Below the pieces are notes generated by a model. The model worked only from the letters and a program-made list of their open reading frames with translations. It searched no databases and was not told where the DNA came from. DNA of 63,812 nucleotides, counting the filler, from Sphacelaria rigidula (Eukaryota), in the NCBI GenBank assembly GCA_964200075.2. It is 8 parts of 8 records of this genome, joined end to end, with 100 filler letters (N's around TTAATTAATTAA, not from the genome) between each part and the next. Parts side by side here need not be neighbours in the genome. Positions count along the whole stretch, not along the records: positions 7,991 to 15,880 come from CAXNAA020013087.1; 7 more parts are not named here. The stretch is one strand, 5' to 3'. This document shows positions 1-63,812 of this stretch, piece by piece. Each line of letters begins with the position of its first letter. The stretch's first letter is position 1. Position numbers and translations under genes: made by a program.

Positions 1-75
1 TTCAATGACAATCTGGCTCGAAATTTCGAGCATTAAATGGCCCAATATACCCCCCCCCCTATCGTAGGATGACTC
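1..75. mobile_element. Right end of a Sola-like MITE inserted into the Gypsy RNase H region
   Basis: Ends CCCCTATCGTAGGATGACTC, the same terminal repeat as copies at 2604-2855, 26097-26350 and ~40411-41813; it abuts the Gypsy pol sequence at 76. Confidence 0.65.
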
Positions 76-2603
76 CTCATACCCCTGCTTGGGATATGAT
101 AAAAGCGACAGCATGCGCCACCAAATCTTGCGCCTCGTCCCACGCCGGAGCACGCCTGGAGGTCCATGTCGACTCCTCGATTGTCCGATTTGACGCCACT
201 CGCTTGGTACGGCGCACGTTACCCTGCATGTGTTCCTCCAGTAATACCCGCAGTGGCCCCACCACCTCCGCCAAACGCGGCAGGGACGTTCTCAGCCAGT
301 TTACCGCCTGCAGGAACTGCATAAGCTCGCCTGCTGTGCGCGGGCACCTAAGATTGGCCAGCCCGCTCAGTCTCTCGCGGTCATGAGCCACTTGACCACC
401 TGAAAAGACCTTTCCGCGTCATGTGATTTATGTGTCGTAGAACATCCACTTGTGCGCAGCCACAAAAAAACCAGCATCCTCCAAACGGCCCAAAATCTCG
501 TCCAGTGTACACAACAGATCATCCTCATCTTTACCCCACCACAAGATATCACCCACCCATACTTTGCACTGAAGTCTGGTCAATATAACTGTCATGATGC
601 CTTCAAAATACCCCGTCGCATTCAACACCCCTTGCAGCACCCGTGTGGGGTAAACAGATCTTCGGGAGTCGCGGTCGTGAATATTTCTTGTCTATCAGCC
701 GCCAACGGCATCTGCTAGTACCCCTGCAGCATATCAATCTTGCCAATATACGCAGCGCCTAGCAGGTCGATCATCTCCGCCTCGTGGTTAGGCATAACAT
801 TCGGAGCCTTCTCAATCTGCTTGTTTACCGCGCGATAATCACTCACCAGTCGATAACCGCCCTTCTTCGGCGTCGCCATGACCGCATTAGCCCACACTGC
901 CTGTAAACTGCGAAATACTAGCCCAAGCGCCACCAGCGTCGCCATACACCCTGCTAACCACGTTGCCTTTACAGGGGAATGCACCCGCGGGCTCGCCTTG
1001 ACTGCTCTAGCCCCAGGTTTGAATCTCACCTTCCATGGCTTTACACGAGCAGGCGGATCACCGCGCAGTGCTCGCCGAAAAGCGTTGACAAGGCGCCCAA
1101 AAACCTCCCGAAGCTTATCAACACCGCTCGCCGACATACCCTTGTCCGCAGTCGCCTGTACTGCATGATCCAGTGCAACTAGACGCTCTGCCAGCTCCTC
1201 CTCTGGATTCATGTTCATCTCGGGACCACGCAACATCAATCGCTCCACGGGGGGATCGACAGGCTCCTCTTGTCCACCTGGATCCTGTAACGCCTCAATC
1301 GCAATGTTCACACCCCTACATTCTCGGAATTCAGGCGCATCCATATCTCTCACCAATGCGTGTCTTGAGCGTGCGCATGCGACCAGCCCACTGTACACGT
1401 CAATGTCCATGGCCTCCAGCGTACCGCTCCCGATGATCACATCATCACATCATCGGCACCTGGCATAACCGCATAATGACACGGATCCAACACCACCAGC
1501 CTCCAGCTGGTGTGCAAAGCGGTGCGCACTCGGCACGTCTTCGACTGCATACTCCGTACATTACCATCAGGTAGTTTCACCGGGTGTGCACGAGCCATAC
1601 CCGTGACAACTGACACATCAGAGAACACTGCTTGCAACTACTGGACCGCCACTTTTTCAGACATGATCGTGATGCCAGCCCCCGAATCCAAAACTGCAGT
1701 AACAGAGCAAACGTTCTTGACTGTGAAACCTGAAACGGGCAAATCTGCCCGGCAGCATCGCTGCTAACGGTCGACTATTATATGCCTGTAAATCTTCAAC
1801 CTCAGCGGTATGCAAACCCCGCCATACTGGCATTGCCTGAGGCGTCCACTCCTGAGCCGGTCCCGCCAGCAGTTGGGTTTGAACTGCAGGAGCTGGAGCA
1901 CAAGGCTGGGGCGGCACCATGCTATCCGCACTACTAGCACCCCCGTGCGTTCCATTCCCGGGGAAAACAGTCCGTGTGGGAGCAGGACCTTTACTGCCCC
2001 CCCGCTGACCATGGACTGTTGCTGCTGCTGCAGCTGCGGCGGCAGCGACGACTTTTCTCGCCCACCTGACACATTCACCGCGGCCGCAGGTGTGCTCTGT
2101 TTGATACAGTTCTTGTTGTAGTGGCCCTTATCGCCACACTCAAAACAACCTGCATAGCTCGGACCAGGTTTGCGGGGCTTTTCCGAGCTCTTATGGCCAC
2201 TACCTGCTGCGGCGGCCGCAGCCGCTGCGCCGGCATGCGATGTCAGTTTATTCGAGCCTTGTGAGCCGCTTTTTTGCCTAAGCTGCAGTTGCTGGCGGCG
2301 GTGTTCATCAATTTCCTCAACAAAAGTCTTCCATTTTTCCGCCAAGTCATGAGCTACCTCATAAACCACTCTCGGGCTCTCTTTCCAGTCTCTTTTCATA
2401 TAGAGTATATTTTTAACTTTATTCTTGAACTCCGGTGGGGTCAGGCCGGCGACCATAGCTCTGGTAATGATGTGTGCTGGACTAGGCTTGAACGTACGGT
2501 CAGATTCAAGGAAAACGCACTCCGCACCTGCATTTTCCGCAAAGAACTCCTGTAATGAACTCCAATGCCCTTCTACACGACCCATTGCAGTTGGTTCAGA
2601 CCG

Positions 2604-2855
2604 AAGTAATGCTTTGATAGGGGTTGCACTTTTGTTTCTGGGTCTCATTTTTGTAGGAGCCCAAATATATGAGGCTCACTGTGCAACCGAAATCTTCGAG
2701 GATAGGACATCGAGATGCACACAGGGGCCTTTTCGTGAATCGGCATCATTTTCAGCCTGTTCCAAGTGAAAATGATGCCGATTATCAAAATGATCCGTGC
2801 AACACCCTGAGAAACATTTTCGCTCATAAAGTGCGACCCTACCGTAGCATCGCTC
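2604..2855. mobile_element. Sola-like MITE inserted in gag of Gypsy A
   Basis: Imperfect TIRs AAGTAATGCTTTGATAGGGG...CCCTACCGTAGCATCGCTC; 4-bp TSD ACCG (2600-2603, 2856-2859). Removing it restores gag ALAARSEPTAMG, matching GLAARNEQDAMG in element B. Confidence 0.85.
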
Positions 2856-3413
2856 ACCGTGCGGCAAGGGCCTGTTTGACGCCTGCTGCAGCTTCGGAAG
2901 GATAAATTTACATGTCCATCCAGCATTTTGCGTGGCGTGCAATCCCTTGCTGCAATTCGTCTTCGTCGAGTGGCGACCCGTCAAAGATGGTGTCAGGCAC
3001 GTAGTTCTGGATGTGCTTTGACACCAACTCTTGCATGGTCAAGAGTGCGCACTCAACCGACCGGCCTTTCTTACTTTTCCCCGCTACCTCCTCATATTCG
3101 CAATACCTTTGGTAAAGGCGTCTGGAAGCTTCCCACTGAATACTCGCCCACATTCAGGCACTTTCAACGATCCATCCAAGGTCAATTCGGTTACTGCAAA
3201 CTTAACCTCATCAACCGTGTCGCTGGTGCCCCCTTTCCTTCGCGCTGCCATCCTTCCAATAGCCTCCTGTCACCGCAGTCGCCTTGGATTCGTGTGGGCT
3301 GCGCCTTTCTCTTCGCCGCTTTCTCCCCCCCTGTTATTCAACGTGAGTGTCCTCACGTTCCACAAACGGTCGGCTGCGACGTCGAAAATCTAATCCGGAA
3401 ACGACAAGTTTCC

Positions 3414-3679
3414 TGAAAACGTTTATCGTGAATCTGTCTGGAAACAGAACAAGGTTACAGTGCTGCTCCAGAGGCTTCCTCCCTGTCACGGGCTCCAGAG
3501 ACTTCAAGACTTCGAGCAGTTGTACAAACAGCAGTCTTTCGTAAACCAGAAGTGACCCTTCTTTGCTGCCCTCACAAACACAATATGCTACACATCCGAT
3601 AGTCATCCTCCGAACAATCAATCCATGATCCACCGCATATCTACATGTAGCATGTATACTGTAGGTGGACTACTCTACA
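3414..3679 (-). repeat. Putative 5' LTR of Gypsy A
   Basis: On the minus strand it begins TGTAGAGTAGTCCA and ends ATAAACGTTTTCA; it aligns with 3827-4120. Boundaries approximate. Confidence 0.7.
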
Positions 3680-3826
3680 GACGTTAGCACACCTTTTGCT
3701 GGTCTTGTTTGCTGCAAACTAATCAGGCCTGCAGACTTATTTCCCTATCTTAAAGTGTCAGCTGCTTTTTCAGCGGACCTACCGCCTTTCAGCGGACTCA
3801 ATGAACGTCCATTATAGACTTCTGTT

Positions 3827-4120
3827 TGTAGAGTAGTCCATCTCCAGTACACGTACGTGTAGGCCCATGATGATCTACAAGTGGAACAAGCTGCTGTAGG
3901 CGTTTTCTATTGGTTGACAGACTTGCGGGTCTGATCGGCAGACGGTGTTGATTTGAGCATCACATGCTTCACGCATGTGGTTACTTCCGATAACAAAGAC
4001 TGTGTGTTTATGAATAACAATTGTCTTGAAGTATCCAGGCCCTAGTAAGGGGGGAAGCCCTTCGAGCAATCTTGTGACCTTGTTCTGAGTCCAGGAGGAC
4101 TCTATAATAAACGTTTATCA
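3827..4120 (+). repeat. Putative 5' LTR of Gypsy B
   Basis: Begins TGTAGAGTAGTCCA and ends AATAAACGTTTATCA (polyA-like signal then CA); homologous to the LTR of A. Confidence 0.7.
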
Positions 4121-7100
4121 AGAGGAACCCGCTGGTTCCTGGAAGAGGGTTTTCAGCTGTGGGCAGCTGCGGAGAAATTTTATCAAAATTTGTGCACAGG
4201 AGTGTGCACTCTGTATCGTGAGGAACCTCGCTGTCAACGCAGAGACGGCTAGGTTGGCTGGAACTGTTGCATGAAGCTATGGCAGCGCGCAACAAGTGGT
4301 TGATGACGATGCAGGCGAAGAGGTGAAGTTTAAGTTTACTGAGCTTATGCCTGCAGGATCTCTAAAAGCCCCAGAGTACGGACGGCAATTTCGCGAAAAT
4401 GCGTCCCGACGTTTTTATCAGAAATACGTCGAGTATGAAGAGGCGGTCAAAATAAACAACAAAAGACATAGCATGCAGGCCGTCTTACTGACTGTTACTG
4501 AACGGGTGCCGAGGCACATCCGTGCGTGTTTGTCACGCGCGGTTTTTGACGGATCCGTGCTTGACGAAGATGTTCTCAAGGTGGCACGAGGCCGACACGC
4601 GAAATGTTGGCAGGATGAAGAGACTGATCCTTCGGTTGCTGCTGCTGGTGTTCGGAAAGGGTTGGCTGCCCGCAACGAGCAAGATGCGATGGGAAGAGTA
4701 GAAGGGCAATGGGGTGCCCTGGATAATTCTATTGCGGAGAATACTAGCGCTGAGCGTGCGTTCCGCGATGATACAGATTTCAAACCAGGACCCGCTCAAA
4801 TCATAACTCGGGAAATATTGAATGGACTAACCCCCCCCCCGGATTCAAAACCAAAGTCCTCAACATGTTGAACATGAAGGGGGGGTGGAAGGAGACCCTG
4901 GGCTTGTGTTTAACACGGCTCGGGAAGCAGCGGAGGCATGGAAGACGGTGGAAGCGGCGGATAAGCAGCGCCGTCAGCAGCCGCAGCTGAACAAAGGAGT
5001 GGCAGCGGGACTTCCGGAAGCAAGCGCCAACCAAATGGTGGACAAACGGCGAGCAGTGAAAATGGGACTGCCAGTTTCGGAAAAACCCGCAAACCAGGCC
5101 CAAACTATGCAGGATGTTTCATATGTGAAAACCATGGCCATTTCCGGAAGGATTGAAAGCAGCAAGGCCAGGCTGGTGCTACACAACCCAGTGACGGTGA
5201 GCAGACGAAGGCTGGTGACAAGCAGCAGCAACAACAGCAGCTGTCGCAGGGCCCTGCACAGGTGCCTTGCGGAGGGGGCACGAGTCCCCCCCCTACAAGG
5301 GCTGTCTTTTCAGCCGATGGACAAAGTGCTCCCAGCGGGAGGGCGACGTTGCCACCAGAACCGGTCGCTTCTACTGGTGGCGTGCAGCAGACCATCTCAT
5401 CGCACTCGTTCCCGGGTTCGAAATCTGAGGCGGTGCTAGCATGGAGATCGCTCAAAGCGGGTGAGGTGTCAGGTTTTCAATCTGAGGGTCTGCAAGTAGA
5501 TAACAAGGAAAGGTGGTGTCTTGCCGACTTGTTTGTCCCGAGTGCAGGGGAAAAGGGCGTTTGTCCGGTCACGGCTATTTTAGATTCAGGATCTGTACTT
5601 ACGACCATGTCAGCTAGTGTGGCGGCGAAATTGCAAGCCATGGTTCCAGATGTCCAAGTGGTGAGACCGATGGCTGGTGAACAGTTGGTGAAATTGGCAA
5701 ATGGAAATGTTGAGCGCGTGAAGCAGAAAACTTGCCCTGTCCGCAACGCTTTGCACACCACCTGGGGTCCGGTTGTATTGGATCCATGTTTCTATGCGGT
5801 CATGCCGGGTACCGATGATGTCATAATCATGGGGAGCCCTATGCTAGAGGAGCTTGGCATCGACGTGTACAGTAGTTTAGGTGCCTGTGCGCGGACAAGA
5901 AACACTTCGGTGCGTGGTGTAGACACGCCTGAATCAAGGGTTGTCGACGTATCAACACCGCGGTTGAGGCTCTGCAGCACCAAGGAGATCGGGAGGAGCC
6001 CATGGATCCATCAGTCGAGCAGCTGGTGTCGCGCGGTCCGGAGATGAGTATGATCCCGGAACAAGAGCTCGCTGAGCATAAGGTCGCCCTGGAGGAGGTG
6101 GTACTAGCGGCTGCCAATGATGGTATGTCCGAGAGCGGCGTGGGCAAGCTTCGCGAGCTTGTAAACCGCCGTGCGAATGCTTTTCGGCGAGCGCTACGTG
6201 GTGATCCGCCCGCTCGTGTCGCTGGAGCTACGGCGCTTAAGGCTGGGCCGCGATCATACCCTCTGGATGAGATGCTACGGTTGGCACGTTGCATGGCGAC
6301 GTTGGTGGCGCTCGGGCTCGTGTATCGCAGTTTGCAGGCAGTGTGGAGCTTGACTGTTGCAACGCCTAAAAAGGGCGGTTTCAGACTGGTGAGTGATAAC
6401 CGTTCGGTCGCTAAGCAGATTGAGAAAGTGCCGACTGTGATGCCAAACCAAGAAGCGGAGATGGCGGATTTATTAGGGGCTGCTTGTTTTGGAAAGCTAG
6501 ACATGCTGCAGGGATACTGGCAGATGCCATTGGCGGCAGATACCCAAGAAATCTTCACGATCGCAAACCCTTACGGATTATTTACGCCTAAGCGCGTGCC
6601 TCAAAGAGTACTCAACGCTACGGGGTATTTTTAGTGCCCTATGACGGAGCTGTTGACTGGACTTCCATGTAAGGTGTGGGTAGATGACATCTTGTGGTGG
6701 GGGGGGCAAATGAAGATGACTTGCTGTGCACGCTGAATGCGATTTTAAGCCGCCTCGAGGATGCTGGTCTTCTTGCGGCTGCACACAAGTGCATGTTTTA
6801 TGATACGCAAATTACGTGATGCGGAAAAGTTCTCTCGAGTGGCCAGGTGGCTCACGACAGGGAGCGGCTGAGCGGTGTGGCGAATATGAGGCGTCTTCAA
6901 GCCGCAGGCGAGTTGATGCAATTTTTGCAAGGCGTGAATTGGCTGCGGACGTCTCTTCCGCGACTTGCCGAAGTGGTGGAGTCACTTCGTCTCCTGCTCG
7001 AGGAGCATATGGTGAGCAACGTGCGCCGTACAAAGCGGGTTGCTTCGAACAAGACAATCACGGAGGCGGCGTGAACGTTTGAGCGCGCGCAAGCTTGAAT

Positions 7101-7890
7101 AGCGGCGCAAGATGTGGTGGCACATGCTGTTGCTCTGTCACATCCCAAGGAGGGCTATGAGGTGATGATGTTTCCAGACGCGTCGGATCTTCATTTGGGT
7201 AGCTTCGCGACCCAGGTACCGAGAGCTGAGTTGGAGCGCGATATAGTGGTGGAGGACATGAGTCATGAGCCCCTAGGAATTTTAGTGGGACATTTCGAGG
7301 AGCGCAGTTGCGGTGAGCTCCGGTGGACAAGGAAGGATATGCCATCGTGAGTATGTTTCGTAGGTTGGAGTACTTTTTGTGGGGAGGAGTGACCATATTT
7401 GCGGACCATCGCAATCTCGCTAATTTTCGATCCCGAAGCATGTGTGACCACACTGGCGAAAACTACCGCCCAGCGCCTTGGACAATGGAAGACTGTACTC
7501 GGGCAGCATGGTTATTCAATCATGCATATTTCTGGGGAGCGTAACTGCTGGGGAGATCTACTGACCTGGTGGGTGAACGTTCCAGCGGTATCCGTGAGAG
7601 CCATCGCTGTTTTTGCAAGTGAAGAGCGTGATGAGACGGTACCGTGGAAGGAGGCCGTTCGTGAAGCCCAAGAGAAAGCCCGTGAGGGGTTAGGAGGTAT
7701 GTTTGATGGGGCCGAGACGTTTACTGCCGCTGTTGGCCGTGTACTCAAAGACGGCGAGGGTTTGTTTCGCGTGCATGTTGCAGGGAGAGATGTACTGTGG
7801 ATCCCACCGGAAGCGAAAGAGCTACAAACACGCTTGATGGTATGCGCTCACATGAAAAGGGCTGGTCACCGAGGGGTTGTGGCAACTTCA
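3827..7890 (+). mobile_element. Degenerate Ty3/Gypsy LTR retrotransposon B (gag, PR, RT, RH, start of integrase; truncated by contig end)
   Basis: Gag from ~4296, protease AILDSGS (5262-6047), RT GFRLVSDNR / FGKLDMLQGY / WVDDI, RNase H FPDASD...ADHRNL, and integrase zinc-finger start CAHMKRAGHRG. PR-RT-RH-IN order; frameshifted. Confidence 0.95.
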
Positions 7891-7990
7891 NNNNNNNNNN
7901 NNNNNNNNNNNNNNNNNNNNNNNNNNNNNNNNNNTTAATTAATTAANNNNNNNNNNNNNNNNNNNNNNNNNNNNNNNNNNNNNNNNNNNN
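7891..7990. other. Artificial contig spacer (N44-TTAATTAATTAA-N44)
   Basis: 100-nt N run with a six-frame stop linker; identical spacers at 15881-15980, 23870-23969, 31859-31958, 39848-39947, 47837-47936 and 55825-55924. Confidence 0.98.
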
Positions 7991-10900
7991 ATTCAGTTCT
8001 GCACGCATGGCACTCAACCACATTTCCTTATACTCCGATTTTTCTATGTCTCCTACTGTTACGGGGGGAGTTTCCACATCTCTCACGTGCAGACCGATGG
8101 GAGAACGCAAACCAAAACTGGGTTCCGCCTCTGTCCCGTTTTCGGCAAAAAAACAAAAGTACTCCTGCTCCGCAAAAGCCTCCTTGATCAGCATGGCCGC
8201 GCTGCCCTCCACCTCTGGTTCGGCTGCTGCAGTGATCAGCTCCGTCATCCCGCACTTATCCATTGCCGTTCTATACAGTATAGTCTCCGCTTGAGTCCTC
8301 GCCTGAACCCTCGCCATCGCGCGGGAGAAAAATTCGTTTCTTTCCCATGCCAGCTCATCTGCCACCGCCGCTAGCTCGTTCCGGTCGGCTGCCGCTCTCG
8401 TCGCACTGCGCGTGCGGCCTGCCATTTGTGGAGGCAGAGACAACTCATCGTCGAGTGCAAGACGGCGTAGCTCCGTCCGTGGGATTTCGGGAGCTCCACC
8501 GCCCCCCCCGTCGTTGCGCTCGGGGGTGTCTACGGTTGTCGGTGTTGTTGCTATCGGCGTTGTCGGCGGCGTTGTTGCTGTCGGCGGCGACGTGACTGTC
8601 GGCGGCGATGTGGGCGTCGCTGATCCCCCGCGATCAATGAGATGCCGGACAGGGTTGCGCAAAACCCCGCCCCCCCCCCCCCCTCGCTTCTGCAAGGAGG
8701 TGGCGAGGTCATCTCACCCCCCCCCCCCCGCCAATAGCGGTGGTCTGTTGTGTCGCGTCTGCGTTCAGCTCTGGGTTGGGAAGCAAGAACGACACGTGAC
8801 GTGAACCGCGGGGTGAAGCACGCGCCGCCGGAGTCTGCTGTTCCGCGGACTTGCTGCCGGCCGGCCCTCCCTCGATCTTATCATCCCTCGCTCCGTCGGG
8901 CGTCGGGATCGCTTGGATGGGTTGCCGAAGTCCTTTTCCTTCCGAGCATCCTCGGCACGATCTCAACTTGCCGCGAAGCTCCACTCCGAGCTGCTTTGCA
9001 GTCCGCCGGAGCAGGTCCTCGTGTCTTCAACTTGAGGGTTGGAAAGTTTCCCCGGGGCAATCACAGCGCATGCAGACGCATGCTTGTCATGACCTTGCGG
9101 ATAGATGCGTTTGGCGTACATGATCAATTGTCTGTGCTGACCTGGGATTTGCAGGGTATTGCCTGACTTTAACTCAACCCGGAAGCCGTTACTAGACCCA
9201 ATGTAGGTGAGACCCGCGTTGGACATCCTGGTCAGTGACAACAGATGGTGACGGACACAAGGTGCGTGGTCTACATTTTTCAAATGCAAGACTATATCGC
9301 GTCCGTCAGATCGTGCAGATAGAGCCACGTTTCCTCTTCCCACGATCGGGTAGGTACCACCGCCTGCATACCGTAGTACCCTTCCACTGCATTTTCTATC
9401 ATCCGTCATCTTACTTGAATCAGGAGAAAAGTGCGAAGTGGCCCCCGTGTCAAGTACCCACGGTTTGCCCCCATCTGACCGCTCTACACCCCCCTTCCCA
9501 GTTTCAAACGTATACTCGCCTGTGATGACCTAATCTACCGTCATGCCGAGGCTGGTGAACGCTTCTACATCAGCATCCGAAAAGACGAAGTCGTCGTCCA
9601 CCACGTCTTCCGCCACGCCCATCACAGTCGCCGCGTCCTCCACAGTGCTCTGACAGTCAATCAAATTATATCCTCTCTTCCCGCACCTCGCGCAACACCT
9701 GTCTGGACAGTCTCTCGCTCGATGTGTGGTCATCTTCTGACAAACGTGGCACCTCCACGGCGTCGCAGCCACCGACTGGCTTGTTGACGATGATGCCGGC
9801 GACTGGTTGTTTTTGCCCTGTCCCCCATCAGCTGCGCGTCCTGGGTTCTGGATCTTTCCCGGTTTACCTTTCCGGTGTGAGCCGTTAGGTTTGCCGGAAT
9901 GGCCCTTGACCGCAAGGGCCTGGTCGCCCGGGAAAGCCCTCTTCCCCTTGGCGAGTTCCTGCTTGAAAAGTGCCGATTTGAAACATTTTCGAACCGACGT
10001 CACTACGACTTCCCTCGTGAGCGGACCCTCGCGCTCCTCCAACGCCTGTTTTTGGTAGTTATACTCGCAAGGAAGCTCATTGACAAATTTGAGGAGGGTT
10101 TGCGCCTCCGTCAGGATGATGTTGGTGTCGTGTTATTTTAACTCTCTCGCCATCTCTTCCATCTCGATTAGTTTTTGAACAGGATCATCGCGAACTCCAA
10201 TTTTCACGTGATCATATTCTTTTAGAAGAGCTAATCTAGCTCCGTTGGTCTCGGGGGTGTAGAAACCATTCAACTCACGCCACACAGCTGCAGGAGACGG
10301 AATTCGGAACAAAACATCCCGATCCCGCTTATGTTCGAGACTCGCCACCAACATTTGCCTCGCCCTCACGTTTGCAGCTACAGTGCCCTTTCCGTGCCTT
10401 GCTTAGAGACAACTCAAGGATAACGCCTTGTTTCCCACCTCCATATCGTATGCCCTATCTTCTGACATAGTAAACACCCAATCAACTGCTTCGCTCGTGG
10501 CAAACATGATTAGCTCGCGACTGTAGTAGTTAAACTCTGAACTCTTCCCAAAGAATTCAGGTACAGTTGCCTTGAAATCCGGGACCCCAGAAATATTTTG
10601 GACACTTGGTCGATCGTGACCGAACACTGCGACGGACTCACTAGCGGGGTCTGCACCCCTTGCTCCGTCGCTTGCTGTCTTGTGGTCGCTCCCGCACGGA
10701 GCTCCCTGCTCGCCCTCGCGGCTCCGTCTTCGGCCTTGGGGTGTGATGTGATTGGCTGAGCTCTCAGCCCGGTGTTGTTGTGTTGTTTGGTCTTGTTCGC
10801 TTTCGACGACGCCACTCTACCTCGCGCCCCCGGACTCTCGGTCTTCGATGTCATCTACCCTACCCTGTATTCCAGTCTCTGTAAATTGTACATCTCTGAC

Positions 10901-11298
10901 CATCTCGGTCAGTGTGCTAAACTGACCACTGAACAGACTCATCATATTTCCAAGTTGACTCGTCAACCCGTCTAACTTTTCTCCTGAAGACGGAGCGTTG
11001 CCATCGTTCCTAGCCATAGTTGTCCAATCGATTGATCACTAGTGTATTCCTTGGCTCAGGCACAGGGTAATGATTTTCTATCTTTTATTGAAGAGCACCC
11101 AAGTTCTACTGTAACTTGGGAGAGTGCTGATGAGATGGAGAGTAGTTATACATGAGTGGGCAAGGGTGGCGGTCTGCTCCGCTGCTCTCAGCCGTACTGT
11201 ACCATATTTGCAAACACATGACTGTCGGTACTCGTACGTCACTCCGATCCCCGGTTCTACGTAGATCCAGCATTACTGGGTATCTGAATCACTCGAAC
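7991..11298 (-). mobile_element. Degenerate Ty1/Copia LTR retrotransposon 1 (gag, zinc knuckles, protease, GAG-pre-integrase, integrase core deleted, RT start)
   Basis: Gag fragments (VPDFKATVPEFFG, AAVWRELN..Y), knuckles CHVCQKMTTHRARDC / CARCGKRGY, protease DTGATSHFS, CRGCSEGK, and the pre-RT motif EMWLSAMRAELN at the contig edge. Putative LTR ~11043-11298. Homologous to 31959-35300. Confidence 0.9.
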
Positions 11299-11525
11299 AT
11301 GTCCGTCCAGGACTATAAACATGAGAAAACAGGAAGACTAACGATCGTGCGGAGCATAGCTGTGCACCATCCACATATACACGAGCGAGCCAAGCAATGC
11401 AATCGCTCATTGTGGGAAAAGATATAATGTACGTTCACAGCGTCATGTATTGGAATGTGTTAGGATGGGCTAGGAACAGTGCACCAGACATGAAGTGGCG
11501 ACGCACATTGCATCGATAACCTCAC

Positions 11526-14500
11526 CTACTGCATGACCCTAGGTCCTCAAGCACCTCGAGGGCAATTTCATAGCTCCGCGGTAGGCACATCGTAACAGCC
11601 CTCGTGTCGCCGACTTGGTTGTGCATGATGCGATGAAAAAGCCCCGGCTCACTCTTGTCGCAGGGCCAACCTTTTGCCCTACTGGACGATGACGCCCAGA
11701 CGCCTCGGCCAGCCCGTGCACAGCTCACGAGACAGACGTCGTCTTCCAAGGAGAGTCCAAGGGGTTGATGTCCGTGCGCTTTCTGTATCCAGGAATCCAG
11801 CCATTCGCGGCTCTGATGTCTTACGTCAACCGCTACTTCACGTTTGGCCTTCGTCACGCGATCCCATTTATTCCCCACAAGCACCACGTTCGCATCGGGC
11901 ACACGGAAAGTCAAATACCTTAGCCAAGGAGCAATGGCGAGATCTTCAAGGTTCAAGGTATCCATCTCGCTGGCTCTCTCCGCATCCCATACCAAAAGGT
12001 ATACAGCACGAGGGGTGAGAAACAGCTGGAGCAGTCCGTAGTAGACAACCTATCGAATGGTCGCAGTCGAGGGTCATGAACACGTAGAGAGGTTTACATG
12101 AGTGGAAGCGTGGTGTCAAGTGACATGAGCTAAGCCATAGGGTGCGGGCTCATAAGAAACGCAACCACGTTGAAATAATGCCGGGGTCCGAGATACATTG
12201 AGATAACAATCATTGTCATAATTATGTCGCCGTAAGAGTGACCCGACTTTGGCACGATACTGAACTTCGAACCGACAATATCGCCTGCGGGCTGCATGTT
12301 TCTTAACAGCAATGAGGGGAACAAGTAGAACCCATTGGTGATGAGTCCAACGAAACAGTTCCCGATATACGCAAAAGGGTACCAACGGCAGCGAATCCAC
12401 TTCAAGTGGATCTGAAAACCTTTTGCCACTACTGTAATCGAAGGTCATGTGACAGGCCGCGAGAAACGTGCTGCGGCAAGTAGCCATCTCAATATTTCGC
12501 CTCGGTGAATATCACAGAACGGCAAATGAGAATGTACGTCGACCTATCATCACGTAAGCGGACCGACCGGGTCAACTAAGCGCGGCATAAAAAAAATATA
12601 CAACATGACAAAACATTTGCCTCACCTGACCGGCACAATCAAACATCCGAATCGGATGACCATCGACTTCGTGGTCTTCAACATCCACGTGGACTGTGCT
12701 ATCCTCACCACCCTTTCTTGTCGTGTATGGCTTCCCGGTCTTGATGCTGTGACGTAGACTGCGGCAGTGCATGCAGGGCATGACATGCGTCAAAAAGGCT
12801 TCATTCACTTCACATCAATGCCCACAGCGCCCGGTCCAAGTAGATATTTTAAGCCTATAACGTCCAGTCCTAATCTCATCTAGCCGTGAAGTGACCTCAA
12901 GTGATTTTTTTTTGTGAAAACAACAAGGTTGCTCAGAAGCACTGGAAAAAATCGACCCCGCCGTGCCGCGGGAATGGAAATGTGTGTTGGTTCGAAGGCG
13001 TGTCCCTGAAGGGCATGGTTCTAGCGTCTTAGACGCAATGTTCTGCCAAGCAACGGATTCGCTCTCACAGCACAACCAAGTCCATACAGCACGGTCGTTT
13101 CGTGACTTATGAATGGGGTTAGAACTGGGGTGGGCAAATGGCGGTAACATTATTCCGCTGTACCGATTGCGTGTAAAAAATAAATGGAGAGCCGAAGAAA
13201 TGGTGATTTCGTACCTTGTCTTGCCAACAGTCTCCTTCCCAATGATGACAACCTTAAGTGGTCGGACCACAGTGGAAGTTCCGTCCCTGAAGACGGCTTC
13301 GAAGTACTCTCTCACCGACGGCAGACCACCCATCACGATTGACTCGGGAGGGTGCTCCCACTGGTTTGGATCAAGATGTAAAGCAGGAATCCCCTCGAAA
13401 CGGTCAAGAAGAGAGGCCAATGCCACCGGAAGAATACCTAAAGAATGCCGAGAAGGAACGCGGGACACACGGCCGGGCGGAAACATGAAAATCACGTTGT
13501 TCGCGGCCGAGACGGGGTGCATCCCACACGACCGATGCCTCCATGTCGTCCAGGTTGTCCACCCTTCATGTCTACACTGCATGGTTGCAGTTAGGAAGGA
13601 GCTGTAACGCCTCGTAAAAAGCTCAGGTCGGAACTTCATTTAATGGCTACTGACAATCCAAAATATCTTTCCGATCAGGCACTAGGAAATACTTGGTGCG
13701 ATTTCATCCATTCGGGCAGCGTTGCGTCAACCACGTCGACAAACACGCACGAAACAAAAATGCCGCGCTGGATAGTCGCGTGACATTCCTTTACGAATCG
13801 TAAGGGCAGATGAGGTCAGGCTACCTGTTATCAGCACGCCAAGCGAGGCATGGAGACTTTAAACATATTCCCTTATCACCTCCATGCTTTCTCCAAGAAC
13901 GGAGCAGGCATACAACACCACGTCCAAAAATAGTCTACATTTATAACCCAAGCTCGCGAGTTCGCAAGTTTGACGCAGTCCTGCAAACCAAACGATAAAC
14001 GAGAGTGCGGTAGCATATCGCACACATCCGTCCCCATGCAACGCACCTACATGCCGAGAATCATCATCGTCGAGTGCACCATCCAGCCCACCTGGTCGGG
14101 CTGTCATTGACCCAGCCTGGTCATGTCGAAGCGTCGGCCACAGCCCTGCATGAACAGCGGCGTGATTGCCAGACACTAAGCAGTGGGAGACCTTTAATAG
14201 GAAACGAGTACAAATCTACTGAGCTTCAAGAGGGAAAACTTTGATCCAGTACAATCCCCGAATGGCCTGCAGGCAACACTGGCTCAACCCCATGTGGTCT
14301 GCCATCTACCCAAGGTTGATATTCACACGGCCTATTGTCGCCAAGTTTCTGGTGCAGGTACACGGTGACCGTTTGCATCATTCGGATCATAAACAGAGAG
14401 AAGATTCGAGAAGGAGCCAACCGCAAGTTCACAAATCAACGGTTCCATGCATGCGTCCCGCCAAAGCCGTGGGTAAAGTTGATCAAATTCCTCAAGTAGA

Positions 14501-15754
14501 GGTAAAGCTGTGGTAAGTTGCCCAGCAGACCGACGGACGCAGGAGTTTTGACTCCATGGCATTGGAAACGGGCGAAGATGGAAGTACATCACATAGCCCC
14601 ATTGTATGGAGTTCGACTACCGCCCCTGTTCCTGGACAAGTCAATTTGTCCCAGAGACTCACCGCTTAGCTGATTGTTAGAGAGGCGAAGCTTCATCAGG
14701 TTGCCCAGCTGACCAAGCGACGCGGGAACCACGCCTGCATGGCATTGGAAACGGGCGTGGATTAAAGTAGTTCAGGTTTCCTACCATTTCTACAAACGTA
14801 TACCGCCCACCGGTAGACGGGAAACAGTCCTAGAAGACATGAACAGACTCACTCGAGCCTTTTGTGTCGAGTTCAACTTCCGCCCCAATCCCATAAACAT
14901 TGAGTTGTCCAGGGGACTCACCGCTCAGCTGGTTGTTGGAGAGGTCAAGCTTTTCCACCTTGCCCAGCTGACCAAGCGACGCGGGAACCACGCCTGCATG
15001 GCATTGGAAACGGGCGTGGATTAAAGAAGTTCAGGTTTCCCACCATTTGTACAAACGTATACCGCTCACCGGTAGACGGGAAACAGCCCTAGAAGACACG
15101 AGTAGACTCACTCGAGCCTCTTGTGTCGAGTTCAACTTCTGCCCCAATCCCATAAACATTGAGTTGTCCAGGGGACTCACCGCTCAGCTGGTTGTTGGAG
15201 AGGTCAAGTGTTTGCACCTCTCTCAGGTGACCAAGCGACGCGGGAATATCGCCTGCATGGCATTGGAAACGGGCGTGAATGGAAGTACATCAGGTTTTTC
15301 ACCGTTTCTATAAAGTGTCCTGCCGACCCGTGGGCGGGACACAGTTCTACAAGACATCAACGAGACCCAGCTTGACACCATTGTGTGGAGTTTGAATACT
15401 GCTCCTACACCCATACACGTTCATATATCAAAGGGACTCACCGCTCAGCTGGTTGTTTGAGAGATCAAGCTTTTCCACCTTTCCCAGCTGACCAAACGAC
15501 GCGGGAATTTTGCCTGCTTGGCATTGGGAACGGGTGTTCATGGAAATACATCAGGTATTTCACCTTTCTGAAGATGTATCCGGCCTACCCAACGGCATCA
15601 ACGGGGCCCAATTTGACACTACTGTGTGTAGTTCGATTTCTGCCCCTTCTCCCATACACGTTAGTTTGTCCAAGGTACTCACCGCTCAGCTTGTTGTTGT
15701 AGAGATCGAGCATTTCCATGTTACCCAGCTGACCAAGCGACGCGGGAATTTCCC
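11526..15754 (-). CDS. ROCO protein (LRR-ROC GTPase), partial multi-exon gene
   Basis: Exons in consistent phase: LRR 15683-15754, 15442-15513, 15181-15252, 14922-14993, 14663-14734; then 13215-13437 (LRR cap NQWEHPP + P-loop GKETVGKT/S), 12626-12758 (STVHV...FDCAGQ) and 11526-12049 (YYGLLQLFLTPRAVYLLVWD...VLVGNKWD). All GT-AG. The 5' exons and the COR exons lie outside the contig. Confidence 0.93.
14480..14551 (-). pseudogene. Degenerate LRR pseudo-exon in a ROCO intron
   Basis: Reads VKTPASVGLLGNLPQLYLYLRNLI; the acceptor is mutated to GGAG, there is no GT donor at the 72-nt position, and read-through hits TGA. Confidence 0.75.
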
Positions 15755-15800
15755 CTGCAGGATGTTGGACACGGGCGTGGATTGAAGTACATCAGGTGTC
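14480..15800 (-). repeat. Tandem array of LRR exon+intron units (periods 259, 259, 261 and 241 bp, plus a 183-bp step to a degenerate unit)
   Basis: Each unit is a 72-nt exon encoding GxxPASLGxLxxxxxLxLxNNxLS followed by an intron; intron sequences are alignable between units. Confidence 0.95.
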
Positions 15801-16765
15801 TAACCGTTCCAAGGGTCGGACAAATAATGATTCGTCTGGAAATTACTTGGTTTTAGTATCATGAGTCGACTCGTGACGAANNNNNNNNNNNNNNNNNNNN
15901 NNNNNNNNNNNNNNNNNNNNNNNNTTAATTAATTAANNNNNNNNNNNNNNNNNNNNNNNNNNNNNNNNNNNNNNNNNNNNAGCTTTTTGATGTTTAGCTT
16001 GGCTTCTGCTGGGGGCAGTTCGATACTTAGCATCTTCGTGAGGGGGTAGGGGGGGGGGGGCTAATCTACCCAGCTTACCCAAAGTGGCCGTTGTTGTACT
16101 GTTGTCATCACTTTTTTGTTCACCGGGGCACGGGGGGAGTGGCAAATGTCAGAGCAAAAGCTGAAAAAATGCGACAAACTGTACAGAGTCTTTGGGCGGT
16201 TAAATTGTACGAGTCTCACACGGTGGTTCCTCATGACTACGAGACCCTGCAGGACGTCGATTACTACTCCACGCTCTCCGCACAATAGCCCGATCTCGGG
16301 AAAGCCGTGGTTACGGGCGAAGACTCAACTTTCCAGTACTGTCACAACTATTCCTTACAGGAGATAGAAACGCTTATTGAGCGGCTTCTTCTGAGACGGC
16401 GAAAACAAACCGAACAAGAACACGAAAAAGACAAGACGCCAACAGCACACAGGAGAACATACCTTCCCCCCGTAATATATGTAAAAGGTTCTAGTATCAT
16501 GTATGGAAGAAATGTTGCAGGTCTCTATTAGGAGTAAGAGCGGTAATCCCCCTCAAAAGGGATGCGTGGTCAAAGGTCAAACGACAAGGGCAAACGACAA
16601 ATGAGTACCCCCCCCCCCCCTCCCGCTCCGTCTTGAAATGGACGCATGGTCAATGGTCAAATGACTGAGGTAAACGGCAAATGAGAACGCCCCCCCCCCT
16701 CTCCCAATCGCTAGCCGGCGTAAAAGCTTACTCTTACAAACCCTTCAAGAGGTTCATGAAAGGGA

Positions 16766-16880
16766 GGGGGGGGGTGTACTCATGATCATGCATGCCGTAG
16801 TCATAAAAACCATTGACGTCGCATCCCTACAAAGCCAGGACGGAGCAATCCGGGTTTTCGCCGGACCAGGCTGGGGGGGT
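16766..16880 (+). repeat. Copy of a high-copy G-run-bounded dispersed repeat
   Basis: GGGGGGTGTACTCATGATCATGCATGCC...CCCTACAAAGCC; other copies near 23970, 28505-28630, 39776, 40012, 47655, 55755, 56295, 63463 and 63760. Confidence 0.85.
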
Positions 16881-16890
16881 GATGTGTAAA

Positions 16891-17248
16891 ACACCATTTA
16901 TGTGTTGTCGTCCCATCTATTCTGGACGCCGGTCTACACCTTTCGGTATATGTGGGCGCACCAGCCGGGGTCACACACGGGAAAGGTCAACACAGGAGTT
17001 TTTTCCTCCCTGTTTTTAGCGCTTCACCTTCCTTCTGCGGTGCCTACCTTTATTTTTCATCGCAAGAGGAGTTCAGCAGTCCCTTTTCCTCGTCGACCGT
17101 TCAGTCAAATTTTGTGCACCCACGACATAGTCGCTCTCCACTGTTGGGCACTGTGTGAGAAAAAATCGCAGATCGCTCCGAGATTTGAACCCACGACCCA
17201 ACCGTCAGAGGGTTTCGAGGTTACCAACTGAGCCACCGGGGCGACCGG
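16891..17248 (-). mobile_element. tRNA-derived SINE
   Basis: Head on the minus strand has A-box TGGCTCAGTTGG and B-box GGTTCAAATC, followed by a body shared with 25897-26530. Confidence 0.8.
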
Positions 17249-17739
17249 TTTTTAGTACATAAAAGGGGCAAATTCCCACAGGTGTCTATCAAGGGATCAC
17301 CTTTCACATTTGAGCCGATTTGGGGCACGCGAATTACGGACAAGCTTCGGTTTCAATCTCTCTAAAAAGCGAGAGCAGAAGTTGGCAACCCATGTGATTG
17401 ATCGATTGATGATGGTTGATTGTTGCACTTTAACTGACCCTCCAGGGGTCCAGCCGTGGTCGTATGATGGACGTACCTAAGAAAACCAAAGCTGAAACAC
17501 TTGCTGAAGAAAAGAAGGAGCAGAAAATAATATATATGTACATATCGATTAGAGTCGACGGGCGGCAAGAGTGGTCATTATCCATTGCTCTGCAACAAAG
17601 TGCAGGGAGAGTAATGGAGATAAGATGCTTGTGCTTCTCGAGACTACAGACTTGTCCTAAAGAAGGGCACAGGCAGGGGTGTTGAAAGTACAACACAAAA
17701 TACAAGTGCGTCCCCATGCTTGGCAGTAAGCTGGCTTAC

Positions 17740-19029
17740 CCTGTCCGTCTCGGGCATCGTAGAGACCACAGACTTGTCTAGAGCTTCGTCCACAAGGATC
17801 TTCTGTGTGCCCAAGTACCTGCTCAATCAAAACCGACGTAGTGGATCACGCAGTCAGTTGTAGATGAACGGACGGGGTATTGACGCATATGCAAGGTGCT
17901 GCTACAATCAGTACGTTACTCAACTAGACTTGTGTAAAGGATCTTCAGGTGGTAGTTGGGAAAGTGAGGGGGCAGCAGATGGGTCCAACTCCCGAGCATC
18001 TGTGCAGCCAATGGTGTCACTATGAAAATCTTCAACAGCAGCAACAACACACGGTTTCAGGTCCAGAGCGAACGCGACCAGAGAACCTCGGAGAAGTTAT
18101 TTCCGCGTCTGTTCTTGGTTCCCAAATCCCTCAATGGCGATGGGGGCGTACTCGTTTGTTGCTTGCCTTAGTCGTTCAACCATTGACCACGCATACCTTT
18201 CGAGACGGAGCAGACTGTGCATTTGAAGGAATGACGGGAATGCGACACGATCCTGTCGACTAAAACTCTCGGCCACCTCGTGAGCTAATGCAGTCTGCGT
18301 GCCTCAATGCGGGGACAGAGCCCCAGACATCCCCCATTCAAAATTTCCTTTCAAAAGCTGGACCCGAACATCGGCTTTCCGCCACTGGTGGCGGAAGTTG
18401 TAGCTGACTCTATCAAGAGCTCGTTGAACAAAAAGGACTCTCGGGAAACAACAATATTCCCACTCTAAACATCGCGAACCGACGGTGACCACGCGAACCC
18501 TCCATCGAACCACAGAACTTTCGGGCGAGGTTGTGGAATAAGTGTCAGCGATCTACCTACATGCACTGGCAACGTACAGTCTTCGAAGTTAGATCGCAAT
18601 GGCTCGCACCTATTCGCCCGAAAACTGTCCAGATATACCTCATCGTTCTGTATGCCCATGAACGGACTGTCGGCCACACCGTCCGATTTCTTGGCGATCA
18701 ATGGATCAGAAGCGCAACGGTGGAATATACTCGCGTGTATCGAGTAGACGTAGGATGGGGGAAAGGCACAACATCTACATGCAAACTCACGTCTTGAGGT
18801 CGAAGTCTGTGGCCGCCGCCGAGCATCGCAGTGTCGACGCCGGAGCAACAGCGGACCGCCCACATATCCGGGAAGTGTCTGTTGCTCCCGCGAATGAAGA
18901 AGCCGCGACCGTTCTAAGGCTAGCCGTGGCTGACGTGTGTGACGCAACGAACGCTGTGGCCGGGGAAGAGACCAGCAGGCACGATAACACCGCGGCCAGA
19001 GCCATTGCCGACCTAGCTGTGGTCCTCAT
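17740..19029 (-). CDS. crtE: Plastid-targeted geranylgeranyl diphosphate synthase (CrtE/GGPPS-like), first two exons
   Basis: Exon 18791-19029 encodes a signal peptide with ATA|FV cleavage (ASAF-type motif) plus a Ser/Thr/Ala-rich transit peptide. It splices in phase to exon 17740-17818, giving FDLKTYLGTQKILVDEALDKSV...PETDR, which resembles the CrtE N-terminus. The catalytic exons are absent from the contig. Confidence 0.7.
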
Positions 19030-19428
19030 GGTGGGCGTTGATTCTTGTTTTTCGAGCTGAGGTTACTGAAAGAAGGTAGGGGTGGCATACGGGCATCGGT
19101 GTGTGATGAGTGATGTATCGTGCGTCACTACTGATGCACTGAATATCCAGAGAGTCTCGCCGTCAAACGGGTTGGCCTCGATCTATAGGTCGTCGCACCT
19201 CTTCTCGGAACAACACTGACGGCTGACGGCTGACCCCAACGCCGCTTACTCTGACTGTTAAATTGACTGATTGGCGCACAAAAACTCAATTTGATATCAC
19301 CCGCTACGTATCCAGCGTGGTCTCAAGATGGACGTACGTGAAGTGAATGAACGGGAGCACATGCTAGTAGAAACTTGAGAAAAGCGGGGGGAAAAAAAAC
19401 GGGAAAGGGGGGGAAGAGGGAAAACATT

Positions 19429-19468
19429 GGGAAAGGAAAGGAAAGGAAAGGAAAGGAAAGGAAAGGAA
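19429..19468. repeat. (GGAAA)n microsatellite
   Basis: Direct reading. Confidence 0.9.
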
Positions 19469-19819
19469 AAAGGACCGCCAGGGAAACATCTAGTACCGGT
19501 CCCTAGAAAACTACGACAGCCTCCCACTAGAGCTCCGGGAGAGGATGCCGGACAAAAAGCAGTGCGGTAGAAGCAGGCTGCCATCCACAATGACCACACA
19601 CGTGTATTTCGTGGTTCCGGACTGCCATGTAGTATTGCTCAACCAAGCAGTGGTCTTCAGCATGTCTCAGTGGTATTTTTGGGGTTCGTTTGGCTGGGTG
19701 TCGGACCCAAGGGTTCAAATTCCTCAGAAAAAAATCAGGAACGTCTCGTCAAATTGCAATTACCAGACTGCCTGTCAGTTTCACGTAGTGTCCGTACAGT
19801 TCGGTAGTAAACCATTTAA

Positions 19820-20063
19820 CCCTTTTGGAGCCGTTGATGGAAAAGTGACGATTTACAAATTCCCACATGCGAGCATTCGTCACCCGGAAAACGTCACTTG
19901 GAGTTCGGTGCACGAATCTGTCACATTAGTATACTTGAACTTGGAGTGGTGCACCGTTTCGGTGGGCTGCATCATCAACACTTGCAGAAAAATAACAACC
20001 ATATCTTGCCCAAGGAAACGTAAATTGTAAATCGTCACATTTCCATCCACGGTTGCACGAAGG
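19820..20063. mobile_element. piggyBac-like MITE
   Basis: TTAA on both sides (19816-19819, 20064-20067); imperfect TIRs CCCTTTTGGAGCCGTTGATGGAAAAGTGACGATTTACAA / TTGTAAATCGTCACATTTCCATCCACGGTTGCACGAAGG. Confidence 0.75.
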
Positions 20064-21798
20064 TTAAGCGCCCGCAGATGGACGCCGTAGTCTAGCAGCC
20101 ATATTTCAAGTGGATATGGTGCCGTCACAATACATTAACTTACCTAGCCGGTCAAAGGGTCTACGAGTTCACGTCACTACAGTACAGGGACGTATACCAG
20201 AGTCGGGACTACAACGTATCTTTGCTATAGGGGCCTGGAAGGCTCGTTTCGTGGCACGGGTAGAGATCACAGTCCGTATACCCAGGATTGCGATAGCCGG
20301 AGCACACGCGGTACGACGTGTTTAGGGCGAGAGCACTTGCAATCCTAAATCAACACTCTCAGGGACCCAGGCTTGAGAAAACACAATCCGTTTCTCTCAA
20401 TGAACTTCGTCCAGCAAAAAATAGACATGGTTAGTAGATACAACAGGAGGAGGAAGCGTAAATTCCGTTAGTTTCTGGTCCGCCACGTATCGTACCCCAT
20501 ATTTTTGGCTCTTTTCTTAAGGGGTGGCATGTCTCTCGGTTCGTGTACATGTCCCTCCCCACCCTCCCCATCCCCTTGCAGGGATGTCGATTGCCGCTGG
20601 TGGGACCCATGACCTACCGTAAATTACCGCAAAATCAGGGATGATTTCGGACTATCCCCGGGTTTCCACTGTTTCTACATAGTAGCCTCTTCATTCCTCG
20701 ATTCCTGACTCCTCACCTCCTCACAGACTTCTGTAAACTCATCCCTTATAAGCTACCTGTGTATTTTACGTGAGTGCATGAGATCTTCCTTGCAGTCTCA
20801 CCGCTTGTGATCGCGTGCGATCATGGTTGACTTTCCCCGTGTCTCACACTTTCACGCAACTCTCAGTGTCTTCGTCCCTGCTTCGAAAGCACAAAACCAC
20901 ATCAAAATATTCACATATGAAAACATTCAAACGCAGTTGCCCCCGATTACCGCGGATTTCTCAGTTACCCCCCCTCCCCTCCCCACGGTGTTACCGCTAT
21001 TAGTTTCATGATTATATCCGCACATTAGCCTAATCTCTCGAACCCGTGGTCACAGACGTAGGCTCGTCTTCCCTGTACTGACCCTGCTATTCCTTACAAG
21101 GGATGGAGCTGTCATTGTTTCGTCTGAGACTCCAACACAAGACCAAATAGCAACAATAAGAGAGACAAGAGAACATAAGAGAAGTACATTTTCCTCGAGT
21201 TGATGGTCAAGTATAAACAAACCTACCAGATCTACTAATAAAGTATACAGAAGAAATACAAACAGAAAAGACAAGAAGGATTAAAATGGCCACCAAGCGA
21301 AGGTCAAATCAACAACCCCAGGCACTCTCACAAACACCAAAGCTGTTCGGAAGACAGCAGATGCTCATTACCAGTCTACAGATGATCGGCATCGCTGACG
21401 TTTTGCTTTCTGGTCGAAAACTACTATACGAACAGTTCTTGTGAAGGCTTTCGCAAGCAGCTGCATAAGCTCCAGGAATGGACTAATCCTTTGATACAAA
21501 CCCCTTATACGATGCCGCGCGGTCTCCACGTAAACTCGGAAAATTGGTGTTTTTTATGAACATGGCATCCGATCTTTCTGGCGCGCGGTCAGCTCGTACA
21601 TACCTCTCGAAAACAGGCTACATGCTCCGAGTCCAGTAACATACTATGAACCTTAACCAACTTCAGGTCCAGACGTCCGGCTACATCTCGTAGTCTATGC
21701 TTAGGATTTGGAGTAGAGCATTTATTGATCTAGTTAAAGTGAGACCTCCAACATCTACCTACTCCTCTCCGACAATTTCGACTTTCAAAAACAAAATT

Positions 21799-23250
21799 CA
21801 GGGGCCTACCCGTTACACGTGCCACAACGTTACACATTACGTTTGGCCGAAACGAAACGTGAACGTAGCGATAAATTTGAAAATGATACGTTCACGTAAC
21901 GTTCAACTTTTTCAACGTACCAAAGGAAACGTAACGTAAACGTTGAATTGTTCAAACGTTCAAAACACGTACCATGAAACGTTTCACTGAACGTAGCGAT
22001 AAATTTTCAAACGAAACGTTCTGACGTAACATTATTTTTTTCAACGTGCCAAACGAAACGTAACGTGAACGTTAAATTGTCCAAACGTTCAAAACACGTA
22101 CCATGAAACGTTTAATGGAACGTGTAACGTCGAGTACACGTTACATGAAGCGGTGCACACTTCAAGCTTGCAATAATTTTGAAATCCTAGAAGACACAGT
22201 AACCACTACACAACGGTGTCCGTACAGGTTGTACTTGCAACCTTGTACAGCTGTATTTCCGACTACAGGCTATGCTCTGCAAGCACAGTATAATAGAGCA
22301 AGGTTACAAGTACAGGCCGTCCTCGCGAACACAGTACGAGGTGGTTGCTGTACTTCGCAAATACAACAGACGATAGTAGTACAGGATACAAACACCATGT
22401 ACTTTGCACACACCGTAGTACGAGGTAGTCGATCACTTGTTCGTGACAACGGAAGGCAGGCTCACATTTGGCAGCGGGGATGTCGGCAATGTCTTTAGTG
22501 CTACACCGTCTTGACTGTAAGGTTCAAGGCTACATGCAGATGCATGCACATGGTAGTGCATGCAGATGCAGATGATACGACTTCAGCCTGCACCACGGTT
22601 CACATGCAGGCTCTACTTTATTTACAAACACCCGTAACCGTCTCAGAAGAGAAAAAAAAGTGGGCTCCCAAATAAAAAAAAAACGACGCAAGATCGGTTA
22701 TAATAAAAGGTGTGGGTGGATTCTTATTTCTCCCCCACATGGGGAAATATAATTTCCCCACTACATAAATGCATTGATTACCTGGACCGCGGAGTAAACC
22801 TGACATACCTCACGTTACAAGGGAAGGTCGAGTAGAGTATATTCACTACTCAGTATTTTCGGACAGTCATATTTTTAGTACTCAATTTTTGAGTAGAGTA
22901 TTTGAGGTCGTACTCAAGTGATACTCTATACCCAAGTATTACTGAGAGTGCTTACTCAAAATATGAGGAGAATATTTCAGGTGGTACTCGATCTAATCAA
23001 AATTTGATTATTGAGGTCATACCCAAGTGATACTCTATACTCAAGTATTACTAAGAGTGCTTGCTCAAACTTCGAGTAGAGTAAATATTCAAATATTTTA
23101 CTCGAGCATTCAAAAGTACATACTCTACTCGACCTGCCCTTAAAACGTTTCATATTACGTTACATATAACGAAACGTGAACGTAACGATATATGTTTTCA
23201 ACGTGATGAACGTAAACTGGACGTGAAAAGGTGTAACGTGTAGACCCCTG
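21799..23250. mobile_element. hAT-like non-autonomous element with ACGT-rich subterminal repeats
   Basis: Ends CAGGGGCCTAC...GTAGACCCCTG; dense AACGT/ACGTT arrays; same family as 48222-49406 in opposite orientation; TSD degraded. Confidence 0.75.
22818..23142. mobile_element. hAT-like MITE (GAGTAGAGTA subterminal repeats) nested in the previous element
   Basis: TIRs CAAGGGAAGGTCGAGTAGAG...CTCTACTCGACCTGCCCTTA; same family as 40629-41768. Confidence 0.8.
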
Positions 23251-25103
23251 AAAAAGTCGGGTGTGGTGCAGGAACTGAGATATATGCCACCTTGATTTCC
23301 TTGCTTAGGCCATCTCTTGTAGGCAGAAGGCGGGCTCTCGGAGAAATGGCCTTTGTGAGCCTTTTATCGCGGATTTTCGGCGGAATACGGGCCTTCGCGG
23401 ACTGGGGCTCCACTGAAAGATTTCCTGCAGGCTGGGTCGCCCAAGACGCGGACAGGGATGTGAACACGCGACTTCGCAGCTCGAATTTGGGTCGTTTTTT
23501 ATGAAATTTGACAAAATGTTCAGGACGTATGTACGAAGACTCCATTTCCGGCCCCCTACATTTGCCCCCTCTTTTTTGGAATTTTTCACGATTTTGTTCC
23601 GAAATATAATGTTGTGGAATGCTTGGTTGCCGATAACTCACGGAGAAAAAATAAATAGATGTACGGGGCAAATGGGGGCGTCTTCGCATATACATCTGCA
23701 CATCGTATCAAAATTCGATAGAAAACGACCTGAAAGTAACCCTTTTGGGACCGGACCCCCGCTAACACAGGCTTGACCTTGTGTTAGTGATATAATAAAA
23801 AAATAAGTCTTCGAGCGACCTACCCAATCACAGCGAGGCGAAATTCGTTGACCAGATCCGAACGACCAGNNNNNNNNNNNNNNNNNNNNNNNNNNNNNNN
23901 NNNNNNNNNNNNNTTAATTAATTAANNNNNNNNNNNNNNNNNNNNNNNNNNNNNNNNNNNNNNNNNNNNGCATGATCATGAGTACACCCCCTCCCCCCCC
24001 CGACTTTTCTTCTGCGATGCTCGCCTTAATTTTCACAATAGTTTATTTTTCTCCTTCTCCTTCCCTTTTTTTTTCTTCTTCCATTCAGTTCACGTTATTC
24101 TCTGTTTTCTGTTCCGTATTCTCCCTTCTCGATTTTCTTCCAACAAGCGCTACCATTTGCTTGACCTTTGAATACGATCCCACGGCTGGGTTATGACTCG
24201 TCGTGGATCAGGTCGTGCATCACCTTTTCATTATTCAAATATTGAATAATTATATTTGGTGTCTAAAACACGTGCGGGGAACGGACAGAGGCACGGTGTT
24301 GTCACTTCCTTTTCTTTTTGCCCTCCCGAACTAAGAATAGTCCTTTCATGCATTTTTTTTCCTGTCCGCTTATCCTATGGCAATGAGTGACGCTGTGCTG
24401 TACGAGTGGTCGTATTAAGCTCACACTCTGGATAATGACAGTAGACTACACACTGTCGAAAAGTGTACTGCGTGCAATATGGAATCTATCGTCTAATGCA
24501 ATAGACGCAATAGTCGATACTGTATGCAGTACGCTTTTTGACAACGTAATAGTTGTTATTTTCCAGGGTGTGATTAAGTTGAACCGAACATCCCGTGAAA
24601 TCTTATCGAGATAATTATCGCGAGCTTAACAAATATTGTTGCTTGCTGTTCGGAGAATATTCATCCCCTGCGCGGGGCGTCCCTGCTTCCACGTCTGTTT
24701 TATGCTGACCGGGTGACCATGGCTAACCCTAACCTTAACCCCGCGGGATCAATTACAGTGTGACGATCAATCAAATCGAAATCACATCGATGGGCTAGTT
24801 TTTTTTCGATCGACCGGTGATGCCGTCTGTTGCCGAGAAGGTAGATGACTCTGTTGTTATTTTTCGTTCTTTCCGCCCCCCTTCCCCTCCCATTCTTTGT
24901 TTTCTTGTGTGTGTGTGTTTTTTTCTTTTATATTTCTCCTTGCATTTCGTGCTTTTAGAGCTCTTCATTCTTCGTTTTTAATTTGTACTTGTGTGTGTAC
25001 GTGTGTGGGTGTATGCGTGTGTGTGTTCATCTTCTTATTTATATTTTCACTTTTTTTTTATTCCTTTGTTTGGCTGCTTTTTTTGTCGTTACTGTGTTGC
25101 CAG

Positions 25104-28100
25104 GAAGCCGTGGATTCCATGTACAGCACAATCATCAACTTGAACACGGAAAACAAGCTCATCAAGAAGGACTGCTGGCGCTATCAGTTCATCGACCACA
25201 TGGAAAAGTGAGTTCCGTCATCGTCCATCATCCCTCAGACTTTGCGTCGCACGTATTGTCCCGCATTTTCCCCCGTGTCTGTCCGAGCGCGGGGAATCAC
25301 GTGGGTTTGTCGAGTTCCCATGGCTGAGACATGCGTGTTTTCGTTGAACCCCAACCGTGTTTTTCCAGAATTTGTGAGCTTTTCTGTGCAGGAGATATCT
25401 GTGAATATGTGTGACTTCATGTCCTCACGCGTGTTCTCGTGATTTTTGCGGGAAAAAAAAACTACCCTAAACCTCTTGAGAAATAGAAAAAGAACAGCTG
25501 TACAGCAGTGTTGGAATAAAAACTCATGGCTTTGACTTTTATACCGAAACCATGTAGCAGAAGCCAACCATTTTCATATACATATATATATATATATATA
25601 TTTTTTTTCGTTTCCTTTCTTGGTATACCCTGTTGTTCTGCTAATTATTATTATTATTATTTTTTCTTCAGCGAAAAAGTGTATCAGTTTTGTTTTTCCT
25701 CGGGTACGGCTGTCACGTGATCACGGCTGGATCCCTGGGGGGTCAGTTGAAGTGCGGGAATCAATCACTATGACAAACATTCATCCTAAATAGCTCAGCA
25801 GAGGATTCCATACTGTCCCTGAGACAAGACGGCAGAATTTCTGAAATGATGGCCAATTGTCTCGGAGCAGACGTTCGTAGAGTCCTTGCGATAAAATGCG
25901 TGTGTGTTGTGTTGACATCCATCTACTCTGGACGCCAATTTACACCTTCCGATATATGTGGCAGCATCAGCCGGGGTTACACGGAGAGGAAGATCAACGC
26001 AGGTGTTTTATTTATATTTATTTATTTTTGTTCTTGAACTTCACCTTTCATATGCGTTGCTCCCCTTACTTTTATCATGGGGAGGGTTGAGCGGTCGAAT
26101 CATGCTACGATAGGGGGGGAAGGGGGGTATTTTGGGCCGCTTCCTTCGACGAAATTCCGCTTCAATCGCTGTTGAAAGCAGCCAACAGTTATTCGAACGC
26201 TCTTGCTCCCGATAAATAGCGATCATTCACACTGCTTTACACCGCTTTTACCCAAATACAAGCGCACCGCGTGTGTTTTAGGTCGTTTGACGCATCTATG
26301 AGCACATTTTTTCGTGGGATCAAACACCTCCCCCTATCGTAGCATGGCTTGGTTCCTTTCTCTCGTCGACCGTGAAGTCGAATTTTGTGTACCCACGATG
26401 TAGTCGCTCTCCACTGTTGGGTACTGTGTGAGAAAAAATTCCAGATCGTGTGACAGCACCGAGGTTCGAACCCACGCCCCAATCGTCAGGATGTGTCGAG
26501 GTGTCCACCTGAGTCGTCTGAGTTGAAGTGGCACGGCTGAAACCAGTCAGGCGGTAGGGTGCAGGCTCGATTCCCCACACAGATATGTATTTTGTTCCGT
26601 TATTTTTCTCGACAAGTGTCGGGTGTTTCCGTTGTTGAAAAATGTGAAGATGTACGTAGCGAAAAAAGCGTATGCTTGAGCGAGTTTTGATCGGTGACAG
26701 TTGACGCGGTGCGGGAGTAGTGCTGGCCCGATCCGCCATACCGAAATGTAAGGCGAATAAAGAGATGGGTTGCCCCCCTTGAGACCGCCTGAGACTCGTC
26801 CCGAGGAAGGAGGGATGTTTGAAGTGAGATGAAGAAACGAGAGAAACACTTGGATGTCGGTACATTCGTGTTTGGAATGGTTAGCAGCTGCGATTGTAGA
26901 TATTTCTGCACGAGATATTGGAGTATGACCTGAAATTTTATGCTCGTGCAAGAAGTCTTCACAGAGAGTCTACGGCCGTATACCTAGGTGCCTTTCAGGA
27001 CCAATGGTTGAATATGTCGGAGGAATGAAGAGTCGTCTGAAATTTTCTTGGCGTGAGTGTAATTGATTCGTACCATACGAATCAGTCCTTGGGCTTTGTT
27101 TTTAGGGTTGTACCCCAATTACGCGCGCACCTCAGCCATGGGATGGTGCAAAAAGTTGTGTGGAGACCGCTGTGACCCGTGGACTGCAGACAGTGATAAC
27201 ACTCGAAACGTGAATATATGACCACTGATACCCGGATGTCAACTTGTGACACGACACGTGCAAGGCGTTCACATTCTGCAGTAGTGTGTGTACACACTGG
27301 TGTGTTATGCTCTAGTGTGACATACTCCAGTGCAGGGCGTCAAAAAGTGCCTGTGGCGCTGCGGATAATTTACTTCCATCTACGCACAATATCCCGTGCC
27401 TTGTTCATATTACTCTCTAAATGTACTATTTTTGTACCTCAAACAACCTCAAACCACTCTGAATAGGTTTTACCACGTGCTAAAACCAATTTTTGACTGA
27501 TTTTGGAGGGTATTTCGGAAGAAAAGGCCGATTTTTTTGCTCCGCGGGGCCCCTCCCGGGAGGCTCCAGGGGAGGGCCGCATATCGCCTTCGGGCCTCCA
27601 GACATTTTGACGGCCAGTGTGTCAAACCCCAGTGTATGTGTTGATCGATCGATCGATCGATTGATTGATTGATTGATTGATTGATTCGTTAAATAATTTA
27701 TTATCGCACATTGAATCATCCCTGATGAGTCTTTCGATTGTCCTGGTCACAGTATAGGCTTGGGGCCTGTCTTAGCACATGGGTTTTCGATCGAAAAAGT
27801 GCGGTGGAAAACAAAAATCCTGCTCTGATAGGTCATGATTTCAACCATCGTCCCAGGCCCTTACCCGTAACCGAGCTGCAGTTAACAAACGAAAACACTT
27901 GCTGATAAAAACTCGAGGAAGGGGGAGATATGATGAAGAAAAATCGGACAAACGGAGTAAGCTGACCGATAAAATGTCCACAAAACCGTCGGGTTGAATA
28001 AAGTACAGAAGAAGAAACAAAGAGAACAGAAGGAAGATTGGGAAAGCAACTAAAGGCAAGAAAAAAGAAAACTATCGCGATGAAAATAGAAATGGTAATA

Positions 28101-28882
28101 TTGATGACAATGACAATAATGTAATGATCATGTAATGATGATGATAATGAAAGATTAATAACAGTAACAAGAATATTTGATAATAACAATAATGAAAATA
28201 AACAAGAAATGGTCTGCCCCTACAGCGTGGCTTCAGGTGAAGGAGCCCCGTTCAAAAATGAGGAAAAATACCTGGAGTATGATTTTGTATGAATTTTCTA
28301 TTCATATACAGTATGTTTTCGAGGGGCGTTATGCACCTCTCCACAGCGCATTTTGCGATGCCTCTGTTATGTACTGCAGCATCATCTGCACCTCCAGGAT
28401 ATGTGAAGGCGCAATATTTTCACAGGTTCAACATTCAGTAGACGGAGGGAGGAAACAGTAGTGGCGAGCATCAACAGTTTGTCGTAAAACGTGAATCCCT
28501 CCCCAATGGTCGTATGACGATGGCATGCATGATCACGAGTGCACCCCCCCCCCCCCCCCGTGCTCCGTCTCGAAAGGGATGCGTGGTCAATGGTCAGACG
28601 ACTAAGGCAAGCAACACATGAGAACGCCCNNNNNNNNNNCTCTCCCCCCCCCCACCCCCCCAAAAAAAAACAGCCCTCTCACCCCTCACCCCCCCCAGCC
28701 AAACACACAAAAAAGAGCCCCCCCCCCCCCCCCCCCGTCCCCTCCCTGTGGTTGTGACATTTTCGTCTTGTTTTCGGCAGGATGTTCGATGACGACGAGA
28801 AAGAGAGCGGATCGGCCTCAAAGGTCAATTTCCAGAAGGCGTCATGCACCATTGATGCTTCGGTCAAGATTTATTCCCACAG
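25104..28882 (+). CDS. NCAPH: Condensin I kleisin subunit CAP-H (Barren/Cnd2), two internal exons
   Basis: Exon 25104-25207 (MYSTIINLNTENKLIKKDCWRYQFIDHME) splices in phase 2 to exon 28781-28882 (KVNFQKASCTIDASVKIYSHR). These match the conserved N-terminal ENKI..NxW..LID and NFQKASCTLDxxVKIY kleisin motifs. Confidence 0.88.
25897..26530 (-). mobile_element. tRNA-derived SINE (second copy), interrupted by a Sola-like MITE
   Basis: Alignable to 16891-17248; B-box GGTTCGAACC on the minus strand. Confidence 0.75.
26097..26350. mobile_element. Sola-like MITE
   Basis: TIRs GAATCATGCTACGATAGGGG / CCCCTATCGTAGCATGGCTT; near-TSD GGTC/GGTT. Confidence 0.75.
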
Positions 28883-29697
28883 GTCATCATTTTTGTTATT
28901 TATATACTACGAGTAGTAGTTTTTTTTTTCCCTTAATTTTTCTTCCTCATTGTGTTCTTCCTCATTGTGTTCTCTTCTTTTTTTCTTAGTCTACTCTGTT
29001 CTACCATGCTGTTCTACCGTTTCTTTACTGTACTTTAGCGCATCTTTCCGTTTTGCTTCTATCTCGGATACGTCCATCATGTGGATAATGACCACGACTG
29101 GATCATGGCTACCTGGGGAAATCAGTTAAAGTACGACAATTGGCCAACCAATGAATCAATCATTTGTCTTTCCCGCACATTAGCCCGATTTCTCGAATCC
29201 GTTTTGACGGGTATGGGCGTCATGTACCTGCGATCTTTTAGCGGTACGATAGGTTAAGCAAGGCAACGACGGCCTGAGACTGTAACAAGAGGGGGCACAA
29301 TATTGACATAAGTCAACACCACTCGCCTTGGTGATGGATTGGTTGGTTGGACGACGGATTCATGGATTGGCTGACCCATTTTATCCATTTATTGGTTGAT
29401 TGTCTCGATCGATTGCATGGTTGATTCGACTGAAAGGAGTCCGTATGTCGTCCGTGTCAAGGGTATTGGTCCATACCTTCCCGGGTGCAAAACCTCTCTG
29501 GCAATTCGATTATCGATTGTTGGATGATGGCAACCGCCTCCACAGCCCGTCGATTTCCGTCGAACATTCTTCTAGCTGACGTTCTCGTGCTCATCACGAC
29601 AAAAAGAGACGCTAATGTAATTATTATGACCGGGGTTAGGACACTTAACTCCACTCGAACTGGCCGGAGTACCAATTTGACTGTTGGAGCAGCTTAA

Positions 29698-29917
29698 CCC
29701 TCAGACCGCGAGGTTAGTCTTTTGTTGAATCGGTATCAATTTCGAGTGAAAAAAAGTATGCGTGGTCCAGAAAGATTAATCTCGCGGTCTAAGGGTTGAC
29801 CCTTTTGGAACCCATTAGCGATTTTTGTTTTTGTGAATCGACATCATTTTCGGTCATTTTCAAGTCGAAATGATGCCGGTTCACGGAAACAAAAATCGTC
29901 AGTGGGTTCCAGGAGGG
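29698..29917. mobile_element. Two adjacent piggyBac-like MITEs (29698-29795 and 29800-29917)
   Basis: TTAA-CCCTCAGACCGCGAG...CTCGCGGTCTAAGGG-TTGA-CCCTTTTGGAACCCA...TGGGTTCCAGGAGGG-TTAA. Confidence 0.8.
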
Positions 29918-30062
29918 TTAATATACTGTAACTATGAATTCTATTTTCGACTTCTTTCTACCCTATATTGGGGTAGTTAGCCTCTGACCACGGAAAGCGT
30001 CCGCATGAGACGCTCAGTACAGAGTACTGCGCAGATATCGGAACGTTTTTTTTAATGGGAAG

Positions 30063-30110
<48 letters not shown>

Positions 30111-30204
30111 GCAATGAATGTATGGATGTGTGGACGTATGGACGTAAGTATCTGTTGCCGCTGTTGCCGCTGTTGCCGCTGTTGCCGCTGTTGCCGCTGT
30201 TGCC
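30063..30204. repeat. (ACA)n microsatellite and (TGTTGCCGC)n 9-mer repeat
   Basis: Direct reading. Confidence 0.9.
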
Positions 30205-30597
30205 ATGGATGGTGTCGGTTGTGTTTTCTGCTCGCCCGTTTTTATTTCTTTTGTCGTGGTGTCCGATCGTTTTTTTTGTTTTTGTCAACCTCACGCATTC
30301 TACCTGTTGTTGAAGTCGTATATATCTCGCTGTTTTGCTGTTTTGGTTTGGATGCACTGGTCTGGGCTTGGCGTTACTGTTACTTGGGTTCGCGTATATT
30401 TTCTGCCTGCGTTGTACTATGGACACACAGTAGTCATGGTCGATACGGTAAGTACAACAATTTGTTAAGACGCTACTGTAGTGTCCCACTGGAAAATTCG
30501 ATAGGCAACAAGGATCAAACGTACTGATTTCACAGCCTGAACAACATGTGGTCAATAGGTGCCACAGACAAAATGTACCGGGTAAAGTATAGGCCTA

Positions 30598-30974
30598 CTT
30601 CCTCTGTCCCATAAGTAAAGGTACCTAAATTTGTACGGGCCCTCAACGATGTCCGATTTTATTTTATTTTATGAACTCCACGGTGTTTTTTGGGTCGAGA
30701 AAATGTGTTCGAAATTTGCAGCTCGTGCTTGAACCATGCCGCCGAACAGCTGCAAAAAAAGTAGTAGGCCCCAAAATGGCCGTTTTTTGCCCCTTTCCGA
30801 GGGGAATAAACTACTTTTTTTGCACTGTTCGGCGGCATGGTTCAAGCACGAGCTGCAAATTTCAAACACATTTTCTCAACCCAAAAAACACCGTAGAACT
30901 CATACAAAAAAACGATCGGATATCGTTAAGGGCCCGTACAAATTTAGGTAGCTTTACTTATGGGACAGAGGAAG
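30598..30974. mobile_element. Stowaway/mariner-like fold-back MITE
   Basis: TA-CTTCCTCTGTCCCATAAG...CTTATGGGACAGAGGAAG-TA; almost the whole element is an inverted repeat; TIR resembles the Stowaway CTCCCTCCGTCCC consensus. Confidence 0.88.
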
Positions 30975-31479
30975 TATAGCATCTATTGACCATATATTGT
31001 CCAGGGTGTGATCATGTTTAGTGTGCATCCAGCGGGATGCCCTGACCGGTGGGTCGATACAATATTGCACACGTCAGACAGCCAATGAGCTATCTCAAAT
31101 ATCTGATGGAAGATGACTCTCAAATTCATTGTCCAAGAATACAAACTTCGTAACAACAGGGTTTGAGAAGTCAAAGCGCTATCTTTGTGCTTCTCGACGT
31201 GCTCGGCGTCCAGCTCTGTGGGGAGTAAACATAGAAAAAGTGACCTATTGAGCGAGCGCATGATCCGGATCAGTACACCCGTAAGAAGCAGTATTTGTGT
31301 AGCTCGTGAGATGTCCGACATGTGACAGATCATCACATACTACTCTTAGAGCTCACCGAACAGAATGCGGAATGCGCTATAATACGATCCAGTGCTGATG
31401 AAAGATCCTGCGTGGTACGAGTGTGCACTAGATAATGGTCTACTTTTTTTGCCCCGACGTACGTGTACGGTTTGGCCGA

Positions 31480-31730
31480 GTCGTGCTTGCGCACCGGTCG
31501 TGAAATATGTTGGCGGAACGTTCTAGAAAATTCACGATTTCGAACCAACACTAACCCTAACCCTATCCCCAACCCAAGGCATACGAGAATGCTCGGGCAA
31601 GGAGGGTGCCAAGGGTGCTCCAGGCAAACTGTGCCTTGGCAGATCTCAAATCGACGCCTGCGGCACCGATGTGGACAAAAAACGCGGTCTGGGCAAGCTT
31701 GGAGCACTCGGGACTGTGAGCCCCTCTAAA
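31480..31730 (+). repeat. Dispersed repeat carrying internal (TAACCC)n; second copy ~46640-46830
   Basis: Shared CCAAGGC..CTCGGGCAAGG..AGATCTCAAATC..CCTGCGGC..TGGAC core preceded by TAACCC units. Confidence 0.7.
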
Positions 31731-31958
31731 TATCCGAATATTGGTGTCCACACGTTTTTGTTACGTGTTTGTCTACTATGTCGTTCTTTTCGACTTTGTT
31801 TTTCTTCTGTTCCTTTTTTTTTTTCTCAGCGAGTATTTCAGTTTTGTTTTTCTTGGGTNNNNNNNNNNNNNNNNNNNNNNNNNNNNNNNNNNNNNNNNNN
31901 NNTTAATTAATTAANNNNNNNNNNNNNNNNNNNNNNNNNNNNNNNNNNNNNNNNNNNN

Positions 31959-34900
31959 CCCCCCCCCCCTCGCGGCGACGGTGGAGGCACTTCGCCCCCT
32001 CTACTACTGACGGGGATCTGCGGTGCTGCTCCGCCCCTCCCACCAACGGAACTCGGCGGGGAGGACGGCGCGCTTGAGGAACCGCTGGGCGAAGTATCCA
32101 CTGCCGAGCTTTCCGTCCTGTCTTCACCCACATCCTGGCCTTGATCGACGCTGGAATCCTTCAGCTCGCCCGGCGTCTGGATCGCTTGCTGTAGTGTGCG
32201 GGGGGGGGGACAGCGGACGTACGTGCCCATGTTACATGTCTTGTCACGGAGATAGTTCCTCGTACAGTCAGAACTCGCATCGCGTCACGTGGGTAGCCCT
32301 CGGCTGGGCTCAAGTACCAGCATTTTTCGGTCTTCGGCTGTAATTTATTTGTCCGCTTCCTATAAAAACCAGGCTCCAAGAGCGGAATGAGATCACCTTC
32401 CGGTGGTGATCCATACCACATCTCATGCGGTGGTTTGTGGTGCAGGTTAGACGAGGTAGCGGTACAGTTCAGGGCGTGACACGCCCAGTTCACCTGTTCA
32501 GCCCACAGGCTGTCCCCATTTGGGATGCGCTCGTCGGGGTACAGCTCAGGTGCTTGGATTCTGGCCGCAAGGTCTGCTGTTTCGATGACACCTAACGCTC
32601 GCTCTACAACACCGTTGAACTGGGGTGAGTCGGCAGTTGTCTTCTCCTGCTTGATCTTTTCTCTGTCGCACAGTTCACCAAATGCACCCTCCGAAAATTC
32701 ACCCCCGTCATCGCTACGGACTATCTCGATTTTTCTCGGAGAGACCCATGCAATATATTTCGCGAAGTATCTCTCTGCTTCATCCTTCTTACGGAGGAAA
32801 TACAGCTTTGTGTGCCGTGAGGGATCATCTCGGACAATCATCGTGTACGACTTTCCCCCGTTAGACTTGACTGGTTTCGGCCCGGAAAGATCTACGAACA
32901 CCCTAGACGCTGACTTAGCTGCTCTCGTGTGCGTCGATCTTGGAATCGGTCTCCGCAGTCCCTTCGCCTCTGAATAGCCGCGGCAGGGCTGCAGCTCCCC
33001 AGCCAGCTGCTTTCCCTGCTGCTTCGCCGTCTCCTCAGCAAATCCTCGTGGACGTGAGCGTGGGAACAGTGGAACTCATTGATGTCAGCGGTCTGGGGGC
33101 TAGGCGGAGCCCCCGGGGCAATAACAGCATATGCCGAAGCACACTTGTCACCACCACTTAGATCGAGGCGGCGGGCGTACATTCTGAGTTGACGTGTTTG
33201 TCCGGGTATTATCAGTGCATTTTCTGAATTGAGATCTACCCTGAAACCTGTACAAAAAGCAGTGTAGGTGTGTCCCATGCGTTGGACCCTCGTGAGTGAC
33301 AAGAAGTGATGACGGACACCAGGTACATGATCAACATCTACCAGTTTTAGGATTACATCCTGTCCGTCAGATCTGAAAGCAAGATACAAATTTCCTCTGC
33401 CTACGATCGGGTAAGTACTACCTCCCGCAAACCGTTGTGCACTACCCTTGCACTCTCTGTACTCCGTCATCCCATGGGAATCGTGGGAGAAATGCTGGGT
33501 AGCCCTCGTGTCAAATATCCACGGTTCGCCCTAACCCTGCTGACTATCACCCCCCCCGCTCAACACTCAATGCATACTCGCCTGTGTCGCCGTTGATGGT
33601 GGTGCCAAGAGAGTTGAAAGCCTCTCCATCCGCCACCGAACAGACAGAGGAGCTGCCGCTGTCGTCGGCCGCGCCCGTCGCCTTCACCGCGTCTTCTTTC
33701 TTCTCTGTCGATCTCGGGCAGTCTCAGAACGTGTGCCCCTGCTGACCGCACCTCCCGCAGTATCTCTTCGGGCAGTTCCTGGCTCGATGCGTCGTGTTCT
33801 CGTTGCAAATGTGGCAGCGGAGCAGCTGCCCAGTCGCCGGTTTGCCGTCCGACGATGCCGACCCAGAGCTACGTGAACTCTGGCTCCCGCCGTTTTTCTG
33901 ACCATAGCCCTGGGGTTTTCTCGGTTTTCCCTTGCGGTGGGCACCGCTCGGTTTCCCGGTCGCACCCCTGGCAAGGAAAGCCTGGTCACCCGGGGATAAC
34001 TTCCTTCCCCGGGCAAGTTCCTGCTTCAAAGATGTTGATTCGAAGCGCTTTCGGATCAAAGTCAACACAACCTCCCGTGTCAGCGGTCCCTCTCGATCCT
34101 CGAGCAATTGCTCTAAATGTGATACTCGAAAGGCAACGCGTTGAGAAATGTCAAGAGAATATGGTTTCCGCTTAGTCGTTCATGCTCCTCGTATGAATTC
34201 AGGTTACGTGCAAGTTCCTCCATCTCGAGCAGCTTCTGCTCTGGATCATCACGGACACCAATCTTGACTCCATCGAACTTTTCCAACAAAGCGGTTCTCG
34301 CCCCATTTGTTTTGGGGCGAAAGACATCCTCGAGTTTTCTCCAAACCGCAGCAGGTGAGTGGAGTCTAAGCAAAATATCTTGCTCCCTCCTTCCTTCTAA
34401 ACTAGCTACAAGTATTCGTCTGGCCCTTACGTTGGCTGCCACTGTGTCCTTCCCATGTCTGCTCTCCAGATACCCCATTTCTATCTCAGGATTACCGACA
34501 TCTACATCGTAAGAACTATCGCCGGCCATGGTGAACACCCAGCCAATTCCTTCGCCCCTTGCGAAGTTGACCAGTTCGTGCCTGTACCGAGCATATTCAG
34601 CGCTCTTCCCTGAAAATTTTGGGACGTTCTGACGAAAAGCGGGAACCCCTGACACATTTCCACCTGTATCGTTTATTTGGATTGACTCGCATGCGGGGAT
34701 AAAGCCCCTAGCTTCATCACTGGTGGCCTCGTTGTCCATTGCGTCGCGCGCTCCGTCCTCTGGAACAGCTTGACTTCCGATGTACCATCGCTCACTTCGA
34801 ACTCCAGCACCACGTCGCTCCGCTGTTCTATTTATGTTGAATTCCCCCGGTTGACTATGGGAGCCTTCACTATCGAAAACGTCGTTGTTTTCTGCCCCCC

Positions 34901-35300
34901 CGACCTCTCTTTCGAACCTCAAATTGCCCATGTTACTCTGTAATGTAGCTTGACTTAGCTGCATATCACGCATGAGCTGAGCCAAGGTGATCTGACTACG
35001 TACTTCTCGCATCTCCTCAGTAACACCCTGCTCACCCCTCACTGTAGCAGGCATATGACCTTGTTCTACCATTCTGCCCAACCGGTTGTAACACTAGTGT
35101 ATTCCGTGACCCGTGGCGAAGGGTAGACAGTTTTATCTTTCGTATTATTGGAGAGTGCCTAGACTGAGTCGACCCTATGACTGAGGGATCAGATGTTGAG
35201 TGAGCTCAGCGGGCAGCGTCGTAGCTGCCGTGAGCGGGGTGCTGTAGTCACACACACTCGACTACCAGTACCCGCACGTCCGCATTGATCTGTCCGCACA
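31959..35300 (-). mobile_element. Degenerate Ty1/Copia LTR retrotransposon 2 (gag, knuckles, protease, integrase; RT beyond contig end)
   Basis: Gag ORF 34113-35081, knuckles CHICNENTTHRARNC / CGRCGQQGH, protease region 32892-33470, and integrase VDLSGP...IVRSDDGGEF...SPQFNGVVER (32161-32901). PR-IN order; LTR boundary approximate. Confidence 0.93.
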
Positions 35301-38300
35301 TGTGCATGTTCACTCAGTGTACCTGTTCACATTAACAAGGTTGCCAAAAATGTAACGTGCCTTGCCTGCAAACATAAGATGTGTTGACATGCCCTGAACG
35401 AAGGACTGGGTGCACCATCCTTTCGTCCCGTGCCCTTGTATATACCGACATTGACCTGTAGAGGGCGAGAAAATGTATCTAAGGCCATGATCCTGTGGGT
35501 AATGATCGGAACATATGCATACTGTCGGCACTCGCCCTGCCGGACGCTCTCTGTGGATGCAGATATGATTCTACATCTCGAGCCTTCTTCTGTTCCTCCA
35601 TTTTCTTGAACGAGTATTGTAGTTTTGCTCTTCTTGGGTACGTCTATCATGCGACCATGGCTTGACCCATGGGTTACTGCGGGCTGACGTAACAAAATAT
35701 ATTATTTCGTATCAACGATATATGATGCTGGTGAATGAGGTCTTAACCTTTAGACAGCGACCACCCGCTGGTAGATTGAGGTAGACTACACTTTTAACGC
35801 TACATTCGTGAGATTTAGAGTGTAACATTGGATTCAGAGTGAGACCCGAAACAATTGACTTTCCCGTCGATTTTGAGATCGCCACAGTTCGAGGAGTAAT
35901 GCGCCCAGCTGGTGAAGCGGTGGCTTCAATGAAAGCTGTCACCTACACGATCAATTTGACACATCACTTGATCGCAACGACGTAGTCAGTCCATTGCAAC
36001 AAAAGATCCCCTCTTTCAGGAAAAACCGGTTAGTAGTCCCTGAAACAGTTTCAGTTCCGAAATGCCCTCCCAGGCGCAAAAATGCTTTGTGTGGTATCTC
36101 ACCAACCAGACCGCCGAATTCCTCGAATGGAGTACTGTACGGTAGCTGCATGCATAGGACGTGTGCTCAAGCAAAAAAAATGCCTGTAAGGAACGCTAGA
36201 GCATCCACTCTGAATCCGATAGTACGCTCTGAATCTCACGAATATGGTGTTTTTTTGGGTGTAGAATCATTCCTTTGTCACAACTCAAAACGACTACTCT
36301 ACGGCGGAAGGGACCGGAAGTGCATAAGAGGCACATAGTTGCGTCATAACACAGACGGTGGTGCGGTTGTCGACCCCCTCATTATTACGCCTCATATTTT
36401 TGCCGTGCAGTCTGTAGTGTATCGTGCTGCGGCTGCACGTGCGGTCTGCAGCTTACAGGATCTTACAGTGTTGAACGTGCCGAGTGTACGCCGCATGCGT
36501 TTGGATATCGCACTATGACTACCGCCGCGAACGCCCCTGACTACCGTAGAGAAATTGCTCGACGATGGCGGTCGCCTCACCGTCGAAGTACTTGTCTACA
36601 TCTACGTGCGTCGGGTACTCGCGGCCGCCGCTCGCATGTTGCGCCATGACGTTTGATACCAGATGAAGGTGTGGAGCTAGTACGACGCTCAGGCAGTACT
36701 GAACAGACAGACACAATGTACCGAAGATGCTCGAACACCTACTTTTTGGTTATATAAACTATGATTGATTTGGCATGATCAAAATGAGATTTGAGGGTAG
36801 ACGGCGAATGTGTCTACCACGTCTCTACCTTTACCAGAACAAAAGTGCTCATTTCGACGACCGTGATTGGTCAGAATGGTCATCCCGCGTCTCTCGGGCG
36901 TCGCGCACGGCTCACAATTTTCCGCGAGAAACCTCCAAACACACATGGTTGACTCCGTGAGCTTCTCCGATGCTCCGAGGAGAGGCACCCTCCCCCCCCT
37001 CAAAAACCACCCCCCCTGAGCTCTGGAAACCCCCGGATGCCTCGGGACTGTTAGCCTGTAGAACTGGTCCGAGGCGACGCTCGTCGTCGAAGGGTTAAAC
37101 TGGAACCGGCGACGAGGGTGCAAGTTTATCCAGTTTATTCAGGTTTGCCGTTGCCGGCTATTTTATACCAAATTCAGTTGTGGTGAGTTTATAACAAAGA
37201 TGCTTACCCCATTATATACAATTTGACTACAATGAGGCCTGTACTTTACAGTAGTTATGCCCGTGAATGGGGCCCGGTTTTGGGCACCATATATCGGGAA
37301 AATGGAGCGACCAACTGCTGTTCATAGTTGAATGCAGTAGAAATGAAACGTAAATGAGCCCATCAGTATCATTCACAAGTACACGCGTCACTCGAGATGA
37401 CGAAATGACGACTACGCTCACACAAAATGTACTACAGTACTGACAGGAGGGAAGCTTGAGCTCCCTCTTCTATATAGGTTCAATCGTTTTTATGGGTGAT
37501 GGAGAGGCCGAAGCTGAGATGGCCGTAGACTTGTAACGGGTGCAAAACCCGAAGACAAGATGTTTGATGTCCAGAAGACAGAAATATGTTGTTCTATCTT
37601 GCTTTTATTGTAGCTTTCTACAATCAACCAAACAGACTTTCACTTTGCACTTGTAATCCTTCAAAAATCCGGGAAAACAGAGTGAAGAGATGAGAAGTAC
37701 GAAGGAAGGATTGCAGGAAAGAAGTAGGAAGTGTCTTGGGGGGGGGTGAACCTATGACCTGGTTCACGCTCCCCCTGTTGACCTCTTCATTCTTGCCAAC
37801 GTACCTCACTCGAAAAGCCTGAAAACCTCTGCATTTACCTATCAGAAAAGCCGTTATAACTAAACAGTTCTTTGTTGTTCTGTCAGTTGACTGTAGCCAG
37901 TACAAAACTCTCTGACCTGCCGATCCTGGACACATGCTCCCCTGTATCTTTCTATCTACATTGGACACAAGTATACACAGATTGTTCTCTACACTGAATT
38001 CATGCCTTCAAATACCTTAAAAATCCATAACTTTTCTTTATGTTACGAACAACGGTCTTTTCTAGCTTCAAACAATTCAATTCTTGTACACACCTACGTA
38101 AACTTTCTTTTGATTTGTGTTCATCTGATACAAAACAATAAAGTCACCAAGTGATCGGCTCACCACAGTACAGTACAACGACGTTGCTGTACACCTTTAC
38201 ACAGGATTATAACAATAGGAGGATAGCTGCTGCCGCTCGTGTTGTTATGCACCTGTTGTTACAGTATGTTGTTGTGCCTATCTTTCAACGCGTTTTTTTT

Positions 38301-39164
38301 TGTTTTTTTCGGCAGCCAAGCAGAGGATTAGACTGCGGTTTGATGTGTGTGCTACCCACACACTGGAACTAGTGAATGATGCGGTGGATTTCCAGAACGC
38401 GCACTGCAGAGACCGCAGCACGCTGCAAACCGCTGCACCAAACCCAAAATATACTTCCAGAATGCGTTTCCTTCAATGCTCTGGGGCTTTTCGGGTCCGC
38501 TGTGGCGAATTGGGCAAATCCGCTCCATGATTCCCTAGGTCTTGTGTGTGTGCGGCGGGGGGGGGAGGGGGGGGGGGGGGGAAGTGCCACAGGCCGGTTT
38601 GCTTCCTGTGTCGAGAACGAGGCGATAAAAAAATTACAGCTGTCGCATACTAACCTAGGTAACTTGGGATGGAGCGTGTGTTCTGTTCGGCACAGGTCGG
38701 ACCAGCCTATGACGTCTTTCTTTTCCCCCCGCGTTTCTTTTTTCATTTGTTGACCACGGGTTTTTAGTCGGTAAGGCCCCCATTCACGGGCATGACAGTT
38801 GCAGAGGAATATAGGGTATCAATTGAGACGGAAGGCGCCCCGAAGGCGCCGACGGCAATTGTTTGCGTCAATGACGCGTGAAGCAGCGGTGCACAGCTTC
38901 ATGCTTCGTTTTCCGTGATTCGGTCCACTTGTACAGCATAGATCTAGCGTTCTGTGGTCGTACTCTAGCACAAGAAGAATGGGTTTGCCCTGGGCCAGTC
39001 ACCGGTTGACTGCTTAAGGTGTTTTTTTTTTTTCTTGTCCAGTCTGCTTCGTTGGTACCACGTGGTTCTGCAGTTTCCCGTTTTTTTCGGCCGTAGCGTG
39101 TCCGTCGACGGCTGGTCCGTCGAATGAGGAAGATGGAGGAAGAAAGGAGTTGTGACTTATGTAC

Positions 39165-39232
39165 CTGGCTGGACCCCTGGGGGGTCAGTTAAAGTGCGAC
39201 AATCAATCAATCAATCAATCGATCAATCAATC
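39165..39232 (+). repeat. 3' tail of a retroposon family ending in (AATC)n
   Basis: GGCTGGACCCCTGGGGGGTCAGTTAAAGTGCGAC(AATC)n; related copies ~17395-17530(-), 24715-24785, 25690-25770, 29050-29162, 35610-35690 and 59900-60000(-). Confidence 0.7.
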
Positions 39233-39947
39233 ATACCGCAGGAGCTTGATGCGGGACCGCCAAACGCCAAACCCCAGTTGCCAATTGCTGATTGCATGAT
39301 GAGCATTTTGCGCACAATGTAGCACATGGTCATGACACCTCGAAGTGATGTAAAAGAGGGCATATGCCAAGCTTTGTCGTTTCACTGCACATCCGAACAC
39401 AAATATAACAAACGGTAACCCGCCACCACAAAATACGGAATTCACCATGGCTTGCTGTTCAACTACACGCGTGTTTGCCGACCCGGACGTGAACGAGTTT
39501 GCGCTCTTATCCCCATGTGCTGCCAGACTTGGCTTCCTTGTTCCCATCCTCCGCTCCTCACGGAGAGTCTCTTCTGCTGCATGCTACAGATGAATGATTT
39601 CGAATCGCTCACCGCTTTGAATGGGGTTTTAATGTCACCTAAGCCTCTTATTATAGCTCCTCAATCTGAGGGGTCACATTTTTTTGCGGCTGTCCACATT
39701 TTTGAAGTGAATACAAGCCAAATCCCGCAATTCTTCTTGCCTCCGGCGGCGCTCCCGCGAGCCCCCCTTACGAGCCGGGGGGGTGTACTCATGATCATGC
39801 ATGCCATAGTCATCAAACCATTGACCTCGCATCCCTACAAAGCCGGGNNNNNNNNNNNNNNNNNNNNNNNNNNNNNNNNNNNNNNNNNNNNTTAATTAAT
39901 TAANNNNNNNNNNNNNNNNNNNNNNNNNNNNNNNNNNNNNNNNNNNN

Positions 39948-40325
39948 CTGGTATCGCCACTTCCCGAGACAGCCACAGCTTATACACTGCCTCATGGGTG
40001 TCTCACCCGTCCGGGGGGGGGAGTACTCATGATCTTGCTTGCCATCGTTTCAAGACCATCGGCCTCGCATGCCTACAAAACCAGGACGGAGCACGCCGGG
40101 GTTTTACCGGACCCGGCTTACAATTAATCAACAAGCACGAAGCGTCGTGATATGTTCGGCGAGTCGCATTAAGGGTGACGTGCATCTTACTAAGATTATT
40201 GGGCTCGAAGCGTACTAATTATCTTGCACAAATTAATGACAGTCTTCAACGAGTTGCTTCATTTTCTGCTATTTCCACATCCACAGATAGCCACGGGTCA
40301 CAAACTTCCTTCTGGGTGTCTTATC
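39948..40325 (+). repeat. Head-to-tail copies of the G-run-bounded repeat
   Basis: 3' end (ATGGGTGTCTCACC), then a G-run, then a full ~315-bp copy; alignable with 56295-56597. Confidence 0.8.
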
Positions 40326-40410
40326 ATGTGGAGAGTGAAAAAAATGTGAGTTTATGAATAACTTCGTGTTCACATGTATTGTGTACACAGTACTGCTGGT
40401 GAAAAATACT

Positions 40411-41813
40411 CCATATGCTCAAGATAGGGGTTGCACTTTTTGTTTCTGTTCTTGTTTTTTTACAGGAGCCCAAATACATGGGGCTTACTATGCAACCCAA
40501 CTCTCCGGGGACCGGACATGGAGATGCACGCAGGGGCCTTTTCGTGAATCGGCATCATTCTTAGTCTTTTACAAGTAAACCTGATGCCGATTATCAAAAT
40601 GGCCCGTCCAACACCCCGAGAAACATTTCAAGGGCAGGTCGAGTAGAGTATTCTCAATACTCAGTATTTTCGAAGAGTCATACATTTAGTACTCAAATTT
40701 CGGGTAGAGTGTTTGAGGCCGTACTCGACCTACTCAAAACGTAATTAAAGTAGGGTGTTTGAGGTCATACTTAATCTACTCAAAATTTGAGTAGAGTATT
40801 TGCGGTTATACCCAATCTACCCGAAAGTTGGGTAGAGTATCTGGGGCCGTACCCGATGTACCGAAAACTTACAAGTTGAACTTGAACTTGAACTTGAACT
40901 TCAGTATTCAAGTTCGTACGCAAGATACTCCAACTCGGATAGAGGAAATACCGAGGTATTCCCAGAGTTGCCCACCCATGATTAGTGCTGATTCAAGATC
41001 AAACTTCAGCAAACATTCCGATACAGTATATTCGAGAAAGCATTTGGATCAGAACCACATGGTACAAAACTAGGGTAGAACGAATATTGGGGTATTATCG
41101 AAGGGCGTTCGGATTGTACCGTGTAGACTGGCGGGGGTACTGGAAAGCGTAAAAATCATATCCAAGTATTGAGCAGTCCAAGTCTTACACTGATCATTCA
41201 CCTGTACGCTTTTTTCCCCAATTTTTGATGGCCATCATTTGCTCATACTCCTTGTAGCCTGTAACTCAACGCCACCAATCTAATTGATGGCCATCGTTCG
41301 CCCATGTATTCAACATAGTCTGAGAAGTGACGTCACGAAGTCCGCCGACAGTCATGGATAATCACCATACCCGAGTGATACTCTATACTCAAGTATTACT
41401 GAGAGTGCTTACTCAATATTGGAGTAGAGTATTTAAGGTTGTACTCGACCGAATCAAAATTTGAGTAGAGTATTGAGGTCATACCCAAGTGATACTCTAC
41501 ACTCAAGTATTACTGAGAGTGCTTACTCAAAAATTGAGTAGAGTATTCGAGGTCGTACTGGATCTACTCAAAATTTGATTAGAGTACTTGCTGCCGTACT
41601 GGATCTACTCAAAATTTGAGTGGAGCATTCAAGGCCGTACTCAACCTACTCAAAATCTGAGTAGAGTATGTGAGGCCGTACTCGACCTACTCAAACTTCG
41701 AGTAGAGTAAACACTCGAGTATTTCACTCGAGTACTCAGAAGTACATACTCTACTCGACCTGCCCTTGAAACATTTTCGCTATAAAAGTGCAACCCCTAT
41801 CGTGGCATCACTC
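40411..41813. mobile_element. Sola-like MITE (same body as 2604-2855) split by a hAT-like insertion
   Basis: 40423-40628 and 41769-41813 together align with 2616-2855; right TIR CCCCTATCGTGGCATCACTC. Confidence 0.85.
40629..41768. mobile_element. hAT-like non-autonomous element
   Basis: TIRs CAAGGGCAGGTCGAGTAGAGTA / TACTCTACTCGACCTGCCCTTG; perfect 8-bp TSD AAACATTT (40621-40628, 41769-41776); subterminal GAGTAGAGTA arrays. Confidence 0.92.
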
Positions 41814-42240
41814 ACATGTTGGGATTCATCCACGGCACGAAAAATGTCAACGGATTGCTACCCCTACTGTTGTGATTATGCACTGGATGCACACACATGC
41901 CATGGCCACTTTTCAAAACACCTTCTGCATTGTTTCTTGCTGCACCTTTATCCGCTATGTCCTCGCATCGCCCCCCCACCCGCATCTTCCGTCCACATAA
42001 GTTTGGAGTCTCAAGAGATCCACCTATTTCTTCGCTCGAGTGCACGTCTGCCCTTGCACTTCATTATCGAGCAGCTCTACCGCATCCCGTCGATCCTCGG
42101 AAATACATATTTGCCTGTAATGATTGTTTACCCGTTACTCTCACCTACTGGAGTGTTGCGTCTAAAGACTATGCGCTGCTACTGCTTCTACCGCTACCCA
42201 CGGCGGTAAAAACGTACCGCCACAATAAGACAGACCTCAC

Positions 42241-44396
42241 CTGTGGAATGTGGACGCATTTTCCATCCTTTCCGTTGAACTGCCAGCCATGGTACAGGCA
42301 CTCAATATTCCCGTCTGTTACCTGCACAAAACGAATATATGTATATATATATATATATGCGTGTGTAAAATATACACAGGGGACGAATTTTGGGTACTCC
42401 GCGGAAGAAATGGTGAAAAATTGACGAGGTGAACACAGCAAATATATTCACCCAAGGTCAGTATGGATATGCAATAAAGGAAAGTACTCGCAGTTTTAAT
42501 CCATTTATAGTCATGCACCAAGGGCAGGACTCGCAGTTCAATTCCATTTACAGTCAACGGACGTCAAGCTAGCCGTTCCCTCAGATTCATAACCGTTGTT
42601 CCAAACTAAACAACCATTTTAGAAACCTCGCGATCACCCATTAGTAAGCTATGAATTCAAAGCTCCATCATTGCTGAAACAAGTGTAAGTCGAAATCATT
42701 CTGCAAACGATTTCCATGTGTAGCAATTTCACCCTTCTCACATTACAAAGATATACGTCCTGCATATAATTGCCTCGGATATGTGCACAGAAGATGTTCC
42801 GAAACATTCCCTATTTTCAGCAGCTTCAGTATCTTTCTACTCTCCAAGTATGAACAAAGGGATACATGAGGCACATCATTCCCCAAAATACACGCACAAT
42901 AAAAAAGTTCCGGAAATATGTTCGTTTTTTGGAGATTTCATCACTTCACTGATTTATTGGTTGACTGATAAATTCATGAATTGCCGCACATTTTTAGGTC
43001 ATCCGCCACGAATCTAGCCGTCATCTATAACATTGATTATTGAAGGCTTTCATAGAAGGCTCACCATTCCCTCAGATAGCTTCGAGGCCCTGTGTGGGCA
43101 GAAGTCGCTCACACACTGCAAAATACCGTCACCGTCCCTGTACAGCACGAGAGGCTCGTCGAAGATAGACACTCCATATGGCTGTTCCCCCCCAGGAATA
43201 TCACGCTCGAAGGCCACCGCGTACCAGCTTCTCAACACCCCCCCGCCCCCCCGCCGCCCGCCCGAGGCAATCGCAATAGCAAGGAATGAAATGACGAATA
43301 CTTGAGGAGATACCACAACACACTTCAACACTTCAGTTCATCGCTGCACGCAAAACGGCATAGATCAAGACGCGTGTTGTTGTTTCTACTAGTGACGGTG
43401 GTGGTGGCGCAGTTGCTGAATTGCTGGGCAACTGTCGCTAAGGAGTGGCCGCACCAGATGCGCAGCAGTAAAGTCAATGATCCGAAGGTATTCACCTTGG
43501 GAAAGTGGTGTTTTGGACAGGCGCGCGCTGCGCCAACCCCAGCACGTGAGCGGCTCACCGGTGAACACTACAAACATGCAAGCAGCGTTGCAGTATTAGC
43601 GCCGCCGTGAAAACGGGACCGCAAGCAGTCTCAAGATGAGCAGGGTGGAATTGCGTGACCGCACGCGTTCGGCGTCATAAGTTTGACCATGCCATCTCTA
43701 CGCTATGGCAGCTGTTCTTGTCAGAAAAAAGACGGCGATTCGTCGGCGCCGGAGTGATTGTAGAAGTGCCTGATGTTGAGGCTTACGTCGAGGCAAGCAG
43801 TTGCTCCAAAACAGAATAATGATAAATGAATGTTTCCGCAGGGGGTGCTGCCTACAGAACATGATCATCTACAAGATGGCAAGTCGCAAAAAATAAGACG
43901 AAAAGAGGACTTAAAGCTACGTACTGGAAAAAAAAAACCGAAAGTCGTGAATCGCACCCTCTCTCAGCCCTCGTTCACCTCGTGCCCAGTTCTTGCTCAA
44001 TATTGCTCCTCTAAACTTTGACATTTCCAAGCCAACGACGATCGCAAGAACTCGCCAAACCAATCACGAACAGAACAAAGAAGCAACCAAATGCCGTCAC
44101 CGATCACAACTAACAGTCGCGTACGCACAAGTGTGTGTATATATATATATATATACATGCAAACTTGGCCATCGCACTCGTTTTCGGAGCAAGACTGTAT
44201 CTATGCGTTACTCTTGTTGGTTCTCAACTGCTTTCGCCAATCGTACGGCCAGTCTTCGTCGTCCTCCTTCAGCTGCGGCACCAAAACAGGGTCACCTCCG
44301 ACATCGCCTGCAACAGGCGTACCCGTTGATCTCGAAGTATCTTCCACCGTTGCCTTCAGCGAGCGTGGCGGCCTGCCTGAGCACTCATGCAGGGAC
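42241..44396 (-). CDS. Rieske [2Fe-2S] non-heme oxygenase, PAO/TIC55/CAO-like, partial
   Basis: Exons 44229-44396 (...DWPYDWRK), 43065-43227 (HWYAVAF...PLVLYRD...SDFCPHRASKLSEGM) and 42241-42321 (VTDGNIECLYHGWQFNGKDGKCVHIPQ) give the Rieske CxH...CxxH ligands; splice phases are consistent. Confidence 0.9.
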
Positions 44397-45119
44397 CTGA
44401 ACCGCGGATTTCGGGTGCTGTTCGAGGGCACAGGGGAGAAAGGAAAACGAAAAACAACGGAATTTTTCCTGGATTTGACCGGTCTCCGAGAAAAACGAAC
44501 GGTCTCCATGAAATACGCAAGGTTGCCCCAAAACAAAGTGCGGCTACCGAAAAAACGCACAGGTGTCCTCGGACCGTCTGAACGACTACAGCAAGGCTTT
44601 CCAAGGTGTCGAAGCCCGTTCAGCTCTCTTCAGGGTTTAAAACGACGCAGATGCTCCACAAAGGCAGTTTTTCCAGGTATCCTTTTTCCCATAAGAAGCG
44701 GTCCGAATGCTGGTTTTACAACTGTTCCGATAAACGACGGCGGTTTGATACGGAGGGGGCGAATCTCGATCCGTTTCAAGAAACAGTCCCCAAAACAGAG
44801 CATACACTACAGTGGGCAGTGGGCGGGTGATGGACCTCCGTCGTCATGTATCAACACAAGTGTTCACCCCTGTTCGGCGAAAATGAGCGGGTGGCTGAAT
44901 ATATACTTGGTTTCAGTGTCGACTATCGAAATCCGGATCATTGTAGGGCTCACAGTCCCTAGCGCTCCTCCAGCGTAAGTTCACCGTGCGCAACATCCGT
45001 TTTGACTCAGATCGGCGCAACAGACGCCGACTTCAGCTCTGCTAACGCACCGTATGCCGAGGACATCATGCATATCTCTCTTGCCCAAAGGATCTCGGTC
45101 TGCCTCGGGTGGGGCAAGG

Positions 45120-45339
45120 GTTAGCATTGATGTTGGCTTTGACGTTAGCATTAGCGTCAGCGTCAGCGCTAGCGCTGACGCCAACGCTAACGCTATCGCT
45201 AATGCAAACGCCAACGCTATCGCCAACGCTAACGCCAACGCTAACGCCAACGCTAACGCTATCATTATATTATTGTTATCAGTATATTACTGTTATCATT
45301 ACTATTATTATCATTATCATCATTATCATCATTATCATC

Positions 45340-45405
<66 letters not shown>
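45120..45405. repeat. Inverted (AACGCY)n hexamer array followed by (TAT)n
   Basis: Direct reading. Confidence 0.85.
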
Positions 45406-48221
45406 TATCCTAATGCACGTATCCTTCTGTGCGTGTTTTTTCGGGGCTCGCTGTGTACGTGCTGTGTTGCCGCCTTCCGTCTCCCGTGCCATACACACAC
45501 GTTTCAGTGACAACTGATACTCACTCTGTGCAGTAAAAAATCAAGAATCATAGCTGAGCAACTTTTCACCGCTACAGACCATCATGTACAGTTCACGAAT
45601 TATATGCTTCACTACCAAAAACTAAAAGCTACCGTTCTGCCTCACTGGGCCTCGACATCCGCTGAGGACCGGGCTGTTGGGCGATGCCTGCCCTGCAACC
45701 GCTGGAGTGTCACTGCTTGCCGTTGAACTCTGAGTAGTGATCAAGCCACCGCTGACCTGCCGCTGCTTGCCGTCGGACAGTGAGTGATGTTCATGTCACC
45801 TCTGAAGTGCCACTGCTTGCTGTTCGGCGGTGAGTGATATTCATGCCCCTTTTGAAATGATTTCGACCAAGACCCCCCCCCGACCCCCCTCTGTCTACCC
45901 TTATTTTTCATTTGCTTTGATTGAGGACGGTGGGTTGGTCGGGCGACTCCTTCGAGAGGCCAACTTTGACACCCCTGTTCTCCTCGGCGACGTGTGCGAT
46001 TCGAGCGCTGTTTTTTGCGTTGTGCCAAGGGGCCTTACAGATTGGAATATGTTACACACCGCCCCCGATTCCCGAAAACCCCATTCTTGGCGACGGGGGA
46101 GGGTATCCTTTTTGAAGGGATGGTTCCCCCCTGATCAGATGGATAATGACGGTAGTGGGTACTGTACTGTGCAGCAAGTGCATGAACGGCATTTCCCGGC
46201 TTGTGCCAGGCTTGTGTACAAGTTGTGTATGCTATGGTTACACGGCAGGTGGTGGGGGAATCAGACAAATGAGATGTACTCATCTCAGCAAAGTTGCGCA
46301 TAGTGTCGAGGACACGCGGTGACAATATCGCCTGCTTTTGGGATAAAACGCTGTCTAATGTCCCCCCCCAAAGAGCCCAACCGAAAAATATCCTCTCCTC
46401 ATTGGAGGTGTATGTGGCGTTCAAGTCTCTATTATCAGCGTTGTGGAGGTGTACGTGGCGTGTGAATAGAGAGGGCGTCACCTTAACACTTCGACAGCGA
46501 GCGTTGCCTCGGAGCAGTACTACAGGATGGTAGTCCAGGGACATCCGGAGGTTTCTAGGGGGAAGAGGCGTGGCTCTTGACAGGGGGTGGGGAAGGCGAC
46601 CTAAAAAAAGGTTCGAAAACAATGGTGGGTACTATTGAGATGCCGCCAACCCTAACGCTAACCCTAACCCTGAACCCCGACCAAGGCCTACGGAGAACCC
46701 TCGGGCAAGGGAGGTGCAGAGTGTTTTCTAAGCAAAGTGTGCGTTGCGAGATCTCAAATCAGCACCTGCGGCGCCAATTTTGGACGAAAACATTTTCTGG
46801 ACGAGCTGGGTCTACTGCTCACCTGCCCCAAACCATAAATTTTGTCAGCACTCTTCTTCATTTTGAAAGCAAGTGAAATCAAGTACTAACCATTGTTTAC
46901 GAACATATGTTTAGGTCCACTGGGTTGGGGGCCTGTTCGCCGAACAGCCGAAAAGCTCATCAAGTCAACCATGTGCGTTTCGAAGTATTCCCCCTTTTTT
47001 TTGTCAAGTCTAAGCCAGGAGCGAGTCCCTAAAGAAGCTGAGTGACCATTCTGACCAATCACGGCTATCAAAATGGTCACTTGGTTCCCCTACAGGTCGA
47101 CTACTTCGCTGTCTAACTGTATTTTTCTCATCATGATCATGACAATCCAACCATATATTACATGGGCACAAATAATATGCTTTTTACTCTGCTCGTGGTC
47201 TGTGCCGCTTGTCCGACGCCTCACATATTGCCAGCACAGCTTCGTGCTGCCTGTAGTGCCGTTGTGGATCACTAAGTAGAGACATCAGCAGCATGCAGTA
47301 GACTGTGTCCAGTTATCCAGCGAAGACATACAATACACACGCTGACTCTGCATGCAATCGACTTAAAGGCCAAAGCCGGTCAGGGTTCTTTAGGGACTCT
47401 TTTCTATGCAGATGCCCAACATCCACATGTTGGTAAAAAAGGGCATTCCTATAGTCGTAGCGAGAAAAGAGCTTTTCAGATCGCCAAATGTGGCCTAGTC
47501 CAACTGACTCCAGTCTAAGGGCTAACGCACGACTTCTCCATTTCAAGGATACATTCCAAGATCAAGAGTGTTTAAGGAAACGAAGAGAAGAGGTCCATGA
47601 TTGGTGAAATGTCGTCCAATAGCTCGGACATATTTTAAAGGCTATACCCCCCTCCCCCCGTTAGACACCCATGAGGCAGTATATACGCCGTGACTACTGT
47701 CTCTAGAAGTGGCGATACCACAGAATAAAGTAATTAATTGTAGGCTGTCATCCAAATGCAAGATTATCAATAGGCTTCGGGCCGAACAATCTTCGCAGGA
47801 TGCAGCTCACCCTTCATGCGAATCGCCGAACACACCNNNNNNNNNNNNNNNNNNNNNNNNNNNNNNNNNNNNNNNNNNNNTTAATTAATTAANNNNNNNN
47901 NNNNNNNNNNNNNNNNNNNNNNNNNNNNNNNNNNNNCCCAACACCCGGCGCTGTATGGCCATTTTTTTCGTGACACTTTTAGCTGGGTTTTTTGGGGGGG
48001 TATCATATAAAGAGTCCGGCACGTGATCGACTTTGGAACGCACATCAACTGAAATCGTTCAACGAAAGAAGGGGGGAAGGGTCTCTACAGCATCGTCCCG
48101 CCCTCACCTGTTGTATGTATCATTACTAGTGGATTTTTCACGTTGACGCTCGCGATTCTACAGAACAAACTACCGCAAGGGAGAAATACCGTATTCGCTA
48201 TAATACAAAAATGGCGATTTT

Positions 48222-49406
48222 CAGGGATCTACACGTTACACGTTCACGTTCACGTTACGTTTATCACGTGAAAAATATTTAAGGTTTACGTTACGTTACG
48301 TATGTCACGTTAAATAAATTTGAACGTTACGTTAACGTTTCATATGAAAAATAAATGTTACGTTCACGTTACGTTCATCACGTGAAAAAAATTAACGTTA
48401 CGTTTCGTTACATGTAACGGAATATGAAACGTTTCAATGTCACGTGTAACGTCTAGTATAACGTTACGTTGACACGTGTAACGTTCGAATGTAGCGTTTC
48501 ATTCTGTGCATGTCGCGGCTCATTCACCAGTGTTGAAGACGTTGTAACGTGTCGTGTAACGCGTGATGTTACCGTGTACGTGACGCTGACGGTGAGCCGT
48601 CGGCTACTTCTCATGTATGAGAAAAAATCTTTTAAAAATCACGTTTTCTGATAACCCACTTCTCATGTGATCAGAGAACGCGTTTGAAATCCCGCCGCAC
48701 GCCAACACACCCTCCAGCCCACGACAGTAGCCATGGGTGGCTTGGCTGTCATCACCACTGCTGTCGCTGGTGCTCGCAGGCAGTCAGCGTGTTGCTTCAT
48801 TGTCCCTCGCCCGCCAGTATCATGGTAGCTCTTTACCCCATGAGGACAGCACAGGGCAGGGTCGATGACGAGTGCAGTACACTCTGTGTGTAGTTTGCAC
48901 AGACAGTACTCGTATTGTTGCTTGCATTTCAGGTCTGTGCATACAGCGTGATGCGAACAGCACTCGCGATGTAGTACAGACTGCCCACGCACCTAAGACT
49001 TGTAGAGACAGGACCGCACCATCTTCTAGGATTATAAATTTCATTGCAAACTTGAAGTTTCACCACTGCATGTGACGTGTTCATGACGTTTCATGCAACG
49101 TGTCACGTAACATATAATGTCACGTGTAACGTCTAATGCACGTGTAACGTGTAATAGACGTTACACGTTACATGAAACGTCTCATATTACGTGATTTGAA
49201 CGTTTGGGCATTTCAACGTTCACGTTACGTTACGAATGTCACATTAAAACAATAACGTTACGTTAACGTTTAATTGAGATTTTAACGTTACGTTCACGTT
49301 ACGTTCATCACGTTATATTTTTTTTAACGTTTACGTTACGTTTCGGCCAAAACGTGACGTGAACGTAACGTGTAACGCTGTGGCACGTGTAACGTCCAGA
49401 CCCCTG
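48222..49406. mobile_element. hAT-like non-autonomous element with ACGT-rich subterminal repeats
   Basis: TIRs CAGGGATCTACACGTTACACG / CGTGTAACGTCCAGACCCCTG; perfect 8-bp TSD GCGATTTT (48214-48221, 49407-49414). Confidence 0.92.
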
Positions 49407-49963
49407 GCGATTTTGACACCCCTCCACTGTTGAGCAACCCAACCTCTCCACCGCCGCTCCATTGGGGCTGAGGTTACTTTTTTAGATCATCACGGGTCTG
49501 ATAAATGTAAAAGTCAAATTTTCTGAACATAGTCGTGAACAAAAAATTCAAAGTAATTGAAGTTTGGGTTGTGTGGGCGCAAGTGGTACAGTACCCTGGC
49601 GGTCCCCAAAACAGCGCAAGCCTGCAACAAAGATGAAAATGCGCCAGTTGGGGAAGTGACACTTCTAGAGAAGCCGACGTAGATGCACCCGAAGTACGCA
49701 GGGTAAGACGGGGTTCCGTCCGAAACGTCCGCAATACTGCGATTCTCTCATGGCTCGTGTACAATATAGGCCGCCATCGTGGACGCAACATGTTGCGTAT
49801 TTCTTCTTGTTTGAGTGATCCCACTGTGTTTCATTTTCGACTACATGGCACTGACCATCTCCAATGAGTGAGTGGGTAAAGCGGGTTTACTGGCGGGGCC
49901 GGCTTCCAATAATAGACCGAGAAATATGAAACCGCCATTAACAGTCATTTCTATAAATACTGT

Positions 49964-50346
49964 ATGAGGTTGTACACTAAAGTGAGGTTCGAGCCCAAAA
50001 CAGTGCTTTCTCCACACTTTCAGAGGTGGTGCCCCATGACATTTTTTTTGGCCTAATGCCCCTCGATCACGTAGATACTTTTTCAGCGCATTTTACCGAC
50101 TCTGTGAGCTTCCAGCGCTGACCGCAACCGTCATTTTTCTCGATTTTCAAGGGGGGGAGGGTGATATCAGGGAAAATGAGGGCGTCGGTCAGCGCTGTAA
50201 GCTCACAGAGTCGGTAGAATGAGCTGAAAAAGTATCTACGCAATCCAGGGGCATTAGGCCGACAAAAAGGTCATCGGGCACCATCGCTGAAAGTGTGGAG
50301 AAAGCACTGTTTTGGGCTCGAACTTCATTTTAGTGTACAACCTCAT
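49964..50346. mobile_element. Fold-back MITE, superfamily unassigned
   Basis: Long near-perfect inverted arms ATGAGGTTGTACACTAAA...TTTAGTGTACAACCTCAT; no clear TSD. Confidence 0.85.
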
Positions 50347-52720
50347 TTTATAGAACTGTCTGTTCGTTTTTCTTTTTGAAATTTCGTCGGGAAAAAAAAG
50401 CGGGTAAAAATCCCAGCGGAACCTCTCGCCACGAATGAGGTTTTGAACCTTAGCCGACTGTAGTGTTTCCTACTAGGAGGCCGGTACTACTCTGTCAGGG
50501 AACGAATTCCGTCCCCACTCCAACAACTCGTTTGTACCCTTTTGTCGACAACCCCTGTGCTACACCTTGCCTCTCTTTGTAGAGGTAGTGCTGATATTTT
50601 GCACCCTTGGATGGAGCGCCTGGTCCATGCTGCGTGTGAAGGCATGTCCGGGCACATACCTTATCCAGCTGTCTTCAATGCGTGCAAACAAGGTTACGGG
50701 TGAGATGATTACTCACGTAAATCAGTCTCAGTTACAGCCCCGATTAATAATTTTACAAACGTACTGCATGTACTCTGAGTATCTTAGACTAGTCGCACAG
50801 CGAAGAACGTAAGCACGTAGTAGAGCGTGGCCTATCTACCGACTGGCTGGACCCTAAACGAAAAGGTATGGAAATTTCCGCCATATCCGGATACGATTAC
50901 CTGCCGACCTCACAAGCCTGAGAATGATTGGAGAAGTCAACACAATTAAACAGGCAGAGTGCCCCTAGGCTATCCACCTTGCTTCACAATATCGGTAAGA
51001 TTCGGGACACAGCGACTACCACTGGTGGGCAGACGTCCAGATGTTGTAGGCACGTTCCCTCTTGTATTATGCTCTGATATGCCCTAACCACAAGTGTACG
51101 CAACGCGCATTTTCTACACTTCCCTTTGGGTACCTGGACGCCGCTGGAACCTGGAAACTACTATTTCCTCTAGCGAGGGGTTGGTAGCTGCCATACGATC
51201 CATATCGGAGCAGGTGGGGATCGAAGCCGCATTGCTTGCAGGGAATAACCCAAACTACGCCAAGGAGGGTGAAGCACGCATCATTTCTGCAGAGTACGAG
51301 CCTCCAGGAACTAGACCTCCGTGTAATGTTGGTCTAAACTGCCCCGGTAAAGGCGATGAATGGATGGACACTAGTGGCTCGTTCATGCCAAAAAAAAAGC
51401 AACTAGCAGATGAGGTCTCTGTGAGCACGTTTCAACGAAGTAGCGAGGTCTTGATACAAACACTCGAAGTGCAGCAGCTGGAGTACATAGACTATGCTCA
51501 AGTAGCGGAACACCGTGTTACCGCTGCACGTCTGAGACGCAATTCCGAGCAACAGCGAGGCCCTTCATGCCCCGTATGTAGTGGGTGACGAATTTCAGGT
51601 AGAAATACCCGAGCAGGTTGTCATCAGTAGCCAAACACTAAGACTGATTGTGGGTGTGCTACGTACATATCGAACAGGTTGCTGTTCTACGCCTTGTGGT
51701 AAGAGTGATTGATTTAATGTGCAACGTAAAACCTCGGGATTGTGAGTTATATCGGTGAATTCAAGTCCTCTTGAATGAACAAGGTTGCTCTACATTTTGG
51801 AGGTTGAAGCTACACATCTTGCGGAATTCGCATCCCTGATGGCAGAACGGCAGCGGTACGATTCCAGCTGTCCCAAGACTGCCGTGTGGAAGACACTCAT
51901 GAGCACAACAGTCTCCCCGTGGTTACCTACGCCGCTCAGCATCACCTTTTCGTCGTTGCTATGAGCTGTTCGGCTCTTATTGCTGTTGAATACTGCTGGG
52001 TTGACCTATGCGAAGGTAGGGAAATATCGATTCGATCCGTCAGTGCTCGGAGGTCAGCTGGAGAGTTCCTCGGGGCTAGGAGATTCCATGAAAAATATAA
52101 TCAAGTATTGCAGATAACGAATGAACTCGAGGAAAACACAACTAATGGAGTGCTCGGGCGTGAGCACCCATCTACAGTCGTCAGTGTGAGGCTGTATCAC
52201 GACGTAGTTAAATCACTCATTTTGCGCGAGGCTGGACGAAAAGCGTGAGCTTACAACTCAATTGGCGGAAGGCTGAGTACTCACGCCTGACTAGGAAAAT
52301 AGGTCTACAGCTCTCGGCCCTGAGCACGAAGCTGAAGCCAGTGAGGAACCCATAATGTTTTTTATACGCATGGAATCATATCCTGGATCATAAATCATCC
52401 TGCAGTTAAATCGGTTCGTTGTGGTATTCTGCTCCCAGCCAAACGATATTGGTCGTTGCCTTTTCTACAGTAGCTCAGGTGCGATCCCAGTCGTCACCGA
52501 TATGTATTCGCTTCCTCTGCCGCGGCCAACGTAAAACACCACCCATCGATAAAAGGACGCCACCCCTCCTGCACAGTACAGTAACTTGATATCTCGCACC
52601 CCCTCCTCCGTCGGGACGACTCTGCAACATCATTGAACCAGCATATTATTTCGAATAAGAAAGTGCACCGTGTTCCATTCGTTCACATCAATACGCCATC
52701 TCGATAGAAACAAGCTTGTG

Positions 52721-55595
52721 TCATTTGCTTGCCAAATTCAGTAGGTGTGAACGAAGATAAGATCCTCTCTCAAATCCCTTTTCGTCTGCCAGGGCGGGAT
52801 CCACAAGATAGCCCTCGCAAAATTTCGCTCCACCCTGTTCAAGACGCCTGCGCAAGTTGGGTAGATTTGTGGTGCAAGCTGCAGTGCGCTTTGTACAGGT
52901 CGGTGATCCGATTATTGTCCTTCTATTAGTCGGCGATCGCATCAGGCACTCATACCCCGATAATCTCGAGCAGGAAGAAGGCGGAGTCTTCACGAGCTTA
53001 GTGGACGCATGATGAGAGTGAGGGTCACTGCAGCTCAATCGTCTTTGCGGAATAACTATATTACCCGAAATTCCTGCAATTTTCCCGCCAACTTCCTGGT
53101 GGTAGCTATCCACATCAAGTCTCGACGGCAGCACTTCCTGCGAATGGCCCTGCGCAGTAGGCGGATGGGGTAAGATGGCAGAGAGTGGCTGCTAAGATAT
53201 TGGTGCACGGGCGAAATCGCCCAATCGTTCAAAGTCTTCGCGGCAGCACTTGTCGGGAAAACACGGTACACTCGCCTGAAGCATCTTCTCGATGTAGCGG
53301 ATACGCTTCTCCTTTGCTGCATTTTTTCCCCACGAACGAAGCACTCGCCGCAACAGTGTACGGACCATCGGGAGACGTAGCGTACGCAGCGAATTAGGTG
53401 GGTACTGGAGTGACCTAATCTCCACTGCTTTCACCATTGCCGTCTCGAGGCATCCAACAGTCTGCTCAGATGCTGCTCCAGTTGGTAGCTGCTTCTCGCC
53501 CCACTCTGTGAGTTTGTCTTCCTCTTTGCAGATTCTGGAAGGAACAGAGCGTGGGCGTCCCATGGGATACACGACGCTCTCCCACGCCTCCAATGCCACC
53601 CGCTTCAGCCTGAGCATTGCGTGAGTAAATGCTCTATGGCGACCAACACGTCGCTGTTTTGATACTTTAGCCCAGGTGAGTAGTGCACGCAGTCCGACGC
53701 GGAGGCAGATATGCTGAGCCTGCGCGCGTCCGCGATTCCGACGTTGCTCAGTAATTACGAACTTCAATACAAACGCCGAGAATAATATGTACAAATGAAA
53801 TTACGGCAGTGCGGGTGCTCTTATACTCCCAGGCTGGGATCACGACAATGTTTTACAGCTTGCAGTCTGCAAAGCGAAAGGTCAAATTACCTGTCGTCGC
53901 AATTGGGATGAAAGCTGCGAGTGACGTGACCAGGCCGTTAGCGTACGTCTGGCTAGTGTTGTCGTCAGGACGTATGAGCGCAGGATCGTAAACAGACGCC
54001 TTTTGAGGATTCGCCCTTGGTAGTGCGTCACGTTGCTGCAAGAAGCATCTCTACGGCCTCGTGCAATTATGAAACACGTTTTGATGCTCCTCTCTCGATT
54101 TGCGGCTCTCTGCCACGCCTGCAATGCGGATGACATGCGAACCGTCCCCGCCCAGAATCCAGCTCGCCACACGATCAAACGGGCGATCCTCCGCCTGTGC
54201 GTCCACCGACGCAGGCCAGATAGACCATGGCGGAGCTGAGTTCGTCGCTGAATGTTGATAACCAAAATTAGCATTTTTTTAGGACCGGTGTAAAGATTAA
54301 ATATTGCCGTGAGCTATGATAGCACCATCATTGAGTCTTGAGCCCCCATAGAAACAAGGTCCCCGCACGACAAATGTAAGACTTTAACGGGAATGAGTCA
54401 CCTGCGAAGTGCAACTTCCTGGTCTGACACCACAATCAATACGCACCTGGACAAACGCGCTTGTAGCCCGAGAGCGTAGGGCGTGCGCGATTCGCATGTG
54501 CCATAGAGACACCGCAGCGGCGAGCACTTGACGCCGCCAATGCTGATCGGTCATGCGGCTCCGTGAGTGTTCGCGCTTGAATATCCGCCCGGATTTTCGC
54601 CATAGCGAAAACGCTAGCGTCAAGCGGCCGGTGATTATCGATTTGTGCGCCTTGCGGACATGATGAAAGGCTTCCAACACCTGTTTTAGGATGCCGCGAT
54701 TAGTGCCATAACAACACCTTGCCTGGGCACTAGACCTCTGGGTCACACCATAGCCATAGGCAGATCGGAAACTCACAGATTTCTGTAGCCCAGGAGACAA
54801 TTCTGGAGTATGAACGTACCGAGGCGTGCGTCGATGAACCCGTATGTTAAAGGTGGGGTGGTGGAGCTGTACATATTTTCTTGACTATGGTATATTGTAG
54901 GTGATAAAATGCCTGCCCCACCTCACGCCACAAAAGGATTGCGGCAGCCTTTCGTCGGTGGTTTTTCGTCCGGACTGCACTGCGGGCTTGAGCATTTGTC
55001 CGAGTCACGTACGAGAGCCACATCAGCCCTTGTGCCAAGATTTCGCGCCGGCGAAAAGCAGAGGCTGTGTGCTGACTTTTCCGTTGTAGTGGAAGCGTAC
55101 AGGTTCTTACATGCCAACGTTTCAAAGCTCGCTTGAGGCGAATCGACCTGCGAGACGAAATATATTAATAGTGAAACCTGATATTGCAAGGGCTGCGAAG
55201 ACTTTGCAGGGAAGACATATCATACATTCCCGGAAATCAGTGCTGCAGAAGGAAGTACACTCGCTGTGCTGATGTTTCCTACAGGTGGCTTCGGCCGTAG
55301 ACGTTCGCAGCCATGAAACAAACTTGTGAAACAAACTTGTGAAACAAACTTGCAAAGGATCGCACGAAGATGCACCTCGTTGCCATTAAACCACAGGCAA
55401 GCTCCCGGTTGCCCCGTAACCCGTACATCAACACTGATCCTACCACGACAGGTTGCCAGCCCATGCCCGGGTTTACTGACTTATTGTGGATCCCTATCCC
55501 TCAAGTGATGCAACACACATGCTACTCACAGCTTACCTTGCAAACGCCGCTGTGTGCCTGCTCAGTGCCGCGCACTGTGCCCATCGCTGCAGGTG
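52721..55595 (-). CDS. Sfi1-repeat (centrin-binding-like) protein, partial multi-exon gene
   Basis: In-phase exons 55537-55595, 54922-55147, 54447-54680, 53891-54247, 53276-53719 and 53149-(~52800) encode Arg-rich helical repeats ending in L/F-x-x-W (RALKRW, LAFSLW, SALQAW, RTLTAW, VALEAW, RVLRSW). The 3' boundary is uncertain. Confidence 0.65.
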
Positions 55596-56294
55596 CTGCG
55601 TCATCGATTGCTGTACTCTTGCCCTTATGAACCGGGTAGATGATTTTGACAAGACTGGAGAACAAGAGGAAAAGTGTGATCGGCCTGGGGGTTCCGTACT
55701 TTCAGTTTCGACGCATATAGGCCCCTAAAGTTGAAGTTCGATAAATATTCGGAGGGAGGGGTGTACTCATGATCATGCATGCCATAGTCATCAGACCATT
55801 GACCTCGCATCCCTACAAAGCCGGNNNNNNNNNNNNNNNNNNNNNNNNNNNNNNNNNNNNNNNNNNNNTTAATTAATTAANNNNNNNNNNNNNNNNNNNN
55901 NNNNNNNNNNNNNNNNNNNNNNNNGGGGGGGGGGGGGGGGCATGATTGGTCGACCGTTATATATATATAGAGTGATCCGCTCAGCATCCAGCGGAGATGA
56001 CAAGATAGATGTACCCATGGCAAGATGAAAACACACCAAAGCAATGTTCGAGTACAGTAGACACCGTGTAGCAGAAAAAAGACAGCATTGTGCACCTCCA
56101 TTTACGCTCAACGCTCAAGAGTGGGTAGCAGGCCGGACACATCAAAAGTCGGACAAGCTTCACGTATGAGCCGTAGTGTGTCCGGAAGGCAATCAATTTT
56201 CCATTCTGCGGGTCGATGGCAAACAAAAGCGTTTGCCTGACAAGGGAGGACCCCGAATGGATCATACCAGATCGCATCGGACGGGGGGGGGGAG

Positions 56295-56597
56295 GGGGGG
56301 GGATACCCATGATCTTGCACGCTGTTGACATATTTTCGATCTCGCGTCCCTACAAAGCCGGAACGGAGCACGCCGGATCTTGTCGGACCAGGCTCGCAAT
56401 CACCAAGCGCAAAGCGCCGTGATGTGTTCAGCGAGTCGCATGAAGAGTGAGCTGCATCCGGCTAAGATTTTTCGGCCCGAAGCGTATTGCTTCATCTGGC
56501 ATATAGACGACAGCCTACAAGGAATTGCTTCATTTTCTGGTATCGCCATTTCCAGAGACAGCCACGGGCTACACATTATCTCATGGGTGTCTCACCA
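56295..56597 (+). repeat. Near full-length copy of the G-run-bounded repeat
   Basis: Aligns with 40012-40325 and is flanked by G-runs. Confidence 0.8.
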
Positions 56598-57340
56598 GGT
56601 GGCAAGGGGGGTACGAGCAGGAGAAGGGTGCAATAGACTCGAATAGGAGCAGGGAAGGCTGACCGCGTGGAGCGTTTCTGGCACACAGTTCTCTGATTGG
56701 CTGACGTCAGTCGTCGACCAAGGAATATCGATCAATCGGATTTCGTCCGTCTTTTATTGTCGGCGAATCAGGAGACTGCGTGCTACCCTCCCCCACTCTC
56801 TCTACCAAGAAAAATAAAGTGAGGTAACAAAGGGCATAGTACAGTCCAGTCCAGAACAGTACGGGAAACGCGAAGCATTCTTGCTCAGTACTTCTCGGAA
56901 GCAGTCGCGTTTTGTTTCGCTTCCCCCCGCCCGCCTGTATGTGCCTCTTCGAGCTGCTCTTGTATCATGTGTACTATGTTCACCTTCGAGATAGCCGAAG
57001 AGCAGCAGTTCTCGGGACGAGTAACAGTAGAGTCTGACGGGAGACCGCCGGAGAAATACAGCGACACGAGCGGGAGATTGGAGCGAGGGGGCAATGGGTG
57101 GGATGGCGGTGGGATGGGAGTATTACAAAGGAGACAAACAGTCCAAACAGGAAATCTGAAATGCAGTTCATGTCATCAGTTGCAGCATGCTCGGGCAGAG
57201 GAGAAGGCTCAATTTCTGAGTTACCGTTGACAACAAAAACATCCGTATCTTCGAATACGGGGTTTGTAGGAAACCACCTCGACTCCATCGGCAAAAATAG
57301 TATCCTTCGTTTGGATCGTGTGCCCGACTTTTGATATTTC

Positions 57341-58668
57341 ACACACGTGGACAAATAACACCCTGTAGGATGAGCTGCACAGGGTTCTCCACAGTCTTTA
57401 TGAAAACCCCTGTGTAGCATTTGCAAACCCTAGTACCTGTAATAGCATTTTGCATAGCGTTTTTGTCGAAACCCTGCAAGGAACCCTGTGGAGAGGCCTT
57501 CCCAATTTGGGAAATTCCAAATTATTTTGGTACAAAATCTGTAATTTGTTTTGGAATAGCTTCTCCTGCTGTCCGAGATAAATTCGTTTTTGCCCGATTG
57601 AATCGGGCAAAAACGAATTTATCTCGGACAGCAGGAGAAGTTGTTCAAAACAGATCCTGTTCTCGCCCAATTCATTTCGGCAAAATAAAAAATCTATTTC
57701 GAACAGCAAAAAACGCTGTTCGAGATCGATACTTTTTTCGCCCATTTTTGAACAGCTTCTTCTGCTGCGCAAATCCCATGCACACTGGTAGATTTGGAAT
57801 TTGAACAGCAAAAGAAGCTCAATATAAATCTTCACTTTGCCCTCCAATTCATCCGGAGATTGGGGGACGAGAGATTTATTGCGAGCAGCGTCAGCTGGGC
57901 ATATCCCGCATACTGCACCGTTATCAGCATGTGGGATCCGACAAGCAGAAAAAAATGTTGAAAGTAATTCATCCTTTTGCCCCCCGGTCCATGCACATGG
58001 GCTAAAGGATGAATAATTCTCAACAGCTTTGGCTGAATGGAGATCCGACACACTGATTTCGATCGAGTGTATGTCCACACGCCGACGAGTTTAGGTACGA
58101 CGCTTCCGCTCAAGACGTGGATACTGCAGCGACGGTAGATACCTCGCATATTAGGGCACATTGCTTTTGAAAACCCCGTGGTCCGCAGTCTACCAAAATC
58201 ACCCAACCGAGTATGATTTTGTTTCGAGAGGTTTTTGCTCGATAGTTATTAGAAGCACAAAAGCAGAAAAGAAAGCTGGTAGCTCAATGTACAACATGAC
58301 ACCTCGCCATGTCTAAAGTCTCGAGTTCAATTCTTACCCCTGCTACTCTTCGAGCATTTTTTGCTGCCAGTTCCATGCCCATGCTGTACAGAGTATATTG
58401 CATGCGTGCTATGAAGGTTGCACAGCATATTATTAACAGCGATGAATTCTACACGGAGTGACGAAACCCTGTGAAGCGCTCTGTGTGACACAAAATAATA
58501 CCCTACCGTCAAATCTCCACGAGAAACCCTGCACAGTTTCCCTGAACCTTGTGAAGCGCCCTGTGGGGCGCAAAAACAAAACTACGGCCAGATCCCCGCG
58601 AGAAACACTGCACAGTTTCCCTGAACCCTGTAGACGTTCCCCACAGGGTGCTATTTGTCCACGTGTGT
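57341..58668. mobile_element. TIR DNA transposon derivative with CAC termini and AAACCCTG subterminal repeats
   Basis: ACACACGTGGACAAATAACACCCTGT / ACAGGGTGCTATTTGTCCACGTGTGT inverted ends; repeated AACCCTG motifs near both ends. Confidence 0.75.
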
Positions 58669-61600
58669 ACTCAGGGACATCAAGGGCTTCAGTGACAAGC
58701 TACTACAGAAAGCATACCGGACCTCGTGGAGGGTATAGGATATCGACGTCTAGCTGTAAGCACACGCCAGTGATGCAGACAAAGAGAAGCACACACGGAA
58801 TTCAGAATTGGCCAGGTTGGAGCAAATGATAAAACCCACAGCGCTCTACTTTCAATCTCACGAAAAAAAAATTATTCTCAGTGTTTCGCCTATTAATGGA
58901 ACGCACGACAACGATCGTCTTCCGAATACCGCTGACTTGAAATTTCAAGTGACACTCTCAATCTCACGAAAACCGTATCGCGACAGGGGTTATATTACTC
59001 CTGACGTGCGAAAAGGAGTTTAATATTTTGATTGGAAAACTCGCGTGAGGGATCGCGTGAACCGCCGCTTCTTGGACTCTTGATTGAGCTCCAACAGTTT
59101 CGCGTGAGTAGCCTTGAGCTCTGAGATTTTCGATTCGATACCTCAGGTCGGGAAGAGTCTCTGCAAACTACAAGCAAGAAACAGCCGGTTACATCATAGA
59201 AGAATACATGATCCGCAGGCATGAGCAACGACAATGGGGACATGAGAGGTGGTGAATCAGAAACGTGATAATAGTGTAGAGGGAAGTAGCCCAAAGATGA
59301 AACTTCGATGGAGGTCTGATGTACAGTCGTGCTCAGGAGTGCAATGACTTTTGCCTTTCGAGATTATGGGTATTAACAGACTAGACGTTTATGAAAAGGG
59401 TCAAACAGCGTTCAGAGAGCTGTACACCGGTAGCATTCATCATCCTGGCGATGTTGATGCTGTCATCGGTTTCCGAAACGATGTAGTTGATCCTTTGTTG
59501 ACCGTATATGTCCGATGGATGCTTCAAAATTGTGTTAGAGGGCATATTTCTGCAGTCAGCGGTCCGGGAGAGCACTAGCATGTTATACTCTGTGCGGCCT
59601 CAATCGCACGTCAAGCACGCATCTCCGTAGGTCCGATACAATCCCAGATATGTCACACATATATCACACATGCTGAGGCACATTTGATGACTTGGAAGGT
59701 TACTCAGTGTAACCTTACTCAAGGTGAACGACCCATCCCTTGGATGGTGGTTGATGCCTTTCACAAATTGAGGTCGACCAACTTCCGTGCTTCATGCTGA
59801 CGAAGATCCTACTTCCTCCTCGCTCACGAGATTCACATAGCCCGGGGGCCACATCACCAAGGCGAAAAGCATGACCGTGTGCTCGATTGACTGATACTCG
59901 CACATCAGCTGATGCCCGGGGGACCCAGCCGTGGTCACAAGATCGATGTACTAAAGGTAAACAACGGAAGCGCTCGCCGAAGAAGAATAAAGGAAACCGA
60001 AACGTACAACAGACAAGCAGAGAGTGTTGCCACGATACCCCCCCCCCCAGAAATAAAATAAGATTTACCAACAAACTGTCACGAAGAAATGGCCATAGCG
60101 CGCGAGCGCATCGAGATGATGGCTGGTTCCAGAAACCAGTTCTTCGGATTGAGTATGAAGAATGCCGACAGCTGGCTGGTTTCAGAAACCAGGTATAAAC
60201 ATTTCTTATGTAGATTTCGCCTCGGTCCCGACCACACGTTTCGGGGGTGGGGGGAAGGGGGGGGGGGGGGCTACCGCGGCATCACTCCAGAGTACACTTA
60301 GATATAGAAAGACGAAAAAAAATAGAAATGACCAGCCTCTGCAACATGGCTTCAACTGGAAGGGGTCTTCCGGCAGAAGCGCATGGACTCATACACAAAC
60401 GAGAGAAAAATGCCGTCGGAACTTATCGCGGCTCAGTCATTTCGGCCACATTATTTTGGGAACGAGCTCTCACCCGTGAACCCTACGGAAGAGAAAGGCG
60501 ACGAACTACGAACTGATCCACAGGAATAAACACAGCGCGCGAGAGATCGATATGTATATATGCATATATAGATGAGTAAAGAATGAGGGCGATGACAGAG
60601 AAGAAGAGAACCACGGGAATGATGGAATCCAAGGACACAGCACCGTAAAAGCAGTTTTAAACGCACACCAAGGAACATCGCGAGGCCACCGACCGAGCAC
60701 AAAGGCAACAACAACTGATACATCGAACCACCTAATTTCTTCTTTGCGTGCCAAGCATCTCACATTCAACGTCCTGACGACCCAACATCTCAACGTCCCA
60801 ACAAATAACATCCAACCACTGTCGGCGGACATCACACCCCCAAGGAGATTTTGACGAATCTTCATGAACCCGCGCCATAAACACCCAACATTTAACATTT
60901 ACGACACAAGATCGCCACGAATCATCACATGGCACGATAAAAACTCACACACATGAGCAAAACCAACCAGAAATAGAGAGCAAGCCAAATCAAGCACCCG
61001 TGAATGTTAACCTAGACATCAATTCTACCACGCAAATTCATCAACCCCAATTACATCGAACGTCGATGCAATTGGGCTGTCCACACTTCACGCGTTCCGT
61101 AGCCAACGCCAACTACCGTAGAGGAAGTTGTATGACACCCCCTGCTCATTTGATGTTTACACCTATCGCCATCTATCCACACGGAAATATTGTCGGGAAC
61201 TTCCTCGAGCGGTGTCATGTATGGGAAGTTCACTGCTGAGAGCTCCAGAAGCCATGCAGACACTGTTCTTCGAAATATATCCCTGCTCTACTTAGCGTGT
61301 TTAGCAATGAAGCTAGCGATCTTGGGCTCTTCGGTGACAGTCTTGATGAGGGCCACCAGCGCAGGATAGGGTGCGGCGACGTCTGGAGAGATGAAGTCTA
61401 TCGAAGTGATGCCGGTAAAGTTGGCGACGAACGCCAGGTCTGCCACGGTCATCTACGGCCCACGAGAAGAAGCACAGCTCGAAACGAAGCAAAAGGATAT
61501 ATATATATATATATATAATGACATGTTTTACGAGGAACAAAAACACATGTCCACGCATGAACGCTGAATCACAACGGTTATTGCTCGGCATGTCGATCTG

Positions 61601-63011
61601 TACAATCCTATACCAAATGCATGTGTGAAAAACAAATCCGCCTGGGGGCAGGCTTCTGAGAAACGAAGGATTCATATCGTTTCCGCCTGGCCATGTACTT
61701 GAGCCGAACCCGAACCCGTCCCCCCAACGACTCTGGCGCTGGAATTTAGTTACAACCTTTGCAATGATGATTCTAGGTACTTTGGGGGAAGGTGTAATCA
61801 TCGAATGATCTGAAACCAATTTCCAGGATTCTGGTGAACTGATCATGATATAGTCGGCGGTGTCACCGCTTCCCACAAAAGAGAGCCACTGTAAATAGCG
61901 ATGCTGCGCGGTCCCGACAGTCGTTGTGAACGTGATACGCCCCACGTCTCCGTCGATAAATTGATAACCGCGATGCAATTTTGATCAAGACTATGCTCGT
62001 CTGGATAGACCCAGCATCGGACCAAGACTACGTTCGTCTGAACAGCCCCAGCACTGGCCCCAAAACCTGCGCTGTGTGACTTGTACGATCCGAGGTCTCT
62101 CCTGGCTGTACATCAAAGCTATGTACTTAATGATGCTACGATGCTGGAACAAGACTGCAGAATATAATTGTCGACACGGCGTCAAACGCCTCTTCAACGA
62201 TCATGCCCCAGATTTGCAAGTCCGAAAGAATCTACAGTATTTTCACACGCTCCTCCTCAAAATCGTTCTTCAGAGGTTCAGACGATCATACGAGTGCCTG
62301 ATCCAATTTCGAGGCTGCTGTTGGGCAACGAAAGCGGATGAGATTATGTACTGTGAACTCTTGTCCTACCTTTCCGGACGCAAAGTATTCCCCACCACCA
62401 TCCTCCAGCTGCTTGGACATATTGCTCACCCACCTAGCCAGGAAGAAAGAGACGAAAAAGAAACAAAAATATACAAGTTCAATACGTGAAGAGGGCCGTC
62501 GGATCCTACACCTGCCGTGCGTGGCTCCGGAATCGCGTGTGTTGTCTGATTTCACCATTTCCCCACTTAGACTCGCTTTCTATGGATGAATCTCCCACGG
62601 CCAATTTCGGCCGCGAAATACCAGAGAACACACCACCGAGGACATGAAAATAATGCACCATATCTCGCCATTCGGGGGTGCTCCGCGCGAGCATAGGGAG
62701 CATGTTCAACCGTACGGTAGCGTCGGGACTGCCAGTGTTTGAGCATTCATCAATCTGGTGACATCTTCACTCACACGCCCAACACCATGATCTAATTCTA
62801 GTGAAAAATAATTCAACCGTTTCAACACTAGACCTCGTTTCGGCAAACCAAAACGACTGACAATCCAATTGAATATGTGCAACCACGTACAGAGACTGTA
62901 CTGTCTGCATACAGAAGGGTGAAAAACAAAATGAACGGCGTGTAGTACGGACAACATAGTGCTGTCTTTACTATCTGCAGACGTGGAGATTTTAAAAAAA
63001 ACAGAAAAATA

Positions 63012-63400
63012 GTCGTACGCCCAGGCCCTCAAGAAGATCAGGTGCTAAAGTGCTACAGCTATCGTCCGGGAACGGCGGCTGCTGTTCGCGGTAGCACTGA
63101 CTAGGCAACCGGACGGATGACTACCGAAGCGACTGGCATTCGGAACACTTGGGGGGGCAGGACGGGGGACCAGGACCACGGTGCCCGGAACAAAACTGGC
63201 TGAGATGCCTGAGGGGCGATGCCCAAGCTTTCGGAGCCACATCTAGCTCTAACGACGACAAACGACAAATGCTCGCAGTCGACAGCGTCGTCTGGCCCTC
63301 AGCAGCGAAACAGGAGGGGGGGATGCTGTGGCACGCGGGGGTGTTGCAGGGAGCGGAGATAGTTGTGACGTCATGGGAGAAGGACAAAGGGGAGGGGCAG
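63012..63400 (+). mobile_element. RTE-type LINE ORF2 C-terminal fragment, degenerate
   Basis: SYAQALKKIRC*SATAIVRERRLLFAVALTRQPDG*LPKRLAFGTL...PEQNWLRCL resembles the RRLxWxGHxxRxxxxRLPK RT-thumb tail of RTE LINEs; in-frame stops. Confidence 0.7.
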
Positions 63401-63812
63401 CCGGATACGTGCGAATGATCGGGACATCAACCAATCAACACAGCAGTGACCACGGCTCAGAGTGGGGTGTACTCATGATCATGCATGCCATAGTCATAAG
63501 ACCATTGTGGGGGGGGGGGCAAGCAATCTCACACAAACCGGCGACTGCACCATGATTTGCCAGCAGGCCCCGCTGGGTACAAGTGACAGCCTGGATCCAT
63601 TTTTGAGGTTCAGCATTTGAATGAGTTTCAAGTCGAAGACAGCGCTTTCCCTGACCTAAAGTCATGACCGATGAATTTCACGACCTCATGCCCCCCGACC
63701 TCCTCAAAACTATTTTTGGGGGTTGTCCGTCTTCCGTGCCCCCAAAGCGTATATGCTGGTTAGACACCCATGAGGCAGTCTAGAAGCCGTGGCTGTCTCT
63801 GGAAGTGGCGAT

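Follow-up and report, generated by a model that had tools for sequence, protein, structure and literature searches.

Organization of the locus

The window analysed here is a stretch of 63,812 nucleotides from Sphacelaria rigidula, put together artificially from pieces of roughly 7.9 kb with seven joins that recur about every 7989 nt. The piece that concerns us has its lower end at 7991 and its upper end at 15880, and carries on its minus strand what is very probably the LRR region of a brown-algal ROCO GTPase gene, expressed and of LRR-Roc(-COR) order, with exons of the published type I kind in an array that grew by tandem duplication. Sequencing runs were compared as assembled contigs of bulk samples, in which rare isoforms can be missed. 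Two of the runs, X6 and X7, are treated as RNA on the strength of their spliced contigs and an automated guess, there being no record of them as RNA. From the upper end of the piece downwards, the features are as follows.

15881..15980, no strand: artificial join (44 N, TTAATTAATTAA, 44 N) terminating the piece
15810..15859, no strand: short repeat of very high copy number within the intron upstream of LRR1, from contig depth
15683..15754, minus: LRR exon 1, 72 nt, phase 1/1; AG acceptor, GTGAGT donor; donor joint to LRR2 in an X6 contig
15442..15513, minus: LRR exon 2, 72 nt; splice sites; both edges by X6 joints 15512/15682 and 15251/15441
15181..15252, minus: LRR exon 3, 72 nt; splice sites; acceptor joint in X6
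14922..14993, minus: LRR exon 4, 72 nt, hybrid; splice sites; RNA depth in its bin, no joint listed
14663..14734, minus: LRR exon 5, 72 nt; splice sites; joined directly to the linker exon (joint 14144/14662 in X6 and X7)
15218-14960 and 14959-14701, minus: two copies of the youngest duplicated block, 259 nt each, from sequence comparison
14480..14551, minus: decayed sixth LRR unit in the intron between LRR5 and the linker; gAG acceptor, no GT donor; skipped by the RNA joint
14047..14145, minus: linker exon, 99 nt, phase 1/1; joints 14144/14662 and 13435/14045; splice sites; aligns with the linker of homologues
13215..13437, minus: Roc exon 1 with P-loop GKETVGKT; tblastn 57-61% identity to homologues; RNA joints; frame
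12626..12758, minus: Roc exon 2 with switch II DCAGQ; tblastn; acceptor joint 12758/13215; splice sites; frame
11526..12049, minus: Roc exon 3 (NKWD) and the first post-Roc residues; 71-74% identity to Ectocarpus ROCO proteins; GT donor at 11525
7991..11035, minus: copia-like retroelement ORFs, truncated at the piece end, within the intron that follows 11526; Pfam Pol_BBD, E 2.1e-12

A preliminary description of this DNA had assigned it to a ROCO (LRR-Roc) GTPase gene, and the assignment is borne out by homologues, by their tblastn alignment and by a frame that stays open through Roc. When the nine exons are joined, this frame is uninterrupted for 445 aa, contains GKETVGKT, DCAGQ and NKWD, and reaches through the Roc GTPase domain; the last Roc exon alone, a partial domain, scores 19.7 bits with Pfam Roc, under the cut-off of 27. 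A homology search among 1101 candidates returned 27 proteins at E <= 0.001, and Pfam Roc (PF08477) is present in 26 of them. The best relatives are brown-algal ROCO proteins, the top match having an E value of 7e-79 and 74% identity; every match that bears an organism name comes from a brown alga, and one is titled 'LRR-GTPase of the ROCO family'. An exact match to the protein is absent from the database, so the present gene is a different one or comes from a different species. Judging from the family, the encoded protein is presumably a cytosolic GTPase in which an arc of LRRs binds a ligand. Any immune role would likewise be that of the family, and an immune-receptor function for this locus is an analogy drawn from the literature.

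The 5' end of the gene falls outside the piece, and in homologues the first LRR unit usually begins at residue 59. LRR1 itself lies only 126 nt from the upstream piece end at 15880; the array is thus cut by the artificial join, and five LRR units is a minimum for an array that may be longer. At the high-copy repeat, depth in the last bin is 1e4 to 6e5, and each of the four runs shows numerous loose ends at 15806-15818 and 15855-15862. Rfam gave no matches at E <= 1 in 11500-15880.

At the other end, the retroelement ORFs, with what we take to be a CCHC-type knuckle and a DTGA motif, run from 7991 to about 11035 in the orientation of the gene. Within 7991-11525, tblastn found no COR-like coding (all matches E >= 0.55). 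Perhaps, then, the locus is a dead gene fragment in which the retroelement severed COR from the Roc exons; ROCO pseudogenes are indeed described as frequent in Zambounis 2012 (PMC3341825). We consider this reading very unlikely, given that the frame is open across all nine exons and that the RNA contigs are spliced. Moreover, these contigs end their match exactly at GT donor 11525 and continue for 180 (X6) or 599 (X7) letters that are absent from the adjoining intron, which fits splicing to exons beyond the piece.

The LRR exon array

All five LRR exons are exactly 72 nt long and encode one 24-aa LRR each, with flanks of the form cag/G...G/gtgagt, in which the slashes mark the exon edges. Each intron interrupts a Gly codon after its first base, which is phase 1 by the classical definition, and does so on both exon sides; the linker exon is likewise phase 1 at its start and end. 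Exons with such symmetry allow any unit to be gained, lost or skipped in frame, as the preliminary description had stated. Its account of five 72-nt, phase-1/phase-1 exons agrees with the coordinates, splice sites and RNA joints found here, and we obtained the same five LRR translations.

The units are spaced 241, 261, 259 and 259 nt apart along the minus strand, matching the period of about 241-261 bp proposed earlier, and TRF reports a period of 259 with 4.5 copies and 80% matches over 14646-15805. With up to 3 mismatches allowed, a 23-nt exon core is found at five places in the window, always on the minus strand, and matched in none of 100 shuffles. The conservation extends beyond the exons: in all six units (the five exons and the decayed one), the terminal ~47 nt of the intron are conserved as well as the exon is. 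The five exons all fit the motif GxxPxxLxxxxxLxxLxLxxNxLx, which equals that published for the type I LRR exon, a class defined by one LRR per 72-nt exon in Ectocarpus ROCO genes (Zambounis 2012, PMC3341825).

Residue variability among the units

It had been suggested that differences between the units cluster at the x positions of the xxLxLxx strand. The counts do not support this, nor do they support diversifying selection at exposed positions. Among the five units, 12 of the 24 positions vary, the most variable being position 2, with 4 states; the five x positions (14, 15, 17, 19 and 20) account for 6 of the 18 extra residue states, position 20 is invariant, and positions 12 and 13 are just as variable as 14 and 15. 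LRR3 has the unit-specific residues H9, R11, E12, Q14 and T15. Across the 13 family-variable positions, those on the concave face have 1.2 extra states each versus 1.0 for the others, which is no enrichment.

Pairwise pN/pS ranges from 0.35 to 1.34, a crude NG86 estimate from five 23-codon units in which pairs are non-independent, and gives no clear signal of diversifying selection. With positions 12, 14, 15, 17, 19 and 20 pooled, pN is 0.27 and pS 0.72. The exons have acquired three changes since the last duplication, each of them a residue replacement within codons 14-15. Figures from five units have no statistical power. For comparison, Teng 2024 (PMC11378527) places positively selected concave-face sites at 14, 16, 18 and 19 in a 23-aa numbering, equivalent to 15, 17, 19 and 20 here.

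Growth of the array

Exon shuffling has left two traces at this locus, an inactive LRR copy within an intron and a recombined unit, LRR4. The intronic copy, at 14551-14480, is a sixth unit that the preliminary description had missed, and over its 72 nt it has 28-32 mismatches to the other units.

The recombined unit stems from the youngest duplication, in which a 259-nt block runs from nt 35 of one exon to nt 34 of the following exon. The two block copies differ at 13 of 259 positions (5% divergence) and the flanking exon parts at 7 of 34 and 10 of 38; inside versus flanks (13/259 against 17/72), Fisher's test gives p 1.2e-5, with boundaries picked post hoc. Introns i3 and i4 have 10 mismatches over 187 positions. 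Since both breakpoints lie inside exons, LRR4 is a hybrid exon: its nt 1-34 are identical to LRR5 and its nt 45-72 to LRR3.

Any two units have 15-21 of 24 residues in common, whereas the best 24-mers from the 27 homologues reach no more than 14-15 of 24, which favours growth in place. Such unusual mutual likeness suggests that the array is young or homogenised. A tblastn search of the whole window with LRR4 turned up no LRR copy on the other strand or outside the array: the five exons were recovered at E <= 1.1e-7 and the decayed unit at E 0.23, and the remaining matches (E >= 0.44) have no LRR pattern. Very probably, tandem duplication or unequal crossing-over of exon-plus-intron units enlarged the array in the germ line. 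One older unit decayed to an intronic pseudo-exon, and in the latest event a 259-nt block with its ends inside exons was copied, yielding the new hybrid repeat LRR4.

Splicing of the array

The X6 and X7 contigs contain five minus-strand GT..AG joints that the DNA runs lack. Three of these, 15512/15682, 15251/15441 and 14144/14662, sit at predicted exon edges (a shift of 1 being allowed). One X6 contig joins LRR1, LRR2 and LRR3 in genomic order, and other spliced contigs connect LRR5, the linker, Roc exon 1 and Roc exon 2. The X7 contigs have no cover over LRR1-3 and are uninformative there. For the LRR3-4 and LRR4-5 boundaries no RNA joint is listed, since 31-mers shared between these units break the contigs, and LRR4 is presumed to be included in the mRNA. 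The mRNA observed has its exons in genomic order.

Could the array instead be an alternative-splicing cassette, in which differing subsets of the five symmetric exons give several receptor isoforms per gene? We regard this as possible but not probable. Every LRR exon and the linker being phase 1/1, any skip would preserve the frame, and the ~47-nt conserved intron ends could reflect splicing control. In addition, alternative splicing of ROCO LRR exons is documented in Ectocarpus, where Teng 2024 (PMC11378527) describes up to nine splice variants that differ in LRR content. At the present locus, however, there are no exon-skipping joints among those listed for X6 and X7, all five of which connect neighbouring exons. 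This is weak evidence against skipping, because contigs lose rare variants and break at the sequence shared by LRR4 and LRR5. Folds of the intron flank with its exon are also no more stable than those of shuffled sequences. Of the two sources of diversity put forward in the preliminary description, recombination or alternative splicing, recombinational gain of a unit is supported by the 259-nt block and LRR4, and isoform diversity is not, the listed joints being consecutive only.

A docking/selector or hairpin structure at the conserved intron flank was considered and rejected, with fold z values of -1.29, -0.40, -1.25, -0.86 and +1.15 for the five units. Only four inverted pairs were found, of 15-20 nt and 75-93% complementarity, and so there is nothing like a docking and selector system.

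Variation between samples

Differences in units between individuals find no support at this locus. In the independent DNA run X4, each of the four inter-LRR introns is present with at most 1 mismatch, and the units are the same, all present and with no joint; the sole exception to constancy is an ambiguous, low-depth contig of run X5. This contig holds LRR5 and its downstream intron, and then continues upstream with i3-type letters at 9 of 9 listed sites. The i4-type sequence is missing from X5, a run that covers only 0.35 of the sampled words. The contig has a depth of 4 and crosses a 67-nt stretch that is identical in both units, and its last 24 letters fit neither unit. It hints at an allele that lacks LRR4, and it may be a chimera of the assembly graph. 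We consider it rather improbable that the array is turning over now and that the species is still polymorphic, or mosaic, for the 259-nt duplication behind LRR4, with X5 representing a form in which LRR5 directly follows an i3-type intron. If this were true, individuals or cell lineages would have receptors of differing repeat number.

A more radical proposal is that recombination, possibly somatic, is still acting on the array and rearranges its LRR units inside a single individual, in line with the hypothesis of adaptive immunity through LRR reshuffling put forward in Zambounis 2012 (PMC3341825). The latest duplication is young, at 5% divergence, and has its junction within an exon, and the X5 pattern would fit an allele or a cell lineage without LRR4. 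It is nonetheless difficult to see such a process here, and we judge it highly improbable: the low depth, possible chimerism and limited cover of X5 weaken its testimony, X4 holds all units, and the germ-line copy already has a full open frame and normal splicing. Moreover, the opposite strand and the rest of the window have no LRR copies, and according to Teng 2024 (PMC11378527) a somatically recombined ROCO locus has yet to be reported.

Growth in the germ line by tandem duplication, our preferred account, gives the locus a small mechanistic value, as a base-resolution view of how a new LRR variant arises by in-register duplication with breakpoints inside exons. The junction pair i3-LRR5 versus i4-LRR5 could be typed by PCR or long reads to show whether individuals or tissues vary in unit number, which is the question left by the 2012 somatic-recombination hypothesis.

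Relation to known receptor systems

The locus is a further example of a published brown-algal family of candidate receptors; the arrangement is already known, and the general picture is unchanged. The new details are the decayed sixth unit that is skipped by RNA and the 259-nt block duplication that makes the hybrid LRR4.

ROCO proteins of bacteria and animals, such as Chlorobium tepidum Roco and LRRK2, have an LRR region followed by a Roc GTPase. The present gene shares this order, and differs in that a kinase or other added domain is absent from the part seen. To our knowledge, a gene structure with one exon per LRR is specific to brown algae. Lamprey VLR and Drosophila Dscam also vary a binding surface by choice among repeated cassettes. 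The VLR germ-line gene is incomplete and is assembled somatically from flanking cassettes, whereas the array described here is complete in the germ line, in frame and spliced in order. In Dscam, splicing is mutually exclusive and depends on docking and selector pairing, which was not found at our locus; Dscam exon arrays are discussed in Teng 2024 (PMC11378527).

The closest parallels are Ectocarpus type I ROCO genes (e.g. Esi0032_0115 and Esi0032_0138), whose 72-nt exons likewise hold one LRR each and match these in boundaries and motif, and which also have a linker between the LRR block and Roc, inactivated intronic LRR copies, and an LRR domain rearranged by recombination; the Roc exon here is 71-74% identical to Ectocarpus proteins. 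In contrast to those genes, the units of the present array are unusually alike, and the sole inactive copy lies on the coding strand, with none opposite. The brown-algal NB-ARC-TPR genes, as treated in Zambounis 2012 (PMC3341825), also have one repeat per exon and undergo exon shuffling, but their repeat is TPR rather than LRR and their nucleotide-binding domain is NB-ARC rather than Roc.

That the type of system is not new, as noted in the preliminary description, is plain from Zambounis 2012 (PMC3341825) and Teng 2024 (PMC11378527). The brown-algal ROCO genes of the latter share the 72-bp LRR exons and the LRR-ROC order; unlike those genes, the present one has no alternative joint among the joints listed. 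A difference in terms also deserves mention: the 'phase 2' of Teng 2024 counts the leading bases that complete the codon, and corresponds under the classical definition to phase 1, the term used in the preliminary description.

The LRR exon array

The array in the second piece of the window is real and was read correctly, and it belongs, as an ordinary member, to a family already published. Five minus-strand exons, numbered in transcript order, make up the array:

15754-15683, minus strand, LRR1 exon, 72 nt
15513-15442, minus strand, LRR2 exon, 72 nt
15252-15181, minus strand, LRR3 exon, 72 nt
14993-14922, minus strand, LRR4 exon, 72 nt
14734-14663, minus strand, LRR5 exon, 72 nt

Each exon is preceded by cag, followed by gtgagt and encodes one 24-residue repeat, and the introns split a Gly codon after its first base (classical phase 1) on both sides of every LRR exon. 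Splice sites and translations agree with the preliminary description of five phase-1/phase-1 exons with one LRR each, and the measured spacing (241, 261, 259 and 259 nt) bears out its exon-plus-intron period of about 241-261 bp. Over 14646-15805, Tandem Repeats Finder gives 4.5 copies of period 259 with 80% matches. A 23-nt exon core occurs five times in the window (<=3 mismatches), on the minus strand only, and matches in 0 of 100 shuffles; no further LRR copies were found on the opposite strand or on other pieces of the window. One degenerate unit, absent from the preliminary account, has 28-32 mismatches in 72 nt to the other units:

14551-14480, minus strand, decayed sixth LRR unit, AG acceptor kept, GT donor absent

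Considering that the RNA joint from LRR5 to the linker exon passes over this unit, it is an intronic pseudo-exon.

How many units might the gene contain? Joins of 44 N, TTAATTAATTAA and 44 N recur every ~7989 nt across the window, which therefore consists of eight pieces of ~7.9 kb each. The artificial joins (44 N, TTAATTAATTAA, 44 N) are:

7891-7990, join
15881-15980, join
23870-23969, join
31859-31958, join
39848-39947, join
47837-47936, join
55825-55924, join

The artificial joining truncates features close to the joins, and adjoining pieces are not necessarily genomic neighbours. The upstream end of the array piece (7991-15880) lies 126 nt from LRR1, and upstream of this exon the resemblance to the other introns is limited to the last ~50 nt. 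Also upstream, contig depths over a repeat of ~50 nt (15810-15859) add up to between 1e4 and 6e5 in each of the four runs, and its flanking sequences there are many and different. This repeat probably belongs to a mobile element or satellite of very high abundance, and no second copy was found within the window. Since the piece ends just beyond LRR1, with this high-copy repeat before it, five LRR units is a minimum.

The ROCO gene and its transcripts

A search with the ORF at 12049-11522 returned 27 proteins at E <= 0.001 among 1101 candidates, the top match (E 7e-79) having 74% identity over the whole query. Pfam Roc is present in 26 of the 27, one homologue is annotated as an 'LRR-GTPase of the ROCO family', and the organism-named matches are all from brown algae (Ectocarpus species, Pylaiella, Sphacelaria, Scytosiphon, Laminaria and Hapterophycus). 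With three homologues as tblastn queries, a linker exon and three Roc exons map downstream of the LRR array. The nine exons, joined at their splice sites, give an open frame of 445 aa with the GTPase motifs GKETVGKT, DCAGQ and NKWD. The last Roc exon alone scores 19.7 bits for Pfam Roc, below the cut-off of 27, because it holds only the end of the domain. No COR-like coding was found in 7991-11525, where all matches had E >= 0.55.

Transcript evidence comes from contigs of two runs, X6 and X7, neither on record as RNA, whose contigs show GT..AG joints. Five such minus-strand joints are present there and missing from the DNA runs X4 and X5:

15512/15682 and 15251/15441, minus strand, joints LRR1-LRR2-LRR3 in order, one X6 contig
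14144/14662, 13435/14045 and 12758/13215, minus strand, joints LRR5-linker-Roc exon 1-Roc exon 2, both X6 and X7

Together with the Roc-bearing homologues, the joints running from LRR5 through the linker into Roc uphold the earlier assignment of the array to a ROCO GTPase gene. The contigs over the last Roc exon speak against a dead gene, as they end at the predicted donor, 11525, with 180 (X6) and 599 (X7) additional letters; these tails fit splicing to exons beyond the piece.

No LRR3-4 or LRR4-5 joints are listed in the X6 and X7 contigs. Contigs of 31-mers break at LRR4, of which 34 nt recur in LRR5 and 28 nt in LRR3. Exon-skipping joints are likewise not listed in these contigs, from which rare variants drop out. 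In the Roc exon 1 bin (13264-13410), summed depth is 1645 in X7 and 10 in X6, with 2-15 in adjacent bins; the X7 peak is probably a short high-depth contig from elsewhere that matches there.

Origin of the array

Among LRR1-3, the exons differ by 15-21% and the introns by 23-33%, so that the exons of these older units are more alike than their introns. Between the introns after LRR3 and LRR4 (i3 and i4) there are only 10 differences in 187 positions, yet the exon pairs LRR3/LRR4 and LRR4/LRR5 have 10 each in 72. Compared in register, a block of 259 nt that begins at nt 35 of one exon, spans the intron and ends at nt 34 of the exon after it differs at 13 positions, versus 7/34 and 10/38 in the exon parts outside (Fisher p 1.2e-5, with boundaries set after the data were seen). 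This distribution, sparse inside the block and denser in the exon flanks, suggests that LRR4 is a hybrid in which the 5' part is that of LRR5 and the 3' part that of an LRR3-type exon. Such a unit would have been produced by tandem duplication or unequal crossover, with the junction within the exon. The units agree mutually at 15-21 of 24 residues and with any 24-mer of the 27 homologues at no more than 14-15, as would fit in-place growth or homogenisation.

In X4, an independent DNA run, contigs span the whole stretch, with eight base differences and one 1-nt gap. Each of the four inter-LRR introns has its own contig there, with 0 or 1 mismatch, and no joint is present; unit content is therefore identical in that sample; the contigs break at exons, and so inform on unit content rather than order. 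A depth-4 contig of X5 at 14590-14893 exactly matches LRR5 and its downstream intron, and upstream carries the i3 letters at nine of nine listed sites. This contig could represent an allele without LRR4, and no i4-type sequence is shown in X5, which covers the locus patchily. Alternatively, it could be a paralogue, or a graph chimera formed over the 67 nt that both units have in common; its final 24 letters match neither unit.

Known systems and diversification

Zambounis et al. 2012 (PMC3341825) describe this arrangement in Ectocarpus, with each LRR on its own 72-nt type I exon, up to 18 LRRs and a linker to Roc. The LRR motif of those exons is identical to that of the array. The same authors report inactive LRR copies in introns and recombined LRR domains, as the preliminary description had noted for exon shuffling, and propose somatic recombination. 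The study of Teng et al. 2024 (PMC11378527) covers 111 genes with 4-49 LRRs in four brown algae, reports alternative splicing of LRR exons and states that somatic recombinant loci have not been found; the 'phase 2' used there refers to the two bases at the start of the exon and denotes the arrangement called phase 1 for this array. A search of titles and abstracts found no other papers on brown-algal ROCO LRR exons.

Half of the 24 positions vary among the five units:

position 2, four residue states
positions 12, 13, 14 and 15, three residue states each
positions 3, 7, 9, 11, 17, 19 and 22, two residue states each
position 20, one residue state, invariant

Differences had been said to cluster at the x positions of the beta-strand. 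The five x positions hold 6 of the 18 extra residue states, and position 20 is invariant; the data do not support the claim beyond chance level. Among 85 units from the 27 homologues, positions 15, 17 and 20 vary most, in agreement with the published selected sites 15, 17, 19 and 20 (PMC3341825). Positions 5, 6, 20 and 24 are variable in the family and fixed in the array, so youth accounts for its sameness as much as constraint does. Among the five units, pairwise pN/pS is 0.35-1.34, and the exposed positions pooled give pN 0.27 and pS 0.72, a crude count from non-independent pairs. The exon differences inside the 259-nt block (n=3) are confined to codons 14 and 15, and each alters the encoded residue, which is suggestive of binding-face diversification, although three changes prove nothing.

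As to special diversification at this locus, which the preliminary description proposed, the evidence is thin and leans against it, because only consecutive joints are seen, X4 has the same units, and pN/pS is not above 1.

Intron flanks and retroelements

In each intron before an LRR unit, the last ~47 nt show roughly the conservation of the exon scaffold, also in front of the decayed unit, and the middles of the introns are diverged, with indels. The conserved intron 3' flanks are:

14735-14781, before LRR5
14994-15040, before LRR4
15253-15299, before LRR3
15514-15560, before LRR2
15755-15801, before LRR1
14552-14598, before the decayed sixth unit

No fold around these flanks is more stable than in shuffles, Rfam gives zero matches, and only short inverted repeats were found. 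A small hairpin across the acceptor can form in units 4 and 5, where the opening bases of the exon (G-V-V codons) can pair with ccacgcc in the flank; units 1 and 2 lack this hairpin, and it is not significant:

14993-14987 with 15018-15012, hairpin arms, unit 4
14734-14728 with 14759-14753, hairpin arms, unit 5

Copia-like ORFs lie in 7991-11525 on the same (minus) strand as the gene (Pfam Pol_BBD, E 2.1e-12). The sampled pieces are transposon-rich:

7991-11035, minus strand, copia-like gag-pol ORFs within the intron after the Roc exons
32161-35093, minus strand, another piece, similar element with ORF sequences related to those at 7991-11035
715-2675, minus strand, and 4275-6634, plus strand, long ORFs that by eye look like retroelement gag and polyprotein
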